Below are positions 1-64,000 of a DNA stretch of 64,000 nucleotides, in pieces; positions within the stretch are counted from its first letter, which is position 1, and the number at the start of each line of letters is the position of its first letter. The stretch is from Candidatus Margulisiibacteriota bacterium (lineage in GTDB: Bacteria > Margulisbacteria > WOR-1 > O2-12-FULL-45-9). Position numbers and translations under genes: made by a program. Under the pieces are notes generated by a model, which saw only the letters and a program-made list of their open reading frames with translations, was not told where the DNA came from and made no database searches. The stretch covers positions 782-64,781 of the forward strand of contig JAYEOW010000040.1 in NCBI GenBank assembly GCA_034723395.1. Reading direction: 5' to 3'.

Positions 1-2
1 GA

Positions 3-398
3 TTGCGCGGAAGCTTGAAAAAATTAAGGGCCTCATCCCTATTAACTAAAGATGAAGTTGTCGATCTGCCAAGATATCTGCAGGATATTTTATTGAAGGC
101 ATTGCAGGTTAAGCCCAGGCTCCGTTTTGCGACGATGGCCGAATTTCGTGAGAGCCTGGAGAAGAAAAATTTGGTTATTAAAACACCGGTAAACGAAGAG
201 TATGTGACAATTTTTGAAAATACGGTGAACCGGTTTGGGGAGGACAAAGACCAGGAAAAGGAGAAGGAAGAGGGGAAGGGAAATGGGGAGGGGCGAGGAG
301 GGATAAAGAAAGAAGTAGTTAGAAATATTGTTATTGCTTCGATCTTGCTGCTCTCCTTTATCTCTGGGCTCCTCTACGTATTTTTATTCGGGAGATAA
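3..398 (+). CDS. C-terminal fragment of a Ser/Thr protein kinase (5' end outside the window), ending in a hydrophobic TM segment
   Basis: Ends with the kinase C-lobe-like stretch LPRYLQDILLKALQVKPRLRFATMAEFRESL, a charged KE/G-rich linker and a TM helix IVIASILLLSFISGLLYVFLF. The ORF runs to the window edge. Confidence 0.5.
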   Translation: MRGSLKKLRASSLLTKDEVVDLPRYLQDILLKALQVKPRLRFATMAEFRESLEKKNLVIKTPVNEEYVTIFENTVNRFGEDKDQEKEKEEGKGNGEGRGGIKKEVVRNIVIASILLLSFISGLLYVFLFGR

Positions 399-399
399 A

Positions 400-1014
400 A
401 TGTTTGTTAGCTATACCAGCTCATATCTGATTTTTGTTATTGTGGTTTCGGTGCTGTTAAGTATCGCTTTTGCCAGGATGAAGCTCTCGTCCTTGCGGAT
501 CATCCTTCCGATCATCGCCGTGGTCCTCCTGGCGCCCCTATTTTTGGGTTATCTATATTTAACCTATTTTACAGCGATCCCTGAAGTGGTCGTTCCAGAC
601 CTGACAGGGAAAACGCTTGAGGTCGCGCTCGATGAGTTGGCGGAGTATAAATTAAAGGGGAAACGTGCCGGATCGGTTTTTGACATGAAGTTTCCTGAAG
701 GAAGGATCGTGTCGCAAAGTCCGGAGATCGGAAAGATGGTTAAAGTTGGCCGGACGATAAGCTTGATCACCAGTTCCGGCAAACAGAAAATATTCGTTCC
801 AAATTTATTAGGCCGGCCGGCGATCCAGGCCGAAGCGGTCTTAGTAGCAAAGGGGTTGCGATTGGGAAAAATTGCCCGGGAGATCGTTCCCGAAATAGGC
901 TCAGGGACAATCTTAACGCAAAGCCCGCTTCCCGGTGAAGAAGTTGATATTTCTAGTTTTGTGCACATAACGGTTACCGTTTCCCCAGAACCCGAAGTTA
1001 AGGAGGAAAATTAG
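400..1014 (+). CDS. PASTA-domain membrane protein (PknB-like extracellular sensor module encoded separately from the kinase)
   Basis: ATG at 400 is preceded by GGGAGAT. There are one to two N-terminal TM helices, then two PASTA-like repeats (PDLTGKTLEVALDELAEYKLKG...; VPNLLGRPAIQAEAVLVAKGLRLG...). It lies immediately downstream of the kinase fragment. Confidence 0.6.
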   Translation: MFVSYTSSYLIFVIVVSVLLSIAFARMKLSSLRIILPIIAVVLLAPLFLGYLYLTYFTAIPEVVVPDLTGKTLEVALDELAEYKLKGKRAGSVFDMKFPEGRIVSQSPEIGKMVKVGRTISLITSSGKQKIFVPNLLGRPAIQAEAVLVAKGLRLGKIAREIVPEIGSGTILTQSPLPGEEVDISSFVHITVTVSPEPEVKEEN

Positions 1015-1016
1015 AT

Positions 1017-1664
1017 ATGGCAATTGTTGCGCCGTCGATCTTATCGGCTGATTTTAGATGTTTAGAAAGTGAGATAAAAAAGGTTGAAGCCGAAGGGGCG
1101 GAATTGATCCATCTCGATGTCATGGATGGCCATTTTGTCCCGAATATTACAATCGGTCCACTGATCGTGAAAGCTGTTCGTAAATGCACGAAGCTGCCGA
1201 TTGAAGCGCATTTGATGATCGAAAATCCGGATAAGTATATCCCTGATTTTGCAAATGCCGGAGCAGATATTATTACCATCCACCAGGAGACTTCAAAAAG
1301 TATGATCGAAGACTTTGAGTTGATCAGGCAAAATGGGAAAAAACCGGCGATTTCGATCAATCCGGCAACTCCAGTTGAGACAATTCTTCCGATTTTAGAT
1401 CGAGTAGACATGCTTTTGATCATGTCGGTAAACCCGGGTTTTGGCGGGCAAGAATTTATGCCTGAAGTCTTACTAAAGATTAAAAAAATAAAGTCGTTAG
1501 TTGTTAGTCGTAAGTTGTCAGTTAATATAGCAATCGACGGAGGCATTAACCTCGAAACTGCGCCAAGAGCGGTAAGGGCTGGGGCAGAAATATTAGTTGC
1601 CGGATCGGCGATCTATCATGCCAAGGACTATAAGTCTGTGATTCAAAAATTTAAATCCTTATAA
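1017..1664 (+). CDS. rpe: ribulose-phosphate 3-epimerase
   Basis: ILSADF...HLDVMDGHFVPNITIGP and later MSVNPGFGGQ motifs, 215 aa, with an AAGGAGG RBS. Confidence 0.9.
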   Translation: MAIVAPSILSADFRCLESEIKKVEAEGAELIHLDVMDGHFVPNITIGPLIVKAVRKCTKLPIEAHLMIENPDKYIPDFANAGADIITIHQETSKSMIEDFELIRQNGKKPAISINPATPVETILPILDRVDMLLIMSVNPGFGGQEFMPEVLLKIKKIKSLVVSRKLSVNIAIDGGINLETAPRAVRAGAEILVAGSAIYHAKDYKSVIQKFKSL

Positions 1665-1734
1665 AATCCCCCCTCAAAAACTGAAATTTTTTACATTTGT
1701 TGCTGATAATATAATAGGTGTAAGGAGAAAAATA

Positions 1735-2688
1735 ATGAGAGTACGTTCTCAATCAATGTCGAGAAATAGATTATCGCTGGAGATGCGAAGATTTAGAGGT
1801 TGCATCCTGGGATCTGCAGCGGGAGACGCGCTGGGGGCGCCAGTTGAAGACATGACTCGTCGGCAAATAACCGGGCAATTTGGCAGGGTAACAAACTATG
1901 TTGATAATCCCCGGAAAAGTGTTCGGCCTGGGGAATGGACCGACGATACCGCCTTAACTTGGGCAACAATGAGTGCGATTGTCGATGGGGGAGAAGTTGA
2001 TGCTAAAAATATATCTTCGGCGATGAGGATGATGTTTGATTTGCATCCCGATCGCGGCTATGGCTTAACAACCAGAAGGGCTTTAAGCGGAGAGAAAGAT
2101 AGACACTTACGCCCCGCTAATGGGGCAGCCATGAGAATTGCCCCGGTAGCATTATTCTCTTGTTTGGATGTTGAAACAATGAGAACTCAGGTAATTGATA
2201 TAAGTCGGATTACACACAGACACCGCGATTCAATTGATGGGGCACTGGCAATTGCCTTTGCTATCGCTTCTGCGGCAAGAGCGGAATTGCAACCTAACAG
2301 GATTATCCTGGAGACGATTAGATTTCTTGGGGCAACAACAGAAATGAGTTATAAACTCCAAGAAGTGCAGGATTTATTAGATAATGAAGCGATCTCTACT
2401 GAGCAGGCTTTAGCGCATATTGGAACACGAAGGAATGTCCTAGAGTCGGTGGGGAGCGCTTTTTACGCATTCTTAAAATCCCCAGATGATTTTTATAGAT
2501 CTGTAACAGAAGCAGTTAATGCGGGAGGGGATACGGACACAATAGCCTCGTTAACAGGTGCTTTAAGCGGAGCCTATAACGGCCTAGAAGGGATTCCAAG
2601 GAAATGGGTGAATAACCTTGAGGCAAAACCAGCGATCGATGAATATTCACAAAGACTTTATGAGTCTGCTATGCTGCAAATTGCATAG
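1735..2688 (+). CDS. ADP-ribosylglycohydrolase family protein (DraG/ARH-like)
   Basis: GCILGSAAGDALGAPVE near the N-terminus and GGDTDTIASLTGALSGAY near the C-terminus, 317 aa. Confidence 0.75.
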   Translation: MRVRSQSMSRNRLSLEMRRFRGCILGSAAGDALGAPVEDMTRRQITGQFGRVTNYVDNPRKSVRPGEWTDDTALTWATMSAIVDGGEVDAKNISSAMRMMFDLHPDRGYGLTTRRALSGEKDRHLRPANGAAMRIAPVALFSCLDVETMRTQVIDISRITHRHRDSIDGALAIAFAIASAARAELQPNRIILETIRFLGATTEMSYKLQEVQDLLDNEAISTEQALAHIGTRRNVLESVGSAFYAFLKSPDDFYRSVTEAVNAGGDTDTIASLTGALSGAYNGLEGIPRKWVNNLEAKPAIDEYSQRLYESAMLQIA

Positions 2689-4183
2689 GATTTTCCCCGG
2701 AGTATCTAACCCGGATCCGACGATCGTTAAGGTTGAGTTCTTTTTCGATAAAAAATTCTATTCCGGTCTTTTCTATCCTTGCGTCTAATTCTGGATCGAG
2801 AATATCAAAAGCAATAACGTGGGTCGAGCGGTCTTGATATTCGGGATTAGCAATAAAAATTATATCGGCTGCTTCTTTAGGGCTTAATGATAAACCAGTT
2901 AGATATATCCCTTCTCTGACCTCACCGTTTTTGCTATGCGGTTGTGCATCTATTTGATTGTTTTGAGTTATTCTTGTGAAATTCTCAAGATTTGTATAGT
3001 GTTTGTAAAATCCAGGAATAGATTGTTCTTTTTCTTCCTTAGCGGCAATTTCTTCTATTCTATCAATAACCGATAAACCACCTAATCTTTTAACCATTAG
3101 CGGGGCAATCTCTCCATTTTCAGCTGATCGTAGAATATCTTTTAGGGCATTAATTTCGGCATTGCTAAGAAAGCTTTTCAATTTTATGTTTTTTATTCCG
3201 GCCCTTCTAAATGATCGGGCAATAAACCTCCCGTCATAATATTCAATCCCGCCAAATTCAGTTTGGTATTCCAAGGAGTCTTGTGAAAAAATTAATCTTA
3301 TTTCACGAGTATTATTCTGCTGTTGGATTAAAGTAACCAGTGAGGGAGTAAAGCGATTTAATCTTCGCATCTCATCGGTTAGTGGAGTTTGTGCCTCGCT
3401 TGCGTAATTAGTCATTGATATTTTATTTAGAGAAATTAGATGAGAATTATTTATTAATTGTAGAAAGAGCTCTGTTACACGGTTTAGTCCATTTCTTACT
3501 TTTTTTAGTCCGGGAATTGATCCGATATCTGCCTTAGCGATGACGGTGTGAATCAAAAAGAGCTGCTCAAGGGTTAGTGATTTGGGCATATACTTTTCAA
3601 AAACAGTTCTAATTTTAAAAAGACCTTCTGCGTTATTTGTTTTTCCGGAATAATAATCTTTTGACAAGTCACCTAAAAGGTCGTGGGACTTAATTAACAG
3701 CAGCGCAAAATCGAGCTCTTTGTCATTTAGTTCTCCGACCCCTGAAATAGACGGGTCCTTTAAAATATCCCGGGCAATCTTAGCTGATTTTTCTGGGTGG
3801 TTAGTATCGAAAGGGCCTTCTAATTTGCCAATATCGTGGTAAAGCATGGCGATCCTGATCAGTTCGATCAGCGACTTTTTAAATCCTGGAATTTTCGTTT
3901 TGTTGAGATGTTCGATGTCACCTGTATCTAGAAGCAGTAAGGCATTATAGGTGTGGCGCAGGGGATCAATCCCATCATGGGCATCATGTTGAGGTAAAAT
4001 TTCAAGATCTAGCAGTGGATTGCCAGCAGGGATCAAAAGTTTAAAATTCTTATATGAACCAAGAAGACGTTTAGAGATATTGTTCGATCTTAGTCCTAAT
4101 AATCCCTGCAGGCAAGCATTTGCCCGTTGTGACCTTCTTTGGGACCTTGATTGACAAAGTTTCGCTAATGGGCCGATACTCAT
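2669..4183 (-). CDS. HD-domain phosphohydrolase-like protein, function unknown
   Basis: LYHDIGKLEGP...HPEKSAKIARDIL is an HD motif. The likely ATG start is at 4183 (MSIGPLAK) with a GGAGG upstream. The gene converges on and overlaps the previous gene by about 20 nt. Confidence 0.55.
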   Translation of the reverse strand: MSIGPLAKLCQSRSQRRSQRANACLQGLLGLRSNNISKRLLGSYKNFKLLIPAGNPLLDLEILPQHDAHDGIDPLRHTYNALLLLDTGDIEHLNKTKIPGFKKSLIELIRIAMLYHDIGKLEGPFDTNHPEKSAKIARDILKDPSISGVGELNDKELDFALLLIKSHDLLGDLSKDYYSGKTNNAEGLFKIRTVFEKYMPKSLTLEQLFLIHTVIAKADIGSIPGLKKVRNGLNRVTELFLQLINNSHLISLNKISMTNYASEAQTPLTDEMRRLNRFTPSLVTLIQQQNNTREIRLIFSQDSLEYQTEFGGIEYYDGRFIARSFRRAGIKNIKLKSFLSNAEINALKDILRSAENGEIAPLMVKRLGGLSVIDRIEEIAAKEEKEQSIPGFYKHYTNLENFTRITQNNQIDAQPHSKNGEVREGIYLTGLSLSPKEAADIIFIANPEYQDRSTHVIAFDILDPELDARIEKTGIEFFIEKELNLNDRRIRVRYSGENPMQFAA

Positions 4184-4338
4184 GGTATTCTTTCGCCTCC
4201 TAATACATATCGACACTTTTTGCTCGAAATTTCACTTTTTTGGTACCTATTCAAGTATGAATACAACTCCACACTTCAGTATGGGGATTCATAGCACGCC
4301 TGAATAGTTATCTTTTTTGTGATAAAATATTAACCGCC

Positions 4339-5436
4339 ATGTGGTCTGAAGATGATATAAGGTTTATGCGTGAAGCGCACTCCCTGGCCGAATCTGCCGA
4401 AGGGAGAACAACTCCTGACCCGATGGTCGGGGCGGTTTTGGTCAAGGGTGGTCGCATTGTTTCTATGGGATATCACGGTGAAGTTACCACTCCCCACGCC
4501 GAAGCCTGGGCTATCCAAAAGGCCGAAAAAGAAGCGAAAGGGGCTACCCTTTATGTAAACCTTGAACCCTGTTCCCATTTTGGCAATAATCCTCCGTGCG
4601 CAAAACTGATTGCGGACGCCGGAATAAAAGAGGTCATCGTGTCGATGCGCGATCCAAATCCATTGGTGAGAGGGAAGGGATTCAGGATCCTTAAACGGGC
4701 AGGAGTTAAGGTTAGGGTCGGTCTGCTCGAGGAAGAGGCAAAACGTTTGAATGAAGTATTTATAAAATATATAACTACCAAAATGCCATTTGTCGCGATA
4801 AAAGCGGCGATGACTATCGATGGAAAGATAGCGACCAAGACCGGTGCCAGCCGTTGGGTGGCGGGAAAGGCCTCACGCCGTTATGCCCATCATATGCGCA
4901 ACAATTATGACGCGATCTTGGTCGGGCTCAATACGGTTTTGGTTGATAATCCGAAACTAACTGTAAGGTTGGTTAAGAAAATTAAAAATCCTATTAGGAT
5001 TGTTCTAGATGCTTATGCGAGGACACCGTTAAAGGCGGATGTTTTAGGTAATGGGGCGAGAACGATCATTATTGTTGGGCCTAGAGCTCCAAAGAAAAAG
5101 ATCGACGCCTTAAGAAAAAAAGGCGCAGAGATATTATCGATAAGAACAAAAAAAGCTAGGATCGACATGAAGGCCTTGATGAGGAAATTAGCAAAAATGC
5201 AGATCACCAGTGTTTTAGTCGAAGGTGGGGGAGAAGTGGTCGCCTCGGCGATTGAAGCGGGAGTTGCCGATAAAGCGTATTTTTTCCTTGCCCCCAAGAT
5301 CTTTGGCGGGAGAGATGCGAAGACAGGAGTGGAGGGGGAGGGAGTAAGATTTCCCTCACAGGCGGTTTGGTTAAGGAATGTTCATATAGAACACTTGGAA
5401 GAAAATATGCTGGTTACCGGATATCTTCAAAAATAG
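4339..5436 (+). CDS. ribD: bifunctional riboflavin biosynthesis deaminase/reductase
   Basis: The deaminase zinc motif HAEAWAI...LEPCSH is followed by a reductase domain, 365 aa. Confidence 0.9.
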   Translation: MWSEDDIRFMREAHSLAESAEGRTTPDPMVGAVLVKGGRIVSMGYHGEVTTPHAEAWAIQKAEKEAKGATLYVNLEPCSHFGNNPPCAKLIADAGIKEVIVSMRDPNPLVRGKGFRILKRAGVKVRVGLLEEEAKRLNEVFIKYITTKMPFVAIKAAMTIDGKIATKTGASRWVAGKASRRYAHHMRNNYDAILVGLNTVLVDNPKLTVRLVKKIKNPIRIVLDAYARTPLKADVLGNGARTIIIVGPRAPKKKIDALRKKGAEILSIRTKKARIDMKALMRKLAKMQITSVLVEGGGEVVASAIEAGVADKAYFFLAPKIFGGRDAKTGVEGEGVRFPSQAVWLRNVHIEHLEENMLVTGYLQK

Positions 5437-6812
5437 AGATCGCGCTCTCCTTTTTCGATCCTTTTTATTCGATTGACAACCTCATCGCGCAGTTTAGCGG
5501 ATTTCATCCCTTTAAGAGCATTATTAATTGCTTCTTCACCCTTTTTCTTTGTCTTTTCAGTTGCATAATCTTCCAGATATTCTTTTAAGGTAAGGATCGC
5601 GTTAGGTGTGCAGTAATTCTGGATAAACCCCGGCTTGGCCAGCTCCATAAAATGTTCGCCGGTCCGGCCCAGGCGGTAACAACCGGTGCAAAAGGACGGC
5701 GTGTAACCGCTTTCGCAAAGCTCGCGCATAACTTCATCCAAAGAGCGGGTATCGCCCAATTTAAACTGCTGCCGGTCGCTCTCTTGTTCTTCCAATTGTT
5801 CGGTGTAACCCTTGAGCTCTATCCGTGATCCCGCATCGATTTGAGAGCAGCCGAGCTCAATGACCTCTTTTCTGATTTTTGGGTTCTCTCTGGCGGTCAG
5901 GATCATCCCGGTGTAAGGGACGGCCAGGCGGATGATCGCGACAAGTTTTTTAAAATTGTCATCGCTTACAATATATTTATCGGATAAATTTACGTTCTGC
6001 GCCGGCTGGAGGCGTGGAAAAGAGATCGTATGCGGGCCGACATTGTATTTTTCTTCAAGATGGATAGCCTGGGAAAGAAGGCCCAAGACTTCAAACTTCC
6101 AATTGTATAGGCCAAAAAGAGCTCCGATTCCGACATCGTCGATCCCGGCCTCTTGAGCGCGGTCTAGCCCAAACAGGCGGTTGAGAAAATCTGCTTTCTT
6201 GCCGGAGGGGTGATATTTTTTATAGGTTTCCTGGTGATAGGTTTCCTGGAAGATCTGGTATGTGCCGATACCGACTTCTTTTAGCTTTTTATATCCTTCA
6301 ATCTCCATTGGGGCTGCGTTGATATTTACCCTCCGGATCTCCCCCCTGCCATTTTTTGTTGTGTAGGCGATCCTAACCGAATTAGCGATAAAATCGGCAT
6401 CATATTTAGGATGTTCACCAAAGACCAATATCAATCTTTTTTGCCCATTAGCCTCCAAGCTCTTTATCTCCCTTTTCAGCTCTTTGTCCAAAAGGGTCCG
6501 GCGTTTAACATCTTTATTTGAACAGCGGAAGGCGCAGTAGGCGCAATCATTTATACAGTCATTGCCGATATAAAGGGGAGCGAAGAGAACGATACGGTTT
6601 CCGTAAACTTTTTCTTTTAGTGTTTTTGCCCCTTTTAATATCTGGTTTAGTGTGTCGGTGTCAGTAACGTTCAGGAGGGCAGCGGTCTCTTCGAGAGAGA
6701 GCCTTTGTTTAGACAGGGATTTTTGGATAATATCTTTAACCTGCGATTTTTCAGGCCTGGTTTCTTTTAACAGGGTTTCAATCTTATTTTCGTCGATAAA
6801 TGATTTCATCAT
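5427..6812 (-). CDS. hydG: HydG-like radical SAM enzyme (ThiH/HydG family) with a C-terminal CxxC-x22-C domain
   Basis: N-terminal radical SAM motif CINDCAYC (Cx3Cx2C) in a LFAPLYIGNDC context. It is 461 aa (ThiH is about 370). The C-terminal CTGCYRLGRTGEHFMELAKPGFIQNYCTPNA matches the HydG auxiliary-cluster motif CxxCx22C. Confidence 0.7.
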   Translation of the reverse strand: MMKSFIDENKIETLLKETRPEKSQVKDIIQKSLSKQRLSLEETAALLNVTDTDTLNQILKGAKTLKEKVYGNRIVLFAPLYIGNDCINDCAYCAFRCSNKDVKRRTLLDKELKREIKSLEANGQKRLILVFGEHPKYDADFIANSVRIAYTTKNGRGEIRRVNINAAPMEIEGYKKLKEVGIGTYQIFQETYHQETYKKYHPSGKKADFLNRLFGLDRAQEAGIDDVGIGALFGLYNWKFEVLGLLSQAIHLEEKYNVGPHTISFPRLQPAQNVNLSDKYIVSDDNFKKLVAIIRLAVPYTGMILTARENPKIRKEVIELGCSQIDAGSRIELKGYTEQLEEQESDRQQFKLGDTRSLDEVMRELCESGYTPSFCTGCYRLGRTGEHFMELAKPGFIQNYCTPNAILTLKEYLEDYATEKTKKKGEEAINNALKGMKSAKLRDEVVNRIKRIEKGERDLYF

Positions 6813-8113
6813 CGGTTAACTCCCAGGTCGGTCGGGGCGCGCCCCATTCCCCGCAAAATAGCAAGAGTGGTCTCGATCTGCTGCTGGATCGATTCGGCAG
6901 CGTGCGCACGGTTGGGGTAGATCTCATAGTTCGGTTTAAATTTATCCGGGGTTACATTGAGCATTACCGAATTGGCTCCCGCCATCAAGCCTTGTTCCCG
7001 GGCCTTTTTATCCAAAGTCTCAAAACCGGTGGTGACCAGGATCTTTGCATTTTTAGCGTCGTTAAGCCGGGAGACAGCTAAAATCTTTAATACATTTTTG
7101 GTTGTCGGGGGAGGGGTATCTTTTAAAATACTTTCCGGATGAGGGATAAAGGGGCCGAAACTATACATTTCGGTGTGGAGCCTTTTGGCCAATAATATAT
7201 CGGCCAATAGATCTTCTTTGGTCTGTCCGGGAAGTCCGGCCAGCCCTCCGGTAATGATGAGGTAGCCCATTTTATAAGCGGCCTCGATGTGCTCGATGCG
7301 GGTGCGAAGGGTCCGTCCGGGGTGAAGTTGATTGTATAAGGATGGATTGCTGGTCTCAAAGCGCATCAGCAGTCCCCGCGCTCCGGCATCATATAGTTTT
7401 TGCAGGCCTGGGATGCCAACCTCGCCAAAGCTGATAAAGATCAAAACTGCGTGTTTTGATTTGACCGCTTTGATAATATCGGCCAGATCATCAACGGAAA
7501 AATAGTTATCTTCACCGCTCTGGAGGACCAACGCCTGGAAGCCGTGCTTTTCGACCGCGATATCGGCTGCTTCCAGGATCTCTTCCTTTGACATCCGGTA
7601 GCGATTTATACTCTTATTGGAATTTGCAATGCCGCAGTAATGGCATCCCTGCGAACAGTAATTAGATAATTCGATGATCCCGTGCACGCAGCAGGAATTG
7701 CTAAGGTGTTTTTGGCGAAGGAAGTTAGCCGATTTGTACAAAAGCTCGAGCTCTTTATCTTTTTCGAGGTTTAGCAGGTAGAGAAGTTCCGCATCCTTCA
7801 ACGGCAGGTCTTCCAATGCTTTGTCCAGGATAAGCGATAACTTTTTATCGGCTCCGCTCTTCTCAACATCAATGCGAGAGAGACGGAGGTCGAGCTCCTG
7901 CAGTTCAAAGAAGGTCTCTTTCCAGGTGGTGAGGATGGATATCGCTTCAGTTTGGGGGATGTTTTTTATTGCATAGCCCCCCTGGGCATAGATATAGTCG
8001 CCTACTTTAAGGTCGTCCAGCTCATTGATAGCCTGCTTGGTCTCTCCAAAATAGGTGAGGGTGATGATCTTCCCGTCGATTTTTTCGACCTTTCCCGGGA
8101 TGGCGTAACACAT
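6809..8113 (-). CDS. hydE: fusion protein: N-terminal HypC/HupF-like domain plus a HydE-like radical SAM (BioB family) domain
   Basis: The N-terminus MCYAIPGKVEKIDG...VGDYIYAQGGYAI matches the HypC signature (MC-AIP, VGDY..V..G.AI). It is followed by CSQGCHYCGIANSNKSINRYRMSKEEILEAA...LVLQSGED (Cx3Cx2C with a YCG..N...RYR HydE-type context). The 434-aa ORF is continuous and starts 4 nt after the stop of the HypA-like gene. Confidence 0.65.
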   Translation of the reverse strand: MCYAIPGKVEKIDGKIITLTYFGETKQAINELDDLKVGDYIYAQGGYAIKNIPQTEAISILTTWKETFFELQELDLRLSRIDVEKSGADKKLSLILDKALEDLPLKDAELLYLLNLEKDKELELLYKSANFLRQKHLSNSCCVHGIIELSNYCSQGCHYCGIANSNKSINRYRMSKEEILEAADIAVEKHGFQALVLQSGEDNYFSVDDLADIIKAVKSKHAVLIFISFGEVGIPGLQKLYDAGARGLLMRFETSNPSLYNQLHPGRTLRTRIEHIEAAYKMGYLIITGGLAGLPGQTKEDLLADILLAKRLHTEMYSFGPFIPHPESILKDTPPPTTKNVLKILAVSRLNDAKNAKILVTTGFETLDKKAREQGLMAGANSVMLNVTPDKFKPNYEIYPNRAHAAESIQQQIETTLAILRGMGRAPTDLGVNR

Positions 8114-8115
8114 AA

Positions 8116-8358
8116 TTATTCACAGTCGAAAGATACCAGTCTAAGCTCCCTGGCATCGCTATTTTCGATCTCAACTTCTGCTCCTTCGACAATCGTCCCT
8201 TTTGTCTTTTCCTTAAAAAAGTGAAGTAAGATCTCGGGATTGATTTCTGTATATTTGCCCATTTTTATATAGACCTTACATATCTTTTTGGCATTATTTT
8301 CCTCGCCACGTTTAATAATATCTCCCAAAAGATCTTTTAACAGGTGCATTTCATGCAT
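8116..8358 (-). CDS. hypA: HypA-like hydrogenase nickel-insertion protein, N-terminal domain only (no zinc finger)
   Basis: MHEMHLLKDLLGDI...GAEVEIENSDARELRLV parallels HypA through the EIEEVP region. The ORF stops after 80 aa with a single Cys. The two CxxC pairs of canonical HypA (about 113 aa) are absent. Confidence 0.5.
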   Translation of the reverse strand: MHEMHLLKDLLGDIIKRGEENNAKKICKVYIKMGKYTEINPEILLHFFKEKTKGTIVEGAEVEIENSDARELRLVSFDCE

Positions 8359-8810
8359 TTTAACAACTCCTCCGCGGCAACCTTAACCTCACCGCTCATT
8401 TTTTCTCCAAGTGCAATATTTTTGGATTGAACTCCAATAAATAAAACTTTCGATCCGGTGTCATCGGCAATGATCTTGCTGATAACTCTTAGCGGAAAGG
8501 CGTGAGTGCTTAAGGTGCTATCAGGGATCGCTTCTTCCGGGATTATTCTTACTTCTCCAGCCGCCCCTCCAAAATCGGCCGCGTCGATAATAACCGTTTT
8601 TGCCGGTTTATAATCAACCGCCTTATCAACAACATTTTCCGGTTTATCTCCCGCATCTAAGAGAAGATAGCCATTACCGGTTTGTTTGAATTTGCCAGCG
8701 ATATAAGGACCGAGTCCATCATCAGAGCGCAGGGAGTTTCCCACGGTGATGATGAGCGTAATTCCTGCTTTAGACGCTTTAAGGGCCTCTTTTACTTCAG
8801 AGGTTAACAA
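8337..8810 (-). CDS. hydrogenase maturation endopeptidase (HycI/HyaD/FrhD family)
   Basis: ITVGNSLRSDDGLGPYIA matches the GNxLxxDDGxG protease motif. It lies directly downstream of the large subunit and uses a non-ATG (TTG) start overlapping the large-subunit stop. Confidence 0.75.
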   Translation of the reverse strand: MLTSEVKEALKASKAGITLIITVGNSLRSDDGLGPYIAGKFKQTGNGYLLLDAGDKPENVVDKAVDYKPAKTVIIDAADFGGAAGEVRIIPEEAIPDSTLSTHAFPLRVISKIIADDTGSKVLFIGVQSKNIALGEKMSGEVKVAAEELLKCMKCTC

Positions 8811-10134
8811 ACTTCACGTCCAGGAAATGCGCGGAACAGGAGATACAGGGATCATAAGCCCTGACCAGCATCTCAAGGGCCAAGGTTATCTCTTCATCGC
8901 TTTTATCTAGAATTTCCGGTACCAGCTTTTTCATATCGTGTTCGATATTGTTAACATTTTGATTGGTGGGAATAACGCAATTGGCTTTTTGGATGATCCC
9001 TTTTTCGTCAACTTCGTAGTTGTGGAATAATATTCCACGCGGAACTTCTACGGCGCCAACGCCATTGCCGGGCTTGACCGGAATGGTCCCTTTTTCGTTT
9101 AATCCGACAATTACTGTCTCATCCCGATTGATCCCGTTTTTCTTAAGATCTTCCATGATCTGGATCGAATCTTCAAGCGAATGGACGCATTCGACCAGTT
9201 GGGCGGCGGTGTTTAAATATGGATTGATACATTTTGGTTTTAAGCCGACCGCATCGGCGACCGCCTTGGCCTTTGGATGTAGTTTACCGGCATTCAAGTT
9301 AAATCGAGCCAGGGCCCCGACCGCGTAAGAGTCGCGGCTCAGCTTGGCATGCTTTGCCGAAGAGTGGGGGACGACGAATTCATTGGTGATCTTCTTGTAA
9401 TCTTTTTTGTTCATCCTTACCCCGTCAGTCGATCCTACTTCCCCGCTAAGCATCGGATATTCGGCGTCGTCGCTTACCAGCCCGACATATTCGGTATCCC
9501 TTTCAAATTCGGGGAACTTTAAGGTTGCCGCAAGCTCAACCGTGGCTTCCATATCCGGGCGCATATTGTAAAGAATGTTCAGCATGGCGTCCAGATCTTT
9601 TTCTTTAGGAAGCTTGGTGAATCCCCCTACAATCGAGGAGATCGGGTGGACATGCCGGCCGACCAGGAGATCACAGACATCATTGCTGGCCTTTTTCATC
9701 CTAAGGGCGCGGCGGACAACTTTATTGTGCGTATCAATCAGCGGAACAAAGCTTTTTACCCCCAAAAGATCGGGAGCGACCAGTAAATATATATGCAGGA
9801 GGTGGCTGTCTAGGTTTTCCATGTGCAGCAGGAATTTTCGCAGCTTGATCGTCTGCTCCGACGGAGTAAAACCGATCGCATCTTCCGCCGCCTGGATGGA
9901 GGCCAAAGTGTGGCCGCAGGAGCATATCCCGCAGATCCGGCAAGTGATGTGCTGGGCCTCAAAGATCGAACGCCCCTGGAGCATCCCCTCAAAAAATCGG
10001 GGAGCTTCGACGATCTGCAGCTGGCAGGTCTTTAATTCACCGTTCTTAACGTCGACAACAATATTTCCGTGGCCTTCGACCCGGGTCAAATATTCAACAT
10101 TTACACATACATTTCTTTTACTCATGATTGTCAT
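8797..10134 (-). CDS. [NiFe] hydrogenase large (alpha) subunit, group 3 (cytoplasmic, cofactor-coupled)
   Basis: RVEGHG near the N-terminus, the RICGICSCGH (RxCGxC) N-terminal Ni ligand motif, and the C-terminal DPCISCSAH (DPCxxCxxH) motif followed by a 9-aa extension removed by the protease. 445 aa. Confidence 0.9.
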   Translation of the reverse strand: MTIMSKRNVCVNVEYLTRVEGHGNIVVDVKNGELKTCQLQIVEAPRFFEGMLQGRSIFEAQHITCRICGICSCGHTLASIQAAEDAIGFTPSEQTIKLRKFLLHMENLDSHLLHIYLLVAPDLLGVKSFVPLIDTHNKVVRRALRMKKASNDVCDLLVGRHVHPISSIVGGFTKLPKEKDLDAMLNILYNMRPDMEATVELAATLKFPEFERDTEYVGLVSDDAEYPMLSGEVGSTDGVRMNKKDYKKITNEFVVPHSSAKHAKLSRDSYAVGALARFNLNAGKLHPKAKAVADAVGLKPKCINPYLNTAAQLVECVHSLEDSIQIMEDLKKNGINRDETVIVGLNEKGTIPVKPGNGVGAVEVPRGILFHNYEVDEKGIIQKANCVIPTNQNVNNIEHDMKKLVPEILDKSDEEITLALEMLVRAYDPCISCSAHFLDVKFVNL

Positions 10135-10867
10135 TTTCCCTGCATTTGTTATACATATTCATCTTGTTTTTGATCAGGTCCATCGGGATTTTATATTTTT
10201 TGATCACATCGATCGCGCCATTTTCATTTGGATTGCTTACCATCCCCCGGCATCCATAGCAGATATTGCCATTATTAATACACCAGGAGTTGCAGCCGGC
10301 GCGCGTGATCGGCCCCAAACAGGTGATCCCCTTTTGGTAGAGGCAGACGTTTTCATTTAATTTGCATTCAACGCAGACCGAATAATCAGGGACATCATAA
10401 GGGAGGCCGGCGAGGGCGGCCTTTAGTACTTTAACAAATTCCGGGATATAGACCGGGCAGCCGTGTACCAGGTAATCAACTTTTACCACCTGGGGGACCG
10501 AGCGGGTCTCGATTGTTTCGAAAAATTTAGCGTCTTTTCCGTACACCTCTTTACGGATATCACCCAGTTTAAAATTATTCTTCATCCCGTTGACCCCGCC
10601 GATGGTAGCGCAGGAGCCGTAGGCGATTAGGACCTTTGATCTTTCGCGGATTTTCTTAATCCGTTCGATGGCATGCGGAGTAGTTATGCTTCCCTCGACA
10701 ACGGCCACATCAAAATCCTGGTCCCATTTTTCGCTCATTACTTCACGAAACTCAACCACGTCGATCGCACCTAAAACGTCAAGGAGCAGCTTTCCCATGT
10801 TGGCGACCTGCAGCTGGCATCCCTCGCAGCAGGCGAAATCAAAAAATGCTACTTTGGGTTTTCCCAT
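10118..10867 (-). CDS. [NiFe] hydrogenase small (delta) subunit, group 3b type
   Basis: MGKPKVAFFDFACCEGCQLQ is the typical start of sulfhydrogenase delta / MvhG-like small subunits, with multiple FeS cysteine clusters, 249 aa. Confidence 0.8.
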   Translation of the reverse strand: MGKPKVAFFDFACCEGCQLQVANMGKLLLDVLGAIDVVEFREVMSEKWDQDFDVAVVEGSITTPHAIERIKKIRERSKVLIAYGSCATIGGVNGMKNNFKLGDIRKEVYGKDAKFFETIETRSVPQVVKVDYLVHGCPVYIPEFVKVLKAALAGLPYDVPDYSVCVECKLNENVCLYQKGITCLGPITRAGCNSWCINNGNICYGCRGMVSNPNENGAIDVIKKYKIPMDLIKNKMNMYNKCRENDNHE

Positions 10868-10869
10868 CT

Positions 10870-11706
10870 TTATAAGGCCTCTTTTATATCTTTGATTTTA
10901 TCGTAGCTAAAAACCGGCCCGTCCTGGCAGCAATAAACATTGCCGATCTGGCAGTGTCCGCACTTGCCCAGGCCGCATTTCATATGGCGTTCAAGCGATA
11001 CCAGAATTTGTCGTTCCGGGATCTCTTTTTTGAGCAGTTCCGCTATCACGAACTTGTACATGACCGGAGGGCCGACAACAACGGCAAAGGTCCTTTCCGG
11101 TTCCAGGGTGATGCCGGGAATAAGAGACGTGATCAAGCCGACATTGCCTTTCCAGTCCGGGTCAGCCTGGTCGACAGTGCAGTTGAGTTTTACGTCCAAG
11201 CGCTTGTTCCAGTCGTCGACTTCATCATTGAAGAGCATATTCTGCGGGGTCTTGCAGCCCAGCAGTATGTCCACCTTGCCGAAATCCCGGCGGTTATCTA
11301 TCACATAATTGATAAGCGAGCGCAGCGGCACAAGTCCAAGCCCCGCCGCCACAAAAAGCAGGTCATTGCCTTCGAGGATCCTGACCGGGAAACCCTTGCC
11401 AAACGGGCCGCGAATGCCAACTTCATCACCAGCCTCCAGTTTATGCAGGGCGCCGGTAAATTTACCGGTATTTCTAACAACTAGCTCAAAAGAACCACGC
11501 TTAGTGGGGGAGGAGGAAACGGAGATAGGAGCTTCACCCACACCTAACAAAGAAACCTCAACGAACTGGCCTGGCTCATGGTCCAGGCTTTCGCCTCCAG
11601 GCAGCTCGATCTCAAAGTACTTTTCCGTCTCGGTCATCTGTTTGGTGCGCAGGACCTTGCTTTTTTTTATCTCGTATTCTGAGTCTTTCAGTTCAATCTG
11701 TTCCAT
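10870..11706 (-). CDS. hydrogenase gamma subunit: FAD/NAD(P)-binding oxidoreductase with a C-terminal [2Fe-2S] (PyrK-like)
   Basis: Ferredoxin-reductase-type fold (GPFG...; LLFVAAGLGLVP) with C-terminal CGLGKCGHCQIG...CC cysteines, 278 aa, in the beta-gamma-delta-alpha order. Confidence 0.75.
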   Translation of the reverse strand: MEQIELKDSEYEIKKSKVLRTKQMTETEKYFEIELPGGESLDHEPGQFVEVSLLGVGEAPISVSSSPTKRGSFELVVRNTGKFTGALHKLEAGDEVGIRGPFGKGFPVRILEGNDLLFVAAGLGLVPLRSLINYVIDNRRDFGKVDILLGCKTPQNMLFNDEVDDWNKRLDVKLNCTVDQADPDWKGNVGLITSLIPGITLEPERTFAVVVGPPVMYKFVIAELLKKEIPERQILVSLERHMKCGLGKCGHCQIGNVYCCQDGPVFSYDKIKDIKEAL

Positions 11707-11707
11707 T

Positions 11708-12769
11708 TTAACCTCTTCCTGCTTTGGTGTCTTTAATATCTTGTTCTTCGACCAGTTGGGTCAGCGTTTCTTTTAGGTTGATCTCAGCCATACAGGTCCG
11801 GCTGCAGCGGCCGCAGCCCGTGCAGAATAATCTTGAAAACTTTTCCATAGGGTATTTAAATTTTCTGTAATAGCGGTGGCGTTGACGGGCGGCGCGTTCT
11901 TCGCGAAAACTTTCGCCTCCAGCGACCTTGGCAAAGCCTTCGTTCTGGCAGGAATCCCAGCGTCGGTAGCGTTTACCAGTCTTCAGGTCGAGGTTTGGCT
12001 CATCGACTACGTCAAAGCAGTAGCAGGTAGGGCAGACATTAGTGCAGTTGCCGCAGGCCAAACATTTTTCACCCAGTTGTTCCCAGACCTTGCTGTTATA
12101 GCTTTTATCGAACATTTCCGGGATCTTTTCGTGGACGACCGGCACCTCGTTGGCAAAGATCTTTCTTTTCTCTTCCCTGAGCGCGTCCAAAGCTTTTAGG
12201 TCGGGTGGAGTGGCTTCAGCAAAAAGTTTGCTTTTCTCGATTATTGCGTCCCCGGCCTGAGTGTTAATATGGATAATATACTTGTCCCCGATATCGGTCA
12301 TAAAGAGGTCGTAACCGCCGTTTGGCGTATGGTTGTGTACCAGGCGGCAGCTGGCAAATTCATCGCAATAATCATTGCATTCATAGCCAACGATGGTGAT
12401 CTTGTTCTTGCGAATCAGATAGTTAATGTCTTTGGGGCGCTCAGAGAAAACCATATTCAAGCATTGGATGCCGGCCAGATCACAAGTATGGACGCCGAAC
12501 AGCACCATTTCTTCGCATTCCACCACCGGCTGCATATCTTGTCCTTTGCTGGTATCAAAGGTGGCCAGAGTCTCGAATTGCGGTATAAAATATTTCTTAG
12601 GCGGCAGGATGGTGGGGATGTGATCAATCGAGACCTGTTCGCCTGAGGTCACGTCTTCAAAAGCGAATTTATTGCTACCTTTGGCGACCGGGGCAACTAC
12701 CCGCTGTCCTTTGGCCAGTTCGGTGATGAACTTATCCAGGTCTGTTTTTTTTATCGTTACGTATTGCAT
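11708..12769 (-). CDS. hydrogenase beta subunit: 4Fe-4S protein (sulfite-reductase-subunit-A-like)
   Basis: CLACGNCTNVCPTCYC and CTGCGRCSRTC ferredoxin-like motifs. The likely ATG start is at 12769 (MQYVTIKK). The ORF-track start at 12787 is a TTG that lies inside the Rex box. Confidence 0.7.
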   Translation of the reverse strand: MQYVTIKKTDLDKFITELAKGQRVVAPVAKGSNKFAFEDVTSGEQVSIDHIPTILPPKKYFIPQFETLATFDTSKGQDMQPVVECEEMVLFGVHTCDLAGIQCLNMVFSERPKDINYLIRKNKITIVGYECNDYCDEFASCRLVHNHTPNGGYDLFMTDIGDKYIIHINTQAGDAIIEKSKLFAEATPPDLKALDALREEKRKIFANEVPVVHEKIPEMFDKSYNSKVWEQLGEKCLACGNCTNVCPTCYCFDVVDEPNLDLKTGKRYRRWDSCQNEGFAKVAGGESFREERAARQRHRYYRKFKYPMEKFSRLFCTGCGRCSRTCMAEINLKETLTQLVEEQDIKDTKAGRG

Positions 12770-12776
12770 AAAGGAT

Positions 12777-12794
12777 TTGTGAAACAAATCACAA
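12777..12794. promoter_or_regulatory. candidate Rex operator immediately upstream of the hydrogenase beta-subunit start
   Basis: TTGTGAAACAAATCACAA has one mismatch to the Rex consensus TTGTGAA-n4-TTCACAA. It lies 8 nt upstream of the ATG at 12769. Confidence 0.5.
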
Positions 12795-12810
12795 GCTCCG
12801 GTATACTACC

Positions 12811-12836
12811 CGAAAAAAAAGGGCTTGTCAAGCCCC
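12811..12836 (-). terminator. rho-independent terminator downstream of rex (read on the minus strand)
   Basis: The minus strand reads GGGGCTTGACAAGCCC followed by an eight-U run (plus-strand A8 at 12813-12820). Confidence 0.45.
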
Positions 12837-12869
12837 GAACCTAAATAACATATGGTCCGTGGCAGGAGA

Positions 12870-13487
12870 TTATTTAATAAAAAACGATAGGGTTTTAAGT
12901 TCCATGGCGAGATCAATATTATTTACCTTAACCTTCTTGGAAAGGGATAGTTTTACCGGAGCAAAATTTAAAATAGCTTTTATTCCGCATCCATCTAAAT
13001 GGCGGGCAGTTTCTTGGGCTGATTCGGTGGGAACGGTGAGGATGGCGATCTCGATCCCGTTGTTCCTGATCTGATCAGAGAGTGCTTTAATAGGATGACA
13101 GATAAAACCTTTAATTTTTCGTCCGATCTTCCTGGAATCATTATCAAATACTGCTATGATTTGGAAGCCAAGAGCTTGAAAACCCTTGTAGGCGGCGAGG
13201 GCAGAACCGAGATTTCCCATCCCGATAATACAGGCCTTCTTTTCATCTTCGATCCCGAGGATTTCGGCGATTTTGTTGCGCAGTCCAAGAACATCATAGC
13301 CGGACCCTCGTTTACCCAATTTACCAAAATAGGAGAGATCTTTTCTTACCTGCGAGTCACGTATCTCCATCAGGTCAGCCAGGCTTTTTGAGGAAATATT
13401 TTTGGTTCCCTGCTGGACAAGGAAATAGAGATAGCGGTAATAAAGCAATAGCCGTTGGATTGTCTTTTTTGGTATTTTTCTTTTCAT
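12870..13487 (-). CDS. rex: redox-sensing transcriptional repressor Rex
   Basis: N-terminal winged helix (IPKKTIQRLLLYYRYL) and a Rossmann NADH-binding domain with GMGNLGSALA, 205 aa. Confidence 0.85.
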   Translation of the reverse strand: MKRKIPKKTIQRLLLYYRYLYFLVQQGTKNISSKSLADLMEIRDSQVRKDLSYFGKLGKRGSGYDVLGLRNKIAEILGIEDEKKACIIGMGNLGSALAAYKGFQALGFQIIAVFDNDSRKIGRKIKGFICHPIKALSDQIRNNGIEIAILTVPTESAQETARHLDGCGIKAILNFAPVKLSLSKKVKVNNIDLAMELKTLSFFIK

Positions 13488-13490
13488 AGA

Positions 13491-13508
13491 ATGTGAATTA
13501 TTTCACAA
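13491..13508. promoter_or_regulatory. candidate Rex operator in the divergent rex / DUF1858-grx-fdx promoter region
   Basis: ATGTGAATTATTTCACAA is a near-perfect match to TTGTGAA-n4-TTCACAA. A TATAAT-like -10 follows at about 13516. Confidence 0.55.
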
Positions 13509-13598
13509 GCTATAATATTTGTCAACCCTGAACCTGTGTGAGCATAGTTCAGGGTCAAGGTTGAATTATGCTTTGCGCATCTGGTAGAATAAGGCACT

Positions 13599-13796
13599 AT
13601 GGCCGAAAAAAGACTTTTTAAAGAGATGACCATTGCGGAGGCAATAAAGCTTAAGCCCGAGATCGCGCCGATCTTGATGTCAAAGGGGATGCACTGTCTG
13701 GGCTGTGTTATAGCCCACGGGGAGACGATTGGCCAGGCGGCGGCGGTCCATGGGTTTAATGCTGAAGAATTGCTTGATGAGCTGAATAAAGTTTGA
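13599..13796 (+). CDS. DUF1858-type small redox protein (hybrid-cluster-protein-associated disulfide protein family)
   Basis: 65 aa with the CLGCVIAHGETIGQAA motif. Confidence 0.55.
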   Translation: MAEKRLFKEMTIAEAIKLKPEIAPILMSKGMHCLGCVIAHGETIGQAAAVHGFNAEELLDELNKV

Positions 13797-13817
13797 GGAA
13801 AAAGGGAAAGGATAATT

Positions 13818-14051
13818 ATGGTAAACATTAGAGTTTATTCGACTCCAACTTGTCCTTACTGTAAAATGGCAAGACAATTTTTAGGGGAAAATAGTATAGT
13901 TTTTGAGGATGTTGATGTTTCCTCTAACCAAACGGCTGCTCAAGAAATGGTCAATAAATCGAGACAGATGGGTGTGCCGGTTATCGATATCGATGACCAG
14001 ATAGTAGTTGGTTTTGATAAAGGTAAAATCAGACAATTAATTGGCATCTAA
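13818..14051 (+). CDS. glutaredoxin-like protein (NrdH/Grx family)
   Basis: VYSTPTCPYCKMAR CPYC active site, 77 aa. Confidence 0.7.
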   Translation: MVNIRVYSTPTCPYCKMARQFLGENSIVFEDVDVSSNQTAAQEMVNKSRQMGVPVIDIDDQIVVGFDKGKIRQLIGI

Positions 14052-14070
14052 GGCTAAGGAGGGGTATTAA

Positions 14071-14247
14071 ATGGCAGTGTCAGTAGACCAAGCTTTATGT
14101 ACTGGTTGCGGAGTATGTGTTGACCTTTGTCCGGAGGTTTTTGCCTGGGGGTCAGAGGGTAAGGCAACCGCAGTAAAACAAGAAGCTGAAACGTGCAACA
14201 TAGAAGAAATTGCTAACCAGTGCCCGGCAGAAGCGATCAACCTTTAA
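14071..14247 (+). CDS. small 4Fe-4S ferredoxin (58 aa; below the ORF-track length cut-off)
   Basis: My own translation gives MAVSVDQALCTGCGVCVDLCPEVFAWGSEGKATAVKQEAETCNIEEIANQCPAEAINL. An AAGGAGGGG RBS lies 7 nt upstream of the ATG at 14071. Confidence 0.6.
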   Translation: MAVSVDQALCTGCGVCVDLCPEVFAWGSEGKATAVKQEAETCNIEEIANQCPAEAINL

Positions 14248-14275
14248 TTTGCGGAGAAAGGAAAATTAAACCCAA

Positions 14276-15604
14276 ATGAGACTTGCCAAGAAGTTGGAAT
14301 ATAGCTTTGGCGCAATAGCTACCGCGCTCTCTTATCAAGCCTTTTCAACCTATATAATTTTCTTTTATGTTGACGTAGTAAAGCTTCCCGCCTCGTTAGC
14401 GGCGGTCGCAATGCTGATCTACGCGATCTGGAATGCGATCAATGATCCGATCGCTGGATTTGTGTCAGACCATACTCATACCCGCTGGGGGAGGAGGATC
14501 CCCTACATTCTGTTCGGCGCAATTCCCTTTGGTCTGATCTATTTTCTGGTCTGGACACCACCTTTTACCGATTTTAATCAGGTCTTTTGGCTTTTTCTCT
14601 ACTTTTTAGGGTTCATCTGCCTATTTGATACTTTTTATACAGTTACCATTCTCAACTGGGCCTCGCTTTATCCAGAGATGTTCCCGACCCTGGAGGAGCG
14701 TTCCGAGGTCAATGCCTACCGGCAGAGTTTCGGGATGCTGGGATTGATTTTGGGGATTGCGGGCCCACCATTGATTTATGGGTCGTTGGGGTGGGGTTGG
14801 ATGGGGGCGATCTTCGGAATAATAATTTCGTTGGCTTTATTGGTCGCGCTGCGCGGGTGTTTCGAGCATAAGCAATTCTGCCAGGAAAAACAGATCCCGC
14901 TGTTAAAATCTTTTAAAGCGACCTTAAAGAACCGCTCGTTCCTGACCTTTGTCTTTGCCAATTTATTCGTCCAATATGCCTTTACAATTATTCTGGCCAG
15001 CATCCCTTTCTTTGCAAAGTATGTGTTGAACGAGGGGGCCACCGGAACGGCGGCGATATTGGCGGCAGCGTTTTTAACCGCAATCCCCATGCTTTATGTT
15101 TGGGAAAAGCTGACGATCAGGTTTGGCGCTAAGCGGTGCTTTATGGCAACGATGATCATCTTAGCGGTCTTATTGGTCCCTCTATTTTTTGTCGAAACAT
15201 TTATGGCGGCCTTGATTAGCTCTGCCTTGATCGGGATCGGGCTTGCCGGATTTATCCTTATTGTCGACATCATCCTCGCGGATATTATAGATGAGGATGA
15301 AACAAATACCGGAACGCGGCGTGAAGGGATGTATTTTGGGGCGAATGCCTTTATCACCCGTTTTGCTATCGGACTAGAGGCATTTAGCATGGGGATTGTT
15401 TTTGTCCTTGCCCAATATAACCCGTATATATTTACCCAAACCAGGGAGTTTTTGTCCGGATTAAGATTGCTGATTGCCGGCTTCCCGATTGTAGCATTGC
15501 TGCTGGCGTTTCTGATCATGTGGTTTTATCCGCTTTCCGGAAAAAGATTAGAAGAGCTTAGGGGAAAAGTAAAAAAAATCCATGTTAAGAAAGGGGTGAT
15601 TTAG
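14276..15604 (+). CDS. MFS transporter, glycoside-pentoside-hexuronide (GPH) cation symporter family
   Basis: 12-TM profile with an N-terminal D..GR.RP-like motif (SDHTHTRWGRRIPY), 442 aa. Confidence 0.65.
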   Translation: MRLAKKLEYSFGAIATALSYQAFSTYIIFFYVDVVKLPASLAAVAMLIYAIWNAINDPIAGFVSDHTHTRWGRRIPYILFGAIPFGLIYFLVWTPPFTDFNQVFWLFLYFLGFICLFDTFYTVTILNWASLYPEMFPTLEERSEVNAYRQSFGMLGLILGIAGPPLIYGSLGWGWMGAIFGIIISLALLVALRGCFEHKQFCQEKQIPLLKSFKATLKNRSFLTFVFANLFVQYAFTIILASIPFFAKYVLNEGATGTAAILAAAFLTAIPMLYVWEKLTIRFGAKRCFMATMIILAVLLVPLFFVETFMAALISSALIGIGLAGFILIVDIILADIIDEDETNTGTRREGMYFGANAFITRFAIGLEAFSMGIVFVLAQYNPYIFTQTREFLSGLRLLIAGFPIVALLLAFLIMWFYPLSGKRLEELRGKVKKIHVKKGVI

Positions 15605-15793
15605 ATGGCAGCAGGGCAAAAAGCAGAGATCGATGCGAATACTTGTACAGGGTGCGGAATATGCGTTGACGCGTGTCCCCAGCAGGCGCTGGAAATGGTT
15701 GACGGAATAGCAAAGCTAACCAAGCCGGAAGCTTGTGACGGGTGTGCTAGTTGCGTTGAGGCATGTCCGGTCCAGGCAATTGTGATGAAGTAA
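15605..15793 (+). CDS. 2x[4Fe-4S] ferredoxin
   Basis: Two CxxCxxCxxxCP motifs (CTGCGICVDACP; CDGCASCVEACP), 62 aa. Confidence 0.75.
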   Translation: MAAGQKAEIDANTCTGCGICVDACPQQALEMVDGIAKLTKPEACDGCASCVEACPVQAIVMK

Positions 15794-15877
15794 CGAATCC
15801 TTGGATTGGCTTGACATTCAGAAGGGCAAGTTGTTAGAATTGCAGCAGCTAATATAAGATAAGGGGAGGTGAATTAA

Positions 15878-16150
15878 GTGAACAAACAAGAACTCCGTAA
15901 CGCAGTAGCTAAAAAGACCAAGATGTCTAAGGCCGCGGTATTAAATATAATGGATGCCTGTTTTGATGAGATCGAAAAATCTTTGAAAAAGGGTAAAAAT
16001 GTTCGCCTGGTCGGGTTTGGCACCTGGAAGAAGATCAGAAGGAAGGCTCGTGCTGGGAGAAATCCTCAAACCGGCAAAAAACTAACAATTAAAGCAAGGA
16101 ATGTCGCTAAATTTTCTATGGGGCAGCATCTCTTTGACCAGCTCAATTAA
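15878..16150 (+). CDS. hup: HU family DNA-binding protein
   Basis: GFGTW...RKARAGRNPQTGK arm motif, 90 aa. GTG start with a GGGGAGGTG RBS. Confidence 0.85.
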   Translation: MNKQELRNAVAKKTKMSKAAVLNIMDACFDEIEKSLKKGKNVRLVGFGTWKKIRRKARAGRNPQTGKKLTIKARNVAKFSMGQHLFDQLN

Positions 16151-16157
16151 TTCCTAG

Positions 16158-16190
16158 CCCCTACCTGCCTGCAGGTAGGTAGGGGTTTTT
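16158..16190 (+). terminator. rho-independent terminator after hup
   Basis: The 28-nt near-perfect palindrome CCCCTACCTGCCTGCAGGTAGGTAGGGG is followed by TTTTT. Confidence 0.6.
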
Positions 16191-16288
16191 CTTTGCCTCC
16201 AGCGTCGAAATCTCGACATTTTTGGATGAAATCCATTCGTAAACCATTTTATTTAAGGTGGTAATAAGATTGCTGTTATTCCCACATC

Positions 16289-16657
16289 ATGGGACTGGAA
16301 AGCTACGAGCTAGGGAAAAAAGGGGAAGAGATAGCCGAAAAATACCTGGTCAAGCAGGGATATCAAATCCTCGAACGTAATTTCCACTCTCGGCAGGGCG
16401 AAGTTGACATAATAGCCAAAGACAGAGATTTCCTCGTTTTTATCGAAGTTAAAAGTTATTCCTACCGTAGTTATGGGTCTCCCGTTGGCGCAATTAGAAG
16501 AGCGAAAAAACAGAGCTTAATCCACGCGGCACAAACCTACCTCTATAAGAAAAATATCCAGGATACTTATTGTCGTTTTGATGTGATCGCAATCTACAAG
16601 AAATTTAATGGCGAACAATTGATCGAACATTATCGGGACGCGTTTTACATATGTTAG
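16289..16657 (+). CDS. yraN: YraN family (UPF0102) endonuclease
   Basis: LVKQGYQILERNFHSRQGEVDIIA...FIEVK family pattern, 122 aa. Confidence 0.75.
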   Translation: MGLESYELGKKGEEIAEKYLVKQGYQILERNFHSRQGEVDIIAKDRDFLVFIEVKSYSYRSYGSPVGAIRRAKKQSLIHAAQTYLYKKNIQDTYCRFDVIAIYKKFNGEQLIEHYRDAFYIC

Positions 16658-18183
16658 TAAAAATAAATAGTGCTGCAGTTTTAGGGTTAGATTCGTATCA
16701 AATTGAAGTTGAAGTCGATTCCAGTAAAAGATTGCCTGGACAATCGATTGTCGGTCTTCCGGATGCGGCGGTAAAAGAGTCGCGCGATCGTGTTCGTGCG
16801 GCGATTGAAAATTCCGATTTTCAATTCCCTCCCGGATATTTTACCATCAATCTTGCCCCTGCAGACACAAAGAAAGAGGGGCCCCTTTATGATCTTCCGA
16901 TTGCCCTGGGGATACTTTCGTCCTCTGAGCAGATCTCAACTAAGGATTCTAACGGTACGGTTGTTTTGGGAGAATTATCTTTAGACGGGAGTGTCCGTCC
17001 GGTTAACGGGATATTATCTATTTGCTTATCATTAGCTGGTAAAAAGAGAAAGATATTGGTCCCAAAAGAGAATGCGGACGAGGCGGCATTAGTCAGAGGA
17101 CTCGAAGTTATTCCGGTCCAGAGCTTGAAAGAGGCGGTCGGTTATTTAGGAGGATCAATTAGGATCTCTCCGCACAGAATTGATCTATCCTCACTTTTTA
17201 AGAAGGACCCGGAATACGGGATCGATTTTTCGGATGTAAAAGGGCAGGGGCATGTTAAGCGGGCGCTGGAAATTGCGGCGGCCGGTTCACATAATCTTTT
17301 AATGGTTGGCTCTCCGGGCTCGGGAAAAACAATGCTCGCCCGCCGCATTCCGACCATTCTTCCCCCCTTATCATTAGACGAAGCGCTTGAGGTCACAAAG
17401 CTATATTCGGTAACCGGCTTGCTTCATGGTAAAGGGTCGCTCATCACTTCCCGTCCTTTCCGCACTCCCCACCATACCACTTCGGACATCGGGATCATTG
17501 GCGGAGGAAGGATTCCCAGGCCGGGAGAAGTTAGCTTGGCTCATTTCGGAGTGCTCTTTTTGGATGAGTTTCCGGAATTCGATCGGAGAGTGCTCGAAGT
17601 TCTCCGCCAGCCGCTAGAAGATGGCCATGTAACCATATCCCGGGCCCACTCTTCGCTGACTTATCCGGCACAATTTATGCTGATAGCAGCGATGAATCCC
17701 TGTCCTTGTGGGAGGCTTTACGATTCCAAACAAAGTTGCAGTTGTACCCCTTATGAGATCCAGCGCTACTGGAAAAAGCTTTCGGGCCCATTGATCGATC
17801 GGATAGATATTCAACTCGAAGTCCCAAGACTCAGACCTGAAGAGCTGTCTGCGATGCCTGAAGGAGAGCCATCTAGAAATATTCGCGAAAGAGTTATCAA
17901 GGCGAGAAATATCCAGCGAGAGCGATTTAAAGATAGTGGGATCTATTCAAATTCGAGGATGAACCCAAAACAATTAAAGAAGTTTTGCGAATTGGATAAG
18001 GAGGCGGAAGGGATCTTAAAATCGGCAATTATTCACCTTAATTTAAGCGGGCGCGCCTACGATAAAGTCTTAAAAGTTGCCAGAACAATTGCCGATCTTG
18101 AAAGGATCGAAATGATCGAGGCGAAGCATATTGCTGAGGCAACACAATATCGATCATTAGATAGGAAAGGAGGTGAAATTTAG
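16651..18183 (+). CDS. comM: YifB/ComM family Mg-chelatase-like AAA ATPase
   Basis: N-terminal Lon-like domain, a Walker A GSPGSGKT, and an MCM/chelatase-like C-terminus, 510 aa. Confidence 0.85.
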   Translation: MLVKINSAAVLGLDSYQIEVEVDSSKRLPGQSIVGLPDAAVKESRDRVRAAIENSDFQFPPGYFTINLAPADTKKEGPLYDLPIALGILSSSEQISTKDSNGTVVLGELSLDGSVRPVNGILSICLSLAGKKRKILVPKENADEAALVRGLEVIPVQSLKEAVGYLGGSIRISPHRIDLSSLFKKDPEYGIDFSDVKGQGHVKRALEIAAAGSHNLLMVGSPGSGKTMLARRIPTILPPLSLDEALEVTKLYSVTGLLHGKGSLITSRPFRTPHHTTSDIGIIGGGRIPRPGEVSLAHFGVLFLDEFPEFDRRVLEVLRQPLEDGHVTISRAHSSLTYPAQFMLIAAMNPCPCGRLYDSKQSCSCTPYEIQRYWKKLSGPLIDRIDIQLEVPRLRPEELSAMPEGEPSRNIRERVIKARNIQRERFKDSGIYSNSRMNPKQLKKFCELDKEAEGILKSAIIHLNLSGRAYDKVLKVARTIADLERIEMIEAKHIAEATQYRSLDRKGGEI

Positions 18184-18441
18184 TGTATAAAGTGGTTTAT
18201 CAACTACCTTTTAATTCAATTAGAGAAATTTATATGAAGTCAGATGAACTCCAGACGTGGCTTAGATGGAACTGGCTGAAAGAGAGGATAATTAGTTATG
18301 AAAAAGTGTTATCAATATAATAAAGATAGTTATCGAAGGATCAGGATGCTGGAAAGAATATTAATAAATGAGAATTCAGATGAAGTTAAGAGACTTTTAG
18401 CGATGGTTGGGTTGATGCAGTTTGCTTTAAGGAAGAACGAA

Positions 18442-19788
18442 TTATAGCTTTATCTTCTCCCCATGTACGATCTTGTTAATCACAAGGCCGGAGAGAAGCT
18501 TGGGATAGAAATAAGTCGACTTATGGGGCATTTTTTCGAGCTTGCTGGCGATCGAGGTGATCTCTTCGAGCTTGGTCGGATTTAGCAAAAAGGCGACCTG
18601 ATAATCGTGATTATCAACCCGATCGATTGCCTCTTCGAGTGCTTTAACATATGAGACCTTATCTTCGGTTTCGTTAGCAATTCCAAGGATACGATCAAAT
18701 ACCGCATAGTGAAGAACCGTTACATCGAGGTTTTTCCATGCTTTCGGCTTTTCCTCCTCGACCATCTCTTCTACAACGTATTCATCTTTTAAGGTCAACA
18801 GGTAATATTTGTTATTCCCGAGATACATGCCATAAGCGTGTTGATCGAGACCTTTCTTTGTTAGATCTTTTAATAGTTTCTTCTGCACCCTTTTTGCAGA
18901 TGTTTTGGTCGCCTTGTATAATTTCACGTCAAAGAAGCGTTCGAGCTCTTTTTCAAAACGGTTCGGATCAAAATAGGGTAGATTGTACAGCACCCGATGG
19001 ATTGGGAGCACGGCTAAACCTTTGTCCTCGATAGGGGTAAAATACATCAATATGTGATTATAAGCTTCTTCTTCGGAGAATTTGGTGTTTTTTGTCTTTA
19101 GTTCATTCTTAAAACGGAGGGCTGCTTCATAGCGATGGTGGCCGTCGGCGATAAAGACAGTCTTGTCGCGCATTTCTTTAATGATCTTGGTGATAGCGGG
19201 TTTCTTGTCTATTTTCCAGAGGCGGTGTTTTACTTTATCTTTATCTTTATCTGTTACATCAATCAGCGGTTTTCTTCGCATGTATTTCTTGAAAATCTTT
19301 AAAAGTTTACTTTTTGGATCGCTATAGACCGAGAAGATCGACTCAAGATTTGAGGAGGTTGTCCGCATCAGCTGGAGCCGGTCGAGCTTTGCCCGGGAAT
19401 AAGTCTCTTCATGAGGAAATACCTTGCCGCGTCCCATATCTTCGAGCCTTAAGAGGGCGAAAAATCCGAGCCGGGTAAACTTTTTACCTTCTAGGCTAAA
19501 GCGCTGTTCGTAAATATAAAAAGAGGGTTTTTCATCCTTTATCAGGATGCGGTGGCGGAGCCATCCTTCAAGAAAAGCGGCCGAGCGGATATATTTGTTA
19601 TTATATTCCCCATCACTGGAAAATTCTTTGCCCAGGATAAGCCGGATGAAATTGAAATCGTGCAGATTATAAAAATCCTCCTGCATTTTATCATCGATAA
19701 CATCATAGGGTGGGGTAAAAAGATTGTCGAGCTTTTTAAATTTACCTTTATTATAAAGAATTCCTTCGAAAGGAAATAATTTAACCAT
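18442..19788 (-). CDS. DUF1015 family protein
   Basis: The N-terminal ...FTPPYDVIDD... region resembles DUF1015. 448 aa. Confidence 0.5.
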   Translation of the reverse strand: MVKLFPFEGILYNKGKFKKLDNLFTPPYDVIDDKMQEDFYNLHDFNFIRLILGKEFSSDGEYNNKYIRSAAFLEGWLRHRILIKDEKPSFYIYEQRFSLEGKKFTRLGFFALLRLEDMGRGKVFPHEETYSRAKLDRLQLMRTTSSNLESIFSVYSDPKSKLLKIFKKYMRRKPLIDVTDKDKDKVKHRLWKIDKKPAITKIIKEMRDKTVFIADGHHRYEAALRFKNELKTKNTKFSEEEAYNHILMYFTPIEDKGLAVLPIHRVLYNLPYFDPNRFEKELERFFDVKLYKATKTSAKRVQKKLLKDLTKKGLDQHAYGMYLGNNKYYLLTLKDEYVVEEMVEEEKPKAWKNLDVTVLHYAVFDRILGIANETEDKVSYVKALEEAIDRVDNHDYQVAFLLNPTKLEEITSIASKLEKMPHKSTYFYPKLLSGLVINKIVHGEKIKL

Positions 19789-19845
19789 GGCGATCGCATT
19801 ATAACATCACTTTAATTTCGCGTCAAATTTGCTATAATACGGCAG

Positions 19846-22155
19846 ATGAGAACCCGAAAACCGGTAATTTTTGTTTTAATAAGCTTATTTTTCATCCTTC
19901 CCGGCTTTGCCAAGTTCATCGATGTGCCGAAAGGGCACAAGAGCGCTCCCGCCATCCAGAAGCTTCTCGATTTCGGCATAATAAAACTTTCTCAGGAGGG
20001 GAAATTTAAGGGAAAAACCCCTGTGACCATGTATCAAATGACGGTAATAATGGACGAGATCCTGGACAAATCGGGAAAGAGAAAGGCCCTGGAGGCGGTG
20101 CCGATCGAAGATTTTTACGTCAATGTACCAGAAAAACATTATGCTTATAGGGCGGTCAGGGATATGGTTAAAATGGGACTTTTTGTTGTTCCTGATTCAA
20201 AGGTCTTTCCCGGGGAGATCAAAGTTAACCGCGCAACATTTTATTCCTACATGGCGGCCTTTTTAGAGAGGTTGGAGGGGAAGGCCTTGGCAAAGGCGGC
20301 TGCGAATAAAGGATATTCGGACCTTTCAAAGGGTCACGCGGCCTATCCTTATGTGCAAAAACTGATTGGTGCCGGTCTTCTTGGCGGGAAGGGAAAATTC
20401 AACGAGAATATGCTGGTTAGCCGTTATGAGATGGCCTCCTTTATCGATAAGATCGTTGATTATTACTTAAAACTTAAGGTCGCGGGGAGGGTGGGGGACC
20501 AAAGCGGATATATTGATATTCTAAAAAGCAATTACGCCTTCAATTCAATTAATGAGCTGATTGAGATCGGAGTATTGAAGCCGAGGGATGGGGAGAAGTT
20601 TTTTGGAAAGACCTTGATCAACCGTTATTTTCTGGCGGACCTGACCTTAAGGATCCTCGAAAAAGTTGTCTTGCAGGAAGATGTTAAGCCTGCCCCCTTT
20701 GCCAGGTCTTATAAGGATGTCCCGACGAGCCATTTTGCGTATAAGTCGATCCAAAAGCTGATAACTTTAGGAGTCATCCCGCCGGGGAACCGGGCTGAGC
20801 TTTTCTACGGAGAGAGGAAGATCAGCCGTTATCAGATGGCATATTTTGCTTTTTCGGCGGTCGAGTATGTGCTGCGCGATACGCTTATCTTTCAACCGGC
20901 GCACTCTTCGCTCGGTTATTACGATGTCCCGACCGATTATTTTGTCTTTGACACGATACAAAAACTGGTATGGCTGGATGTTTTGGAAGGCGGGTTGAAA
21001 AATAAGTATAACGGCAACGAATATATCGACCGGTATGAGCTCTGCTCTTTCTCGGTGGAGCTGATTGAGGCGGTGTTTGAAAAGATCGAGGAGCTGAAAG
21101 AGGAGGTTTATAAAAAACCAGAGGGGTTTGGTTTTGAGACCTATCTGAACACACAGCTTAATTTTTCCCAGGTTTCAGGCGTGACGGAAGCAAGCGCGTA
21201 TCAGCAGGCCGATATCATGGTCGACCGGGAGATAAGGAAGGACCTTTCGGCTTTTATTTCTTTCTCATCACGCTATAATTTCGGGGATACGACGACTTTA
21301 AGCTCCCCTTTCCTGGAACAGGCTTATCTTTTGTTTGAGGAGGGGCCTTTTGTTGCCCAGGTTGGCCGCGCCGATTATTATCAGGGGTATACCCCGTTTG
21401 GGAACAGTATTTATGTAGACACAAATTCGATCGACCAGGTCCTGGCAAATTATGACCATCATCTGTTCAACCTTAATGCGATCGCCGGTAAGTTTGTTTA
21501 TTTTGGAGATATAAGCCTGGATTCTAATTTTGGCACAATAGCTTTTTCTCCCAAACTTCCGCCAACGCTAAGCTGGCTGGAGCTTTCGTTGGGGACGAGT
21601 ATTGTTACCGATCTTCCTGATCCGACCTTTAGTTATACGCTGCCGACCAGGGTGGTGCAGGGCTACGGAGGGCTGAGGATAAACCTGTTAAATGTTTTTG
21701 AATTTACCGCGGAAACCGCTAACCTGACCTTTAGCGATCCTTCTGTTTTTTCGATAATCGGGACATCTGCCAATAAAGATACAACAGCGACCCAATATTC
21801 ACTTTCATATTACTCGGAAGATTTTGGTTATGTGGTATCGCTGGGCTATCAGGCGATCGGGGACGATTATTTCCTGAGCGTTTTCAACGACCCGACCTCG
21901 ATCCCGGGGACCGCCCGGAATACCGAAAGCTGGCTGTTCAGGACCAGGCATTATCCTTCATCTGCCCAAATGATCGGGGCGGATCTCTCTTATGTCTCAA
22001 CCGACGGTTATAATAATAAGACAGGATTGTCGGGTTACTATAACTTTGAAGTGCTCGAAGATGCTTATCTGAATTTCGAGCTGAGCAAGATCATGGATAA
22101 TCTCTCTGCGCAGGATGAAATTAGGGCTTCCTGCTCATTTTCGCTTTCGTTCTAG
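19846..22155 (+). CDS. SLH-domain outer membrane protein with a C-terminal beta-barrel (OmpM-like porin/tether)
   Basis: Signal peptide, then at least five SLH-like repeats (FIDVPKGHKSAPAIQKL; YSDLSKGHAAYPYVQKLIGAGL; YKDVPTSHFAYKSIQKLITLGV; YYDVPTDYFVFDTIQKL). The C-terminal 350 aa has an amphipathic beta-strand pattern ending in ...SFSLSF. Confidence 0.65.
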   Translation: MRTRKPVIFVLISLFFILPGFAKFIDVPKGHKSAPAIQKLLDFGIIKLSQEGKFKGKTPVTMYQMTVIMDEILDKSGKRKALEAVPIEDFYVNVPEKHYAYRAVRDMVKMGLFVVPDSKVFPGEIKVNRATFYSYMAAFLERLEGKALAKAAANKGYSDLSKGHAAYPYVQKLIGAGLLGGKGKFNENMLVSRYEMASFIDKIVDYYLKLKVAGRVGDQSGYIDILKSNYAFNSINELIEIGVLKPRDGEKFFGKTLINRYFLADLTLRILEKVVLQEDVKPAPFARSYKDVPTSHFAYKSIQKLITLGVIPPGNRAELFYGERKISRYQMAYFAFSAVEYVLRDTLIFQPAHSSLGYYDVPTDYFVFDTIQKLVWLDVLEGGLKNKYNGNEYIDRYELCSFSVELIEAVFEKIEELKEEVYKKPEGFGFETYLNTQLNFSQVSGVTEASAYQQADIMVDREIRKDLSAFISFSSRYNFGDTTTLSSPFLEQAYLLFEEGPFVAQVGRADYYQGYTPFGNSIYVDTNSIDQVLANYDHHLFNLNAIAGKFVYFGDISLDSNFGTIAFSPKLPPTLSWLELSLGTSIVTDLPDPTFSYTLPTRVVQGYGGLRINLLNVFEFTAETANLTFSDPSVFSIIGTSANKDTTATQYSLSYYSEDFGYVVSLGYQAIGDDYFLSVFNDPTSIPGTARNTESWLFRTRHYPSSAQMIGADLSYVSTDGYNNKTGLSGYYNFEVLEDAYLNFELSKIMDNLSAQDEIRASCSFSLSF

Positions 22156-22515
22156 GGCGCGGTTGACTAGATCGTATATAACTTCCATCATAAAAGGTTT
22201 GCTGACGTATTCCATGGCTCCTAATTCGACTGCCCGGACCTTGCTTTTTTCCGAAGCGTAGCCGGTAACGATGCAGCATTCGGTCGAAGGGCTTAATTCC
22301 TTTATCTTTGCCAGAATATCCAATCCGATATCGCGGCCGTTAAAGCGGAGATCGATAAAGGCGATATCAAATTTATCTTTCTGGACGGCAGAGGCGGCGT
22401 CTTCGAGGTTCATAGCCGTCTTGACCGCATACTCCTTTACCTCAAGGATCATTTTTAGCGATTCGAGGACCGCTAATTCGTCGTCAACTACCAGGCAATT
22501 TGTTTTATCGGCCAT
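22135..22515 (-). CDS. single-domain response regulator (CheY-like receiver)
   Basis: LVVDDE...D, DIAFIDLRF and the conserved K of receiver domains, 126 aa. Confidence 0.8.
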   Translation of the reverse strand: MADKTNCLVVDDELAVLESLKMILEVKEYAVKTAMNLEDAASAVQKDKFDIAFIDLRFNGRDIGLDILAKIKELSPSTECCIVTGYASEKSKVRAVELGAMEYVSKPFMMEVIYDLVNRALERKRK

Positions 22516-22525
22516 TGGTCTCTCC

Positions 22526-22738
22526 TTATTTTTTCGATAACAGAAGCTCGAACACGTTTATCTGTTCGATGACCATGCGGCCTCCGTCAGGGCCGGGTTG
22601 GGTCAGTTCTATTTTAAACTGCCAGAGCCAAATTACAACCCCCACCAGTATAGCAAAAACGGCCAGGGTTGCGATCTCGACGATTCGGGCCTGCCTGGCC
22701 ATCTCCTGCTGGGTTATCGCTTTAAATATATTTTTCAT
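22526..22738 (-). CDS. small membrane protein, unknown function
   Basis: 70 aa with one central TM helix. It overlaps the ABC exporter stop by 4 nt, suggesting translational coupling. Confidence 0.35.
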   Translation of the reverse strand: MKNIFKAITQQEMARQARIVEIATLAVFAILVGVVIWLWQFKIELTQPGPDGGRMVIEQINVFELLLSKK

Positions 22739-24474
22739 TCTTCACCTGCATGCGCTTGATAGAATTTGTAGAATTCGCCCTTCTTTTCGAGCAGCTTTTC
22801 GAACGTCCCTTGTTCCGTTATCCGGTTCTTGTGGATCACGTAGATCTTATCCGCGTTCTTAAGGGTGGGGATGCGATGAGAGATTATGATCACCGTCTTA
22901 TCTTTGCAGCGCCTTTTTAGATTTTCATAAACCTTGGCTTCGACCAAGCTGTCGAGGGCGGAGGTCGCTTCGTCCAATACCAGGATCTTTACGTCGCGGT
23001 AGAGGGCGCGGGCGATTGCCAGCCTTTGCTCCTGCCCGCCCGAGAGGCCGATCCCCCCTTCGCCGATCCGGGTATCGTAGCCATTGGCGCAGCCCATGAT
23101 AAAATCGTGGATCTCCGCGTCCTTGGCGGCCTGGACCATGTTCTTTTCGTTTATCTCTTTGCATCCGTACTGGAGGTTCTCGCGGATCGTCCCCGAAAAA
23201 ATTATCACATCCTGGGAGACGATCGAGATATAGGCGCGGAGGGTCATCAGCGAGACCTGTTTGAGGTCGTATTTATCGACATAGATGTGGCCTTCGCTCG
23301 GATCTAAAAAGCGGAGGATCAGATCGAGGATCGTGCTTTTTCCGGCGCCGCTCGCTCCGGCTACCGCGGTGATCTGCCCCGGATTCGCGGTGAGGCTGAT
23401 GTTTTTCAGAATATACTCTTTCGTATCCGCGTAGTGGAAGCTGACTTTATCGAATTTGATCTTCCCTTCGATATAATAAAGGACAAAGGTTTTAACGTCC
23501 TGGTAAGCTTCGGGCTCAACGTCCATGATCTCGTTGACGCGGGTGATCGAGACAAAACTGCGCGCCAGTGATTTATATACTTCGCCGAAATCCATAAAGG
23601 GCTGGTGGATCTGCCCCAGGTAGACCAGTATCGCCATGATCTCTCCAATCGTGATATGGCCGGTGATCACGCGGTAGCCGGCATACCAGGCGATAAAGCT
23701 GGTCCAGAGGGTAATCATAGTCGAGTCGAGAAAGCTGTTGAACAGGCCGGTAAACAGATTTTCCCGCACCAGCATAAAGACCGATCTTAGTTTATCGATC
23801 AGCCTCCCGGTTTCATAAACTTCCTGGTTAAAGGATTTGATCGTCTTAATGTTGCCCATCTTTTCCTGATAAAAGGAATAGATCTCCGATTCTCTTTTTT
23901 GGGATTTTTCCTGGATATCCTCAAAGCGTTCGGCAAAGATCCTGGTCTCGATAAAATAGAGCGGGATGCCGAGCAGGGCGAGGAGGGTGAGATTCCAGTC
24001 GATCATGATGCAGATGATAAATAAGGCGATCAGCTGCAGGGCGGTCTTGACCAGGACCGGGATCGTTTCGGCCACTGTATCCACGATTACGTCAATGTCG
24101 TCAGTTACCCTTACCATCATATCGCCCACCTGTTTTTCCTTATGCACGCTCATCGGCAGGCGGAGGACGCGGGTAAAGAATTTCTGGCGCAGGTCGATCG
24201 AGAGGGTCTGGTGGATAAAGGTGTCGAGGTAGCTGGTTATGCCGGAGAAAAAGGTATCAAAGAGAAAGATCACGATGCCAAAGAGGACCAAGAAGGTCAA
24301 TAAGTAGAGATCCCGGTTTGGATAAGCGTAATCGATCAAAATTTTTGTGATCAGCGGGGCGGCCATGCTAAAGATGACCGAGAGGCCGACCGCCAGCAGG
24401 GACAGTGAGCTTTTATCCCAATAGGGGAGGAGGAGCTTAAAATAGCTTCCGAAGATCTTCAACCTTTCATGCAT
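22735..24474 (-). CDS. ABC exporter, fused permease/ATPase (MsbA/type I exporter family)
   Basis: Six-TM N-terminal half, Walker A GASGAGKST, signature LSGGQEQR and Walker B ILVLDEATS. 579 aa, no peptidase domain. Confidence 0.85.
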   Translation of the reverse strand: MHERLKIFGSYFKLLLPYWDKSSLSLLAVGLSVIFSMAAPLITKILIDYAYPNRDLYLLTFLVLFGIVIFLFDTFFSGITSYLDTFIHQTLSIDLRQKFFTRVLRLPMSVHKEKQVGDMMVRVTDDIDVIVDTVAETIPVLVKTALQLIALFIICIMIDWNLTLLALLGIPLYFIETRIFAERFEDIQEKSQKRESEIYSFYQEKMGNIKTIKSFNQEVYETGRLIDKLRSVFMLVRENLFTGLFNSFLDSTMITLWTSFIAWYAGYRVITGHITIGEIMAILVYLGQIHQPFMDFGEVYKSLARSFVSITRVNEIMDVEPEAYQDVKTFVLYYIEGKIKFDKVSFHYADTKEYILKNISLTANPGQITAVAGASGAGKSTILDLILRFLDPSEGHIYVDKYDLKQVSLMTLRAYISIVSQDVIIFSGTIRENLQYGCKEINEKNMVQAAKDAEIHDFIMGCANGYDTRIGEGGIGLSGGQEQRLAIARALYRDVKILVLDEATSALDSLVEAKVYENLKRRCKDKTVIIISHRIPTLKNADKIYVIHKNRITEQGTFEKLLEKKGEFYKFYQAHAGEE

Positions 24475-24548
24475 TAATTATAGTATATAACTTGAAGAAG
24501 AATCGGGCAAGCTGACGGATTTATGATATAATACTTGTGGAGGTGTTT

Positions 24549-24719
24549 ATTATGGCAATGAGTAAAAGACACAGCAAAAGCAGCAGGCTTTCAGGTATTA
24601 AAAAGACACGAGCAAAACCAAAGATACAAATGGATGATGATTTGACCCGAACATTTATAAAGAAAACTGAAGGGAAACTACAAAAAAGAGTGCCGGGAAC
24701 AAAATGGAAAGTGGCTTGA
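24549..24719 (+). CDS. small Lys/Arg-rich hypothetical protein (56 aa)
   Basis: GGAGGTG RBS, then ATG (MAMSKRHSKSSRLSGIKKTRAKPK...). No recognisable domain. Confidence 0.3.
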   Translation: MMAMSKRHSKSSRLSGIKKTRAKPKIQMDDDLTRTFIKKTEGKLQKRVPGTKWKVA

Positions 24720-24986
24720 TAATATAGCTGTATTTTATGCAAAAAAAAATGTCCCGCACCTAAGCAGTACCACCGTGCTCTGGCTAAAGAAATTATTAGT
24801 AATTTATCCTCCCTTATTGAGCTTGATTATTTATCTAAGCGCGATTCTTCCCCCGATTCATGTGAGATAATTTATCAGCCGGAATTTCTTTATCGAACCG
24901 CCGACCCAAGGATTGATTTTATTAAACGCCTTTTAGAAATCACTTTCTCTGATTCCGATCTCCCGACTAATCCGTCATCTTTTAGT

Positions 24987-26387
24987 TTGAAGCGCCTTAA
25001 GGACTGGATGGTCGGAATTACAGCTGACGATCTTATTGAACAGATGAGCTGGGCGTGCAAAGCGGATTGTGTTTTTTGTTATCAGAAAGGGAGCCCCCCT
25101 TTTATGCGCGTGAAGATGCGCATGTCTAAGGAAGAGATCAAGACACGGCTTAAGTATTATAATGGGAAAAAGGGGCTTACATGGTGTACTCCTTATGAAA
25201 ATGACGAAGTGTTGAACAATCCATTCATTGAGAATGTGCTGAAGCAGATCCGGCGAAAAGACAAAGAGATGCTGCGGATCATTACTAATGGGGTCGCTCT
25301 TACGCCACAAATGATCGCCAAACTAAAAAAAGCTATGCCGCTATTCATTGACATATCGCTAAACAGCACAAATCCTGAGATACGCAGAAAATTGATGCGT
25401 GACTCATCCCCGGAAATCGCGATCCAGAGCATCCCCTTGCTTAGAAAGCACAAAATTCCTTTTGTAGTTAAGATCGTTGCTTGGCCGGGAGTCCCCTTTT
25501 CAGATATTGAAAAAACGATCAAGTATGCAGATAAATACGATGCTTTCCGCGTAGAAATTGGAAGCCCGGGAGTAACGCGTTACCTTCCGGATGTTTCTTT
25601 TGATTATAAGCGGCACTGGAAGAGGGTAGTTAAGTTTGTGAATTCAATAAAGCGGAAATATAACATACCTATTGTGTCTGATATTTATATTGATAAGAAT
25701 AATTATAGACGGTGGGATATTCCAGTTGTACAGGGAACCATAAAGCATTCACCGGCCTATACTCATGGAGTTAAGCCCGGAGACGTTATTGAAGAAGTGA
25801 ATGGACAGCTTGTGGATTCCCTTTTCGGGGTTTTTAGGGAATTGTTGAAGCGGCGGAAGGCGCGGTTAAAGATTCGCCGCGGCGGTAAAACTTTATTTTT
25901 TAACCTAAAAGAGAAAAAAAAGTATCCGTATCTATTTGACGGTCAAAGGATGCGGGGCCCTTTCGGGATAAGATTTAAATTAGCCAAAGAACTCATGCTT
26001 TCGGATGACGACATCATTGATATTAAGCGATTTGCTAACATTCATCGGGCGAAAAGAGTATTAGTTTTAACCTCGGCCAGGGCCTATTTCTTGATCAAAT
26101 ATAAGATGGAGAAGTTGAAACTTTTTAAAAGTAGTAATGCCCGGATAAAACTGGCGATCGCTGAAAATAAAATGTACGGCGGTAACACCAAGTGCGCGAA
26201 TTTACTGGTGGTAGATGATTATATTCATGCCGTGAAAAAGCACAAGAAGGAATTTAAGCCGGACCTGGTGGTTATTCCTTCGAGCCCCTTTAATGCCTGG
26301 GAGCGGGATGTGGTGGGGCGGGTGAACCTCGATATCGAGAGAGAGACAAAGGTCCCCGTAGAGTTTGTTTACAACGAAATACTCTAA
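24987..26387 (+). CDS. radical SAM - PDZ - DUF512 three-domain protein
   Basis: CKADCVFC is Cx3Cx2C. A PDZ-like stretch (GVKPGDVIEEVNGQLVDSLF) and a C-terminal block shared with the 26638-27219 protein (PDLVVIPSSPFNAWERDVVGRVNLDIERETKVPVEFVYNE) follow. The frame is open from 24722 with no ATG before 25008; an ATG at 24737 sits one frame off, just before an A9 run. Confidence 0.65.
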   Translation: MKRLKDWMVGITADDLIEQMSWACKADCVFCYQKGSPPFMRVKMRMSKEEIKTRLKYYNGKKGLTWCTPYENDEVLNNPFIENVLKQIRRKDKEMLRIITNGVALTPQMIAKLKKAMPLFIDISLNSTNPEIRRKLMRDSSPEIAIQSIPLLRKHKIPFVVKIVAWPGVPFSDIEKTIKYADKYDAFRVEIGSPGVTRYLPDVSFDYKRHWKRVVKFVNSIKRKYNIPIVSDIYIDKNNYRRWDIPVVQGTIKHSPAYTHGVKPGDVIEEVNGQLVDSLFGVFRELLKRRKARLKIRRGGKTLFFNLKEKKKYPYLFDGQRMRGPFGIRFKLAKELMLSDDDIIDIKRFANIHRAKRVLVLTSARAYFLIKYKMEKLKLFKSSNARIKLAIAENKMYGGNTKCANLLVVDDYIHAVKKHKKEFKPDLVVIPSSPFNAWERDVVGRVNLDIERETKVPVEFVYNEIL

Positions 26388-26624
26388 TTACTTATAAAGC
26401 TTATTGATCTTCACGCTATCCAAAAAATGAAACCCATCCACCTTCACGTCTTCTCCCTTATAAGTCAGTGCCACAATATCCATGGTTTCTTTTAGCAGGT
26501 CTTTGACGAAATCTTTAAAAGGATCCTTGCTGCGCCGTTTCTTTTTGGGGATATCCAGCTTCCAGCGTAGAATAAAGTCGCCGTTTTCGTCAAGGTTAGG
26601 ATTCGTTTGTTTTTTATTTTTCAT
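26388..26624 (-). CDS. hypothetical basic protein (78 aa from MKNKK)
   Basis: AAGGAG RBS before the ATG at 26624. No recognisable domain. Confidence 0.35.
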   Translation of the reverse strand: MKNKKQTNPNLDENGDFILRWKLDIPKKKRRSKDPFKDFVKDLLKETMDIVALTYKGEDVKVDGFHFLDSVKINKLYK

Positions 26625-26637
26625 GATGTTTCTCCTT

Positions 26638-27219
26638 TTACGATAAAGGTTCAACCCGACTATTATAAACAAATTCAACCGGAATGCCTATTTCGCGTTC
26701 GATGTCCAGATTATTTCTGCCGATTATATCTCTGCCCCACAAGTTAAAAGGAGAGGAGGGAAGAATGATCAGGTCTGGATTGAACTTTTTGGCAGCTTGT
26801 TTTATATTCCGAATGAAATCTTCAACGACCAGAAGGTCCCCCGAGTTGATAGTCCCTCCGAAAAAATAGTTCTTTGCCGAGATCACACGCAGGTTAAGCT
26901 GGTATTTTTTTAAAGTGTGTTTTATTAAGGGAGCCACTCTCGGCGCGGCGTCAATATTATTAATGAGAAAATCTCTAATTGTTTTTAATTCACTGTTTTT
27001 GTATTTCCTATTTATCTTTTTTGTTGATTGTAAATAATATATCCTTTTTATATATTTTGAAATATTTTCTGGTCTTAGGACATAATAAAAAAACTCAAGG
27101 CCAAGGTTTTCTTGAACTACGTCAACTTTATGCTTGTGTAAATATGCATAAAGCTTTGCAGTTCCCAATGGTAGATTAAAAGATAAACTACCCGGTGGGG
27201 TAAGAAGTAAAATATCCAT
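26638..27219 (-). CDS. stand-alone DUF512-like protein (paralogue of the C-terminal domain of the radical SAM-PDZ protein)
   Basis: The C-terminal 60 aa (FNPDLIILPSSPFNLWGRDIIGRNNLDIEREIGIPVEFVYN) align residue-by-residue with the C-terminus of the 24987-26387 product. Confidence 0.45.
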   Translation of the reverse strand: MDILLLTPPGSLSFNLPLGTAKLYAYLHKHKVDVVQENLGLEFFYYVLRPENISKYIKRIYYLQSTKKINRKYKNSELKTIRDFLINNIDAAPRVAPLIKHTLKKYQLNLRVISAKNYFFGGTINSGDLLVVEDFIRNIKQAAKKFNPDLIILPSSPFNLWGRDIIGRNNLDIEREIGIPVEFVYNSRVEPLS

Positions 27220-27352
27220 TATATTACCAGTAATAATATCATAGGCGGGTTTGTTTATGAAATTGCGGAAAAGTTATGTGATGAATAATGAAGCAGAATA
27301 TGCGGGTCGTGGAGCCCTCCCCAACATCAAAAAGCCCCTGAAAGTGTGCTTT

Positions 27353-28357
27353 TTATTCAATAAAACACAAAGCGGAGCGATTTAAATTATTTGGAATTTT
27401 ATATGGATCCTTAAAAAGGACGCACTGGGCGTTATCTGGAGCAAAAAAGGTGTTGTGTAGTTCATAGGTCCTTTGCTTGCAGCCGCCAAGACATTTTTTA
27501 TTGGCTTTACAGTAGTGACATTCACTAATATTATTTGAGGTTGATCTTCTTATTTCTTTCATGACCGGATGGTTTTTAAATATTTTTGTAAAATTATCTT
27601 TTCTTATATTTCCCATAACCTTATTTCTCATCGGCATGCAGGGGACGATATCGCCGTTAAACAATATCGCGATAAATTCATAGCCAACGCCGCATGCGGT
27701 TCCCCTTGCTCTAGATGTTATATCTAATCCTTCCGGTTCGGATATTTTGTGCATACAATCTTTATAATCTTTTAGCTTGGGGTAGAGTTTTTTCCCCGCT
27801 TTTCCGCTGGGATTTATCAGGCTTATCCCGGCGGTAATATTGAAATGCTGGCAAAAATCGACAATATCCTGGATTTCTTTAACGTTATTTTTCATAACAA
27901 TTGTTCTGACCACAACGTTAAAGCCTTGTTTTTTACATAGTAAAATCGCGTCTATTGCTTTTTTAAACGAACCCTTTTTGCCTCTGATAGCATCATGTGT
28001 TTTAGCATTAGCTCCGTCGAGGCTAATTTGAATGGTATCGATGTTAATTTTTTTAAATCTTTCAATTGCCCGCTTATCAACTAGTGTGCCATTGGTCAAA
28101 AGATGGATTTGCAGCCCCTTCTGTGAAGCGTAGGCGGCAATTTTGTAAAAACGGGGATGTAAAAGAGGCTCTCCGCCGGATAAAATCACTTTTTTGGCCT
28201 TGTTCTTTGCTGTGGTGTCGAGAATATTAAATATTTCTTTTAAGGATAATTCTTTTGAAAATAAACTGCCATCCGCAAAGCAATGTATGCAATTTAAATT
28301 GCACCGTTTAGTTATTTCTAAATATAGCGAATCTAAATGCAAAAGATTATTGCTCAA
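27353..28357 (-). CDS. radical SAM/SPASM-domain peptide-modifying enzyme (anSME/PqqE/MftC-like)
   Basis: N-terminal CNLNCIHC (Cx3Cx2C) and a C-terminal SPASM cysteine cluster (CGVGYEF...CMP...CHYCKANKKCLGGCKQ), 334 aa. TTG start 28 nt after the stop of a 55-aa ORF. Confidence 0.8.
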   Translation of the reverse strand: MSNNLLHLDSLYLEITKRCNLNCIHCFADGSLFSKELSLKEIFNILDTTAKNKAKKVILSGGEPLLHPRFYKIAAYASQKGLQIHLLTNGTLVDKRAIERFKKINIDTIQISLDGANAKTHDAIRGKKGSFKKAIDAILLCKKQGFNVVVRTIVMKNNVKEIQDIVDFCQHFNITAGISLINPSGKAGKKLYPKLKDYKDCMHKISEPEGLDITSRARGTACGVGYEFIAILFNGDIVPCMPMRNKVMGNIRKDNFTKIFKNHPVMKEIRRSTSNNISECHYCKANKKCLGGCKQRTYELHNTFFAPDNAQCVLFKDPYKIPNNLNRSALCFIE

Positions 28358-28385
28358 GAGATTAGGTCTTTTTAGCTGGTCAATC

Positions 28386-28553
28386 CTAGTCGGCGATCAT
28401 CCCAGGGAATATTTTCTTTCTTGTTCTCATTCCAGGAGAGGCCTTTAATTTTTTTATCTCTTTGAGAATTTTGGTTGTGCTTGAGGATACTTCGGTCCGG
28501 ACCTCTTTTTTGATGAGTTTCTTTAAGTCTGATAATTTTAGGGTTTCTTTCAT
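28386..28553 (-). CDS. 55-aa Lys-rich peptide immediately upstream of the radical SAM/SPASM gene (candidate substrate or RRE-less partner)
   Basis: My own translation gives MKETLKLSDLKKLIKKEVRTEVSSSTTKILKEIKKLKASPGMRTRKKIFPGMIAD. An AAGGGGG RBS lies upstream. It is below the ORF-track length cut-off. Confidence 0.4.
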   Translation of the reverse strand: MKETLKLSDLKKLIKKEVRTEVSSSTTKILKEIKKLKASPGMRTRKKIFPGMIAD

Positions 28554-28626
28554 GCTTAATAACCCCCTTTTTTTGTAGTATACATCAACCTTTCTTCCGA
28601 AGCAATACGTCTTTTTATTTTGTAGG

Positions 28627-28779
28627 ATGTTTTATGATAACATAAAAAATGTGACAGCAATAAACAACCCCCAACAAAAACTCTGTTCCGACATCAAAAA
28701 GTTCCTGGATGTCTACAAGGTCCTTTCCGCCGACGGCAAAGCCCAGTTCGAAGCCCAGATGGCGGGAGAGGTTTATTAA
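28627..28779 (+). CDS. small conserved-N-terminus protein, paralogue 1 (50 aa, ends ...QMAGEVY)
   Basis: My own translation gives MFYDNIKNVTAINNPQQKLCSDIKKFLDVYKVLSADGKAQFEAQMAGEVY. It shares a 35-aa module with the ORFs at 30274 and 31762. Confidence 0.45.
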   Translation: MFYDNIKNVTAINNPQQKLCSDIKKFLDVYKVLSADGKAQFEAQMAGEVY

Positions 28780-28854
28780 CTTGACATTTTTGATGGCTTT
28801 TGTTAATGTACATCTGTCAAACAGGACAAAATTGTCTTATTTGGAGGATGATTT

Positions 28855-29655
28855 ATGCTTAAAGATGAGTTAACCGCTAAAGCGCATGAGGAGGGCCTGC
28901 CGCTAAAAATCCTTGAAAAAGAGGCTTTGCAAATTTACATTTTAAGCGAGTTGTTCGCTCTGCCGGAATCGACCCGGCTGACTTTCCAGGGCGGGACCTG
29001 CCTGCGCCTGGTCTATAACGGGGCGCGTTACTCAGAAGACCTGGATTTTGTAACCTCTGCTGACAACAATAATATCGATCAGATCATCAATAATTTGTCC
29101 AAAGCGCTTGTCCGGCTGGAGCCGCTCTTCGGCGGGGAAATTATTACAAAAAAGCAAAAGGTATCTCCCACTTTTTGCCGCTTCAGAATTCATAACCGGA
29201 AAGAAAATATTCACGAATCTTTTTTTGTCAGCCTGGAATTTGGCCGGTATCCGGCTTATACCTTAAATGTCGTTCCCTTGCGTCCGCAAAAAAAGCTTCC
29301 GGGATTGCCGCTGACCCTGGTCCGAGCGGAAAAGCCCGAAGAGATCCTGGCCGACAAATTGTGCGCTATTGCCGGCCGGCCCTTTTGCAAAGGGCGCGAT
29401 TATTTTGATCTTTGGCTGTTAAAGCAGCAGGGGATTACGCTTGACACAAACTTGCTGGGGAAAAAGCTTAAAGATTATTCTATCCCCGCGGATAACCTGG
29501 CTCGCGGACTTAACCTTGCTTCAGCCAAAAGCATTAAAAATGAGATGGAAAGATTTTTGCCGTTAAAATACCGGCGCCAGTTCGAAAACGACGGCTATGC
29601 CGGCCTGCTGCAACAAGCCCGGTCAATCATTGAAGAGGGGCTGCAAGCGCTATGA
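28855..29655 (+). CDS. AbiEii/AbiGii-family nucleotidyltransferase (type IV TA toxin-like, DUF1814)
   Basis: FQGGTCLRLVYNGARYSEDLDF nucleotidyltransferase motif, 266 aa, with a GGAGGATG RBS. Confidence 0.7.
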   Translation: MLKDELTAKAHEEGLPLKILEKEALQIYILSELFALPESTRLTFQGGTCLRLVYNGARYSEDLDFVTSADNNNIDQIINNLSKALVRLEPLFGGEIITKKQKVSPTFCRFRIHNRKENIHESFFVSLEFGRYPAYTLNVVPLRPQKKLPGLPLTLVRAEKPEEILADKLCAIAGRPFCKGRDYFDLWLLKQQGITLDTNLLGKKLKDYSIPADNLARGLNLASAKSIKNEMERFLPLKYRRQFENDGYAGLLQQARSIIEEGLQAL

Positions 29656-30245
29656 AAAAATATTTTACCTTCTCCTCCTGGCTGACGCTCCTGCAAAAAC
29701 TGGGCAGGGAAAATCAAAAGATCCTCTCCCCCCGGACCCTGCAAAGGGCCAGCGGATTGGGCAGCCAGGCGATCTCAAAAGCCATTCAGCGCCTGGTCCG
29801 GCGCGGGGACCTGATCAAACTTTATAAAGGGGCCTACGCCAATAAATATTCTCCGCCTTCGCTTGAAGAAGTGGCCATGTTTTACGGCAAGCCCTGTTAT
29901 ATTTCTTTTGAGAGCGCGCTGGAAGATCGGGGCATTATCTCGCAGGCGCCGCAGGTGCTTACCTGCGCGGCCACGCGCAAGCTAAAAAAATTAAAGACGC
30001 CGCTGGGTGAGATCGTATTCCATAGGATCCACCCGCGCTTATTTAGTAGTTTCGAAAATGATAAGGGGATTCTCCGCGCCACCGCCGAGAAGGCTTTTCT
30101 GGATTATTTATATATCAATCTCAAAAATGAAAAACAGATCCCTGCGCTGGACGAGTTTGACATGGGGCAATTAGATAACAAGAAGACTAAAAAGCTGGCA
30201 AAGATCTTTCCCCAAAGCGTCAGGCGCCGCCTACTTTTGGTCTAA
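29652..30245 (+). CDS. AbiEi-family antitoxin-like transcriptional regulator
   Basis: LYKGAYANKYSPPSLEEVAMFYGKPCYISFESAL resembles the AbiEi_4 domain. It overlaps the upstream nucleotidyltransferase by 4 nt. Confidence 0.55.
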   Translation: MKKYFTFSSWLTLLQKLGRENQKILSPRTLQRASGLGSQAISKAIQRLVRRGDLIKLYKGAYANKYSPPSLEEVAMFYGKPCYISFESALEDRGIISQAPQVLTCAATRKLKKLKTPLGEIVFHRIHPRLFSSFENDKGILRATAEKAFLDYLYINLKNEKQIPALDEFDMGQLDNKKTKKLAKIFPQSVRRRLLLV

Positions 30246-30273
30246 CGGCTCATTTTATGCTAAAATTCAACCG

Positions 30274-30435
30274 ATGACTGAGCAAAACCCGCAAGAAAAA
30301 CTTCTAAACGATGTAAAACACTTCCTCGAGGTCTACAAAGTCCTTTCCCCCGATGGCAAAGCCCAATTCGAAGGCCAAATGGCCGGGTCGGTTTATGCTA
30401 TTAAAATGTTCATTGACAATGAAGACTATATATGA
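30274..30435 (+). CDS. small conserved-N-terminus protein, paralogue 2 (53 aa)
   Basis: My own translation gives MTEQNPQEKLLNDVKHFLEVYKVLSPDGKAQFEGQMAGSVYAIKMFIDNEDYI. The ORF-track entry 30353-31738 is a chimeric call in another frame. Confidence 0.5.
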   Translation: MTEQNPQEKLLNDVKHFLEVYKVLSPDGKAQFEGQMAGSVYAIKMFIDNEDYI

Positions 30436-30469
30436 TAAGTTTTCATTAGCAGTGAATGGAGGTGGATTT

Positions 30470-31738
30470 ATGGATAGAGCATTATTAAAAGAGATAGTTT
30501 TAGAGCAACGGGAAGTTATAAAAAATAAGGATCTGGGGATAGAAAGGGAAAAGCTTGATTTAATTGAAGGATCTATAAAGCTTCCACACGCTATCGTTAT
30601 TTCCGGGATCAGGCGCGTGGGGAAGTCAACCCTGCTTGCCCAAATTATGAGTAAATTCTATAAATATGATGCTTATTATCTTAACTTTGAGGATGAGCGT
30701 TTAATGGACTTTAAGGTTTCGGATTTTAATACCCTTTATGAGATATTTGTGGAGCTTTTTGGGGAAAAACAGGTTTTTTTCTTTGATGAAATTCAAAATG
30801 TGAAGGAGTGGGAGGCGTTTGTCCGGCGTATGTATGACCGGAAATTTAAGTTTTTTATTACCGGCTCAAATGCCTCGCTTTTAAGTAAAGAACTGGGGAC
30901 TAAATTGACGGGAAGATTTGTGCCGGTCGAGCTTTTTCCCTTTTCGTTCAGGGAATATATGAGATTTAAAAAATATTCTTTACCTGATAAGGCTCTCATG
31001 CTTACTAAAGAAAGAGGAAAGATAAAACGCTTTTTTAATGGATACTTAAAAGAGGGGGGGATGCCGGAATATCTAAAATATAAGGACCTGGATATTTTAA
31101 GGAGAATTTATGATGATATATTATATCGTGATGTTGTTGCCAGATATAGGATTAAGGAGATAAAAAATCTCAGGGAAATGTCCCTTTATTTTTTGAGTAA
31201 TCTTTCTGCTTTGTTTTCTTATAATAAACTTAAACAGTATCTTAATTTGGGGAGCATAAATACAGTAAAGAGTTTTGCTGAGTATCTTCAAAATACCTAT
31301 ATTCTTTTTGTGATAAATATTTTTTCCTTTTCTTTAAAACAACAGTTTATTGCGCCAAAGAAAATATATTGTGTGGATAATGCCCTGGCGAACGCAATTG
31401 CCTTTAAATTTTCGGAAAATAGGGGTAAGTTTTTGGAAAATGTTGTATTTGTAGAGCTTAAGAGAAGGGGCTCTGAAATTTATTATCATAAAACTGCTAA
31501 AGGACTTGAGGTTGATTTTCTGGTAAAAAAGGGAAGAAAGGTTGAGAAGCTAATTCAGGTAACCCTGGGGATGGGGAAAACCGGCGTTAAGGAGCGGGAA
31601 TTAAACGCGCTTCTTTCGGCGTTGGAAGAACTTGATGTGAAAGAGGGGATGATTTTGACGGAAGAAGAGGAAAAAGAAATTAAATTAGGCGGAAAGAAGA
31701 TAACTGTTAAGCCGGTATATAAATGGCTGTTAGAGTAA
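30470..31738 (+). CDS. DUF4143/AAA_14-family ATPase
   Basis: Walker A GIRRVGKST, Walker B FFFDEIQ, then the characteristic C-terminal DUF4143 region. A GGAGGTG RBS precedes the ATG at 30470. Confidence 0.75.
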   Translation: MDRALLKEIVLEQREVIKNKDLGIEREKLDLIEGSIKLPHAIVISGIRRVGKSTLLAQIMSKFYKYDAYYLNFEDERLMDFKVSDFNTLYEIFVELFGEKQVFFFDEIQNVKEWEAFVRRMYDRKFKFFITGSNASLLSKELGTKLTGRFVPVELFPFSFREYMRFKKYSLPDKALMLTKERGKIKRFFNGYLKEGGMPEYLKYKDLDILRRIYDDILYRDVVARYRIKEIKNLREMSLYFLSNLSALFSYNKLKQYLNLGSINTVKSFAEYLQNTYILFVINIFSFSLKQQFIAPKKIYCVDNALANAIAFKFSENRGKFLENVVFVELKRRGSEIYYHKTAKGLEVDFLVKKGRKVEKLIQVTLGMGKTGVKERELNALLSALEELDVKEGMILTEEEEKEIKLGGKKITVKPVYKWLLE

Positions 31739-31761
31739 GTATTATAGGGGAAGATAGTATA

Positions 31762-31980
31762 ATGAATAACCCACAACAAAGACTTTTAAACGATGTAAAA
31801 AAGTTCTTAGAGGTCTACAAAGTTCTCTCTCCGGATGGCAAAGCGCAATTCGAAGGCCAGATGGCGGGATCAATAAAGGACCAGGACGATAAGACCAGGA
31901 AGTTATATCATGCTCTTCTGCAAGCGGCCAAAGACGGCAAAGATGTAGAAGCTGCTATCCAGGAGATGGGGAAGGGCTAA
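31762..31980 (+). CDS. small conserved-N-terminus protein, paralogue 3 (72 aa)
   Basis: MNNPQQRLLNDVKKFLEVYKVLSPDGKAQFEGQMAGSIKDQDDKTRKLYHALLQAAKDGKDVEAAIQEMGKG. Its nucleotide differences from paralogue 2 in the shared module are almost all synonymous. Confidence 0.5.
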   Translation: MNNPQQRLLNDVKKFLEVYKVLSPDGKAQFEGQMAGSIKDQDDKTRKLYHALLQAAKDGKDVEAAIQEMGKG

Positions 31981-32867
31981 ACCCGGGATAACGTCTTTTT
32001 CCCGCGGAAGATAATTTCTAGTACCCGTTCGAGGTCCTCTTTGCTGAAGTAATTGATCTCGATCCGCCCTTTTTGCGGAGTCCCCAGTATTTTTACTTTT
32101 GTTCCGAGAAATGTTGTTAATCTTTCAACCAGGGCGTTTAATTCCGCATTTTTTGTAAAAGCGCGTTTGCGTCCGCCTTTCCTGGCTTTTTGTTTTTCAC
32201 TTTTTCCAGAAACTAAAATTTCCACGTCGCGAACATTTAATTTGCTGGAGATGATCTGTTTCCAGGCTTCAAGCTGTTTTAGCTGGTCAGAAATCGCCAA
32301 AAGCGCCCGCGCGTGCCCAACACTAATTTCTTCTTTGCGGAGACTTTGTTTGATCTTATCCGGTAAAGTAAGGACGCGAAGCATATTGGTAACGGTGGAC
32401 CTGTTCTTCCCCACCTTTTTAGCGACTTGTTCCTGAGTGATCTTAAATTCTTTGATCAGGAGGGCGTAACCCTCGGCTTCATCCATCGGATTGAGGTCTT
32501 CGCGCTGGAGATTTTCGATCAAGGCGATCTCGAGCGATTGCTCGTCGGTAAAATCCTTTATGATTGACGGGACCAGGGTGAGCCCGGCAAGTTTAGCCGC
32601 TCTCCACCTGCGTTCACCGGCGACCAGTTCGTATCTCCCTGCCCGCATCCGGGTCAGGATCGGTTCGATCACTCCCTGCTCTTTGATCGAATCCGAAAGT
32701 TCTTTTAATGCATCCTTGGGAAATTCGGTCCTTGGCTGACGCGGATTTGGATATATTTTACCGATATCGATATTTACGATCGTCCTCCCGCCGGCAAAGA
32801 TCGCCTTCTTTGGGATCAGCGCGCTCAATCCTTTACCCAAACCTCTTTTTTTAGAATTGTCCATCAT
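31977..32867 (-). CDS. parB: chromosome partitioning protein ParB
   Basis: GLGKGLSALI and ParB box motifs, 296 aa. It overlaps parA by 17 nt. Confidence 0.85.
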   Translation of the reverse strand: MMDNSKKRGLGKGLSALIPKKAIFAGGRTIVNIDIGKIYPNPRQPRTEFPKDALKELSDSIKEQGVIEPILTRMRAGRYELVAGERRWRAAKLAGLTLVPSIIKDFTDEQSLEIALIENLQREDLNPMDEAEGYALLIKEFKITQEQVAKKVGKNRSTVTNMLRVLTLPDKIKQSLRKEEISVGHARALLAISDQLKQLEAWKQIISSKLNVRDVEILVSGKSEKQKARKGGRKRAFTKNAELNALVERLTTFLGTKVKILGTPQKGRIEINYFSKEDLERVLEIIFRGKKTLSRV

Positions 32868-33618
32868 CTAATACCTCCCGACAAAGATTTTCGTAGGCCT
32901 GCGCCCCTTTTGATCCCGGATCATAAAAGATAATTGGCTGGCCAAAACTGGGCGCCTCGGCCAAGCGGATATTTCTCGGAATAACTGATTTAAAAACCTT
33001 GCTGCCAAAATATTTACGGGTCTCTTCGGCAACTTGGGCAGAAAGTAAGGTTCTCGGATCGTACATGGTAAGAACAATCCCGCGGATCTTTAGCCCGGGA
33101 TTCAACCCTTCCCGGACCAATTCTAAGGTATGGGTTAACTGGCTAATTCCCTCGAGTGCGTAGTATTCGCACTGGATCGGGATAATAACTTCATCTGCCG
33201 CAGTCAGGGAATTTACGGTCAGAAGCGATAGCGAAGGAGGGCAATCGATAATAACTATATCATAATCATCTTTAACTGATGCTAAAGCATCTTTTAAGCG
33301 GGTCTCTCGCGGCTCCATGTTTATAAGTTCAACCTCTGCTCCGGCGAGTTGCGGAGTAGAAGGGAGAGAATCTAAATTTGCGATCGGGCTTTTGATAATT
33401 ACATCCTTGGCGGGAACGCTGCTGATCAATACATCATACAGGCACTGTTTAATGGTTGAACGGTCGATGCCTATGCCTACTGTGGCATTACTTTGCGGAT
33501 CAAAATCGACCAGTAAGATCTTCTTGCCGAAAGTTGCTAAGTAAGATGCCAGATTTACGGTGGTGGTGGTCTTTCCGACTCCGCCTTTTTGGTTTACGAT
33601 CGCGTAGGAGATGCCCAT
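32851..33618 (-). CDS. parA: chromosome partitioning ATPase ParA/Soj
   Basis: VNQKGGVGKTTT deviant Walker A, 255 aa. Confidence 0.9.
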   Translation of the reverse strand: MGISYAIVNQKGGVGKTTTTVNLASYLATFGKKILLVDFDPQSNATVGIGIDRSTIKQCLYDVLISSVPAKDVIIKSPIANLDSLPSTPQLAGAEVELINMEPRETRLKDALASVKDDYDIVIIDCPPSLSLLTVNSLTAADEVIIPIQCEYYALEGISQLTHTLELVREGLNPGLKIRGIVLTMYDPRTLLSAQVAEETRKYFGSKVFKSVIPRNIRLAEAPSFGQPIIFYDPGSKGAQAYENLCREVLDDGQF

Positions 33619-33633
33619 TGCCCGCTTATTATA

Positions 33634-34272
33634 TCATAGCGGTCTTTTTTTGGCCATTCCGGGGTGGCGGGGGTATTTTTCGGGAGTAGGGGATATTTTT
33701 TCGATAATAATTAGTGAGCGGATGATCTCTGAATCTGGTAGTTTTACTTTTTTCATCTCTTTTATTTTTCCACCAAGAATTTTGATTGCGTTCTCCGCTG
33801 ATTGAATCTCGTCTTCGATCTTTTCTTCCTTGTAAGCGACAAAAATCCCTCCAACTTTTACAAAGGGGAGGCATAGCTCGGAAAGGACGTTTAATTTCGC
33901 GACTGCGCGGGAGAGGGAGATATCATATTGCTCCCGTTTATCTTTAACAATTTCCTCAGCTCTTCCCCAGATGATTTCCACATCTTTTAAGTTTAATGTT
34001 GAAACAACATGCCTTAGAAATTCAACTTTCTTGCGGGTCGCTTCAACTAAGGCCAACTGAATTTGAGGGAATGTTATTTTTAAAGGGATGCCTGGGAAAC
34101 CAGCCCCGGCGCCAATATCGATGATAGATTGGTCTGTGAGGTTGACTACTTGAGAAATAGAGAGTGAATCTTCAAAATGTTTTAGCTTTATTTCGTCCGG
34201 TTTGGTGATGGAGGTAAGATTAAACTTCCTGTTCCACTTCAGAAGCTCTTTGAGATAGACTTCAAACATCAA
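33634..34272 (-). CDS. rsmG: 16S rRNA (guanine527-N7)-methyltransferase RsmG/GidB
   Basis: DIGAGAGFPGIPLKI SAM-binding motif in a 212-aa protein. This is the classic position next to parAB. Confidence 0.85.
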   Translation of the reverse strand: MMFEVYLKELLKWNRKFNLTSITKPDEIKLKHFEDSLSISQVVNLTDQSIIDIGAGAGFPGIPLKITFPQIQLALVEATRKKVEFLRHVVSTLNLKDVEIIWGRAEEIVKDKREQYDISLSRAVAKLNVLSELCLPFVKVGGIFVAYKEEKIEDEIQSAENAIKILGGKIKEMKKVKLPDSEIIRSLIIIEKISPTPEKYPRHPGMAKKRPL

Positions 34273-36020
34273 AAGGCCTGGCCGATAGAAAAGTGCATTA
34301 TTCCTTCGCCAAAGGCTTTGCCGCTAGGCACGCCCCAGTCCAAGCGGATCGGGCCGAGGGGGGTATTAATGCGGACCCCGGGTCCCCAGCCGGAGATAAA
34401 ATCTGCCGGAACGGGGGCTCCCTCATTCCATGCATTTCCCCAATCATAGAAAAATACTCCTTGGAAGAGTTCTGAGAAATTAAGCCGGTATTCGGCGTTA
34501 AAGATCAGTTTCCTGGTCCCGCGCCTCGCCTCAGAAGGATAATATCCTCGTACTGTATTTGCTCCCCCTGCCCAATACTCTTCGCCGATCGGCACATCGC
34601 CAAAGCCGATGCCGGAGCCAATGTGTGTCGCAAAGACCTGATTGGACTGCACGGGATAGTAGTGGTTGACATCGCCGCCGATCTTGAAGAAGGTGGTGGT
34701 CCCGCTGGAGTGTTTCCATCCCTGTTTTAGGGAGAGGGAATAGAACCGGCCCTTGGTCGGATTGAGCCAGAAATCGCGGGTATCGTAAGACAGGGTGAGC
34801 CCGACAGTGTCGGACTGGTACGATTCAAATGTGGAGCTTCCGTGGGGGGAGACGACTTCGCTCCCCAGAGACCAGGCGATCTTGTAATCATCATACAATG
34901 GTTTTCCAACCGACATATCCCAACCGTTGTAGCGAGCGTCTTGCTCGGTTAGATAAATATCCCTTCCAATTGTTAACCACCTTCTAAAGGTAAAAGAGGT
35001 GTGGTCGCCAAATCTTTCCGGCATGAGCCATGGATTGGTATATTTAAACTGGTAAGTCGATAGTTCCTGCCCGGATTGCCCGCGGATCATTATCCCCTGG
35101 CCGCTCCCCATTAGGTTGTTTAGTGAGAGGTCGATAAAGCCAAACCATCCCTCGGCCTCGCCGTAACCGCCGCCAAAATTTATGGTGCTGGTGCGGGTCT
35201 CTTTAATATCTAATACAATAACTACTTTATCTGTCGTGCTCCCGGCTTCAAATTTTGGGTTTACCTCGGAAAAGAATCCGAGATTAAATACACGGCGGAG
35301 ATCGTTTTTAAATTTTGTTTCGTTAAAAACCGTCCCCGGCTGGGTCTTTAGTTCACGGATAATTACGTAATCCTTGGTATTATCATTTCCCTCCAGCCCG
35401 ATCGATTCGACAATTCCTTCGATGATTTTGATGGTAAGTGTATTATTGATCTCATCAGTTTCCACATCGATCACGCGGGCCAGAATGTAGCCGTTATCCT
35501 TGTAGCGTGAGTTTATCTTGGCGATATCCTCCTGGAGGGTCTTAAAATTCAGGGTTTTGCCCGTTCTGCTTTTTATAAGCGAGAGAAGATCTTGGGAGGT
35601 ATAAACCGTGTTTCCATCGAAAACGATCTTTTCGATCTTTGGGTTTTCCTCAACGATAAAAGTCACAACCGTTCCGCCCGCTTCCGATTCGAAGGTGGCG
35701 GTTACATCTTTGAAAAATCCCAGGCCATAAACCGCTTTAATATCGCTTTGGACCTTTTTTTCGTAAAGGCTGTCACCGATCCGGCTGAAGATAACGTCCA
35801 TTATTTCCTGGTCCGGCACGTTCTGGTTCCCTTTAATATTTACCCCGGTAATGATGGGGGAAACCTCGACCGTATCGTCTTGCGCGAATGCTGAAAAACT
35901 AAAAAGAAGGAAAAACAATGCTAAGAAGATTGGAAGGAACCTGAGACTAAAAGTTTCGGTTCCTTTTCTTTTAAAACCGCGAATTTTATTCGCAGGCTTT
36001 AAGGATTTTAATATTTTCAT
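34269..36020 (-). CDS. Omp85 family outer membrane protein (BamA/TamA-like: POTRA repeats plus a 16-strand barrel)
   Basis: Signal peptide, several POTRA-like repeats (VEV.PII.GV.I.GN...) and a C-terminal barrel ending HFSIGQAF, 583 aa. Confidence 0.7.
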   Translation of the reverse strand: MKILKSLKPANKIRGFKRKGTETFSLRFLPIFLALFFLLFSFSAFAQDDTVEVSPIITGVNIKGNQNVPDQEIMDVIFSRIGDSLYEKKVQSDIKAVYGLGFFKDVTATFESEAGGTVVTFIVEENPKIEKIVFDGNTVYTSQDLLSLIKSRTGKTLNFKTLQEDIAKINSRYKDNGYILARVIDVETDEINNTLTIKIIEGIVESIGLEGNDNTKDYVIIRELKTQPGTVFNETKFKNDLRRVFNLGFFSEVNPKFEAGSTTDKVVIVLDIKETRTSTINFGGGYGEAEGWFGFIDLSLNNLMGSGQGIMIRGQSGQELSTYQFKYTNPWLMPERFGDHTSFTFRRWLTIGRDIYLTEQDARYNGWDMSVGKPLYDDYKIAWSLGSEVVSPHGSSTFESYQSDTVGLTLSYDTRDFWLNPTKGRFYSLSLKQGWKHSSGTTTFFKIGGDVNHYYPVQSNQVFATHIGSGIGFGDVPIGEEYWAGGANTVRGYYPSEARRGTRKLIFNAEYRLNFSELFQGVFFYDWGNAWNEGAPVPADFISGWGPGVRINTPLGPIRLDWGVPSGKAFGEGIMHFSIGQAF

Positions 36021-36037
36021 AAGTTACTACCCCTTTC

Positions 36038-39000
36038 TTACCAAAAAGAAAACCCTGCTTTAAGGGTTATTTTTTCATCTCCAGACATTAATTCATGAAT
36101 GTTGGCTGGTTCTCGATAGTATATTATAGACCAAATAGGGCTTAATTTATAGGTTAATTGGTAATTTAGATAGGTCTCTTCCCCTCCGGTTTCCTGGTTG
36201 AATTGAGAGTATTTAACGTCCAGGTAAAATTTGTCAAAGAAACCCTTAACGAAGCCGACTCTCCAATCAGGCTTTTCCCCTTCCAGGGCGCGGGATTCAG
36301 AAACCCCCATTGCCTGGCGGATATCCTTACCAAAATTGTATTCAAGGGTTAAGCTTTCGAGCCCAAAGCGTTGTTCAAGCTCCCGTTCTAAACTGCGGAA
36401 GATCAAGGTTTGGACACGACTGCTGATATAATCGGCGACAACAAGGTTGGTATCGACATCATCCCCGCCTTCTACCCCGGTCAATGATTTAATAAAATCA
36501 GGAAGGAGCATAACCTTGATCGCTTGCTCGCTATATCCGCCCGGTTTTAAGTCATTATTTTTATCTTCTACAAAGCTGTCTAATGAGATGGTGAGCGCGC
36601 GTTCTTTCTCGGCGGCGCCGATTACCCCATGCAGCCGGGAAATGACAATCACTTTATTTTTTGTTACATTTCCATCGGTGCCGGTCTCGCTTTCTTCTAC
36701 GTCGACTTTAGCAGTAATGATTATATCTGGCTTTACCCCTTCGCTTCCTTTCTCACCGCTAAAGAGGGCGCGGTTCTCTTTGACTTTATCGGGATTAAAT
36801 GTGTAATAGCTTTCTTGTTGTGCAACATTTAGCAGGGTGAATTCACGGTTAAAGATGTTTACCGTTCCCCTTTTGACCGCGATATTACCAAAAAGGGATG
36901 GATTGGTGGAGGTTCCAGTAATCAAGAGCCTATCACCGCTTATTTCCAGGTTCATGAATATATTGCTTAGGTCAAAGGTCGCGACATCACCCATCACCGC
37001 ATAGACATTTTTCCCGAGAGCCAGATCTAGATCATAAACGACCGGAAAGATCTTTTTGCCATTGCCGGGGCGCTTTGAGATATTAATGACCGCGTTGCTG
37101 GCGCTAGCCTTCCCTTTTAATGCGGGACCGGCGCTTAAATCGAAATAAAGCGGGCCATAGATTTGGGCTGCTTTGATGTCTACTATCCCGGTATAAAGTT
37201 GGGGCAGGTCCACATAAAAGGTGTAAGGGCTTAAGGCGATATTAAGCGAGACCATTTTTTCGTCGGAAAGGACCTTGCTGATATCGACCGATCCCGCGAG
37301 GCCGATGAAGTTTGGGTATCCTCTGGTCCGTTTTCCCTGCCAGTTGCCGGTTAGTGATGGAATTTGAACGATGCCGTCGACAATATTTGCTTTCCCGCTC
37401 ATGGCTTTAATTTCAGAATCGATCGCTTTTACATAAATCGTACTCTCTCTGCATTCTATATTACCGTTGATCCGGGGATGGGTGAGGGGGCCGGCCAGGG
37501 TAATGGACGCTTTTGCTTTTCCTTTGATCCAACGCACATCTTTGCTTACCAGGTTAAAGAGCCCGACCGCGTCATCGTTTAAATTTGCCGCCAGGTCGAG
37601 GCTGCCGGAAGATGAAAGATCAATTGTTCCAGCCAAGGATGAGTGTTTACCGTCCTCAGTCAGGGAAAATTCGTGGACCTTAACATGTCCATTGGTTTTG
37701 GTTACCGCAATCGAAGTCTTATCAAAATGAACCCCGGCGAAAGTAACATTGTCCCCTTTAACCGCGGCAGAAAATTGCGGATTATCGGCCGGTCCGATAA
37801 AAGAAGCTCGCATGTTAAAGGTCCCTTTATATCCCTGATCGAAGAGAATCTTTAGTATGTCCAGCGGCATGCGGGTTGCGGTCAATTCGAGATTAATATT
37901 TCCGTCTAAGCTAATGTTTCCGCTGGCATTTAGCCTCCCTAATTTTTTAGCGAGCTCAAGCTTTTCAATGTTTATCTGGTTATCTTTTAAAGAGGCTTTG
38001 GCATGTAATTTATCAAAGTTAAACTTCCTAAAATACCCCTTTTCCACATCCCCGTTAAACTTACCGGAGAGATTATTTATCTTTCCCTTTAGGGAGATGT
38101 CCCCGGATATCTCCCCGCCGTACTCTCCCTTGATCTTGACCGCTTCTTGTTTTTTGCTGGTTTTAGTTAATTTATCCCAGAGTTTGAGGAAGTAGTCCCG
38201 TTTCCCGTTGGCGGAATAGATATTTAGTTTCCCCTGGTGGACATATTCTTGCGGAGAAGGGATCTCCAGGGCCTTAAGATTTATTTTTGACTTGTTACCC
38301 ATTTCCGGGACGTATAATCGGCGCGATATTTCGCTGTTTATCTTGTCAACCAGCTCGAAAGCGTAAGCGAGGTCGGCCTGGATTATTTTTAATTTTAGAT
38401 CGAGAGAGCTTTCTTCCGGCTGGTCGGTATTAAGCGCGTTTAAATCGACCGACCCGGAAACGACAAACTCATTTTCTCCGCTGGAAAACCGGACCGGACA
38501 GCTCAGGTTAAGAATGTTGGAAGAATAAGAAACGCTCCCTTTAATCCGGTCAAAGTCGAGCTTATTCAGGCGGAAATCCTGCAGCCAGAAGGTGGCGGCA
38601 AATCCAGGATTATTAATGTTTCCTTCAGCGACCATGTTTATTCCAAGTTTTCCATCGAGCCGACCATATTTATTGGTAAATTTTTTAAATTCCGAAAAGC
38701 CGATCACGCCATTTAAGGACCCCTTTATCTGTTTATCTTTGCTACAGGTAAGATCAAACATGAAATCAGAATTTTTAGTTTTAAATATGCAATTTGGAAA
38801 ACTTAAATTGTGGTTTTCCCACTTAAATTTCAGCCGGCTCTCTTTGATCGATAGATCGGCCAGGTTGACGCCGGTTAAAACGATCTTTCCGTAGGCGTTC
38901 AAGTTTAAAAGCGGACCAAAGGAGATAAGCTGGGTTTCCTTAGAGAGTTCGCCGGTAACCTCAAAACTTATATCCCCAAAACCGGTTGGATCTTTTGCCT

Positions 39001-40942
39001 CCTTAGGGAGGAGTAAGTTCAGAATTTTAAGATCGTCAAGATCGATCTGGCTGCCGTGAACGGTCAAGCTGGTTGGATGGCCGATGCCGGTTTGTCCGGA
39101 AACCTTTAGCATTGATTGGTCCCTAATAAAAGATACATCTTCAACCTCAATTAACCCGTCACCGAGAGTTATTTTTCCCTGGGCGAGGTCAAATCTCTGT
39201 TCTCCGATTTCCCCATCGCTTAGCTTTATCGACCCGGAGGCATTAAGCCGTTTCAACGGCGCGGCCAGGAAGTTATCGTCAAGCTTAAAGTTTATATTAC
39301 CCTCGAAGGAATCGACGATAGCGGCCATGGGGCCTAATAATCCATTCCCCGAAAGCTCAATGCCGCTGGCGCTGGATTGAAAATTAAATTTCAGATCACG
39401 CGAAATAGTGCCGGTCGATTTAATTGAGGCGGTTTTTGAAGAGGCGGTAAAATGTTCAAGGACCACATCCCCATCTTTTATTACAAAAAGGGATGATAGT
39501 TTTTCAATCGGTTGGCCGAGGAACTGGGCCCCGGATAAGTTCGCTTCCAACTCTCCCTTTAACCGGTTTGCCGGCCCGTAGAGATTAACATTGCCGGAGG
39601 CTTTTCCGATAATTCCGGGAGAATTCTGCGATAAAGCGGCGAGATTGATCTGGCTTAGCTCTGTCCGGATAGATAGAGTGGGCATTAAGGTTGAAAAATC
39701 GACATTGCATTCCCCGGCTAATTCCCCCTTGTATAAATTCATATTTGGGATATCGACCTTTAAAAGTTTTTTGGCAAAGGATAATTTAGATGTCCCGGAA
39801 AAACTCTGGCCGTAGAATAACCCGTTTATTACAGTCGCTTTTCCTGACGCAATCGGAGATTGGGCTGTTCCCTGGAGCCGGACAGAGGCATTTGCCAGGC
39901 CGGATAGTTCTAGTTTGCTGGTTTGCGGGAATATGGATACAAGATTTTTTAGGTTTCCTTGAGCGAATGAAATGTTAAAATCGAGGTTTTGCTTTTTAAA
40001 GTCAGATAAACGGCCGTTTACCAGGACCTTGAGCCCGTTTATTTCGGCCCGGGCATCTTTTACCGATAAACTGTTATCTTTAAGGGTTAATCTGCCGCTG
40101 CTGTTTTCAAAGTTAAAGTCATAAAGTTTAGCTCCGGCGGAAAAGATAGAAAAATCGCCGCTTAATGAGACCGCCCTCCCTTTTATCCGGGGAGAGGAGA
40201 GTCTTAAGGTGAGATTAACCTTTCCCTTCTCAAATTTAACAATGTCTAAGGGGATAGTATAATTACCCCATTTTCTAAGATCCAGCCGGTTGGCGGAGAT
40301 TTTATAAGAGAAGGTCTCTTTTTTCAGGTTAACTGTCCCATTAATCCTTGCCAGTGCAGGGGAAGGTTTGCTGTCAATCTTTCCGCCGATATCTATTTTT
40401 ATCCTGTCTTTTTTACTGAAATCGACTTTTCCTTTTACCCCGGTGAGCTTTTCGTGAAAGGCGACAAAGTCTTTACGGAAGCCTTTGAAGTCGCGGTAAT
40501 CGATGCTGCAGTTTTTGAAGGTCAGTTTGGCGCGGAAGGGGGGTGGAGGGGGGTCTCCTGGCTTTCCCCGGGGGAGGATAGTTAAAACGTTCAGTTGCTC
40601 TTTGCGGTCCCGCCTGACCTTAAAGTCTCCATCTTCGATGGTGATCCTGGTGATTGCCGGAACGATATCTTTTTTATAGGCGAATTTGATCAGGCTGTAG
40701 TTTATATAAACTTTCTTGGCGGTTGCAAAATCGGGGATATTAACATCGTGGAAGATAACCTGACCTACAATCCTTCCATCGACATTGCCAACAGTAATTT
40801 TTCTGTTGAATTGTTCGCTAAGCGCCTTTACGGTTTCGGTGCGGATCTGATCGTAAATAGAGTCGCGCCATTCGCCGACCGAAAATGCGGAGGTGCATAC
40901 GGCTATGATCAGCAGGGAGATCAGGAGCAGGAATTTTTTCAT
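36038..40942 (-). CDS. TamB/AsmA-like giant periplasm-spanning protein
   Basis: 1634 aa with an N-terminal signal anchor, long repetitive beta-rich sequence, and a C-terminus typical of the DUF490 (TamB) family. It lies immediately upstream of the Omp85 gene. Confidence 0.45.
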   Translation of the reverse strand: MKKFLLLISLLIIAVCTSAFSVGEWRDSIYDQIRTETVKALSEQFNRKITVGNVDGRIVGQVIFHDVNIPDFATAKKVYINYSLIKFAYKKDIVPAITRITIEDGDFKVRRDRKEQLNVLTILPRGKPGDPPPPPFRAKLTFKNCSIDYRDFKGFRKDFVAFHEKLTGVKGKVDFSKKDRIKIDIGGKIDSKPSPALARINGTVNLKKETFSYKISANRLDLRKWGNYTIPLDIVKFEKGKVNLTLRLSSPRIKGRAVSLSGDFSIFSAGAKLYDFNFENSSGRLTLKDNSLSVKDARAEINGLKVLVNGRLSDFKKQNLDFNISFAQGNLKNLVSIFPQTSKLELSGLANASVRLQGTAQSPIASGKATVINGLFYGQSFSGTSKLSFAKKLLKVDIPNMNLYKGELAGECNVDFSTLMPTLSIRTELSQINLAALSQNSPGIIGKASGNVNLYGPANRLKGELEANLSGAQFLGQPIEKLSSLFVIKDGDVVLEHFTASSKTASIKSTGTISRDLKFNFQSSASGIELSGNGLLGPMAAIVDSFEGNINFKLDDNFLAAPLKRLNASGSIKLSDGEIGEQRFDLAQGKITLGDGLIEVEDVSFIRDQSMLKVSGQTGIGHPTSLTVHGSQIDLDDLKILNLLLPKEAKDPTGFGDISFEVTGELSKETQLISFGPLLNLNAYGKIVLTGVNLADLSIKESRLKFKWENHNLSFPNCIFKTKNSDFMFDLTCSKDKQIKGSLNGVIGFSEFKKFTNKYGRLDGKLGINMVAEGNINNPGFAATFWLQDFRLNKLDFDRIKGSVSYSSNILNLSCPVRFSSGENEFVVSGSVDLNALNTDQPEESSLDLKLKIIQADLAYAFELVDKINSEISRRLYVPEMGNKSKINLKALEIPSPQEYVHQGKLNIYSANGKRDYFLKLWDKLTKTSKKQEAVKIKGEYGGEISGDISLKGKINNLSGKFNGDVEKGYFRKFNFDKLHAKASLKDNQINIEKLELAKKLGRLNASGNISLDGNINLELTATRMPLDILKILFDQGYKGTFNMRASFIGPADNPQFSAAVKGDNVTFAGVHFDKTSIAVTKTNGHVKVHEFSLTEDGKHSSLAGTIDLSSSGSLDLAANLNDDAVGLFNLVSKDVRWIKGKAKASITLAGPLTHPRINGNIECRESTIYVKAIDSEIKAMSGKANIVDGIVQIPSLTGNWQGKRTRGYPNFIGLAGSVDISKVLSDEKMVSLNIALSPYTFYVDLPQLYTGIVDIKAAQIYGPLYFDLSAGPALKGKASASNAVINISKRPGNGKKIFPVVYDLDLALGKNVYAVMGDVATFDLSNIFMNLEISGDRLLITGTSTNPSLFGNIAVKRGTVNIFNREFTLLNVAQQESYYTFNPDKVKENRALFSGEKGSEGVKPDIIITAKVDVEESETGTDGNVTKNKVIVISRLHGVIGAAEKERALTISLDSFVEDKNNDLKPGGYSEQAIKVMLLPDFIKSLTGVEGGDDVDTNLVVADYISSRVQTLIFRSLERELEQRFGLESLTLEYNFGKDIRQAMGVSESRALEGEKPDWRVGFVKGFFDKFYLDVKYSQFNQETGGEETYLNYQLTYKLSPIWSIIYYREPANIHELMSGDEKITLKAGFSFW

Positions 40943-41286
40943 TAAAAGAGGACCCCGATAAGGATAGCAAGAGCCGGGCTGACAAAAAAGTCAAAAGCGA
41001 GCTCTGATTTGTAGAGTACCTTCTGGGCGGCGATCCCCGGTTCTTCGCTCTGGGTAATTCCGGAGACCGATTTCAATAGGTAAATCCGCAGTAAAAGCTT
41101 GGCCAGGATGATCAGCGGAATAAAAAACCAGAGGTTAATTGAACTTATAATTATGTAGGTAATACACAATCTTTCGAGCAGTCCATCCCAATCGAGATGG
41201 AATTTTATCTTCTCCTTTAAAAGAAAATTCTTTAAATAATGAAGGAGAATGGTCCCCCCAAAGGTTGAAATAAGCAGGGCTAGCAT
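40942..41286 (-). CDS. small polytopic membrane protein, unknown function
   Basis: 114 aa with three to four hydrophobic helices. Confidence 0.3.
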   Translation of the reverse strand: MLALLISTFGGTILLHYLKNFLLKEKIKFHLDWDGLLERLCITYIIISSINLWFFIPLIILAKLLLRIYLLKSVSGITQSEEPGIAAQKVLYKSELAFDFFVSPALAILIGVLF

Positions 41287-41445
41287 GTAATAAATATAGC
41301 GGAATTATAGAAAAAAAGCAACCCTGACGGACTTCCTGCCCAGGTGAAACAACCCCCTCTTTTTCTCCCCCTTATAAAGGGGGAGACATTAAGTTTACTT
41401 TCTTCCCCTTAATAAGGGGAACCTGCCTGCCGGCAGGCAGTATAC

Positions 41446-41480
41446 AAAAAAAGCAACCCTGACACGGGGGCCAGGGTTGC
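41446..41480 (-). terminator. rho-independent terminator for the lipoprotein gene (minus strand)
   Basis: The minus strand reads GCAACCCTGGCCCCCGTGTCAGGGTTGC followed by U7. Confidence 0.6.
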
Positions 41481-41496
41481 TTATATAAAACAGAAA

Positions 41497-42273
41497 CTAG
41501 AGTCCGGCAGCAACTACGGAGCCATCGGTTAGATCAACATTGTAGGTTCCACTTCCGCCGCTGGTAATTGTGAGAACGGCAACACTTGTCCCATCAAATA
41601 CCAATGTTCCGGCTGCGACAGTAGAGCCACTGGAACTAACGGACCAGCTTATATCGCCGGATGGATAACCGCTTGCGCCAACAGTAAGAGTTCCATAATC
41701 ATAGGTGATCGTGAAATCATCTCCACTGTAAGTGCTGGTGTATTGGATCGGCCCATCAATTGATTTAGTCGGCGAATAAGTAAAAGTCATCGGATCGGTC
41801 TTACTGGTTCCGAAGCTGATGGCATAGGATCCGCCCGAGAAGGTATATTCGATGGTGACGGCCATAATCATTTTTGTAACATCTGCAGATGTTAAACCGG
41901 CTAATCCTAAAATTGTTGTTACTTCACCATTCGTATCATATATTTTAAAGGCGAATGTTCGGGTATAGGTAAATCCGCCAGCCGAATAATTGTCGGAACC
42001 TTCAAACCAACCATCTGCGCTGCGGGACAGGGTGATCGCGCTAGCCATTGGCGGGGCAACTGCTGTAGAAAATCCTGATATCCCTGCAGCAGAACCGGCG
42101 GCGTTGTCTACCGTTAAACTGTTGCTGGCAGCAACTCCGACTCCGCCAGCAACTGTATCTGCCGGAATGGTTGTATCTCCACCAGATGAGCTGGTTGACG
42201 AACATCCAGAAATCAGCGCGATCCCTAATCCGAGCACCAATAAAAGACTAAGTAATTTTTTCATTGTTTTCAC
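41497..42273 (-). CDS. Ser/Thr/Gly-rich lipoprotein, unknown function
   Basis: Signal peptide with an LISGC lipobox, followed by a low-complexity S/T/G-rich sequence, 258 aa. Confidence 0.5.
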   Translation of the reverse strand: MKTMKKLLSLLLVLGLGIALISGCSSTSSSGGDTTIPADTVAGGVGVAASNSLTVDNAAGSAAGISGFSTAVAPPMASAITLSRSADGWFEGSDNYSAGGFTYTRTFAFKIYDTNGEVTTILGLAGLTSADVTKMIMAVTIEYTFSGGSYAISFGTSKTDPMTFTYSPTKSIDGPIQYTSTYSGDDFTITYDYGTLTVGASGYPSGDISWSVSSSGSTVAAGTLVFDGTSVAVLTITSGGSGTYNVDLTDGSVVAAGL

Positions 42274-42309
42274 CTCCCTGCCCCGAGCTTGTCGAGGGGC
42301 TTTTATTCA

Positions 42310-43413
42310 TTACATTGAAAATCCGAAATCAAAAATTGTCGAGTTGTTCTTTGGGGTTTCGCTATCAAGCATCAAGGCGACATTCAGGCCCCAAATTCCC
42401 GCACCATAGGTGGTCATTGAAATCGGGCTGCCCGATGGTCCTCCCGAAACCATACCTCCGCGAAGGACAATTAAACCGCCTGCGATTGGCATTTCTGCCC
42501 CGATATGAGTAACCGAATATGAAGTTCCGCTTCCAGAAACAGAGTCGAGGTCTGCGGCCAAGACCAGTCCGATAACCGGGATTTTTGTCCCAACACCTAT
42601 CGTTGTGGTGACCGGACTAGTGGTACCTACTCCTGCTGCAGAGGTTGTGGTTTGGGTTAAAATAGCGCCAGTTAAAGGATTGTAGGTTGTATTTTTGGTT
42701 GTTATGTCATTTTTTAGCGTCGACGATATATCGCGCATCACAATAGCAATTTTCGTCGGCCAACCTGCCTCCAGTCCAGCCCTGGCTCCTAGGTCAAAAG
42801 CAGTTCCAGTCCCTTTGGTAACCTGTTCTGTACTAGAACTCACTCCAGAGGCAGTACTTTGTGAACTAAATGAATTGATCGACTTAATATTTAAACCGAG
42901 ATCTAAGCTGCCGATTGGGAGTGCTGGAATTGCAAATCGATAACCTAAAGTTGCCGCAGCCTCGGTCCCAAACATAGCAGTTGCCGAGCTTCCAACCAGG
43001 GTATTAATGTCCGGTTTGGTAAGGTTTAATCTGCCAACCGAGATAACACTAACGCCTACCTTTTGGATCTTAACCCCCATCAGGGCGCTTAGAGATCCGT
43101 TCATATCAAAAGTCTGGGTAAAATATTGCGAAAGGAAATCTTCGGGTTTTTCGACTGAGTTGACGACCTGCATAATGTCGTTTAATCCGTCGGTGGCAGC
43201 GCCCATCCCCACCTTAAGTTCGCCCAGACTTCCACTGGCTATAGCCGCCGGATTGTAATAAACACACATGACATCGTCACAAAGGGCGGAACCGGCGCCT
43301 CCCATTGCTCCAAACTTTGCGCCAAAGCCATACGGCGCGTAGGCAGACTGGAAAGCGAGTGTTGAAGTGGAAACTAGTGCGAGGATTAGCGAGGCGAAAA
43401 TGATCTTTTTCAT
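42310..43413 (-). CDS. outer-membrane beta-barrel protein, possibly of the OmpP1/FadL/TodX family
   Basis: Signal peptide, a YYNPAAIA motif resembling the FadL NPA region, and a C-terminal aromatic residue, 367 aa. Confidence 0.4.
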   Translation of the reverse strand: MKKIIFASLILALVSTSTLAFQSAYAPYGFGAKFGAMGGAGSALCDDVMCVYYNPAAIASGSLGELKVGMGAATDGLNDIMQVVNSVEKPEDFLSQYFTQTFDMNGSLSALMGVKIQKVGVSVISVGRLNLTKPDINTLVGSSATAMFGTEAAATLGYRFAIPALPIGSLDLGLNIKSINSFSSQSTASGVSSSTEQVTKGTGTAFDLGARAGLEAGWPTKIAIVMRDISSTLKNDITTKNTTYNPLTGAILTQTTTSAAGVGTTSPVTTTIGVGTKIPVIGLVLAADLDSVSGSGTSYSVTHIGAEMPIAGGLIVLRGGMVSGGPSGSPISMTTYGAGIWGLNVALMLDSETPKNNSTIFDFGFSM

Positions 43414-43490
43414 AAATCTTCCCCTTTCTCCTTCTAGAAGTGGCCTAAATATAGCACAATTGCTTGAATTGTCAAGCTAATCGTGCTAAA

Positions 43491-44117
43491 ATGAAACTTA
43501 ATTTTATGGTCAAAAGAGCAAAAAAAAGGCATGGATTACTGGTTGTAGTCTCTGGTCCTTCCGGCGTAGGAAAATCCACCGTAGTTAAGAAACTCTTACG
43601 ACTAGATAAAAACCTTAAGGTATCGGTTTCTGCCACTACCCGTCCGCCGCGGCCCGGCGAAAGCGACGGCGAACATTATTTCTTTGTTAGCCGTGAGCAG
43701 TTTGATAAACGAGTAAAGCAGAATGATTTCCTTGAGTGGGCGACCGTTCATGGATTTCATTACGGAACGCCGCTAAGCTGGCTAAAAGGGGAGCTGGCTG
43801 CGGGGAAGACGATTGTTTGCGAGGTAGATGTTCAAGGAGCGGCTTCGATCAAAGAGACGGTCGAAGCAAACCGGGTCAATGCGTCCGCGGTTTTTGTCTT
43901 TGTGATCCCTCCTTCGGTCGATATTTTGGCTTTTAGGCTGAAGAAGAGAAAGACCGAGGATGAGGAGGTGGTAAACTATAGGCTGCGGGCGGCGATCGCC
44001 GAGCTGCAGGTTATGGAGAAATACGACTATATTGTCGTAAATGATAAGGTCGAGTCGGCGGCCGAAAAGATCCAGGCCATTATTAATGTTGAAAAAGAAA
44101 GGACGTTATTGAATTGA
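43491..44117 (+). CDS. gmk: guanylate kinase
   Basis: VVSGPSGVGKST P-loop and ATTRPPRPGE...HYFFVS motifs. The ATG at 43491 is preferred over the upstream TTG at 43464. Confidence 0.85.
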   Translation: MKLNFMVKRAKKRHGLLVVVSGPSGVGKSTVVKKLLRLDKNLKVSVSATTRPPRPGESDGEHYFFVSREQFDKRVKQNDFLEWATVHGFHYGTPLSWLKGELAAGKTIVCEVDVQGAASIKETVEANRVNASAVFVFVIPPSVDILAFRLKKRKTEDEEVVNYRLRAAIAELQVMEKYDYIVVNDKVESAAEKIQAIINVEKERTLLN

Positions 44118-44125
44118 AAGAAAAA

Positions 44126-44446
44126 ATGAAAGAACAAGAAATAAGTATCGATAATTTGTTGCCGAAGGCGGTAAATAAATTCCTGCTTTCAAATGCGGCG
44201 GCGGGGAGGGCGAAACAGATCGTTGACGGATCCCTTCCTTACGTGCACCATTTTGACCCAAATAATCCGGTAGTTACCGCGTTAAGAGAGATCGCGGCTG
44301 ATAAGGTCCGCATCCGGGTGCTCTCAGGGCCATCCAAGAAACCGCAAGAAATTTTAGCTAAAATTGATGAAGACGAAGCTCCTTCAGCGCTCGAAAGATT
44401 AGCCAGAGGGGTCAAGGTTAAAGAGAAGAAGCAAAAGAAGAAGTAA
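44126..44446 (+). CDS. rpoZ: DNA-directed RNA polymerase subunit omega (probable)
   Basis: Position directly after gmk. The N-terminal LLPKAVNKFLLSNAAAGRAKQI resembles the RpoZ core. About 106 aa. Confidence 0.55.
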   Translation: MKEQEISIDNLLPKAVNKFLLSNAAAGRAKQIVDGSLPYVHHFDPNNPVVTALREIAADKVRIRVLSGPSKKPQEILAKIDEDEAPSALERLARGVKVKEKKQKKK

Positions 44447-44467
44447 TATACACGGGATACCACGGAC

Positions 44468-45658
44468 ATGTTGCACGGCAAGACCATCATTTTGGGTGTT
44501 TCCAGTAGTATCGCGGCCTACAAAGCTTGTGAGGTCGTTTCGCAGTTAAAAAAGCTTGGGGCAGATGTTTGGGTGACGATGACCAAAGAGTCGGCGAACT
44601 TGGTTTCCCCGCTTACCTTTCGCACCCTTTCGGGTAATCCCGTCATCCAAAATCTTTTTTCCGAAGAACTGTCGAATATTCCTGTCCCCCATATTTCATT
44701 AACCCAAAAGGCAGATCTTATGGTTATTGCTCCATGCGGTGCAAATATTTTGGGGAAGCTGGCGGGAGGGATCGCTGATGACGCGTTGACCACGATGTTT
44801 CTTGCCTCAAAAGCAAAAAAGGTGCTTGCTCCGGCAATGAATTCAAAGATGTGGAAGAATCCGATCGTCTTTCAGAACGTAGAAAAACTGAAAGTTTCGG
44901 GATATCTTTTTATAGGTCCGGAGGAAGGGATGCTGGCTTGTGGAGATGAAGATATCGGTCGGATGTCGGAACCTGCGGATATCGTTAAAAATATTATCAG
45001 TTTATTAATACCAAATCAGGATCTGGCCGGAAGGCATATTCTGGTTACCGCCGGAAGAACTCAAGAGGCGATCGATCCGGTGCGCTATATTTCAAATCGT
45101 TCTTCGGGGAAGATGGGTTATGCCCTAGCCAGGGCAGCGAGAGAGCGTGGAGCAAGCGTTACTTTGGTCTCCGGGCCTTCTAATACGAATGCTCCATTAG
45201 ACATTAAACCGGTGAAAGTTGAATCGGCCGGGGGAATGCTTGAAGCGGTACTTGATTATTATAATAACGCGGATGCTTTGATTATGGCAGCCGCAGTTTC
45301 GGATTATATTCCAACCGTGGTGAATAAAAAGCGAAAGCTTAAAAAGAATAAAAATAATCTAACGCTTGAGCTAAAACCAGCGACCGATATTCTTAAGCAG
45401 GTTTCTATACAAAAGGGGAGGAAGGGACGGATATTAGTCGGTTTTGCGCTTGAGACAGATAACCTAATCAAGAATGCCCAGAAAAAGTTGAAAGCGAAAG
45501 ATTTGGACCTGATCGTGGCTAACGATAATTCGACTTTTGATGCTGATTCAATAAAGTATTCGATCTTACATCGAGGTGGAGAGGTCGAAAATTTTCCATT
45601 ACAACCGAAAAATACCGCCGCACATACGATAATTGACCGGACCGCCACCCTCTTTTAA
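44468..45658 (+). CDS. coaBC: bifunctional phosphopantothenoylcysteine decarboxylase / phosphopantothenate-cysteine ligase
   Basis: N-terminal flavoprotein domain (ILGVSSSIAAYKA) plus a C-terminal CoaB domain, 396 aa. Confidence 0.9.
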   Translation: MLHGKTIILGVSSSIAAYKACEVVSQLKKLGADVWVTMTKESANLVSPLTFRTLSGNPVIQNLFSEELSNIPVPHISLTQKADLMVIAPCGANILGKLAGGIADDALTTMFLASKAKKVLAPAMNSKMWKNPIVFQNVEKLKVSGYLFIGPEEGMLACGDEDIGRMSEPADIVKNIISLLIPNQDLAGRHILVTAGRTQEAIDPVRYISNRSSGKMGYALARAARERGASVTLVSGPSNTNAPLDIKPVKVESAGGMLEAVLDYYNNADALIMAAAVSDYIPTVVNKKRKLKKNKNNLTLELKPATDILKQVSIQKGRKGRILVGFALETDNLIKNAQKKLKAKDLDLIVANDNSTFDADSIKYSILHRGGEVENFPLQPKNTAAHTIIDRTATLF

Positions 45659-47625
45659 TGTTTGCCGAAGTCATTCTTTCTAAAGTTACGCCTAAACTTG
45701 ATCGAATTTTTCATTATGCGGTCCCGCAAGCGCTTGAAAAATCCATCCAAATCGGGTCTCAGGTTGCGATCCCTTTTGGGAGGAGAAAAACCACCGGTTA
45801 TATTGTAGGATTTACCAGGGAAAGTGATGTTAAAGGGATCAAAAATATCGATTCTGTTATTTCTGACGCCCCTCTATTTTCGGTAAAGCAGGTTGCTCTC
45901 GCCCGGTGGATCGCTGATTATTACTGTTCGTTTTTTTCTAGCGCTTTGCAGTTGGTTATGCCGCCTGGAGGAAAGCGAAGGGCGTTAGCGGAGGCGAAGG
46001 GCGAATCGTTAGGTGAAGTGCGTAATGAGCTTCAATTAACGACGGAGCAGAGCGTTGCGTTGAAAGAGATTAAAACCGCGATTGATGCCGGGCGCCCGGA
46101 AAAGTTTTTGTTGTATGGGGTAACGGGATCCGGAAAGACGGAGGTTTATCTGCAAACGATCGCGTATCTTTTACTGAAGAATAAGAGCTCAATCGTTTTG
46201 GTCCCGGAGATTTCGTTGACTCCGCAAATGGTCCAAAGGTTTAAAGAGCGTTTTGGCGAGCAAATCGCCGTTCTGCACAGTCATCTCACGCTGAAGCAGC
46301 GGGGGATCGAGTGGGAGCGGATCGCTACGGGAGAGGCGAAAATCGTGGTCGGGGCGCGTTCGGCATTGTTTGCCCCGGTCAGTGATCTCGGCTTGATTGT
46401 GATTGATGAAGAGTATGAGAATAGCTATAAACAGGATAAGAATCCTCGTTATCACGTTCGTGAAGTTTCCTTCTTTTTAGCAAAACAGCATAATGCTATC
46501 GTAATTTTAGGTTCTGCTACACCGTCGATCGAGACTTATTACCAGGCGGAAGCAGGAGCGATTAAAAAACTGACTTTATCTAAGAGGATCGATGATCGAA
46601 AACTTCCTCCGGTCGAAGTTATCGATATGCGGCACGAAAAAAGATTTATTCTATCGCAAAAACTGAGGGATGAATTAAAAGCGACGGTCGAACGCGGCGA
46701 ACAGGCGATCCTTTTTATCAACAGGAGAGGATTTTTTACCTTTGCGATGTGCCGTGAATGCGGTTTTACGCTGCAGTGTCCGCACTGTTCGATCTCGCTT
46801 ACTTATCATGCGGGGGAGCGTAAATTGATTTGCAACCGCTGTGACTATTCAACGGATCCACCGGCTTTATGCCCGCAATGTAATAGTTCATCGATCACTT
46901 TTTTCGGAACGGGCACGCAAAGGATCGAAAAAGAGGTCGCGGATAGTATTCCAAAAGCTCGAATAATTAGATACGACCGTGATTCGGTTGCAAAACGCGG
47001 TTCGCATGAAGAATTATTTAAAACTTTTGCTGAAGGGAAGGCAGATATCCTGATCGGGACTCAAATGGTGGCAAAAGGATTGGATATTGCCAATGTAACT
47101 TTGGTTGGCGTAGTTTCCGCCGACACCGCGCTTAGACTTCCCGACTTCCGCGCGGCGGAACGCACTTTCCAGCTCTTAACCCAGGTTGCCGGCCGCGCCG
47201 GCCGCCATCATCTTCCCGGGAAAGTAATTATCCAAACTTATGATCCGGAAAACTATGCGATCCGAAGTTCGGCCAGGCATGGCTATGATGATTTCTACCA
47301 GGAAGAGATTAAGTACCGGCAAGAATTAAATTATCCTCCATATTCGAAGTTGATAAATCTGATGTTTTCGGGAAAAGAGATAAACAAAGTTAAGAAGATA
47401 GCAGAAGACGCAAAGCAGTTATTATCGAACAGGATCAAGGATGGAATTCTTGGTCCAGCGCCGGCAGTAATTACCCGATTGCGCGGCAGCTGGCGTTATC
47501 AAATTCTTCTTAAAGGGGAGAATTTGGAAAAACTGCGGGAAGCGGTTAATGGATCATTGGCGAAACTGATCATTCCCGTTGAGATTAGGTTAACCATCGA
47601 CGTTGAGCCGATGGGGATGTTATAA
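45658..47625 (+). CDS. priA: primosomal protein N' (replication restart helicase)
   Basis: Walker A GVTGSGKTEVY, DEEY box and a Cys-rich zinc-binding insertion (CRECGFTLQCPHCS...CNRC...CPQC), 655 aa. Confidence 0.9.
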   Translation: MFAEVILSKVTPKLDRIFHYAVPQALEKSIQIGSQVAIPFGRRKTTGYIVGFTRESDVKGIKNIDSVISDAPLFSVKQVALARWIADYYCSFFSSALQLVMPPGGKRRALAEAKGESLGEVRNELQLTTEQSVALKEIKTAIDAGRPEKFLLYGVTGSGKTEVYLQTIAYLLLKNKSSIVLVPEISLTPQMVQRFKERFGEQIAVLHSHLTLKQRGIEWERIATGEAKIVVGARSALFAPVSDLGLIVIDEEYENSYKQDKNPRYHVREVSFFLAKQHNAIVILGSATPSIETYYQAEAGAIKKLTLSKRIDDRKLPPVEVIDMRHEKRFILSQKLRDELKATVERGEQAILFINRRGFFTFAMCRECGFTLQCPHCSISLTYHAGERKLICNRCDYSTDPPALCPQCNSSSITFFGTGTQRIEKEVADSIPKARIIRYDRDSVAKRGSHEELFKTFAEGKADILIGTQMVAKGLDIANVTLVGVVSADTALRLPDFRAAERTFQLLTQVAGRAGRHHLPGKVIIQTYDPENYAIRSSARHGYDDFYQEEIKYRQELNYPPYSKLINLMFSGKEINKVKKIAEDAKQLLSNRIKDGILGPAPAVITRLRGSWRYQILLKGENLEKLREAVNGSLAKLIIPVEIRLTIDVEPMGML

Positions 47626-47631
47626 TTTGTT

Positions 47632-48123
47632 ATGATTCGAAAAATATTAAGATTCCCAGATCCAGTACTTCGCAAAAAAGCAAAATCGGTTAAAAGGGTT
47701 ACACCTGAAATTGTCAAGTTAATCGATTCGATGCTGGAAACAATGTATGCTGCTCCTGGAATTGGTCTAGCAGCTCCTCAAATTGGAGAATCGCTCCGCA
47801 TTATTGTTACTGATATTGGAGATGGGCCGATTTCTATGCTTAATCCAGAGATTGTAAGCAAAAATGGAGCCCAAACTATCACCGAAGGGTGCCTTTCAGT
47901 TCCTGGAGTAGAAGCGCCGGTTGAGCGGGCTTCCCACGTAGTTATAAAGGGGCTGGACAGGAAGGGGGAAAGTGTTAAAATCGAGGCAGCGGGGCTAATG
48001 GCTACCGTTTTTCAGCACGAAATCGATCACTTAGACGGGATGGTTTTTATCGATCGGGTAAAGGATCCGAGCTTGATCCAGCATGTGGCATTTAGATCAG
48101 AAAAGCGGGAGGAACTAATATGA
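47632..48123 (+). CDS. def: peptide deformylase
   Basis: GIGLAAPQIG, EGCLSVPG and HEIDHLDG motifs, 163 aa. Confidence 0.9.
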   Translation: MIRKILRFPDPVLRKKAKSVKRVTPEIVKLIDSMLETMYAAPGIGLAAPQIGESLRIIVTDIGDGPISMLNPEIVSKNGAQTITEGCLSVPGVEAPVERASHVVIKGLDRKGESVKIEAAGLMATVFQHEIDHLDGMVFIDRVKDPSLIQHVAFRSEKREELI

Positions 48124-48503
48124 GAAAAATCAAAAATCCAAAATCTAAAATCCAAACATGGTTAAATTATTTAATTATATTTACATTGTTGGGATTTGGG
48201 ATTTTGTCATTGGGATTTAATGAAGCCCATGCCCAGACGGGGCCGCCGTACAGCTATCGTTTTCCAAAAGCTCCTGCATCCTGGGGGAACGCGGTGGATT
48301 TTGGTAACTTATCTCCCGGGTTTTTCCAGGTAATGTTCCAAAACCGGGCGGGCATCGTCCGCATCGCGACCTACGGAATTGTCGGCGCGTCGATGGATAA
48401 ACTGAGAGATCCGCAGCTAATGATGGTGTTTGCCTTCAATAAACCAAATGTTGTGTCAGAAGAGATCTGGCTGGATAAAGAAGCGGTAAGCGGTAATGAA
48501 TAG
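48120..48503 (+). CDS. secreted hypothetical protein
   Basis: Signal anchor only, no recognisable domain, 127 aa. Confidence 0.3.
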   Translation: MRKIKNPKSKIQTWLNYLIIFTLLGFGILSLGFNEAHAQTGPPYSYRFPKAPASWGNAVDFGNLSPGFFQVMFQNRAGIVRIATYGIVGASMDKLRDPQLMMVFAFNKPNVVSEEIWLDKEAVSGNE

Positions 48504-48741
48504 AACTTTATTGATAGCTTGCTGTTTCATTATTCTGCCTGGTGTGGTTTTTGCCCAGGCGCCGGAATTTAGATATGAACCACCTGGGAAAATATTGTAC
48601 TGGGCGCCGCCTCCCGAATTTGTAATTACCGATAAGGAATGGTCTCCACCTCCCGGGTTTGAGGAGTATGCCCAGCCTTGGGGAGCGCCTCCCGATTGGG
48701 GAGCTCCAGAAGAGTGGGGGACCGAAACGGAGTTTGAATAA
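48496..48741 (+). CDS. secreted proline-rich small protein
   Basis: Signal peptide then PPPEF/PPPGF/PPDWGAPEEWG repeats, 81 aa. Confidence 0.3.
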   Translation: MNRTLLIACCFIILPGVVFAQAPEFRYEPPGKILYWAPPPEFVITDKEWSPPPGFEEYAQPWGAPPDWGAPEEWGTETEFE

Positions 48742-48746
48742 AGCAA

Positions 48747-51206
48747 ATGATGAGCGAACAGCCGGTGGTAGGGTATGTTCCTGCTCCAATAATAGAGCTG
48801 CATAGCGGGGTCCTTTTTAATGTCGCAATCGGATTATTGGTTTTTCTATGCTCCATATTTGCTGCCTGGGTAATTTTAACTCGCTGCGATAAAACATCCG
48901 GTAAAAATCTGTTCGTCTTGTTCCTTGCCTCTCTTGGCCTGTATTGGCTGCTGATCTCGGTTGGTAATATTTACCAGTTTTTGAACCTGCTTGAATATAT
49001 TCCATGGATAGCTTATCTGATAAAGGGGATTTCGATATTGCCGTTTGTTTTGCTCGCCTATTATCTATGCACGCAACTATTTGAAAATGAGTTCTTAGTC
49101 GGCGCCGGAACTTTTATCTATTTTCTGGTCTGTTCGGCCTATGTTTATATGACTATAACTGTTGATGGGACAGCAAATACAGCGACTTATTGGGGAGTTC
49201 AATGGCAAGTTAGCGGGATGGCCCTTGAGCTATTTAGAAATGGATTAATCCTCCCTTTAGTGATTGCGGCCGGTTTTTTGCTCCTAGAAAATCTTTATTC
49301 GCTGGTCATCGAAAGAATCCCGGTAAATATTTCCCTCTATTTAGCCTCACTTGTTTTTATATTTGTAGAATTTATTCAAACCGGAGCAAAAGAGGTTAGC
49401 TGGGAGGGGGTTCTCTCCCGCCTTGCTTATGTTTTTATCGTACTTTTAGTTTATATATATTATGTTGAAATGCAAAAAGGGAGTAAGTTTGTCGATCGGG
49501 AAGAAAATGTCGTCTATCGGCGAATGCCGCGGATACCCTATTTTGTAAAGTTATTGTTGATTTTTATTGTTATATCATTAATCCCAATTACGATTTCATC
49601 TTTGCTGATATTTGTGTCGTTTAAGGAGATCATAGACCTCTATATCTATAAACCACTGCTTTGGAACTTAAAAGTATCGCGCGAGGCTTTTCTGGCCGCC
49701 CTTTCAAGCATTCAGATACAGGCGATTTTTCTTATGCTCTTAACCGGGACAATAGTCCTAGTCGTCTCGGTAATCGTTTCGAGGTCAATATCCCGTTCTC
49801 TAGGGACGATTTCCAAGGGGATGGATAAGCTTTCCAGGGGTGATTACAGCTTTAAGATACGCCGGGATAGCAATGATGAAGTTGGCGACCTGATCAATTA
49901 TTTCAATGATATGTCGGCCCAGATCAAACGCTCCCGCGAGTTGGTCGAAGCTTGGAATAAAGAGCTGGAGAAGAAAGTTGCCGAGCGGACCGAAGATCTC
50001 AGGGCCTTATTTAACATATCAAAATCGATCGGGTCGAGCTTAGATATCGAATTACTATTTAGCAAAACAATGGAGCAGCTGCTGCCGATCTTGAAGGTAA
50101 ATGTTTATGCCATGCTGATGGCAGGTGAGAAAGGGAGTTTTACTGTCCGCTTTAGCCAGGGGGTAAAAGAACTTCCGGAGAAGGTAGAAGTGCAAACCGG
50201 TATCTTGGGCGAGGCCTGTTCCAAAAATGAGATCATCTTTTCCGAAAACGTTTTAGATGATCCGCGCTGTAAGGGCGATTTTTATAAAAAACTGGGACTG
50301 AGAAGTATTATTATTGTCCCATTACGGGCAAAGGGGAATACACGGGGGATCCTCTGTCTGGGGACAAAAGAATATCACAAATTTTCAAAAGAGAGGGACG
50401 TAAACCTGCTTTCGACCATCTCTGACCAGTTGGCGATTGCGCTTGAAAATGCGGGGATTTACGAAAAAGAAAAGGCGGCGGTTGAAAGATTGACCCAGTT
50501 GGACGTAATGAAGAATGAGTTTATCTCGATGGTCTCCCACGAATTAAGGACGCCGATAACCGCAGTTGATGGCTACATTTCGCTCTTTTTAAACGGGACC
50601 TTAGGGGCGCTTACCGAAGACCAGAAAAAGTATTTAAGCATGGTCAAAGATAACGGGCAGCGTCTTTTAAATATCATTAACCGCCTGCTCGATTTTTCAC
50701 TGATCGAAGCGAGCCGTTTTAAGATCGCAAAAGAGCTGGTGTCGATGGATGATATTTTATATACCGTTGAAGCGGTGGTAAAGCCGATAATTATAAAATA
50801 TAAAGCAGAATTTAAGATGAATTTAAAAGCAAAAAACGATAAGTTTATGGGAGATCGCAATAAGATGATCGAGGTCCTGGTAAATTTGATCGAAAATGCC
50901 CTGAAGTTTACAGTGGAAAATGAAGCGCCCAAGATCGAGGCTTCCACAAAAAACACGGGAGATTATCTTCGGGTTGAGGTGGCAGATAAAGGGATAGGGA
51001 TAGAAAAAGAGTATTTCGAGAAGGTGTTTAATAAATACTATCAGGTTGAGGATACAATGACCCGCAAAGCAGGGGGGGTAGGGCTTGGACTTGCCATTGT
51101 TAAAGAGGTCATTGCTGGTCATAAAGGAAAGATCTGGATCGAATCTGGTGGAAAAGGGAAGGGGTCAAAATTTATTTTCGAGGTCCCTGTAGCGGAGAAA
51201 ATATAA
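48747..51206 (+). CDS. multi-TM sensor histidine kinase (membrane domain - HAMP - GAF - HisKA - HATPase)
   Basis: At least eight N-terminal TM helices, a HAMP-like linker, a GAF region, the H-box SHELRTPIT and the G-box GGVGLGLAIVK, 819 aa. Confidence 0.8.
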   Translation: MMSEQPVVGYVPAPIIELHSGVLFNVAIGLLVFLCSIFAAWVILTRCDKTSGKNLFVLFLASLGLYWLLISVGNIYQFLNLLEYIPWIAYLIKGISILPFVLLAYYLCTQLFENEFLVGAGTFIYFLVCSAYVYMTITVDGTANTATYWGVQWQVSGMALELFRNGLILPLVIAAGFLLLENLYSLVIERIPVNISLYLASLVFIFVEFIQTGAKEVSWEGVLSRLAYVFIVLLVYIYYVEMQKGSKFVDREENVVYRRMPRIPYFVKLLLIFIVISLIPITISSLLIFVSFKEIIDLYIYKPLLWNLKVSREAFLAALSSIQIQAIFLMLLTGTIVLVVSVIVSRSISRSLGTISKGMDKLSRGDYSFKIRRDSNDEVGDLINYFNDMSAQIKRSRELVEAWNKELEKKVAERTEDLRALFNISKSIGSSLDIELLFSKTMEQLLPILKVNVYAMLMAGEKGSFTVRFSQGVKELPEKVEVQTGILGEACSKNEIIFSENVLDDPRCKGDFYKKLGLRSIIIVPLRAKGNTRGILCLGTKEYHKFSKERDVNLLSTISDQLAIALENAGIYEKEKAAVERLTQLDVMKNEFISMVSHELRTPITAVDGYISLFLNGTLGALTEDQKKYLSMVKDNGQRLLNIINRLLDFSLIEASRFKIAKELVSMDDILYTVEAVVKPIIIKYKAEFKMNLKAKNDKFMGDRNKMIEVLVNLIENALKFTVENEAPKIEASTKNTGDYLRVEVADKGIGIEKEYFEKVFNKYYQVEDTMTRKAGGVGLGLAIVKEVIAGHKGKIWIESGGKGKGSKFIFEVPVAEKI

Positions 51207-51207
51207 A

Positions 51208-52143
51208 ATGAAGATAGTGTTCATGGGAACTCCCTCTCCCGCGGCGGAGATCCTAACCAAGTTAATTAAAAAGAAGTACCAGATCCTTTGTGTGATCACC
51301 CAGCCCGACCGACCCAAAGGGAGAGGGCAAAAGTTATCTTTCTCTCCGGTAAAAGAGGTGGCATTAAAACACGGGCTTCCGATTGAGCAGCCGGAAAAGG
51401 TGAAGGGAGATAAGGCATTTGCTGCCTTTATTAAGGCGTTGAATCCGGAGGCGATCGTAGTTGTGGCTTATGGGAAAATCCTGCCTAAAGAGATTTTAGA
51501 GATCCCCCAAAAAGGGTGTCTTAATGTTCACGCTTCTTTGCTCCCGAAATATCGCGGGGCTGCCCCGGTGCAGTGGGCGATCTTAAAAGGGGAAGAAGAA
51601 ACGGGAGTAACAGTGATGAAGCTGGATGAACTTTTGGATACCGGGGACATCCTTCTCCAAAAAAAAGTTAGGATCAGTGAGGATGATACGACGATAACTT
51701 TGATGGATCGTCTTTTTAGTGCGGGGGGGAAGCTTTTGATCGAGGCGTTGGAGAAAAAAGTAAAGCCGACCAAACAAAATGATGCCGAAGCGACCTATGC
51801 GCCGATGCTGGCAAAGGAGAGCGGGGAGATCGACTGGCGAAAAAGCGCCAGGGAAATCCATGATCGGGTGAGGGCCTTGATCCCGTGGCCGGCCGCACAC
51901 ACTTTTTATAAAGAAAAATTGTTAAAAATATTAAAAACAGAGTTACATGTTTTGGATCTTGAGTTAAAACGCCAGGAACCCGGCACGATTATTGAGATTA
52001 TAAAGAATGTCGGTTTTATCGTCGCTACGGGAAAAGGGGATCTGCTGATCAAAGAGGTACAACCGGCGGGGAAAAAGGGGATGGGGGCATATAATTTTGC
52101 TATCGGCCACGACTTGAAAAGTAACGAAACCCTTCCAAATTAA
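51208..52143 (+). CDS. fmt: methionyl-tRNA formyltransferase
   Basis: KIVFMGTP...ITQPDRPKGRG and HASLLPKYRGAAP motifs, 311 aa. Confidence 0.9.
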   Translation: MKIVFMGTPSPAAEILTKLIKKKYQILCVITQPDRPKGRGQKLSFSPVKEVALKHGLPIEQPEKVKGDKAFAAFIKALNPEAIVVVAYGKILPKEILEIPQKGCLNVHASLLPKYRGAAPVQWAILKGEEETGVTVMKLDELLDTGDILLQKKVRISEDDTTITLMDRLFSAGGKLLIEALEKKVKPTKQNDAEATYAPMLAKESGEIDWRKSAREIHDRVRALIPWPAAHTFYKEKLLKILKTELHVLDLELKRQEPGTIIEIIKNVGFIVATGKGDLLIKEVQPAGKKGMGAYNFAIGHDLKSNETLPN

Positions 52144-52161
52144 GGGAAAAATCATCCCTTG

Positions 52162-52179
52162 ACACCCCAGATATGGTGT
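52162..52179. promoter_or_regulatory. candidate NrdR box upstream of nrdR-nrdD-nrdD
   Basis: ACACCCCAGATATGGTGT is an imperfect palindrome (ACACC-n8-GGTGT, ATAT core) about 40 nt upstream of the nrdR ATG, between putative -35/-10 elements. Only one box was found. Confidence 0.3.
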
Positions 52180-52218
52180 AGTAACCTTCTTGCACGCTCT
52201 AAATAAGGGGTTTGAGGA

Positions 52219-52674
52219 ATGAAGTGTCCATTTTGTCAAAACATTGAAGATAAGGTGCTGGAATCGCGTGAAACGGATGACGGAAACGCGATTCGCCGGC
52301 GACGTGAATGCCTGTCATGCAGGGGCCGCTTTACCTCTTATGAGCGGTTAGAAGAGAAGCCGATCTTGGTAATGAAGCGCGATGGAAGGCGCGAACAGTT
52401 TAGCCGGGAGAAGATCCGCAAAGGGGTTATGCGCGCCTGCGAAAAAAGGCCGGTATCCGCAGATGCGGTAGACAGTATGGTTGATGAGATCGAAAGGGAT
52501 ATCCACCGGGAGGCGGGGAGAGAGGTTCTTAGTTCTAAAGTCGGAGAGATGGTGATGGATAAGCTCCAGGCGGCAGACAAGATCGCCTATATCCGCTTTG
52601 CTTCGGTCTATCGAAAATTTGAGGACCTTTCAGAATTTATCAAAGAGGTAAAAGAAATTACAATAGGGGGATAG
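52219..52674 (+). CDS. nrdR: transcriptional repressor NrdR
   Basis: MKCPFCQ...CLSC zinc ribbon plus an ATP-cone, 151 aa. Confidence 0.9.
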   Translation: MKCPFCQNIEDKVLESRETDDGNAIRRRRECLSCRGRFTSYERLEEKPILVMKRDGRREQFSREKIRKGVMRACEKRPVSADAVDSMVDEIERDIHREAGREVLSSKVGEMVMDKLQAADKIAYIRFASVYRKFEDLSEFIKEVKEITIGG

Positions 52675-52678
52675 TAAA

Positions 52679-54778
52679 ATGGAAGTACAAACCACAGTAA
52701 AACCAAAAATAAAAGATGACGCCACAGACCTGGCGTTATTTGTCAGGACTTCGGATGAAGATATTAAAGGTTGGAAGCGGAGTAAGATTGTCGACGCGCT
52801 GGTCCGTGAAACAAATATCGACCGCGAGATGGCTGATCTGATCGGGGAAGAGGTCGAAGAGCAGATCAAGCGCTTGAACTTAAGAACGGTTACCGCTCCA
52901 CTGGTTCGAGAACTTGTCGACGTCAAACTATTAGAGCACGGATTAGAAGAGGCGCGCCGGCGCCATACCCGCCTGGGCCTGCCGATCTTCGATGTAAAGG
53001 AGATTATCCTCAACCAGAATAAAGAGAACGCTAATGTCCCGCATGGGCCGGAAGCGACCAACTTAACCCTTTCAGAAGGGATTAAAAAAGAATTTGCCCT
53101 GCTTCATGTTTTTACCCAGGATATTGCCGATGCGCATATGCGGGGAGATATCCACCTGCACGACCTGGGTTTTATCGATCGCCCGTACTGCAGTGGACAA
53201 TCGGTTGAATATGTCAAGAAATTTGGATTGGACCTGCCTAACGCTTTGTCACAGGCCCGCCCGGCAAAACATGCTGAGGTTCTTTTGGCGCAAATGGTAA
53301 AGTTTTCTGCCGCTCTCCAGGGGGTATTTGCCGGAGCGATCGGTTGGGATGCGGTCAATATCTTCTTTGCCCCATTTCTGGTCGGGGCGACCGATAAAGA
53401 GGTCCACCAGCTCGCCCAGATGATGATTTATGAATACAGCCAGCAAGCAGTGGCGCGCGGCGGCCAGGCGATCTTTTCGGACATTAATCTCTACTGGGAG
53501 GTACCTAAACATTTTGAGAAAGTAAGGGCGATTGGCCCGGGGGGAGAATACACCGGGAAGACCTATGCCGATTATATCGAAGAGTCACAGCGTTTTGCAT
53601 GGGCCCTGTTTGATGTGTATAAAGAGGGGGATGGATCGGGCCGTCCGTTCTTTTTTCCGAAACCGTTGGTCCACATGACCGAGAAGTTCTTTAAAACTCC
53701 GCGCCACGAAGAGTTCTTAAGGCATATCTCAGAGGTTGCTACCGAGATGGGGAATACCTATTTTGTTTTCGACCGGGGAGATACCGCTAAGATATCCGAA
53801 TGCTGCCGTTTATCATTTAAGCTCGAAAAATCGGACCTTGATGACGCGGCAGAGCCGTGGAGGATGCGTTATTCTGCGCTGCAAAATGTTACCGTTAATT
53901 TGCCCCGCGTCGCTTTTAAGGCGAAGGGCTCAGAGAAAAGGCTGTTTGATATCCTGGGGGAAAATCTGGAATTATGCGCGCAGGCTCATATCCAGAAGAA
54001 AAAGTTTATCGAAGATATCCTGGAAAAAGGCCAGCACGGCCCGCTCTCGATGCTGGCGATGAAAAGGGATGGGCAGCGTTATCTTAGGATGTGGCGGGTA
54101 AGTTATCTGATGGGGATCCTCGGATTAAACGAACTGGTCCAATCGCATTTAGGGAAAGAGATGCACGAGACGCCCGCGACCCTTAAATTCGGCCTAAAAG
54201 TGGTCTCTTATATGAAGATAAAATGTGAAGAGCTTTCCAAAAAATACAATATGCAGTTTGTTTTAGAACAGACCCCGGCCGAATCAACTGCTTACCGTTT
54301 TGCCAAGCTTGATATGGAGCATTTTCCGGAACAGGCCGATAAAGTTATAAAAGGGGATAAGGCGACCCGGGAGATGTATTATACGAACTCTACCTACTTT
54401 AACGTTTCCCACCAGATGAATCCGGTCGATCGGGTAAAACAAGAAGGATTATTCCATCCGTTGATCGATGCGGGGGCATTGACCCATGTTTGGCTGGGAG
54501 AGTCAAAGCCGAGCCCGGAATCAGTGGCTAACTTTGTAATAAAAACGTTCAAAAATACCGATAACGCGCAGATTGCCTTCTCTCCCGAATTTACCTCCTG
54601 TAATCAATGCGGGAAGATCTCACGCGGACTGAATGATAAATGTTCTTACTGTTCTTCAGATGATATTGAGGGGATCACCCGTATTACCGGATATTTTTCA
54701 CGGATAAGCGGTTGGAACAAGGGGAAGCTCGGCGAGCTCAAAGATAGATTTCGCAGCCAGGAGTACTTTAGCAAATGA
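52679..54778 (+). CDS. nrdD: anaerobic ribonucleoside-triphosphate reductase (class III), copy 1
   Basis: N-terminal ATP-cone, C-terminal zinc ribbon CNQCGK...CSYCSS and the glycyl-radical loop TRITGYFSR, 699 aa. Confidence 0.8.
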   Translation: MEVQTTVKPKIKDDATDLALFVRTSDEDIKGWKRSKIVDALVRETNIDREMADLIGEEVEEQIKRLNLRTVTAPLVRELVDVKLLEHGLEEARRRHTRLGLPIFDVKEIILNQNKENANVPHGPEATNLTLSEGIKKEFALLHVFTQDIADAHMRGDIHLHDLGFIDRPYCSGQSVEYVKKFGLDLPNALSQARPAKHAEVLLAQMVKFSAALQGVFAGAIGWDAVNIFFAPFLVGATDKEVHQLAQMMIYEYSQQAVARGGQAIFSDINLYWEVPKHFEKVRAIGPGGEYTGKTYADYIEESQRFAWALFDVYKEGDGSGRPFFFPKPLVHMTEKFFKTPRHEEFLRHISEVATEMGNTYFVFDRGDTAKISECCRLSFKLEKSDLDDAAEPWRMRYSALQNVTVNLPRVAFKAKGSEKRLFDILGENLELCAQAHIQKKKFIEDILEKGQHGPLSMLAMKRDGQRYLRMWRVSYLMGILGLNELVQSHLGKEMHETPATLKFGLKVVSYMKIKCEELSKKYNMQFVLEQTPAESTAYRFAKLDMEHFPEQADKVIKGDKATREMYYTNSTYFNVSHQMNPVDRVKQEGLFHPLIDAGALTHVWLGESKPSPESVANFVIKTFKNTDNAQIAFSPEFTSCNQCGKISRGLNDKCSYCSSDDIEGITRITGYFSRISGWNKGKLGELKDRFRSQEYFSK

Positions 54779-56871
54779 CCGTATCCGAAGTACTAACTAA
54801 CCCTATCCAAGCCGAAGAAGATGCGACCGATCTTTCGGTATTTGTCCGCACCTCAACTGATGACATTGTCTCCTGGGACAAGGAAAAGATCGTAAAGGCG
54901 TTGCACAGGGAGACCGGGCTTAATCCTGAGATCGCGATGATCATTGCGATCGAGGTTGAGAAGCAGATCCGCGCTATGGCGGTCAAGGCGATCACTGCGC
55001 CATTAGTCAGGGAATTGGTTGATGTTAAGCTGCTTGAATACGGATTAGAAGACGCGCGCCGCAAGCATACCCGACTGGGGGTTCCGGTTTACGATGTAAA
55101 AAAGATCATCTTCCATAAGAATAAAGAGAACGCCAATTCTCCGCATTCGCCGGAGGCGACCAACCTGACCTTGGCCGAAAATATTAAAAAAGAATTTGCC
55201 CTTTTAAATGTTTTTTCGCTCCCGGTTGCCGACGCGCATATGTGCGGCGATATCCACCTGCACGATCTCGGATTTATCGACCGCCCTTATTGCAGCGGAC
55301 AATCGATCGAATATATTAAAAAGTACGGGCTCGATCTTCCGGATAGCAAAGGATCGGCCAAACCGGCAGCGGACGCGGATGAGCTGATCTCTCATATTGT
55401 AAAATTTTCAACCGCTTTGCACGGGCATTTTGCTGGAGCGATCGGGTGGGATGCGGTGAATCTATTTATAGCCCCTTACATCGAAGGGTATGGTTATGGG
55501 CACGTAAAAAGGCTGGCCCGTAAGTTGATCGAGGAGTTTGCTTCGGTTGCGGTTTCGCGGGGGGGGCAGGGCCTTTTTTCGGACCTGAATATTTATTGGG
55601 AGATCCCGAAGCATTTTGAAGATGTCCCGGCGATAGGTCGCGAGGGGATCGATACAGGAAGAAAGTATAAGGATTTTATAACCGAGGCCCAATCCTTTGC
55701 CCGCGCTATGTTTGAGGTTTATCTTGAGGGGGATGGGGTAGGGAGGCCTTTCTTTTTTCCAAAACCGCTGGTCCATATCACCAACAAGTTTTTTAATACT
55801 CCGGGGCATGAAGAATTTCTAAATTTGATCTCAAAGGTATCTTCCGAAATGGGGAATACCTATTTTGTTTTTGATCGCGGGGAAACCGCTAAGATCTCCG
55901 AATGCTGCCGGCTTTCTTTTAAGCTCGAATACTCTGATCTTTTAGATGCTAAGAAGCCATGGAGGATGAGATACTCTGCGATCCAAAACGTGACCTTAAA
56001 TTTGCCCCGCATGGCTTACCGTGCAAAAAAAGATAACGATAAGCTGTATGGAGAGATCGGGAGGATGTTGGAGGTAACGGCCCAGGCGCACGTTGAAAAG
56101 AGAAGGTTTATCGAACAGCTGTTAAAAGAGAAGAGCGATGGCCCTTTGTCTCTTTTGGCAATGGAGCGGGATGGGGAGGCTTATTTGCGCCTAAAAAGGG
56201 TAACTCATTTGATCGGGATCTTAGGGCTAAATGAAATGGTCCAGTATCATTGTGGAAAAGAGCTGCATGAAGGTAACGATGCGTTGCGGCTTGGTTTAAA
56301 GATAATCTCTTTTATGAAGATAAAGTGCCAGCAGCTTTCCGAAAAGTATGATCTTCACTTTGTTTTGGAGCAAACTCCGGCCGAGTCGACCGCCTACCGT
56401 TTTGCAAAACTGGACCGTGAACATTTTCCGGAGGAGAGCGGAAAAGTCGTGAAGGGGAAGGGAGAGAGCGACGAGATTTACTATACAAACTCGACCTATA
56501 TAAACATTTCTCACCCGATGAACCCGATTGACCGGGTAAAACAGGAGGGATTGTTCCATCCGCTGATCGATGCCGGGGCATTGACCCACGTCTGGTTGGG
56601 AGAGTCAAGGCCGAGCCCTGAATCGGTGGCAAATTTTGTTATCAAGACATTTAAAAATACCGATAACGAACAGATAGCCTTTTCACCTGAATTTACCGCT
56701 TGTGTAGATTGTGGAAAGACCGCGCGCGGGCTTTTTGAGCGCTGTCCCTATTGTTCATCTGGGAATATTGAGGGGATAACCCGGATCACCGGTTATTTCT
56801 CCCGTATCCCGGGATGGAATAAGGGGAAGATCGCGGAGTTAAAAGATCGTTACAAGGAGGGAATTAGATGA
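54775..56871 (+). CDS. nrdD: anaerobic ribonucleoside-triphosphate reductase (class III), tandem paralogue
   Basis: Collinear with copy 1, roughly 60% identical by eye (CVDCGK...CPYCSS; TRITGYFSR). Its start overlaps the copy-1 stop (ATGA). Confidence 0.8.
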   Translation: MTVSEVLTNPIQAEEDATDLSVFVRTSTDDIVSWDKEKIVKALHRETGLNPEIAMIIAIEVEKQIRAMAVKAITAPLVRELVDVKLLEYGLEDARRKHTRLGVPVYDVKKIIFHKNKENANSPHSPEATNLTLAENIKKEFALLNVFSLPVADAHMCGDIHLHDLGFIDRPYCSGQSIEYIKKYGLDLPDSKGSAKPAADADELISHIVKFSTALHGHFAGAIGWDAVNLFIAPYIEGYGYGHVKRLARKLIEEFASVAVSRGGQGLFSDLNIYWEIPKHFEDVPAIGREGIDTGRKYKDFITEAQSFARAMFEVYLEGDGVGRPFFFPKPLVHITNKFFNTPGHEEFLNLISKVSSEMGNTYFVFDRGETAKISECCRLSFKLEYSDLLDAKKPWRMRYSAIQNVTLNLPRMAYRAKKDNDKLYGEIGRMLEVTAQAHVEKRRFIEQLLKEKSDGPLSLLAMERDGEAYLRLKRVTHLIGILGLNEMVQYHCGKELHEGNDALRLGLKIISFMKIKCQQLSEKYDLHFVLEQTPAESTAYRFAKLDREHFPEESGKVVKGKGESDEIYYTNSTYINISHPMNPIDRVKQEGLFHPLIDAGALTHVWLGESRPSPESVANFVIKTFKNTDNEQIAFSPEFTACVDCGKTARGLFERCPYCSSGNIEGITRITGYFSRIPGWNKGKIAELKDRYKEGIR

Positions 56872-57158
56872 GTTTAGAAGTAAAAGTGTTCGGGAAACCG
56901 GGGTGTGAATTTTGTAAAACGACCATGAAAAAATTCGAGACCTTTTTCAGCCGCTGGAAGATCGATCCGGAAAAGGTGAAATTAGATTTCTTTGATATGG
57001 AAACGGTGGATGGGATGGCCGAAGGAGCGTTTTACGGCGTAACCAAAATTCCTTCAACCGTTATCGAAAAGGAGTCAGAAATTATAAGCCGCTGGGATGG
57101 GAAGGTCCCGCTTTCCGAGGAATTTAAAGATCATTTAAGCTCTTTTTCTTTAGCTTGA
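56868..57158 (+). CDS. glutaredoxin/thioredoxin-like small redoxin
   Basis: VFGKPGCEFCK CxxC motif, 96 aa. It overlaps the second nrdD stop. Confidence 0.5.
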   Translation: MSLEVKVFGKPGCEFCKTTMKKFETFFSRWKIDPEKVKLDFFDMETVDGMAEGAFYGVTKIPSTVIEKESEIISRWDGKVPLSEEFKDHLSSFSLA

Positions 57159-58594
57159 ACAATTAAGGCGTTGCTGACCCTGCGTTGATAACCGGCGGTT
57201 GGCTGGTTTATGCTTTTTCCCTTGATTACCATGGTGGAAGAGCTTCCTCCATCCAGGTTCATCGCGTCTACTGCCCCAAGACTGATCATGAGGTTAGAGA
57301 GCTCCTCTAACGAAGCTCCGATACTCACGTGATTTTTCTGCCTCAGTTTCTTGCGGCGCGGCCTTCCGTCGACAGTTACCAGCAGAAGGCGGTGGTCTTT
57401 GGTCAGGCCGATTGCGGTGCGGGCGGCCCTCCCTCTGGCGATGTCCATTTTAAATCGCTCTTCATGTTTTGAGACATAAACCCGGCCGTGTTTTAGGATG
57501 CGCGGCCCGCCGGAGATAAGGTTTACGATGTTTTTTGGTGAGGTAGTGTAGGGGATGATTTTGATCGCTGTATCTACTCTTTCCCCAACTTTAATGCTTT
57601 CGGAGAATACCTCGACCTGGGGTCCGCTGACAGAGATTACGTAGCCGTCCTGCGGGATATTAGAGTTCGAAACGTTAATTTTAGTTATTTTTGACCCCGA
57701 CACCACGATCTCGATCCCCTGCTGGTTGGTCCCGGTACTCTCTCCCCAGACGGGGGTATACATGATCGTATCGCTACTTCCCCGTCCCTGATTGATCCCG
57801 GTTATTTTGTATCGGGTCCTGTTCGCTGTGTAAAAGTAGCTTGAAACGAATATATTATCTATATACGGGGTATTGTTCTCGTCAAGAAAGAAGGCGGTCC
57901 GGTCGTAGATCGGGGAGGAAACGATCTCACGGTCGATCATCAGGGCGCCGAGCGGACTGCCGGTCGAGGCAAAAAAGGTGCCGTTTATTCCGGCGATCCC
58001 TCCATTCTCGTCCACGATGTTGTTTACTTTGTCCAGGTAAAAATGTTCCCTTTCAGCGGTTGGCCGGGTCCAGGGCATAATGATATTAATAAATGAGTCG
58101 ACCAGGTTGCTCTTTTGTTTTCGAGCCAGCGCCGGGCGCACACTTGCCTGGTCAAGGTTGACGCGGAGGACATTGGCTTTGATCTGCCCGGATTGGATGC
58201 CTTTTTTTACCTCGAGGTGTTCGATCCCCGGGGCGACCGTCCCGCCATACGTGATATTTAAATATTCTCGCCCGAAATCGACTACCAGGCGGGGCGGGTA
58301 GTTCAGGTAAAAGATATTATATTCGATCGGCTCGGACAGGGGGATAGTGACCTTTAAGTCTTCTCCATCCCTTTCGATCTCAAAATATCTTACGATCAGG
58401 TCATTTAGCTCAACGTAACTCTCAATCTGCTTCCCCGCGTCTATATCTTTAAAACGGAGAACGATCTTGTCTTTTGATTCTTCACTCTCGTAAGTGAATC
58501 CGTCGTCAAAATCAAAGACCGCGCGTATCTTGTCCGGATAGTGTCCGAAACGCACCCGGTAGAGGGTGGCAGCGTTAACCGATCCTCCAAGCAA
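57131..58594 (-). CDS. phosphodiester glycosidase family protein (NAGPA-like, DUF2233) with an N-terminal AMIN-like domain
   Basis: The C-terminal DAMNLDGGSSSTMV matches the family motif. The N-terminal RVRFGHYPDKIRAVFDF...PPRLVVDF resembles an AMIN domain. A signal-peptide-like sequence lies in frame upstream of the first canonical start. Confidence 0.6.
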   Translation of the reverse strand: MLGGSVNAATLYRVRFGHYPDKIRAVFDFDDGFTYESEESKDKIVLRFKDIDAGKQIESYVELNDLIVRYFEIERDGEDLKVTIPLSEPIEYNIFYLNYPPRLVVDFGREYLNITYGGTVAPGIEHLEVKKGIQSGQIKANVLRVNLDQASVRPALARKQKSNLVDSFINIIMPWTRPTAEREHFYLDKVNNIVDENGGIAGINGTFFASTGSPLGALMIDREIVSSPIYDRTAFFLDENNTPYIDNIFVSSYFYTANRTRYKITGINQGRGSSDTIMYTPVWGESTGTNQQGIEIVVSGSKITKINVSNSNIPQDGYVISVSGPQVEVFSESIKVGERVDTAIKIIPYTTSPKNIVNLISGGPRILKHGRVYVSKHEERFKMDIARGRAARTAIGLTKDHRLLLVTVDGRPRRKKLRQKNHVSIGASLEELSNLMISLGAVDAMNLDGGSSSTMVIKGKSINQPTAGYQRRVSNALIVQAKEKELK

Positions 58595-58614
58595 AAACGC
58601 GATCAGTAATGTGA

Positions 58615-59457
58615 TTAATGTTCTAATTGTTCAATTACCTCTCTAATAACCCAGTCGGGCGTTGATGCCCCGGCGGTTATTCCAATCTTCTCTTTCCCCT
58701 CAAGCCACGCTGGATCCAGCTCTTTCACCGTTTGTATCTGATGGGTTTCTGTCCCAATATTATTACAGAGTTCGGTAAGGCGTTTTGTATTCGCGCTCTT
58801 TTTGTCCCCGATAACCAGCACCAGTTCTACTTTCCTTGCCAGGTCCATGGCTGCCTCCTGGCGTTTTGAGGTCGCTCCGCAGATCGTGTCGTATTCTTTA
58901 ACATCCTTCGCCAGTTTTCTTATGGCAGCCACGATCTTTTTAAAATGCGTTTCTGATTGGGTGGTCTGCGCCAGCACGCCTACTCTAGTATCAGCATGAA
59001 TATCGATTTTTTTCAGTCCATCTGGATTTTCCACCACAACCCCTTTTCCTTTGCTCCAGCCGATCAGTCCCTTAACTTCGGTATGGCCGTTGTCTCCGAC
59101 GATAACGACCAGGCGGTTTTCATTTGCAAAGCTCTCCGCTACTTTTTGCGCCTTCTTTACCCAGGCGCAGGTGGTATCAATTGTTCCTAAGCCTTTGTCT
59201 TTTGCCTCCTGGTAAACCTGTGGGGGGACCCCATGGGCGGATATTAAAATTATCCCTTCCGGGCCGGACGCGATCTCAGATACGGTTTTTGCGGTTTTGA
59301 TCCCGGCTTTATTGAACTTATCGATAACCTGGGTGTTATGGACGAGATTCCCAAGCATATATACGGGATGACCAGTTTTGGTTTGGTCGAGCGCGATTTT
59401 GTAAGCTCTTTCTACCCCTTCGCAGAATCCGGCATGTTCAGCCGTGAATATTTGCAT
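58615..59457 (-). CDS. ispH: 4-hydroxy-3-methylbut-2-enyl diphosphate reductase
   Basis: FCEGVERA start and conserved Cys/His pattern, 280 aa. Confidence 0.9.
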   Translation of the reverse strand: MQIFTAEHAGFCEGVERAYKIALDQTKTGHPVYMLGNLVHNTQVIDKFNKAGIKTAKTVSEIASGPEGIILISAHGVPPQVYQEAKDKGLGTIDTTCAWVKKAQKVAESFANENRLVVIVGDNGHTEVKGLIGWSKGKGVVVENPDGLKKIDIHADTRVGVLAQTTQSETHFKKIVAAIRKLAKDVKEYDTICGATSKRQEAAMDLARKVELVLVIGDKKSANTKRLTELCNNIGTETHQIQTVKELDPAWLEGKEKIGITAGASTPDWVIREVIEQLEH

Positions 59458-60604
59458 CTTTCATCCGCTTGATCGCTTCTTTGATCCGTTCCTTGGGGAT
59501 CGTGATCGCGAAGCGAACGTATCCCTCTCCGAAGGAGCCGTAACCACTGCCGGGGACGGTTAGAATACCGCATTTTTCAAGCAGCTTTTCGGCAAAGGAG
59601 GCCGACGTCTCATCTTTCGGCACTGGGGCCCATATATAGAAAGTCGCTTTTGGCTTATTGAGCTTCCAGCCCAGTGAATTTAATCCGTCAACCAGCACAT
59701 TCCGGCGCTCCTCAAAGATCTTGTTGTTTTCAGCAATGCACTGCTGAGGACCTGAGAGCGCCTCGATCGCCGCCAGCTGGATCGCTTTAAAAGCGCCGCT
59801 GTCGACGTTGGATTTGATCGTTGCCAACGCCTGGACAGCTTCTTTGTTCCCTACGGCCATGCCAATGCGCCAGCCGGTCATATTATAGGTTTTAGAAAGA
59901 GAATGGAGCTCAATCGCAACCTCCTTTGCGCCGGGAATTTCTAAGATCGAGCTTGGTCTATACTCACCGTAGGCCATTTCAGAATAAGCGAGATCAGAGA
60001 CGATCAGCAGGTCGTTTGCTTTGGCGAAGTTTACGCATTTTTCGAGGAAATCTTTTCCAGCCACGGCCCCTGTGGGATTATTCGGATAGTTGATAAATAA
60101 AAGCTTTGCCCTTTTTAGTATATCAGCCGGGATATTGTCCAGATCGGGGATAAAATTATTTTCCGCGGTCAACGGCAGGATGTAAGGGTCTCCTCCTGCC
60201 AGAATTGTCCCTATTTTATAGACCGGATAAGCGGGGTCGGGGACGAGCGAGATATCTCCCGCATCTATAAAAGCAAAAAAGAGGTGGGCTAATCCCTCTT
60301 TTGATCCCAGCAGGGTGCAAACTTCGGTCTTTGGGTCGAGCGAGACATTAAAGCGTTCTTTATACCAATTGGACACCGCCTTCCTAAAAGAGATCTCCCC
60401 CCTGGATGACGGGTAATTTGCCGCTGCTTTGGTCTCTAATACGTCGTGCATTTTTTTGAAAATGTGGTCGGGGGTGGGGAGGTCGGGATCGCCGATCCCG
60501 AAGTCGATGATATCAACCCCTTTTTTGGTCAGCTCTTCTTTTTTCTCCTCTATCTTAACGAATAGATAAGGAGGGATCTGTTTTAGCCTTTTGGATTTTC
60601 TCAT
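59438..60604 (-). CDS. dapL: LL-diaminopimelate aminotransferase (class I aminotransferase)
   Basis: IPPYLF...DIIDFGIGDPDLPTP N-terminus and the SLSKTYNMTGWRIG PLP-lysine region, 388 aa. Adjacent to dapF. Confidence 0.75.
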   Translation of the reverse strand: MRKSKRLKQIPPYLFVKIEEKKEELTKKGVDIIDFGIGDPDLPTPDHIFKKMHDVLETKAAANYPSSRGEISFRKAVSNWYKERFNVSLDPKTEVCTLLGSKEGLAHLFFAFIDAGDISLVPDPAYPVYKIGTILAGGDPYILPLTAENNFIPDLDNIPADILKRAKLLFINYPNNPTGAVAGKDFLEKCVNFAKANDLLIVSDLAYSEMAYGEYRPSSILEIPGAKEVAIELHSLSKTYNMTGWRIGMAVGNKEAVQALATIKSNVDSGAFKAIQLAAIEALSGPQQCIAENNKIFEERRNVLVDGLNSLGWKLNKPKATFYIWAPVPKDETSASFAEKLLEKCGILTVPGSGYGSFGEGYVRFAITIPKERIKEAIKRMKDANIHG

Positions 60605-61389
60605 TGACCATACTTCCCTTCAAAAACTTTCTTGGCCGGTCCGCGAAGCAAAACATGCTTTTCTTCATTTAGTTCTATATCCAGGTCTCCTCCCGGGAGA
60701 TGGACGACCGCCCGTTTAAGCCCGCTGGCAACCATTGAGGCGCATGCTCCCGTCCCACAGGCCAAGGTCTCTCCGGCGCCGCGTTCCCAGACCAGTACTT
60801 CTAATTCTTTATCGTTTAAGATCCGAACGAATTCGACGTTTGTCCGATTAGGAAAATTCGGATGATTTTCAATTAAGGGGCCAATATCGGTAATATCAAT
60901 TTCGGACAAATCCTCTGCAAGAATAACGGCATGTGGATTCCCCATAGAAATTTCCTGAATTTCAAGCTCAATATCCTTAATTTTTAATTTTTCGTTTTTA
61001 ATTTTCTTTGGGATTCCCATATCGACTTCGACCCCCGCGACCGTTTTATCCGGGCCGAGAATTACGGCAGGGAGAATTATCCCTGCGAGAGTTTCGACCG
61101 AAATAACCTCTTCCTCTTTAAGTTTGTCAGCTTCGTATACATATTTTGTAAAGCAGCGGATCCCATTGCCGCACATCTCCGGCTCGGAGCCGTCCGGGTT
61201 AAAGATCTGCATCCGGTAGTGCGCTTTTTCGGAAGGCCAGACGACCAAGAGACCGTCAGCGCCGACCCCAAAGTGCCGATCGCAGATATCGATCGCCAGC
61301 TGTTTCAAATCGACCCCTTTTAGGTCGTCTTTCCGGCTGTCGATCAGCACGAAATCATTCCCTAAACCGTGATATTTACTGAACTTCAT
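60601..61389 (-). CDS. dapF: diaminopimelate epimerase
   Basis: HGLGNDFVLID and the two catalytic Cys contexts (CGNG; CGTG), 262 aa. Confidence 0.9.
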   Translation of the reverse strand: MKFSKYHGLGNDFVLIDSRKDDLKGVDLKQLAIDICDRHFGVGADGLLVVWPSEKAHYRMQIFNPDGSEPEMCGNGIRCFTKYVYEADKLKEEEVISVETLAGIILPAVILGPDKTVAGVEVDMGIPKKIKNEKLKIKDIELEIQEISMGNPHAVILAEDLSEIDITDIGPLIENHPNFPNRTNVEFVRILNDKELEVLVWERGAGETLACGTGACASMVASGLKRAVVHLPGGDLDIELNEEKHVLLRGPAKKVFEGKYGQ

Positions 61390-61738
61390 AATAAGCCGCC
61401 TTTGCTGTCGCCGATTCCCAGACGACCGCTTTACTTACTGACCCTATCTTCTTTTTCATCGCTTGATAAATAAACCGGGCCAAATTTTCGGATGATGGAT
61501 TTTCGGAATCGAAAGGTTTTATGTCATTCAATAATTTATGGTCGAACATATCCAAAACTTCTTTTAAGTTATTTTTGAACTCCTTAAAATCGATCAGCAG
61601 ACCGGTTTTATTGAGTTTATCCCCCTTTAGGAAAACCTGGATCTTCCAGCTGTGGCCGTGCAGGTTCTCGCAGGGGCCTTGGTAGCCCCGCAGCGCATGG
61701 GCGGCATGGAAAGTATCTTCGACCATCAATTCGTACAT
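61376..61738 (-). CDS. queD: 6-carboxy-5,6,7,8-tetrahydropterin synthase
   Basis: FHAAHAL...CENLHGHSW zinc motif, 120 aa. Confidence 0.8.
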   Translation of the reverse strand: MYELMVEDTFHAAHALRGYQGPCENLHGHSWKIQVFLKGDKLNKTGLLIDFKEFKNNLKEVLDMFDHKLLNDIKPFDSENPSSENLARFIYQAMKKKIGSVSKAVVWESATAKAAYYEVQ

Positions 61739-61758
61739 ACCCTAATTTTACCGTATTT

Positions 61759-62523
61759 TTAAGTAAGTGTCACTTGTTTGGCGCCGATAATCGGCTTGCC
61801 TAACAGACGGGAACCAAGGTCCTGGAACTGGATGGCTGGACCGGTAGTGAAATACTCGTATTTGGCGGGCGATATGTTGGTTTTTAAAGTTCCGGCCTTT
61901 TTAAGTATCTTTTTTATTTCAATGGTTGCTTCTTCTGCGGGATCGATTAGGACCACGTCTTTACCGGTGATAGTTTGGATAATTTTTTTAAGATGTGGAT
62001 AATGCGTGCAGCCCAGGATCAGCGTATCGATTTTTTCCTTGAGTAAAGGTTTAAGATATTCTTTAGCTGCCCTTTTGGTCTCTTCTGCCCCGATAAATCC
62101 CCCCTCAATTAAGGGGACAAAGAGGGGGCAGCCGGCAGCGTGGACATTTGTCTCTTTCTTCAATGCTTTGATCTTTTTTTGAAACGCGTGGGAATTAACT
62201 GTGGCGGCAGTTGCGATTATTCCGATATTACCGGAGCGGGTTGCCGCCACGGCCGCTTCAGATCCCGGGTCGACCAGGTTTATAATTTCTACTTTATAAT
62301 CGTCTTTGACCGCTGGATAGGCGATTGCCGATGATGTCCCGCAAGCCATCACGACCATTTTGGCCCCTTGTTTAATAAGAAATGGGATGATTTCGTGATT
62401 GATCTTGATTATTTCTTGCGCAGAGCGCCCGCCGTAAGGGACGCGGGCGGTATCTGCCAGGTAGATCAGGTCTTCATCGGGGAGTCTTTTTATGATCTGG
62501 GAAATAACCGTAAGTCCGCCCAC
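61759..62523 (-). CDS. murI: glutamate racemase
   Basis: VMACGTSS, LGCTHYPHL and the N-terminal D-S-G-V-G-G motif, which lies upstream of the first canonical start. The frame is open to about 62630 with only ATT/ATC/ATA candidates. Confidence 0.8.
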   Translation of the reverse strand: MGGLTVISQIIKRLPDEDLIYLADTARVPYGGRSAQEIIKINHEIIPFLIKQGAKMVVMACGTSSAIAYPAVKDDYKVEIINLVDPGSEAAVAATRSGNIGIIATAATVNSHAFQKKIKALKKETNVHAAGCPLFVPLIEGGFIGAEETKRAAKEYLKPLLKEKIDTLILGCTHYPHLKKIIQTITGKDVVLIDPAEEATIEIKKILKKAGTLKTNISPAKYEYFTTGPAIQFQDLGSRLLGKPIIGAKQVTLT

Positions 62524-62620
62524 TCCCGAATCAAAAACGCCGATCGGGGAGGAGGGGGTGATCTTTTCGGGCTTTGTTTTCCCTCCTATTTTTGGAGTTA
62601 CCTTATCGGCAACTATTTTT

Positions 62621-63655
62621 CTAACGATCCCTACTTCTGAAATAGTTCTTAACCCCCTTTACAATATAGGCCGCGACCTCTTTTTGGAAGCTCTGCTTTT
62701 TTGCCAAACTAGATTCTTTGGGATTGCTGATATACACCGGTTCAACCAGCGCCGACGGCATATTAGTATGGTTGCATACGTAAAGCATCGCTTTTCTAAG
62801 CCCTCGGTCCCTTCTTTTTATTCCGCGGATAAGGCTCCGGTGAATATTCAGGGCCAGGTTACGGCTCTTTTGCTTGTAATAAAAGGTCTCCGTGCCGGAG
62901 GCAGATCGGATACCGGAATAATTGTAATGGATCGAGATAAAAATGTCAGCCTTAGTTTTATTAGCGAACTTGACAATGTCTCTTAGATTGTATTTCCGGT
63001 CGCTATTTCTGGTCAGATAAACGGTGGCGCCGGCCAACTTCAGCAGATAAGCGGTTTTTCGCGCGGTTTGAAGGTTAAACGTTTTTTCGGGGATCCCATC
63101 CAAAGAGAATGCTCCTGGATCTCTCCCCCCATGTCCGGGATCGATCACGATAATTTTCCCCTTCAGCGGAAGGTTCCCCCCTTTTTTAACCGGTTTATAT
63201 TTATAAGCTTTGATTTTCTGGCCTTTTTCTTTGAGATTGGCCTTTTCCCATGCAGCCAATATTTTATCCGCACGATCGGTCCGATCGGAGATCTCAACCA
63301 CCGATTTGTTCCGGCCAAAAACATTTACAATCTCATAATCGATATCTTTTTTTAGATAGACGACGATACGGGCTGTGTTTTTATCCAATTGTTTCACGCG
63401 GACATCGCTGATCCGTTTTGATTTTCGCTTCGATATTTTTATATTTTTACTGACGCTTGTGTTAGATAGGTCAATAACAAGTTTGTCCTCGAGCAGCAAC
63501 CCCTTCCCCTTTACGTATCCGGTGGTGTAGATATCCAGGTAGTCAAACCCCCGATCGCGCTTTGCCTCAACTTCGCTAAGCCGCCGGTTTTCGGCCGATA
63601 GGGGGGAGACCAGGAACGCGGCCAGGATAATTATGCTAAAGATATTCCTAGGCAT
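62621..63655 (-). CDS. N-acetylmuramoyl-L-alanine amidase (Amidase_3) with an N-terminal AMIN-like domain
   Basis: IVIDPGHGGRDPGA and later E/H zinc ligands, plus a signal peptide, 344 aa. Confidence 0.8.
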   Translation of the reverse strand: MPRNIFSIIILAAFLVSPLSAENRRLSEVEAKRDRGFDYLDIYTTGYVKGKGLLLEDKLVIDLSNTSVSKNIKISKRKSKRISDVRVKQLDKNTARIVVYLKKDIDYEIVNVFGRNKSVVEISDRTDRADKILAAWEKANLKEKGQKIKAYKYKPVKKGGNLPLKGKIIVIDPGHGGRDPGAFSLDGIPEKTFNLQTARKTAYLLKLAGATVYLTRNSDRKYNLRDIVKFANKTKADIFISIHYNYSGIRSASGTETFYYKQKSRNLALNIHRSLIRGIKRRDRGLRKAMLYVCNHTNMPSALVEPVYISNPKESSLAKKQSFQKEVAAYIVKGVKNYFRSRDR

Positions 63656-64000
63656 ATCCCTTAATCATTTTTAAAAGGTCGTCCCGTTTATTTATTTTTG
63701 GATGATCAAGGACCTCTTCAAGCAGGCAGTTTAATACTTTCCCTACCTTTGGGCCGGATTTTATTTTTAGCGTATTCATAACATCTTTTCCGTCAACTTT
63801 TAGGTCTTTAATGTGCAGTGCGTTTTCCTCTCTTAATATCTTTTTGATCCGTTTCTTGAGCTGGACCAGATAGTTGGAGCCGATCTCTTGCTCCATCGCG
63901 CTGGCATCCGCGTTCCTCAAGGTAAAAAGGGGCCCGACCATTTCTGCCCCGCCGATCCGACGGATAAAGCGCCTTACTGCGGCATCGCTCCAATCAGAAG
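63648..64000 (-). CDS. cca: C-terminal part of a CCA-adding enzyme / poly(A) polymerase family protein (5' end outside the window)
   Basis: LKVDGKDVMNTLKIKSGPKVGKVLNCLLEEVLDHP resembles the tail of CCA tRNA nucleotidyltransferases. The frame stays open to the window edge. Confidence 0.45.
   Translation of the reverse strand, partial: SDWSDAAVRRFIRRIGGAEMVGPLFTLRNADASAMEQEIGSNYLVQLKKRIKKILREENALHIKDLKVDGKDVMNTLKIKSGPKVGKVLNCLLEEVLDHPKINKRDDLLKMIKGYA

Follow-up and report, generated by a model that had tools for sequence, protein, structure and literature searches.

A conserved module of HydG and a HypC::HydE-paralogue fusion associated with [NiFe] hydrogenases in uncultured bacteria

Introduction

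We analyzed a stretch of 64 kb of DNA (hereafter the window) from a Margulisiibacteriota genome, in which a [NiFe] hydrogenase operon ends with two radical-SAM genes, one encoding a canonical HydG and the other a HypC domain fused to a paralogue of HydE, designated HydE-prime. Comparison of their sequences and neighborhoods suggests that the two proteins constitute a conserved module that probably builds and delivers the Fe-CO/CN unit of the [NiFe] site, a job normally done by HypC, HypD, HypE and HypF. To our knowledge, HydG and HydE-type enzymes are known only from [FeFe] hydrogenases, and their pairing here points to an undescribed route for building the [NiFe] active site. A review from 2025 on how the [NiFe] cofactor is made presents the six Hyp proteins as necessary and the anaerobic source of CO as unresolved, and nowhere mentions HydG or radical-SAM enzymes (PMC12134894).

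Operon organization and Rex control

On the minus strand, from position 13508 to 5427, the region contains a Rex box, rex, a promoter with a second Rex box, the beta, gamma, delta and alpha genes of the hydrogenase, a protease, a mini-HypA, the fusion and HydG. The original prediction had given this gene order, the fusion of a HypC-like to a HydE-type domain and the identity of HydG, in agreement with the open reading frames and the Pfam and NCBIfam matches reported below; the Rex box that it named is likewise present, in two copies with a single mismatch each, and rex is the first gene. Neighboring genes abut or overlap, for instance where the stop codon of the fusion and the start codon of HydG share ATGA, which is consistent with a single transcription unit. 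To judge from its sequence, the region is best explained as one Rex-repressed operon for a cytoplasmic [NiFe] hydrogenase of group 3b and a maturation set of its own.

Rex box 1 (13491..13508, minus strand, where it reads TTGTGAAATAATTCACAT) differs by one mismatch from TTGTGAAnnnnTTCACAA and overlaps the -10 element of a promoter-like site for rex (13525-13497; TTGACA-17-AATAAT, score 11/12). The rex gene (12870..13487, minus strand) encodes a redox-sensing (NADH/NAD+) transcriptional repressor (NF003995, 253 bits for a cut-off of 126; Pfam Put_DNA-bind_N and CoA_binding). A second promoter-like site (12831-12803, minus strand; TTGACA-17-TAGTAT) precedes the hydrogenase genes, with Rex box 2 (TTGTGATTTGTTTCACAA; 12794-12777, minus strand; one mismatch) located downstream of it. 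No other site in the 64 kb comes within one mismatch of TTGTGAAnnnnTTCACAA, the three remaining matches having three mismatches each, and the two best sigma-70-like promoter matches on the minus strand each adjoin one of them. Rex box 2 extends over the TTG that was set mechanically as the start of the beta ORF, so that translation more likely begins at the ATG at 12769.

All hydrogenase genes lie on the minus strand. The beta subunit (11708..12787) is HydB/ShyB-like, with a Fer4_22 domain, and AsrA-related (NF040829, 240 bits; PF17179, 107 bits); the gamma subunit (10870..11706) is an AsrB-like, FAD/NAD(P)-binding and [2Fe-2S] protein (NF006220, 276 bits; Pfam FAD_binding_6, NAD_binding_1 and DHODB_Fe-S_bind). 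The small (delta) subunit (10118..10867) matched PF01058 with 88.9 bits and both NF040831 and NF040836 with about 170 bits, and the large (alpha) subunit (8797..10134) matched PF00374 with 119 bits, its top NCBIfam models being sulfhydrogenase alpha subunits. For all four proteins the top NCBIfam matches are Pyrococcus sulfhydrogenase subunits, all scoring under the equivalog cut-offs. The translated alpha subunit features RICGIC...H near its N-terminus and also DPCISCSAH, beyond which the C-terminus extends by 9 residues.

The next gene (8337..8810, minus strand) encodes a HycI-type C-terminal maturation endopeptidase (TIGR00072, 99.8 bits for a cut-off of 47.45; TIGR00142, 116.8 bits for a cut-off of 119.1). 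It is followed by an 80-aa mini-HypA (8116..8358, minus strand) matching only positions 1-69 of the 112 of PF01155, with 49 bits. This protein starts with MHE, aligns with residues 1-69 of the 116 of E. coli HypA, and consists of the N-terminal nickel-binding domain alone, without the zinc-binding Cys domain.

HydG and the HypC::HydE-prime fusion

HydG (5427..6812, minus strand), a radical-SAM tyrosine lyase, scored 511 bits with TIGR03955, over the cut-off of 312, and its alignment with HydG of Thermoanaerobacter italicus (4WCX) runs from end to end (E = 4.8e-155). It carries both Cys motifs, including the predicted auxiliary-cluster tail, which is read directly from the sequence as CTGC-x22-C (CX2CX22C). 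In the tree, fusion-adjacent HydGs intermix with those adjoining [FeFe] hydA within the same well-supported clades; HydG here is not a [NiFe]-specific variant. The known product of HydG is Fe(CO)2(CN), whereas the [NiFe] site is Fe(CO)(CN)2; this mismatch in ligand stoichiometry counts against our main reading.

The fusion (6809..8113, minus strand) matches PF01455 on residues 1-64 and TIGR03956 (HydE) with 239.9 bits, just below the cut-off of 254.6. It comprises a HypC domain (approximately residues 1-75), a conserved helical linker and a radical-SAM TIM barrel (approximately residues 98 to 434), with an invariant MCYAIPG in the HypC domain, CSQGCHYC in the barrel and a subfamily signature NSCCVHG. 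The AlphaFold2 model (pLDDT 91.4, pTM 0.90) superimposes on T. maritima HydE with TM-scores of 0.94-0.96. The HmdB model TIGR03957 gave only 69 bits on the fusion, versus 240 for HydE. The HypC domain retains the MC(x)(A)(I)P N-terminus with an invariant Cys2, while the position of His51 is an invariant Gln, so that the domain may not bind iron in the manner of HypC.

The radical-SAM half forms a sister clade to HydE, the canonical clade excluding every fusion with 87% bootstrap. Canonical HydE proteins (330-360 bits) were found in two fusion-bearing loci, L028 beside an [FeFe] hydA and L060 together with HydF; these are the only full-length canonical HydE genes observed, and the fusions share 34-35% identity with the canonical HydE of the same locus. 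In HydE, Arg54, Thr134 and Arg155 contact cyanide, and M224 and M291 hold the Fe(I)(CO)2(CN) intermediates and are implicated in Fe(I) dimerization. In 200 of 200 fusions R54 is replaced by His and V51-H52 by Cys-Cys (HydE numbering), with C52-x-H54 present in all divergent representatives; further changes are T134 to Phe/Cys, R155 to Gly/Ala and K309R, and the auxiliary-cluster cysteines 311, 319 and 322 are gone. Between 195 and 200 of the 200 fusions keep M224, M291, V105, L157 and T269, and a mono-iron product is not implied by the sequence, because both methionines of Fe(I) dimerization are retained. Phylogeny and pocket residues indicate that this half is a distinct HydE paralogue with a remodeled active site, not HydE. 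The original prediction of ‘HydE’ is to be corrected in this respect.

So extensive a remodeling (R54H, T134F/C, R155G/A, K309R) would also fit an enzyme making a different product, in an unrelated radical-SAM modification that might, for example, target the large subunit or a different cofactor; HypC would serve only as a docking domain and HydG would be a neighbor through a common need for SAM/Fe-S chemistry. The His51 to Gln change and the lack of HydG near the fusion in nearly half of the loci point the same way. We nevertheless regard this explanation as highly improbable, given the near-complete conservation of M224, M291, V105, L157 and T269, the predicted HydE fold and the physical fusion of HydG to HydE-prime in independent lineages.

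Distribution and genomic context

A scan of a one-genome-per-species collection gave at least 346 tblastn-confirmed fusions, a lower bound given the clade-specific peptide patterns used, in Margulisiibacteriota, Saganbacteria, Omnitrophota, Brevinematales and other groups. Neighborhoods were surveyed for 81 fusion loci (1.40 Mb). Among the 76 loci whose flank is long enough, 57 have a hydrogenase protease no more than 600 nt upstream of the fusion; the 80-aa mini-HypA orthologue lies within 400 nt in 42/81. HydG is present in 43/81 loci, at most 1 kb from the fusion in 31 of the 69 with enough flank, and was not found within the fetched flanks of the other 38. Three [NiFe] types accompany the module: group 3b, Mrp/Mbh-type group 4 (e.g. 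L055, L073, L077) and a Tat-exported group-1-like enzyme (L075). The module is conserved in related genomes, a point that the original prediction had raised.

HypA, HypB and nickel-transporter-like genes occur alongside the module in some loci. The orders HypA-HypB-fusion with a divergent HydG (L014), HycI-HypA-HypB-fusion (L089), and fusion, HydG, small subunit, large subunit, protease, TatA, TatC, His-rich membrane protein, HypA and HypB (L075) resemble hyp operons from which D, E and F are missing. HypC, HydE-prime and HydG also occur as a single chain in at least two independent lineages, adjoining [NiFe] genes. One triple fusion (P0242, 906 aa) directly follows a 3b operon and is identical in three independently assembled records, namely one MAG from NCBI and two assemblies made separately from Logan read sets; the other (P0249, 881 aa) is flanked by 3b-type subunit genes and has an 84-aa HypA in its vicinity. 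No hydA was found in either locus.

A group-A [FeFe] hydrogenase does occur 3-7 kb from the fusion in eight loci, seven of them labeled Omnitrophota (L024, L025, L028, L046, L051, L053, L074 and L079), with hydA and NuoE/F-like subunits downstream; a full-length HydG adjoins this cluster in L024, L025, L028 and L074, and a partial copy in L079. The lack of an [FeFe] system is consequently not general. Since fusion-side and hydA-side HydGs share clades, HydG could mainly serve [FeFe] enzymes where these are present.

The association could be incidental, HydG and the HydE-like protein maturing an [FeFe] hydrogenase encoded elsewhere and having only the Rex regulon and the neighborhood in common with the [NiFe] operon. 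HydG is canonical in all tested features, HydE, HydF and HydG have historically co-occurred tightly with [FeFe] hydrogenases (PMC3226654), and such a hydrogenase is reported in Riflemargulisbacteria, relatives of the source MAG (PMC6349859). Yet the fusion covalently carries a HypC domain whose Cys2 is invariant, and the target of HypC is the large subunit of [NiFe] enzymes; in most loci, spanning three [NiFe] types, the fusion comes directly after the [NiFe] protease and HypA; both full-length canonical HydE genes lie in fusion-bearing loci; and the triple fusions adjoin [NiFe] genes in loci devoid of hydA. Saganbacteria, reported to have no [FeFe] hydrogenase (PMC6349859), also possess the module, with fusion and HydG beside 3b genes in L002, L006 and L010. 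We therefore find an incidental association quite improbable: judging by gene neighborhoods, the linkage with [NiFe] genes is not incidental and recurs in hundreds of uncultured bacterial species. The predicted coupling of HydG to a [NiFe] enzyme via a HypC-like carrier gains strong comparative backing from this recurrence and from the triple fusions, except that the radical-SAM partner is not HydE.

Maturation genes absent from the loci

The original prediction saw no HydF, HydA or HypBDEF near the operon, and this holds across the whole window: tblastn found no match to HypB, HypD, HypE or HypF (E. coli HypA-F queries) or to HydA or HydF (Omnitrophota queries), no H-cluster or HydF motif was detected, and 30 further ORFs of the window contain no hydrogenase-related Pfam family. 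Within the 1.40 Mb of the 81 loci, approximately 10 kb around the module, tblastn with the E. coli proteins HypD, HypE and HypF produced no match and no free-standing HypC was found, and ten further annotated fusion loci contain no HypD/E/F Pfam family.

As this absence covers only some 10 kb around the module, HypD, HypE and HypF might be kept elsewhere for cyanide, the module giving only the carbonyl or a pre-carbonylated iron, or amounting to a HypC paralogue dedicated to a particular hydrogenase and equipped with an extra catalytic step. Enzyme-specific HypC paralogues are well known (HybG, HupF), the fusion retains their kind of N-terminus, and the module would be one answer to the question of where anaerobes obtain CO, which the 2025 review leaves open for the canonical pathway (PMC12134894). 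This supplementary role seems to us rather unlikely: the L075, L014 and L089 operons gather protease, HypA, HypB, Tat and nickel-transporter-like genes yet lack HypD/E/F, a separate cyanide route would be redundant because HydG makes CN besides CO, and a free HypC or HypD partner appears in none of the loci.

Proposed maturation route

Under our main reading, that the module itself builds and delivers the Fe-CO/CN unit, we infer the chemistry, the direction of transfer and a possible dispensability of HypD/E/F from sequence comparison. HydG would cleave tyrosine by radical-SAM chemistry and, as it does for [FeFe] enzymes, use its C-terminal auxiliary cluster to assemble CO and CN bound to Fe. 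The resulting Fe(CO)x(CN)y-cysteine synthon would move into the HydE-prime barrel, which keeps the SAM cluster and the two Fe(I)-holding methionines, has exchanged Arg54, Thr134 and Arg155, has gained the Cys52-x-His54 pair in its pocket and has lost the C-terminal auxiliary-cluster cysteines. The module would hand the Fe-CO/CN unit over to the [NiFe] large subunit. Nickel would be added by mini-HypA, with HypB where present, and the C-terminus trimmed by the HycI-type protease.

Comparison with known systems

One of the closest known systems is the maturation of the [FeFe] H-cluster by HydE, HydF and HydG. HydG here is a bona fide member of its family, the second enzyme has the HydE fold, SAM-cluster motif and M224/M291, and HydE-HydG adjacency, even fusion (P0272), is found in the canonical system too. 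In contrast, no HydF or HydA is in view here, the partner hydrogenase is [NiFe] rather than [FeFe], and the fusion represents a paralogous clade with C52-x-H54 instead of H52-x-R54, without auxiliary-cluster cysteines and with HypC attached.

In the canonical [NiFe] route, cyanide is synthesized by HypEF from carbamoyl phosphate and HypCD acts as the scaffold. The module resembles HypA-F in its target, in a HypC-type domain that has the essential Cys at its N-terminus, in a nickel chaperone of the HypA type, in an endopeptidase for the C-terminus and, in some related loci, in HypB and nickel-transporter-like genes. It differs in that no HypD/E/F lies near it in 1.4 Mb, HypC is not free-standing and has Gln for His51, HypA lacks the zinc domain, and two radical-SAM enzymes hold the operon position usual for hypC-D-E.

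HypX, which synthesizes CO aerobically from N10-formyl-tetrahydrofolate and works with HypCD under oxic conditions, is likewise an accessory route, beyond the six core Hyp proteins, that brings a diatomic ligand to the iron of the [NiFe] site, but its family and chemistry are unrelated, the module belonging to strict-anaerobe-type lineages and using radical-SAM enzymes. Finally, HcgA/HmdB of [Fe]-hydrogenase (Hmd) sets a precedent for the recruitment of BioB/HydE-family radical-SAM enzymes to another hydrogenase class, although here there are no hmd or hcg genes, the hosts are bacteria rather than methanogens, and TIGR03957 reaches only 69 bits on the fusion.

Organization of the operon

Nine closely packed genes were found on the minus strand between positions 13508 and 5427 of the window, which derives from a Candidatus Margulisiibacteriota metagenome-assembled genome (MAG), and their ORFs were identified via Pfam and NCBIfam. 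In order of transcription, they encode a Rex regulator (12870-13487; NF003995, 253 bits), the β (11708-12787), γ (10870-11706), δ (10118-10867) and α or large (8797-10134) subunits of a group 3b [NiFe] hydrogenase, a HycI-type endopeptidase (8337-8810), a HypA-like protein of 80 residues (8116-8358), a 434-residue protein combining an N-terminal HypC domain with a HydE-like radical-SAM domain (6809-8113; hereafter the fusion) and HydG (5427-6812; TIGR03955). The gene order and identities announced in the original prediction were thus borne out by both family databases, and so was the statement that HydF, HydA and HypBDEF are not in view, since HydA, HydF, HypB, HypD, HypE and HypF were all undetectable across the whole 64-kb window. 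A canonical HydE is likewise missing from these 64 kb. An exact-sequence look-up of the fusion protein returned no record.

The order and NCBIfam families of the hydrogenase subunits are those of Pyrococcus HydBGDA/ShyBCDA, and the translated large subunit contains the RICGIC (RxCGxC) and DPCISC (DPCxxCxxH) Cys pairs as well as a short C-terminal extension for the protease. None of the subunits reached the Pyrococcus equivalog cut-offs (e.g. 274 bits vs 880), which makes the enzyme a distant group 3b member; subunit order, families and Cys motifs nevertheless lead us to assign it to the sulfhydrogenase type of this group. Both features of a Rex regulon are present, namely the Rex protein itself and matches to the Rex operator at promoter-like sites. 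The two matches (13491-13508 and 12777-12794), with one mismatch each, are the sole such sites in the 64 kb, and each coincides with one of the two highest-scoring promoter-like matches of the minus strand, in agreement with the Rex control initially proposed.

Elsewhere in the window, two tandem overlapping genes of ~700 codons (52679-54778 and 54775-56871) both match the anaerobic ribonucleotide reductase NrdD (484 and 442 bits) and are predicted to form a duplicated glycyl-radical enzyme pair. Two radical-SAM genes unrelated to the operon (24987-26387 and 27353-28357) carry a PDZ domain for one and a SPASM domain for the other. A gene for an AbiEii-type nucleotidyltransferase toxin and the overlapping ORF after it, of 197 aa and devoid of any family match, are a possible type IV toxin-antitoxin pair (28855-30245); an AAA_14/DUF4143 ATPase gene comes next (30353-31738).

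Distribution and genomic context of the fusion

The protein collection contains over 120 close relatives of the fusion, almost all displaying the same two Pfam domains. When one genome per species was scanned with two clade-specific peptides, 346 matches were confirmed, a lower bound given the choice of peptides. The nine proteins of the window were mapped onto the best 80 loci of these 346 matches, with flanks of up to 10 kb (loci are designated by L-numbers). Together with the window, these 81 loci are distributed among Omnitrophota (36), Margulisiibacteriota (9), Brevinematales and other Spirochaetota (8), Saganbacteria/WOR-1 (7), Planctomycetes-labelled MAGs (6) and Atribacterota, Riflebacteria and Falkowbacteria (one each), the 12 others having no phylum-level label.

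In 57 of the 76 loci with sufficient flank, a hydrogenase protease precedes the fusion by at most 600 nt, and in 42 of the 81 loci the short HypA (mini-HypA) lies at most 400 nt from the fusion. HydG is encoded in 43 of the 81 loci and, where the flank was sufficient, within 1 kb of the fusion in 31 out of 69, either adjoining it or with rex alone intervening. The neighborhood is thus shared by related genomes, a point raised as a check on the original prediction, and the arrangement can be regarded, from these gene maps, as conserved and not accidental. A group 3b enzyme is present at about 45 loci; at about 17 loci its place is taken by a membrane-bound enzyme of group 4 that includes Mrp-antiporter subunits (NuoH-, NuoB- and NuoC-like, MnhB, MnhE, MbhD/E), the order then being hydrogenase, protease, mini-HypA, fusion, (rex) and HydG.

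Three loci have a different layout. L075 encodes, in this order, the fusion, HydG, a small subunit (NiFe_hyd_SSU_C), a large subunit, the protease, TatA, TatC, a His-rich membrane protein, a full-length HypA and HypB; the membrane protein would be nickel-transporter-like, judging from its HTHTHTH...HSHIH loop. L014 shows the order HypA-HypB-fusion with HydG divergent, and L089 the order HycI-HypA-HypB-fusion. These three arrangements resemble hyp operons in which the C-D-E(-F) positions appear to be occupied by the fusion and HydG.

Several other neighbors recur. A membrane protein of ~240 aa with a His-rich loop, HTHTHTHPDGTTHLHKHTHNKEHSHIH, is encoded beside hydrogenase operons (L011:4544-5257, L028:4560-5273, L051:7415-8128, L056:4481-5188 and L075:18053-18814); two members were scanned against Pfam and gave no match, and the protein is probably a nickel transporter. 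A NicO-family gene stands in the same role in L091. In several loci of Margulisiibacteriota and Saganbacteria, the fusion is found upstream of a hydrogenase of group 4, to which AsrA/AsrB-like subunits, a molybdopterin oxidoreductase, one Fer4_11 protein and one TPR protein are joined (L022:13208-20696 and L043:11328-18934, also L041, L044 and L057); these loci have no HydG within 10 kb, and the cluster matches the unusual Mbh-type cluster of Saganbacteria (PMC6349859). Finally, a 515-aa ORF without Pfam match (2669-4216 of the window, minus strand) has conserved counterparts close to the operon in other loci of the set (cluster c70; L001 and L010).

HydG proteins of the loci

The HydG of the window scored 511 bits on TIGR03955, well above the equivalog cut-off of 312.15, and 292.8 bits on the ThiH profile, under its cut-off of 380. 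It aligned end to end with the Thermoanaerobacter italicus HydG (4WCX; E = 4.8e-155) and possesses both the CINDCAYC motif (CX3CX2C) of the SAM cluster and the CTGC-x22-C motif (CX2CX22C) of the auxiliary cluster, a tail that E. coli ThiH lacks. A tree was computed from 40 HydGs of the loci, the fused copy of L033 and two solved HydGs, with ThiH as outgroup. The solved HydGs of the PDB nest within the HydGs of the loci, with ThiH outside; together with the bit scores and motifs, this grouping upholds the identity and the CxxCx22C tail initially attributed to the protein. HydGs adjacent to a fusion fall into the same clades, at 100% support, as HydGs found beside [FeFe] hydA, TM1266 and canonical HydE. 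The existence of a [NiFe]-specific HydG subfamily was rejected on account of these mixed clades, among which the solved HydGs are nested, and the enzyme of the window is best described as an ordinary HydG.

Two variations were observed in this set. Sixteen HydGs (L033, L060, L077, L045, L075 and 11 other loci; e.g. L060:597-2114) constitute one 100%-supported clade with the C-terminal motif C-TAGYR-C-GRTGE-C-x17-C in place of CX2CX22C, which suggests that the ligation of their auxiliary cluster is different. One member of the clade is a HydG located next to HydF and canonical HydE. In L023, an 85-aa ORF directly after HydG (12757-13014) resembles the C-terminal piece of HydF only (48% identity over 79 aa, CWGC), has no GTPase domain, and could be a HydF remnant or a mini-HydF.

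HypC domain and mini-HypA

Residues 1-64 of the fusion match the HypC family PF01455 with 41.3 bits (cut-off 28.5) and TIGR00074 with 33.8 bits, under the cut-off of 48. All of 21 aligned fusions share the MCYAIPG N-terminus, with the essential Cys2, and a set of 117 shows no variation at M1, C2, Y3, I5, P6 and G7. The conserved His51 of E. coli HypC aligns with an invariant Gln44, and the domain is always fused in the loci instead of forming a free-standing protein of ~80-100 aa. No dedicated NCBIfam model exists for the HypC::radical-SAM architecture.

The HypA-like protein (HypA family, PF01155 and TIGR00100) retains the nickel-binding MHE start and ends at a position equivalent to residue 69 of E. 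coli HypA, ahead of the zinc cysteines. As the CxxC...CxxC zinc domain is missing and the TIGR00100 score (44.7 bits) is below the cut-off of 88.1, the protein corresponds to a truncated HypA-like protein.

The radical-SAM domain is a predicted HydE paralog

The fusion obtained 239.9 bits on the HydE model TIGR03956, just below the equivalog cut-off of 254.6, while the canonical, unfused HydEs of L028 and L060, the latter locus also encoding HydF, reached 330.7 and 359.6 bits; identity between these HydEs and the fusion of the same locus is only 34-35%. Its closest solved relative is HydE from T. maritima (TmHydE; E = 1.5e-57, vs 6e-26 for PylB), onto which the AlphaFold2 model of the fusion (pLDDT 91.4, pTM 0.90) superposes with a TM-score of 0.94-0.96 and an rmsd of 1.5-1.6 Å. 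In a neighbor-joining tree, all 33 canonical HydEs, TmHydE among them, form one clade (87% bootstrap) into which none of the 31 fusions falls, the position of the root being weakly resolved owing to the method and to the single outgroup (E. coli BioB). Identity is 36% between the two groups and 61% within each.

Residues were then mapped, in HydE numbering, across 200 fusions and 121 canonical HydEs. In HydE, R54, T134, R155 and T269 contact the Fe(CO)2(CN) ligands and M224/M291 bind Fe(I) (PMC11826987). The SAM-cluster cysteines C63, C67 and C70 and the M224/M291 pair are present in all 200 fusions, and V105, L157 and T269 are likewise retained in both groups. R54, T134, R155, T269 and K309 are conserved in 119-121 of the 121 canonical HydEs, whereas in the 200 fusions R54 is always replaced by His, T134 by Phe or Cys, R155 by Gly or Ala and, in 181 cases, K309 by Arg; V51-H52 become Cys-Cys, and the three auxiliary-cluster cysteines of HydE are missing. 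All divergent representatives share an invariant C52-x-H54 signature ('C[VIL]HG'), as opposed to H52-x-R54 in HydE.

The HypC::HydE fusion of the original prediction is therefore upheld as a fusion of HypC with a radical-SAM domain, but not as HydE proper: the CX3CX2C motif, the HydE fold and the Met224/Met291 pair are there, while the score falls under the equivalog cut-off, the sequences branch outside the clade of characterized HydEs and the ligand-contact residues R54, T134 and R155 are altered. We accordingly classify the domain, on sequence grounds, as a HydE paralog. Two proteins retrieved by sequence searches have related architectures: P0265 (352 aa) displays the C-x-H signature without a HypC domain, and is hence an unfused member of the paralog group, and P0272 (803 aa), from the representative library, is a canonical HydE::HydG fusion lacking HypC (394 bits on TIGR03956, 531 bits on TIGR03955).

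Missing Hyp partners and neighboring [FeFe] hydrogenases

E. coli HypD, HypE and HypF gave zero tblastn matches (E < 1e-3) in the window and the 80 loci (1.40 Mb). In the same set, HypB was matched in L014, L075 and L080 only, and there is no free HypC, every HypC-like match being the N-terminus of a fusion. The Pfam families of HypD/E/F are also absent from ten further loci with precomputed annotation (L084-L093). A canonical Hyp pathway, with HypD/E/F beside or near the hydrogenase, was thus not found in the loci examined, whose flanks extend up to 10 kb. The neighborhood counts of PMC12727194 were rejected as a baseline for HypDEF lying next to [NiFe] hydrogenases, since the queries from which that data set was seeded included several hyp genes.

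In eight loci, of which seven bear an Omnitrophota label, a group-A [FeFe] hydrogenase and its NuoE/F-like partners are encoded at a distance of 3-7 kb from the fusion. Given these loci and the shared HydG clades, where both hydrogenase classes are present one HydG may serve both, canonical HydE (with HydF) acting for the [FeFe] enzyme and the HypC-fused paralog for the [NiFe] enzyme. Saganbacteria, reported without [FeFe] hydrogenase (PMC6349859), are the informative case: their fusion and HydG lie beside a group 3b enzyme (L002, L006 and L010). The same paper and its 25 supplementary files contain no usable hyp, hydE or hydG assignments; the maturases HydE and HydG are unmentioned, the sole 'HydG' in this material being an unrelated NtrC-type regulator.

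Triple fusions

Among 1.8 billion cluster representatives, a search that used no profile identified two proteins, P0242 (906 residues) and P0249 (881 residues), that unite HypC (1-75), the HydE-like domain (about 100-400) and a full HydG in one chain, the HydG part scoring 607 and 631 bits on TIGR03955, respectively. Both were recovered identically from independent assemblies. P0242 is identical in an NCBI MAG and two separate read-set assemblies, and its gene comes directly after a β-γ-δ-α-protease operon; P0249 was found on two contigs, where genes for 3b-type subunits lie on either side of it and an 84-residue HypA is nearby. A third candidate, on the complete Omnitrophota chromosome of L033, was not counted, as a 1-nt error in the A8 homopolymer at the junction would restore a stop codon (a possible indel artefact); the claim of triple fusions is based on P0242 and P0249.

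Proposed maturation pathway

The simplest account of these gene associations is that HydG and the HypC-fused HydE paralog build the iron-carbonyl-cyanide moiety and supply it to [NiFe] hydrogenases, either replacing HypCDEF or working alongside them. HydG would convert tyrosine into an Fe-CO/CN synthon, which the HydE paralog would process using the Met pair kept from HydE and a new Cys/His site in place of the cyanide-binding arginines. The iron unit would travel to the large subunit on Cys2 of the tethered HypC. Nickel would then be inserted by mini-HypA, alone or together with HypB, and HycI would trim the large-subunit C-terminus. The known product of HydG has a CO:CN ratio of 2:1, and the [NiFe] site needs 1:2. 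A stronger version, which we regard as possible rather than probable, is a complete HypD/HypE/HypF-independent pathway, in which one CO and two CN would all be derived from tyrosine via HydG, the HydE paralog (Cys-x-His) would replace HypD as the iron-processing scaffold, and the fused HypC would insert Fe(CN)2(CO). If true, uncultured anaerobes would widely share a third, hybrid system of hydrogenase maturation, and the biosynthesis of the [NiFe] cofactor would be evolutionarily interchangeable with that of the [FeFe] cofactor.

The module would also define a new subfamily of HydE-like enzymes with a distinct pocket. For metagenome inference, the presence of HydE/HydG would no longer imply an [FeFe] hydrogenase, nor the absence of HypDEF a dead [NiFe] enzyme. 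A compact maturation cassette of three genes, or even one, could possibly be designed for the heterologous production of [NiFe] hydrogenases.

Comparison with known maturation systems

In the textbook view, [NiFe] hydrogenases are not related to [FeFe] hydrogenases, nor are the machineries that mature them. To our knowledge, HydG is the only enzyme that makes both CO and CN on iron. According to a 2025 review of [NiFe] cofactor biosynthesis, the [NiFe] site requires six Hyp proteins, its cyanide comes from carbamoyl phosphate and the source of CO in anaerobes is the most pressing open question; HydG and radical SAM are not mentioned there (PMC12134894). A HydG-HypC module beside [NiFe] enzymes would offer a concrete, testable answer on the ligand source for many anaerobes. 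In cultured genomes, phylogenetic profiling revealed an almost perfect co-occurrence of HydE, HydF and HydG, both among themselves and with [FeFe] hydrogenases (PMC3226654). Full-text searches of open-access papers yielded no report that ties HydG/HydE-like genes to the maturation of [NiFe] enzymes or describes a fusion of HypC with a radical-SAM domain.

Compared with HypC/HupF/HybG, the fusion shares the Met-Cys-x-x-x-Pro start, and differs by the change of His51 to Gln and by its fused state, no HypD having been found with it in the window or in any related locus. The component families are known ones, and what appears to be new is their wiring to [NiFe] enzymes, a HydE paralog with a pocket of its own and a truncated HypA.

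Follow-up and report, generated by a model that had tools for sequence, protein, structure and literature searches.

A gene joining HypC-like and HydE-like domains in a conserved cassette on [NiFe] hydrogenase operons: a candidate hybrid maturation route

INTRODUCTION

What does a protein do that joins a HypC-type iron carrier of [NiFe] hydrogenase maturation to a HydE-type radical SAM enzyme of [FeFe] hydrogenase maturation? The question is raised by an open reading frame (ORF) at positions 6809 to 8113 on the minus strand of a 64-kb stretch of DNA, here called the window. The original prediction described this ORF as an in-frame fusion of the two domains, knew of no other such fusion, and proposed a direct hand-off of an organo-iron intermediate between the two pathways. 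To our knowledge, a requirement for all six Hyp proteins, A to F, is considered universal among [NiFe] hydrogenases. The gene was examined for its domain structure, its conservation, its active-site residues, and its neighborhood.

RESULTS

The ORF encodes both domains in one frame. The hypC::hydE gene encodes a protein of 434 amino acids with the N terminus MCYAIPGKVEKIDG in an uninterrupted reading frame, and all of the motifs originally quoted for the two domains, namely, VGDYIYAQGGYAIK, C153-SQG-C157-HY-C160-G, R171-Y-R173, and L197-QSGED, were located in it. The HypC-like domain (residues 1 to 64; positions 7922 to 8113, minus strand) matched the whole 65-position Pfam model HupF_HypC with 41.3 bits (E = 1.7e-10; gathering cutoff, 28.5), and in a phmmer search of PDB sequences residues 1 to 67 matched the Thermococcus kodakarensis HypC structure 2z1c (E = 8.7e-8), in agreement with the HypC/HupF hallmarks predicted for the first 60 residues. 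The score against the NCBIfam HypC family TIGR00074 was 33.8 bits, below its cutoff of 48. The HydE-like radical SAM TIM-barrel domain (residues ~95 to 434 plus the stop codon; positions 6809 to 7831, minus strand), which was delimited with NCBIfam, PDB phmmer, and Foldseek, gave a Pfam Radical_SAM match at residues 147 to 306 (63.8 bits). Thus, two of the Pfam domains proposed for the protein, HupF_HypC and Radical_SAM, were recovered, and the third, BATS, had no Pfam match. Some close homologues do have BATS on record.

The best NCBIfam family for the fusion was HydE (TIGR03956), with 239.9 bits over residues 98 to 408, just below the cutoff of 254.6; the scores for other radical SAM families were 142 for PylB and 96 for BioB. 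Residues 122 to 427 matched Thermotoga maritima HydE (TmHydE) in the phmmer search of PDB sequences (E = 1.5e-57). The AF2 model of the fusion was of high confidence overall (pLDDT, 91.4; pTM, 0.90). In its HypC part (pLDDT, 73 to 90), strands at residues 7 to 13, 16 to 21, 24 to 29, 40 to 44, and 47 to 52 were followed by a helix at residues 54 to 79, and its radical SAM part superimposed on TmHydE in Foldseek with a TM score of 0.94 to 0.96, an rmsd of 1.5 to 1.6 Å, and 35% identity in the structural alignment.

The fusion is conserved and widespread. A database search for the same architecture returned 117 full-length homologues (59 to 89% identity) that retained both domains and a conserved linker, and relatives of the fusion are encoded in approximately 370 species-level GTDB genomes. 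The taxa with the fusion architecture were Margulisiibacteriota/Saganbacteria, Omnitrophota, and Brevinematales. The public names of the family are inconsistent and include “radical SAM protein,” “HydE,” “biotin synthase,” and “HypC family chaperone.” No description of a HypC-HydE fusion was found in the open-access papers searched, so the statement that no such fusion was known holds for that literature, but the architecture itself is common in public genomes. HypC-HydE-HydG triple fusions were also found, namely, a 921-amino-acid ORF in the closed chromosome CP070797.1 and the proteins P0122 and P0129.

An artifact could also have joined hypC to hydE, be it through a frameshift, an overlooked stop codon, or chimeric assembly, an explanation for which the unusual architecture is the sole argument. 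The ORF forms one continuous frame, the two-domain model is confident (pTM, 0.90), and the fusion with its linker recurs in the homologues and species genomes counted above, which come from many studies and assemblers. This conservation refutes an artifact for practical purposes, and its probability is negligible. An independent Logan assembly was 100% identical over positions 1 to 7733 of the window, a section that includes hydG and the last 307 residues of the fusion protein and leaves the junction outside. The in-frame fusion of a HypC domain to a HydE-like domain is confirmed as a real gene architecture.

The fusion is the penultimate gene of a [NiFe] hydrogenase operon. The tight operon, all on the minus strand, begins with a gene for a Rex-type redox-sensing repressor (positions 12870 to 13487; Pfam Put_DNA-bind_N and CoA_binding), followed by a group 3b-type [NiFe] hydrogenase set with the two diaphorase-type subunits, beta (11708 to 12787; Pfam Fer4_22) and gamma (FAD/NAD binding, Fe-S; 10870 to 11706; assigned by Pfam), the small subunit (10118 to 10867; Pfam Oxidored_q6), and the large subunit (8797 to 10134). 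Saganbacteria enzymes of this type have been classed as group 3b (PMC6349859). In the large subunit, the RxCGxC and DPCxxCxxH motifs (RICGICSCGH and DPCISCSAH) are ordinary and the C terminus is extended by 9 amino acids, so that the protein needs the standard cofactor and processing. Next come a hycI-type large-subunit endopeptidase gene (8337 to 8810; TIGR00072, 99.8 bits against a cutoff of 47.45) and a mini-hypA gene of 80 codons (8116 to 8358; positions 1 to 69 of the 112 in the Pfam HypA profile), whose product has the nickel-binding MHE N terminus and no zinc module; the same 80-amino-acid mini-hypA is carried by related loci. The fusion gene follows, and the operon ends with hydG (5427 to 6812; 461 amino acids), whose start overlaps the stop codon of the fusion by 4 nucleotides (ATGA). 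No [FeFe] hydrogenase, hydF, hypD, hypE, or hypF gene was found in the 64-kb window, the section from 52.7 to 63.7 kb being covered by phmmer with Hyp queries only.

The HydE-like domain has a remodeled lower pocket. The cysteines of the radical SAM cluster motif CX3CX2C (C153, C157, and C160; positions 7634 to 7657, minus strand) were invariant across the fusion homologues. Fusion residues E148, M316, M384, T361/T362, Y399, and R402 correspond to TmHydE E58, M224, M291, T268/T269, Y306, and K309 and were conserved in the clade, the K309 position remaining basic (Arg or Lys). Published work on HydE assigns to these residues the processing of complex-B and the binding of its Fe(I) product (PMC10114646, PMC11826987). 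A different pattern was seen for R54, T134, and R155, the residues in contact with the CN ligands in the proposed dimerization cavity of HydE (PMC11826987): canonical HydE retained them in 93, 90, and 89 of 101 sequences, respectively, but all 61 fusion-clade sequences had replacements, namely, His144, Phe226 (or Cys in some sequences), and Gly247. A clade-specific C141-C142-V-H144 motif (positions 7682 to 7693, minus strand), located where barrel strand beta-1 begins, puts C142 and H144 in place of TmHydE H52 and R54, and both residues were present in all 61 sequences.

The Cys-x-His pattern tracked the HypC domain, occurring in 20 of 20 HypC-bearing representatives and in 0 of 122 canonical HydE sequences, and bit scores separated the fusions (at least 272) from canonical HydE without Cys-x-His (at most 229). 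As judged from sequence, the radical SAM part thus belongs to a clade separate from canonical HydE. The assignment of this part as BioB/HydE type was accordingly right in that HydE is the best family, but the domain is not an ordinary HydE. Stand-alone Cys-x-His HydE proteins were also encountered. One was encoded with HydG directly 3′ of a [NiFe] large-subunit gene (locus L092) and another with HydG on an archaeal-looking contig with no hydrogenase within 8 kb (L091). An 89-amino-acid ORF ahead of the latter gene was considered as a split HypC and rejected, as it encodes a helix-turn-helix-like protein.

The HypC-like domain and HydG each depart from the norm at one residue. M1 and C2 of the MCYAIPG sequence, which lies at the first start codon of the ORF, were invariant in the 117 homologues. 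At the position of Escherichia coli HypC His51, which is needed for function on the HypCD scaffold (PMC12134894), the fusion has Gln44; Gln was invariant in the family, with Thr or Ala in divergent members. On sequence grounds, the absence of His51 would count against the [NiFe] hand-off role proposed below.

The HydG of the window scored 511 bits against TIGR03955 (cutoff, 312) and 520 bits against Thermoanaerobacter italicus HydG (TiHydG; 4wcx), and it has the C-terminal CX2CX22C motif. The position of TiHydG His265, the dangler-iron histidine, was occupied by Gln in the window and by His in 47 other partner HydG proteins and the nearest relatives, so the HydG of the window may be impaired. 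In partner HydG proteins of Omnitrophota, the cysteine motif was often variant.

The cassette recurs beside [NiFe] hydrogenase genes. Neighborhoods were surveyed in 80 GTDB loci with flanks of ±10 kb (1.32 Mb in total); a set of 86 loci adds 5 loci and the window. A [NiFe] large-subunit gene was present in 63 of the 80 loci, and by group, 51 of the 86 had a group 3b and 18 a group 4 large subunit. Directly upstream of the fusion lay hycI or hypA in 60 of 75 informative loci. The hydG gene was found in 44 of the 80 loci and is therefore not always adjacent to the fusion; hypB was found in 2. Neither hypD, hypE, hypF, nor a stand-alone hypC gene occurred within the ±10-kb flanks of any of the 80 loci, and no HypD analogue was seen among the clustered flanking ORFs. 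The rex gene was conserved in 42 of the 86 loci, and the other conserved neighbors were housekeeping genes only (RibD, Rpe, kinases, ATP synthase, and Mrp subunits). Precomputed Pfam annotation of further loci showed the same gene order. Two published sources were also consulted: the KEGG tables in the supplements of PMC6349859 are uninformative on hyp absence because they list no hyp KOs, not even hypA, and the neighborhood counts of PMC12727194 were set aside as a quantitative control, as that design mixes several query genes.

Individual loci added detail. In E. coli, hypD and hypE come after hypC. Locus L020 has the order hypA-hypB-hypC::hydE, with hydG adjoining on the opposite strand, so that HydE and HydG hold the place where hypD to hypF often follow hypC. 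In three Omnitrophota loci (L035, L053, and L058), the fusion is placed after [NiFe] genes. One of these, L035, has in addition a canonical 358-amino-acid hydE and hydG after an [FeFe] hydrogenase cluster, and L067 has hydF-hydG-hydE (366 amino acids) plus the fusion. Motifs of the [FeFe] H cluster were found in 2 of the 80 loci.

DISCUSSION

The best reading of these data is that the fusion is a dedicated [NiFe] hydrogenase maturase, set in a conserved cassette of hycI, mini-hypA, hypC::hydE, and hydG on [NiFe] operons. The organo-iron hand-off that was first proposed is a reasonable idea, but the gene context does not point to traffic between two coexisting pathways. Since the gene follows [NiFe] structural genes, hycI, and hypA, is accompanied by hydG, and lies in a window without [FeFe] genes, hydF, or hypDEF, the context suggests a single, hybrid pathway that serves [NiFe] hydrogenases. 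That such a hybrid route uses the fused HypC domain to deliver a mononuclear Fe-CO/CN unit is, in our judgment, somewhat probable.

From the observed architecture, conservation, synteny, and residue pattern, we infer the chemical steps of the route and its independence from HypDEF as follows. HydG would cleave tyrosine by its established mechanism, the product of which is Fe(Cys)(CO)2(CN), and so provide a cysteine-chelated Fe-CO/CN unit. The HydE-like domain would bind this unit in the conserved upper pocket and strip the cysteine backbone by radical chemistry, a step suggested by the conserved equivalents of E58, M224, M291, T268/T269, Y306, and K309. The lower cavity of canonical HydE is the proposed site at which two Fe(I) units are paired. 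In the fusion, the remodeled cavity (R54 to His, H52 to Cys, T134 to Phe or Cys, and R155 to Gly) might hold a mononuclear Fe(CO)x(CN)y by Cys142/His144. The unit would pass to the free N-terminal Cys of the HypC domain, which would insert it into the apo large subunit; nickel would then enter through mini-HypA, and HycI would trim the C terminus. HydG and the HydE domain would in this way replace HypD, HypE, HypF, and an anaerobic CO source. A fully HypDEF-independent version, in which all three diatomic ligands come from tyrosine via HydG and the remodeled HydE releases an Fe(CO)(CN)2-type unit for insertion by HypC, is plausible but rather doubtful; it would make the two maturation systems mechanistically and evolutionarily connected. 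The HydG product is Fe(CO)2(CN) and the [NiFe] site is Fe(CO)(CN)2, so the route presupposes that the stoichiometry changes or that ligands are exchanged. Some Omnitrophota carry, near the fusion, an [FeFe] hydrogenase together with all of hydE, hydF, and hydG, and shared use is possible there.

The stoichiometry problem would vanish if the fusion and HydG supplied only CO, or an Fe-CO unit, under anoxic conditions and HypD, HypE, and HypF encoded elsewhere added the cyanides, which would make the cassette an anaerobic counterpart of HypX. The anaerobic CO source of the standard [NiFe] pathway is unknown (PMC12134894), HydG makes CO, and the survey for hypDEF was limited to the ±10-kb flanks and the 64-kb window. 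However, HydG makes cyanide too, which would make another pathway to this ligand superfluous; the 1.32 Mb around the 80 cassettes held no hypD, hypE, or hypF, although hycI, hypA, and sometimes hypB were there; the HypC domain has no counterpart of His51, which E. coli HypC requires on the HypCD scaffold; and L020 has the fusion and hydG where hypD to hypF would be expected after hypB. A supply role of this kind appears unlikely. The remodeled lower pocket and the scores below the HydE equivalog and TIGR00074 cutoffs, together with the Cys-x-His HydE and HydG of L091 that have no hydrogenase within 8 kb, would also fit a HydE-like domain that has diverged to a different radical SAM reaction, perhaps one of sulfur or small-molecule chemistry that serves another metalloprotein, with a partner that is merely HypC-like. 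Such a divergence is harder to reconcile with the tight HydG link, which extends to covalent triple fusions, the strong association with hycI- and hypA-containing [NiFe] operons, the retention of the residues that bind and process complex-B, and the invariance of the N-terminal Cys that defines HypC function, and we regard it as distinctly improbable.

A role as the HydE of an [FeFe] hydrogenase encoded elsewhere, with the HypC-like barrel carrying iron or the synthon to HydF or HydA and the [NiFe] adjacency reflecting incidental clustering of hydrogen metabolism genes, is very unlikely. HydE is indeed the closest characterized relative, the partner is a bona fide HydG, and in some Omnitrophota loci hydF and an [FeFe] hydrogenase gene lie no more than 10 kb away. 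In those genomes, however, the fusion sits after hycI and hypA, and L035 and L067 carry beside hydG, near the [FeFe] cluster or hydF, a separate canonical hydE whose product has no HypC domain and an R54/T134/R155-type pocket. H-cluster motifs were rare in the survey (2 of 80 loci), Saganbacteria have the cassette and no reported [FeFe] hydrogenase, the fusion has lost the residues that surround the cavity proposed for di-iron assembly, and the [NiFe] hydrogenases found with the cassette belong to two unrelated groups, 3b and 4.

The cassette, present beside [NiFe] operons in hundreds of anaerobic species, may offer a concrete, testable second solution to [NiFe] maturation in which tyrosine would give CO and probably CN too. 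If the dedicated [NiFe] route holds, it would link the maturation of [NiFe] and [FeFe] hydrogenases, two systems that are seen as having arisen independently; it would account for the annotation of “HydE” and “HydG” where a lineage has no [FeFe] hydrogenase; and it would offer a small set of genes, with perhaps four accessory ones, for the heterologous production of [NiFe] hydrogenases. Even with hypDEF elsewhere in the genomes, the cassette remains a candidate for the missing anaerobic CO supplier.

Several known systems resemble parts of the cassette. The N-terminal domain shares with the HypC/HybG/HupF chaperones its size and fold, the Met-Cys-x-x-(I/V)-Pro-Gly motif, a gene position after hypA (sometimes hypB) beside [NiFe] hydrogenase genes, and a presumed role as carrier of the Fe-CO/CN unit to the large subunit. 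Unlike those chaperones, it is covalently joined to a radical SAM enzyme, has Gln in place of His51, scores below the TIGR00074 cutoff, and has no hypD, hypE, or hypF nearby in the window and the 80 related loci. The radical SAM domain resembles T. maritima HydE (3cix, 7o1o, and 7o1t) in fold (TM score, 0.94 to 0.96), CX3CX2C motif, upper-pocket residues, and hydG neighbor, whereas it differs in its N-terminal HypC domain, the replacement of H52, R54, T134, and R155 by Cys, His, Phe/Cys, and Gly, the lack of C-terminal auxiliary-cluster cysteines, a score just below the TIGR03956 cutoff, and the company of [NiFe] rather than [FeFe] genes. The neighboring hydG is full length and encodes the CX2CX22C motif, in common with HydG, the tyrosine lyase from which the Fe(Cys)(CO)2(CN) synthon comes, but the window copy is paired with a [NiFe] operon and has Gln at the His265 position. 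Like HypX, the aerobic CO supplier, the fusion would be part of an accessory system, outside the core HypA to HypF set, that supplies a diatomic ligand to the [NiFe] iron; HypX, which works with HypCD, is unrelated in fold and chemistry (formyl-tetrahydrofolate/coenzyme A decarbonylation versus radical SAM tyrosine cleavage). The algal HydEF proteins, such as HydE-HydF of Chlamydomonas, are natural maturase fusions and a precedent for the covalent coupling of consecutive hydrogenase maturases, but HydEF joins two [FeFe] maturases, whereas HypC-HydE joins components from two hydrogenase classes.

A HypC-HydE fusion in a [NiFe] hydrogenase operon

The fusion gene lies on the minus strand at 6809-8113, where the original prediction placed it, and encodes 434 amino acids starting MCYAIPGKVEKIDG. 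It is the second-last gene of a compact minus-strand operon in which stops and starts overlap or nearly touch. First in operon order is a Rex-type NADH/NAD-sensing repressor gene (rex, 12870-13487), and the remaining genes comprise those for the beta, gamma, small, and large subunits of a group-3b-type [NiFe] hydrogenase (8797-12787); hycI (8337-8810), between the large-subunit gene and hypA; an 80-amino-acid mini-hypA (8116-8358) directly before the fusion; and, after it, hydG (5427-6812), which scores 511 bits (cut-off, 312). In the large subunit, both the RxCGxC and the DPCxxCxxH motif are of the ordinary kind, and a short C-terminal extension is present for HycI to trim. No HypB, HypD, HypE, HypF, HydF, or [FeFe] hydrogenase was found by Pfam among the window ORFs at approximately 0.3-36 kb and 41.5-52.7 kb, and the E. 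coli Hyp proteins, used as phmmer queries, gave no HypB, HypD, HypE, or HypF match in any window ORF. As a conserved part of the cassette, the repressor gene is kept in 42 of 86 loci, and in Omnitrophota it is located between the fusion and hydG (e.g., 11321-11977 in the related locus L001); its presence suggests that the hydrogenase and its maturases are redox-controlled.

Elsewhere in the window, an ADP-ribosylglycohydrolase gene (1735-2688, plus strand) is convergent with a gene for a 515-amino-acid HD-domain protein (2669-4216, minus strand) that matches an ADP-ribosyltransferase toxin domain (Tox-ART-HYD1) only weakly, below threshold; the two may be an ADP-ribosylation writer/eraser pair. 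At 24987-28357 and 28855-30245, two radical-SAM genes, one with PDZ and DUF512 and the other with SPASM, lie on either side of a DUF512 fragment and adjoin an AbiEii/AbiEi toxin-antitoxin pair. The minus strand also carries a 1,634-amino-acid ORF (36038-40942) and, at 41497-43413, two adjacent ORFs of 258 and 367 amino acids that have no Pfam match.

Domains and predicted fold

The proposed HypC-like N terminus was borne out by Pfam HupF_HypC on residues 1-64 (41.3 bits; gathering score, 28.5) and by T. kodakarensis HypC among PDB sequences (residues 1-67; E=8.7e-8). Met-Cys is encoded from the earliest possible start codon of the ORF, so the cysteine can become a free N terminus, as in HypC. 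Pfam assigned residues 147-306 to Radical_SAM, and the HydE type also held: TIGR03956 (HydE) was the top NCBIfam model at 239.9 bits, slightly below its cut-off of 254.6, with the runners-up far behind (PylB, 142; BioB, 96; also ThiH, HmdB, and HydG), and residues 122-427 matched T. maritima HydE (TmHydE) among PDB sequences with E=1.5e-57. A confident AlphaFold2 model resting on 117 homologues (pLDDT, 91.4; pTM, 0.90) contained five short strands, then a long helix, and then a (beta-alpha)8 barrel, which superposed on TmHydE with a TM score of 0.94-0.96 and an rmsd of 1.5-1.6 Å. The joining of HypC-like and HydE-like domains is confirmed.

Conservation and spread of the fusion

A protein identical to that of the window is encoded in a Candidatus Margulisiibacteriota MAG. 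Both Pfam domains were found in nearly all of the best 120 clusters (59-100% identity), which come from Margulisbacteria, Saganbacteria, and Omnitrophota. Alignments of 23 members and of 117 both show a conserved linker and invariant M1, C2, Y3, I5, P6, and G7. No description of a HypC-HydE fusion or of HydG-linked [NiFe] maturation was found in the open-access literature searched. The architecture is widespread in public genomes: with each GTDB species represented by a single genome, relatives are encoded in 370 genomes, including Brevinematales and other Spirochaetota. The fusion is not rare; it is a large family, inconsistently named in databases.

After clustering at 50%, the alignment starts at residue 1 in approximately 20 clusters, and two of these are HypC-HydE-HydG triple fusions (P0122, 906 amino acids; P0129, 881 amino acids). 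A 921-amino-acid triple fusion is encoded in the closed Omnitrophota chromosome CP070797.1 (L040, 10001-12766). These single polypeptides of 881-921 amino acids run HypC, HydE-like, HydG, and HypC is the N-terminal module in every fusion architecture, the sole order that leaves its cysteine at a free N terminus.

Gene neighborhood and accessory partners

ORFs called in 80 GTDB loci (1.32 Mb) were searched for matches to the window proteins and to E. coli HypA-F. Of 75 informative loci, 60 have hycI or hypA directly before the fusion. Among all 80 loci, 63 contain a [NiFe] large subunit, of group-3b type or membrane-bound group-4 type, 44 contain hydG, and 2 contain hypB; hypD, hypE, hypF, and stand-alone hypC were found in none of this 1.32 Mb of fusion-flanking sequence. 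Precomputed Pfam annotation of related loci likewise shows both types of large subunit. Clustering of all flanking ORFs gave no further conserved partner of unknown kind. One locus (L020) has the order hypA-hypB-fusion, with hydG adjacent on the opposite strand. Three Omnitrophota loci (L035, L053, and L058) have the fusion after [NiFe] genes and an [FeFe] hydrogenase gene cluster a few kilobases beyond; in L035, hydG and a canonical 358-amino-acid hydE come after this cluster. The order in L067 is hydF-hydG-hydE (366 amino acids), [NiFe] operon, fusion. The L035 and L067 arrangements indicate a separate HydE paralogue for each hydrogenase class where both are present.

Mini-HypA retains the MHE nickel-binding N terminus and ends at the point at which a normal HypA (approximately 113 amino acids) enters its zinc-binding CxxC...CxxC module. 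A truncation artefact was rejected because the 80-amino-acid length is conserved across phyla (L001, 9722-9964; L003, 9732-9974; L005, 9756-9998; L089, 1-243; L090, 3888-4130), and hypB is nearly always missing nearby. The window HydG has Q248 (LLSQAIHLEE) where the dangler iron of the reference HydG structure (TiHydG; 4wcx) has its protein ligand, His265. The base at this site is the same in an independent assembly (L088), and His is found in the two nearest relatives (L089 and L090) and 47 other partner HydGs; Q248 could be a substitution particular to this strain and might impair HydG. Many Omnitrophota partner HydGs (approximately 499 amino acids; L001, 11981-13480; L024, L027, L040, L080, and others), mostly beside group-4 hydrogenases, carry a C-terminal C-T-A-G-Y-R-C-G-R-T-G-x-C instead of the canonical C-x-x-C-Y-R-x-G-R-T-G and thus a different cysteine spacing for the auxiliary cluster.

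Active-site residues

Residues of 101 canonical HydE representatives and 61 fusion-clade members were compared in TmHydE numbering. The cluster cysteines, E58, R/K159, M224, M291, T268/T269, Y306, and K309 (as Lys or Arg) are common to both groups; M224 and M291 are the methionines holding the Fe(I)S(CO)2(CN) product (roles of conserved residues from PMC10114646 and PMC11826987). R54, T134, and R155 have been reported to touch cyanide ligands in the cavity of proposed Fe(I) dimerisation (PMC11826987). In the fusion clade, R54 is replaced by His and R155 by Gly or Ala in all 61 sequences, T134 by Phe or Cys in 58, and H52 by Cys in all 61. Every one of the 20 HypC-bearing representatives has the resulting Cys-x-His (C142 and H144 in the window protein), which is absent from all 122 canonical HydE sequences. 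Cys-x-His also occurs in a few HydE genes that stand alone, without a HypC domain, each followed by hydG: one pair immediately follows a [NiFe] large-subunit gene (L092, 1-2693), and another is on a contig that looks archaeal and carries an archaeal histone gene (L091, 4766-7208), where no hydrogenase lies within 8 kb of it.

Proposed maturation route and alternatives

The nickel-insertion (mini-HypA, occasionally HypB) and proteolytic-finishing (HycI) parts are conventional. HypD, HypE, and HypF, the normal builders of Fe(CN)2CO, were seen in neither the window nor the loci examined, and their place is taken by HydG and by a HydE paralogue with HypC fused to it. This architecture and its gene associations are observed; from them we propose the following route, each chemical step of which is inferred. 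HydG would build a cysteine-bound Fe-CO/CN unit out of tyrosine, and the HydE domain would remove the cysteine, like canonical HydE. The remodelled lower pocket (Cys142 and His144 beside Met316) would keep the unit mononuclear, with no di-iron product, and the unit would be handed to Cys2 of the tethered HypC and then inserted into the large subunit. A ligand mismatch weakens this route: HydG yields Fe(CO)2CN, and the [NiFe] enzyme holds Fe(CO)(CN)2. Its HypDEF-free character is read from the flanks, and hypDEF may lie elsewhere in these genomes.

The strongest rival, although unlikely, is that the fusion and HydG are an add-on, supplying CO to ordinary HypCDEF maturation under anaerobic conditions. 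Another radical-SAM reaction of the HydE-like domain would fit poorly with the linkage to HydG and [NiFe] genes and is quite improbable. A maturase for [FeFe] hydrogenase is very improbable: loci such as L035 and L067 have their own canonical hydE by the [FeFe] cluster or hydF, Saganbacteria carry the cassette and have no reported [FeFe] hydrogenase, and the three cavity residues are lost. For practical purposes, an artefact of assembly can be dismissed, since fusion and linker recur across homologues and species.

A 2025 review of [NiFe] cofactor biosynthesis covers Hyp proteins only and singles out the anaerobic source of CO as the key open question (PMC12134894). The four-gene cassette of hycI, mini-hypA, fusion, and hydG makes the long-standing question directly testable.

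Comparison with known systems

The two domains are members of known families, with caveats. The HydE part shares the fold and catalytic residues of HydE but is under the equivalog cut-off and is without the three cavity residues. The HypC part passes Pfam but fails TIGR00074 and is without His51, which E. coli HypC requires (PMC12134894); this position is an invariant Gln in the fusion.
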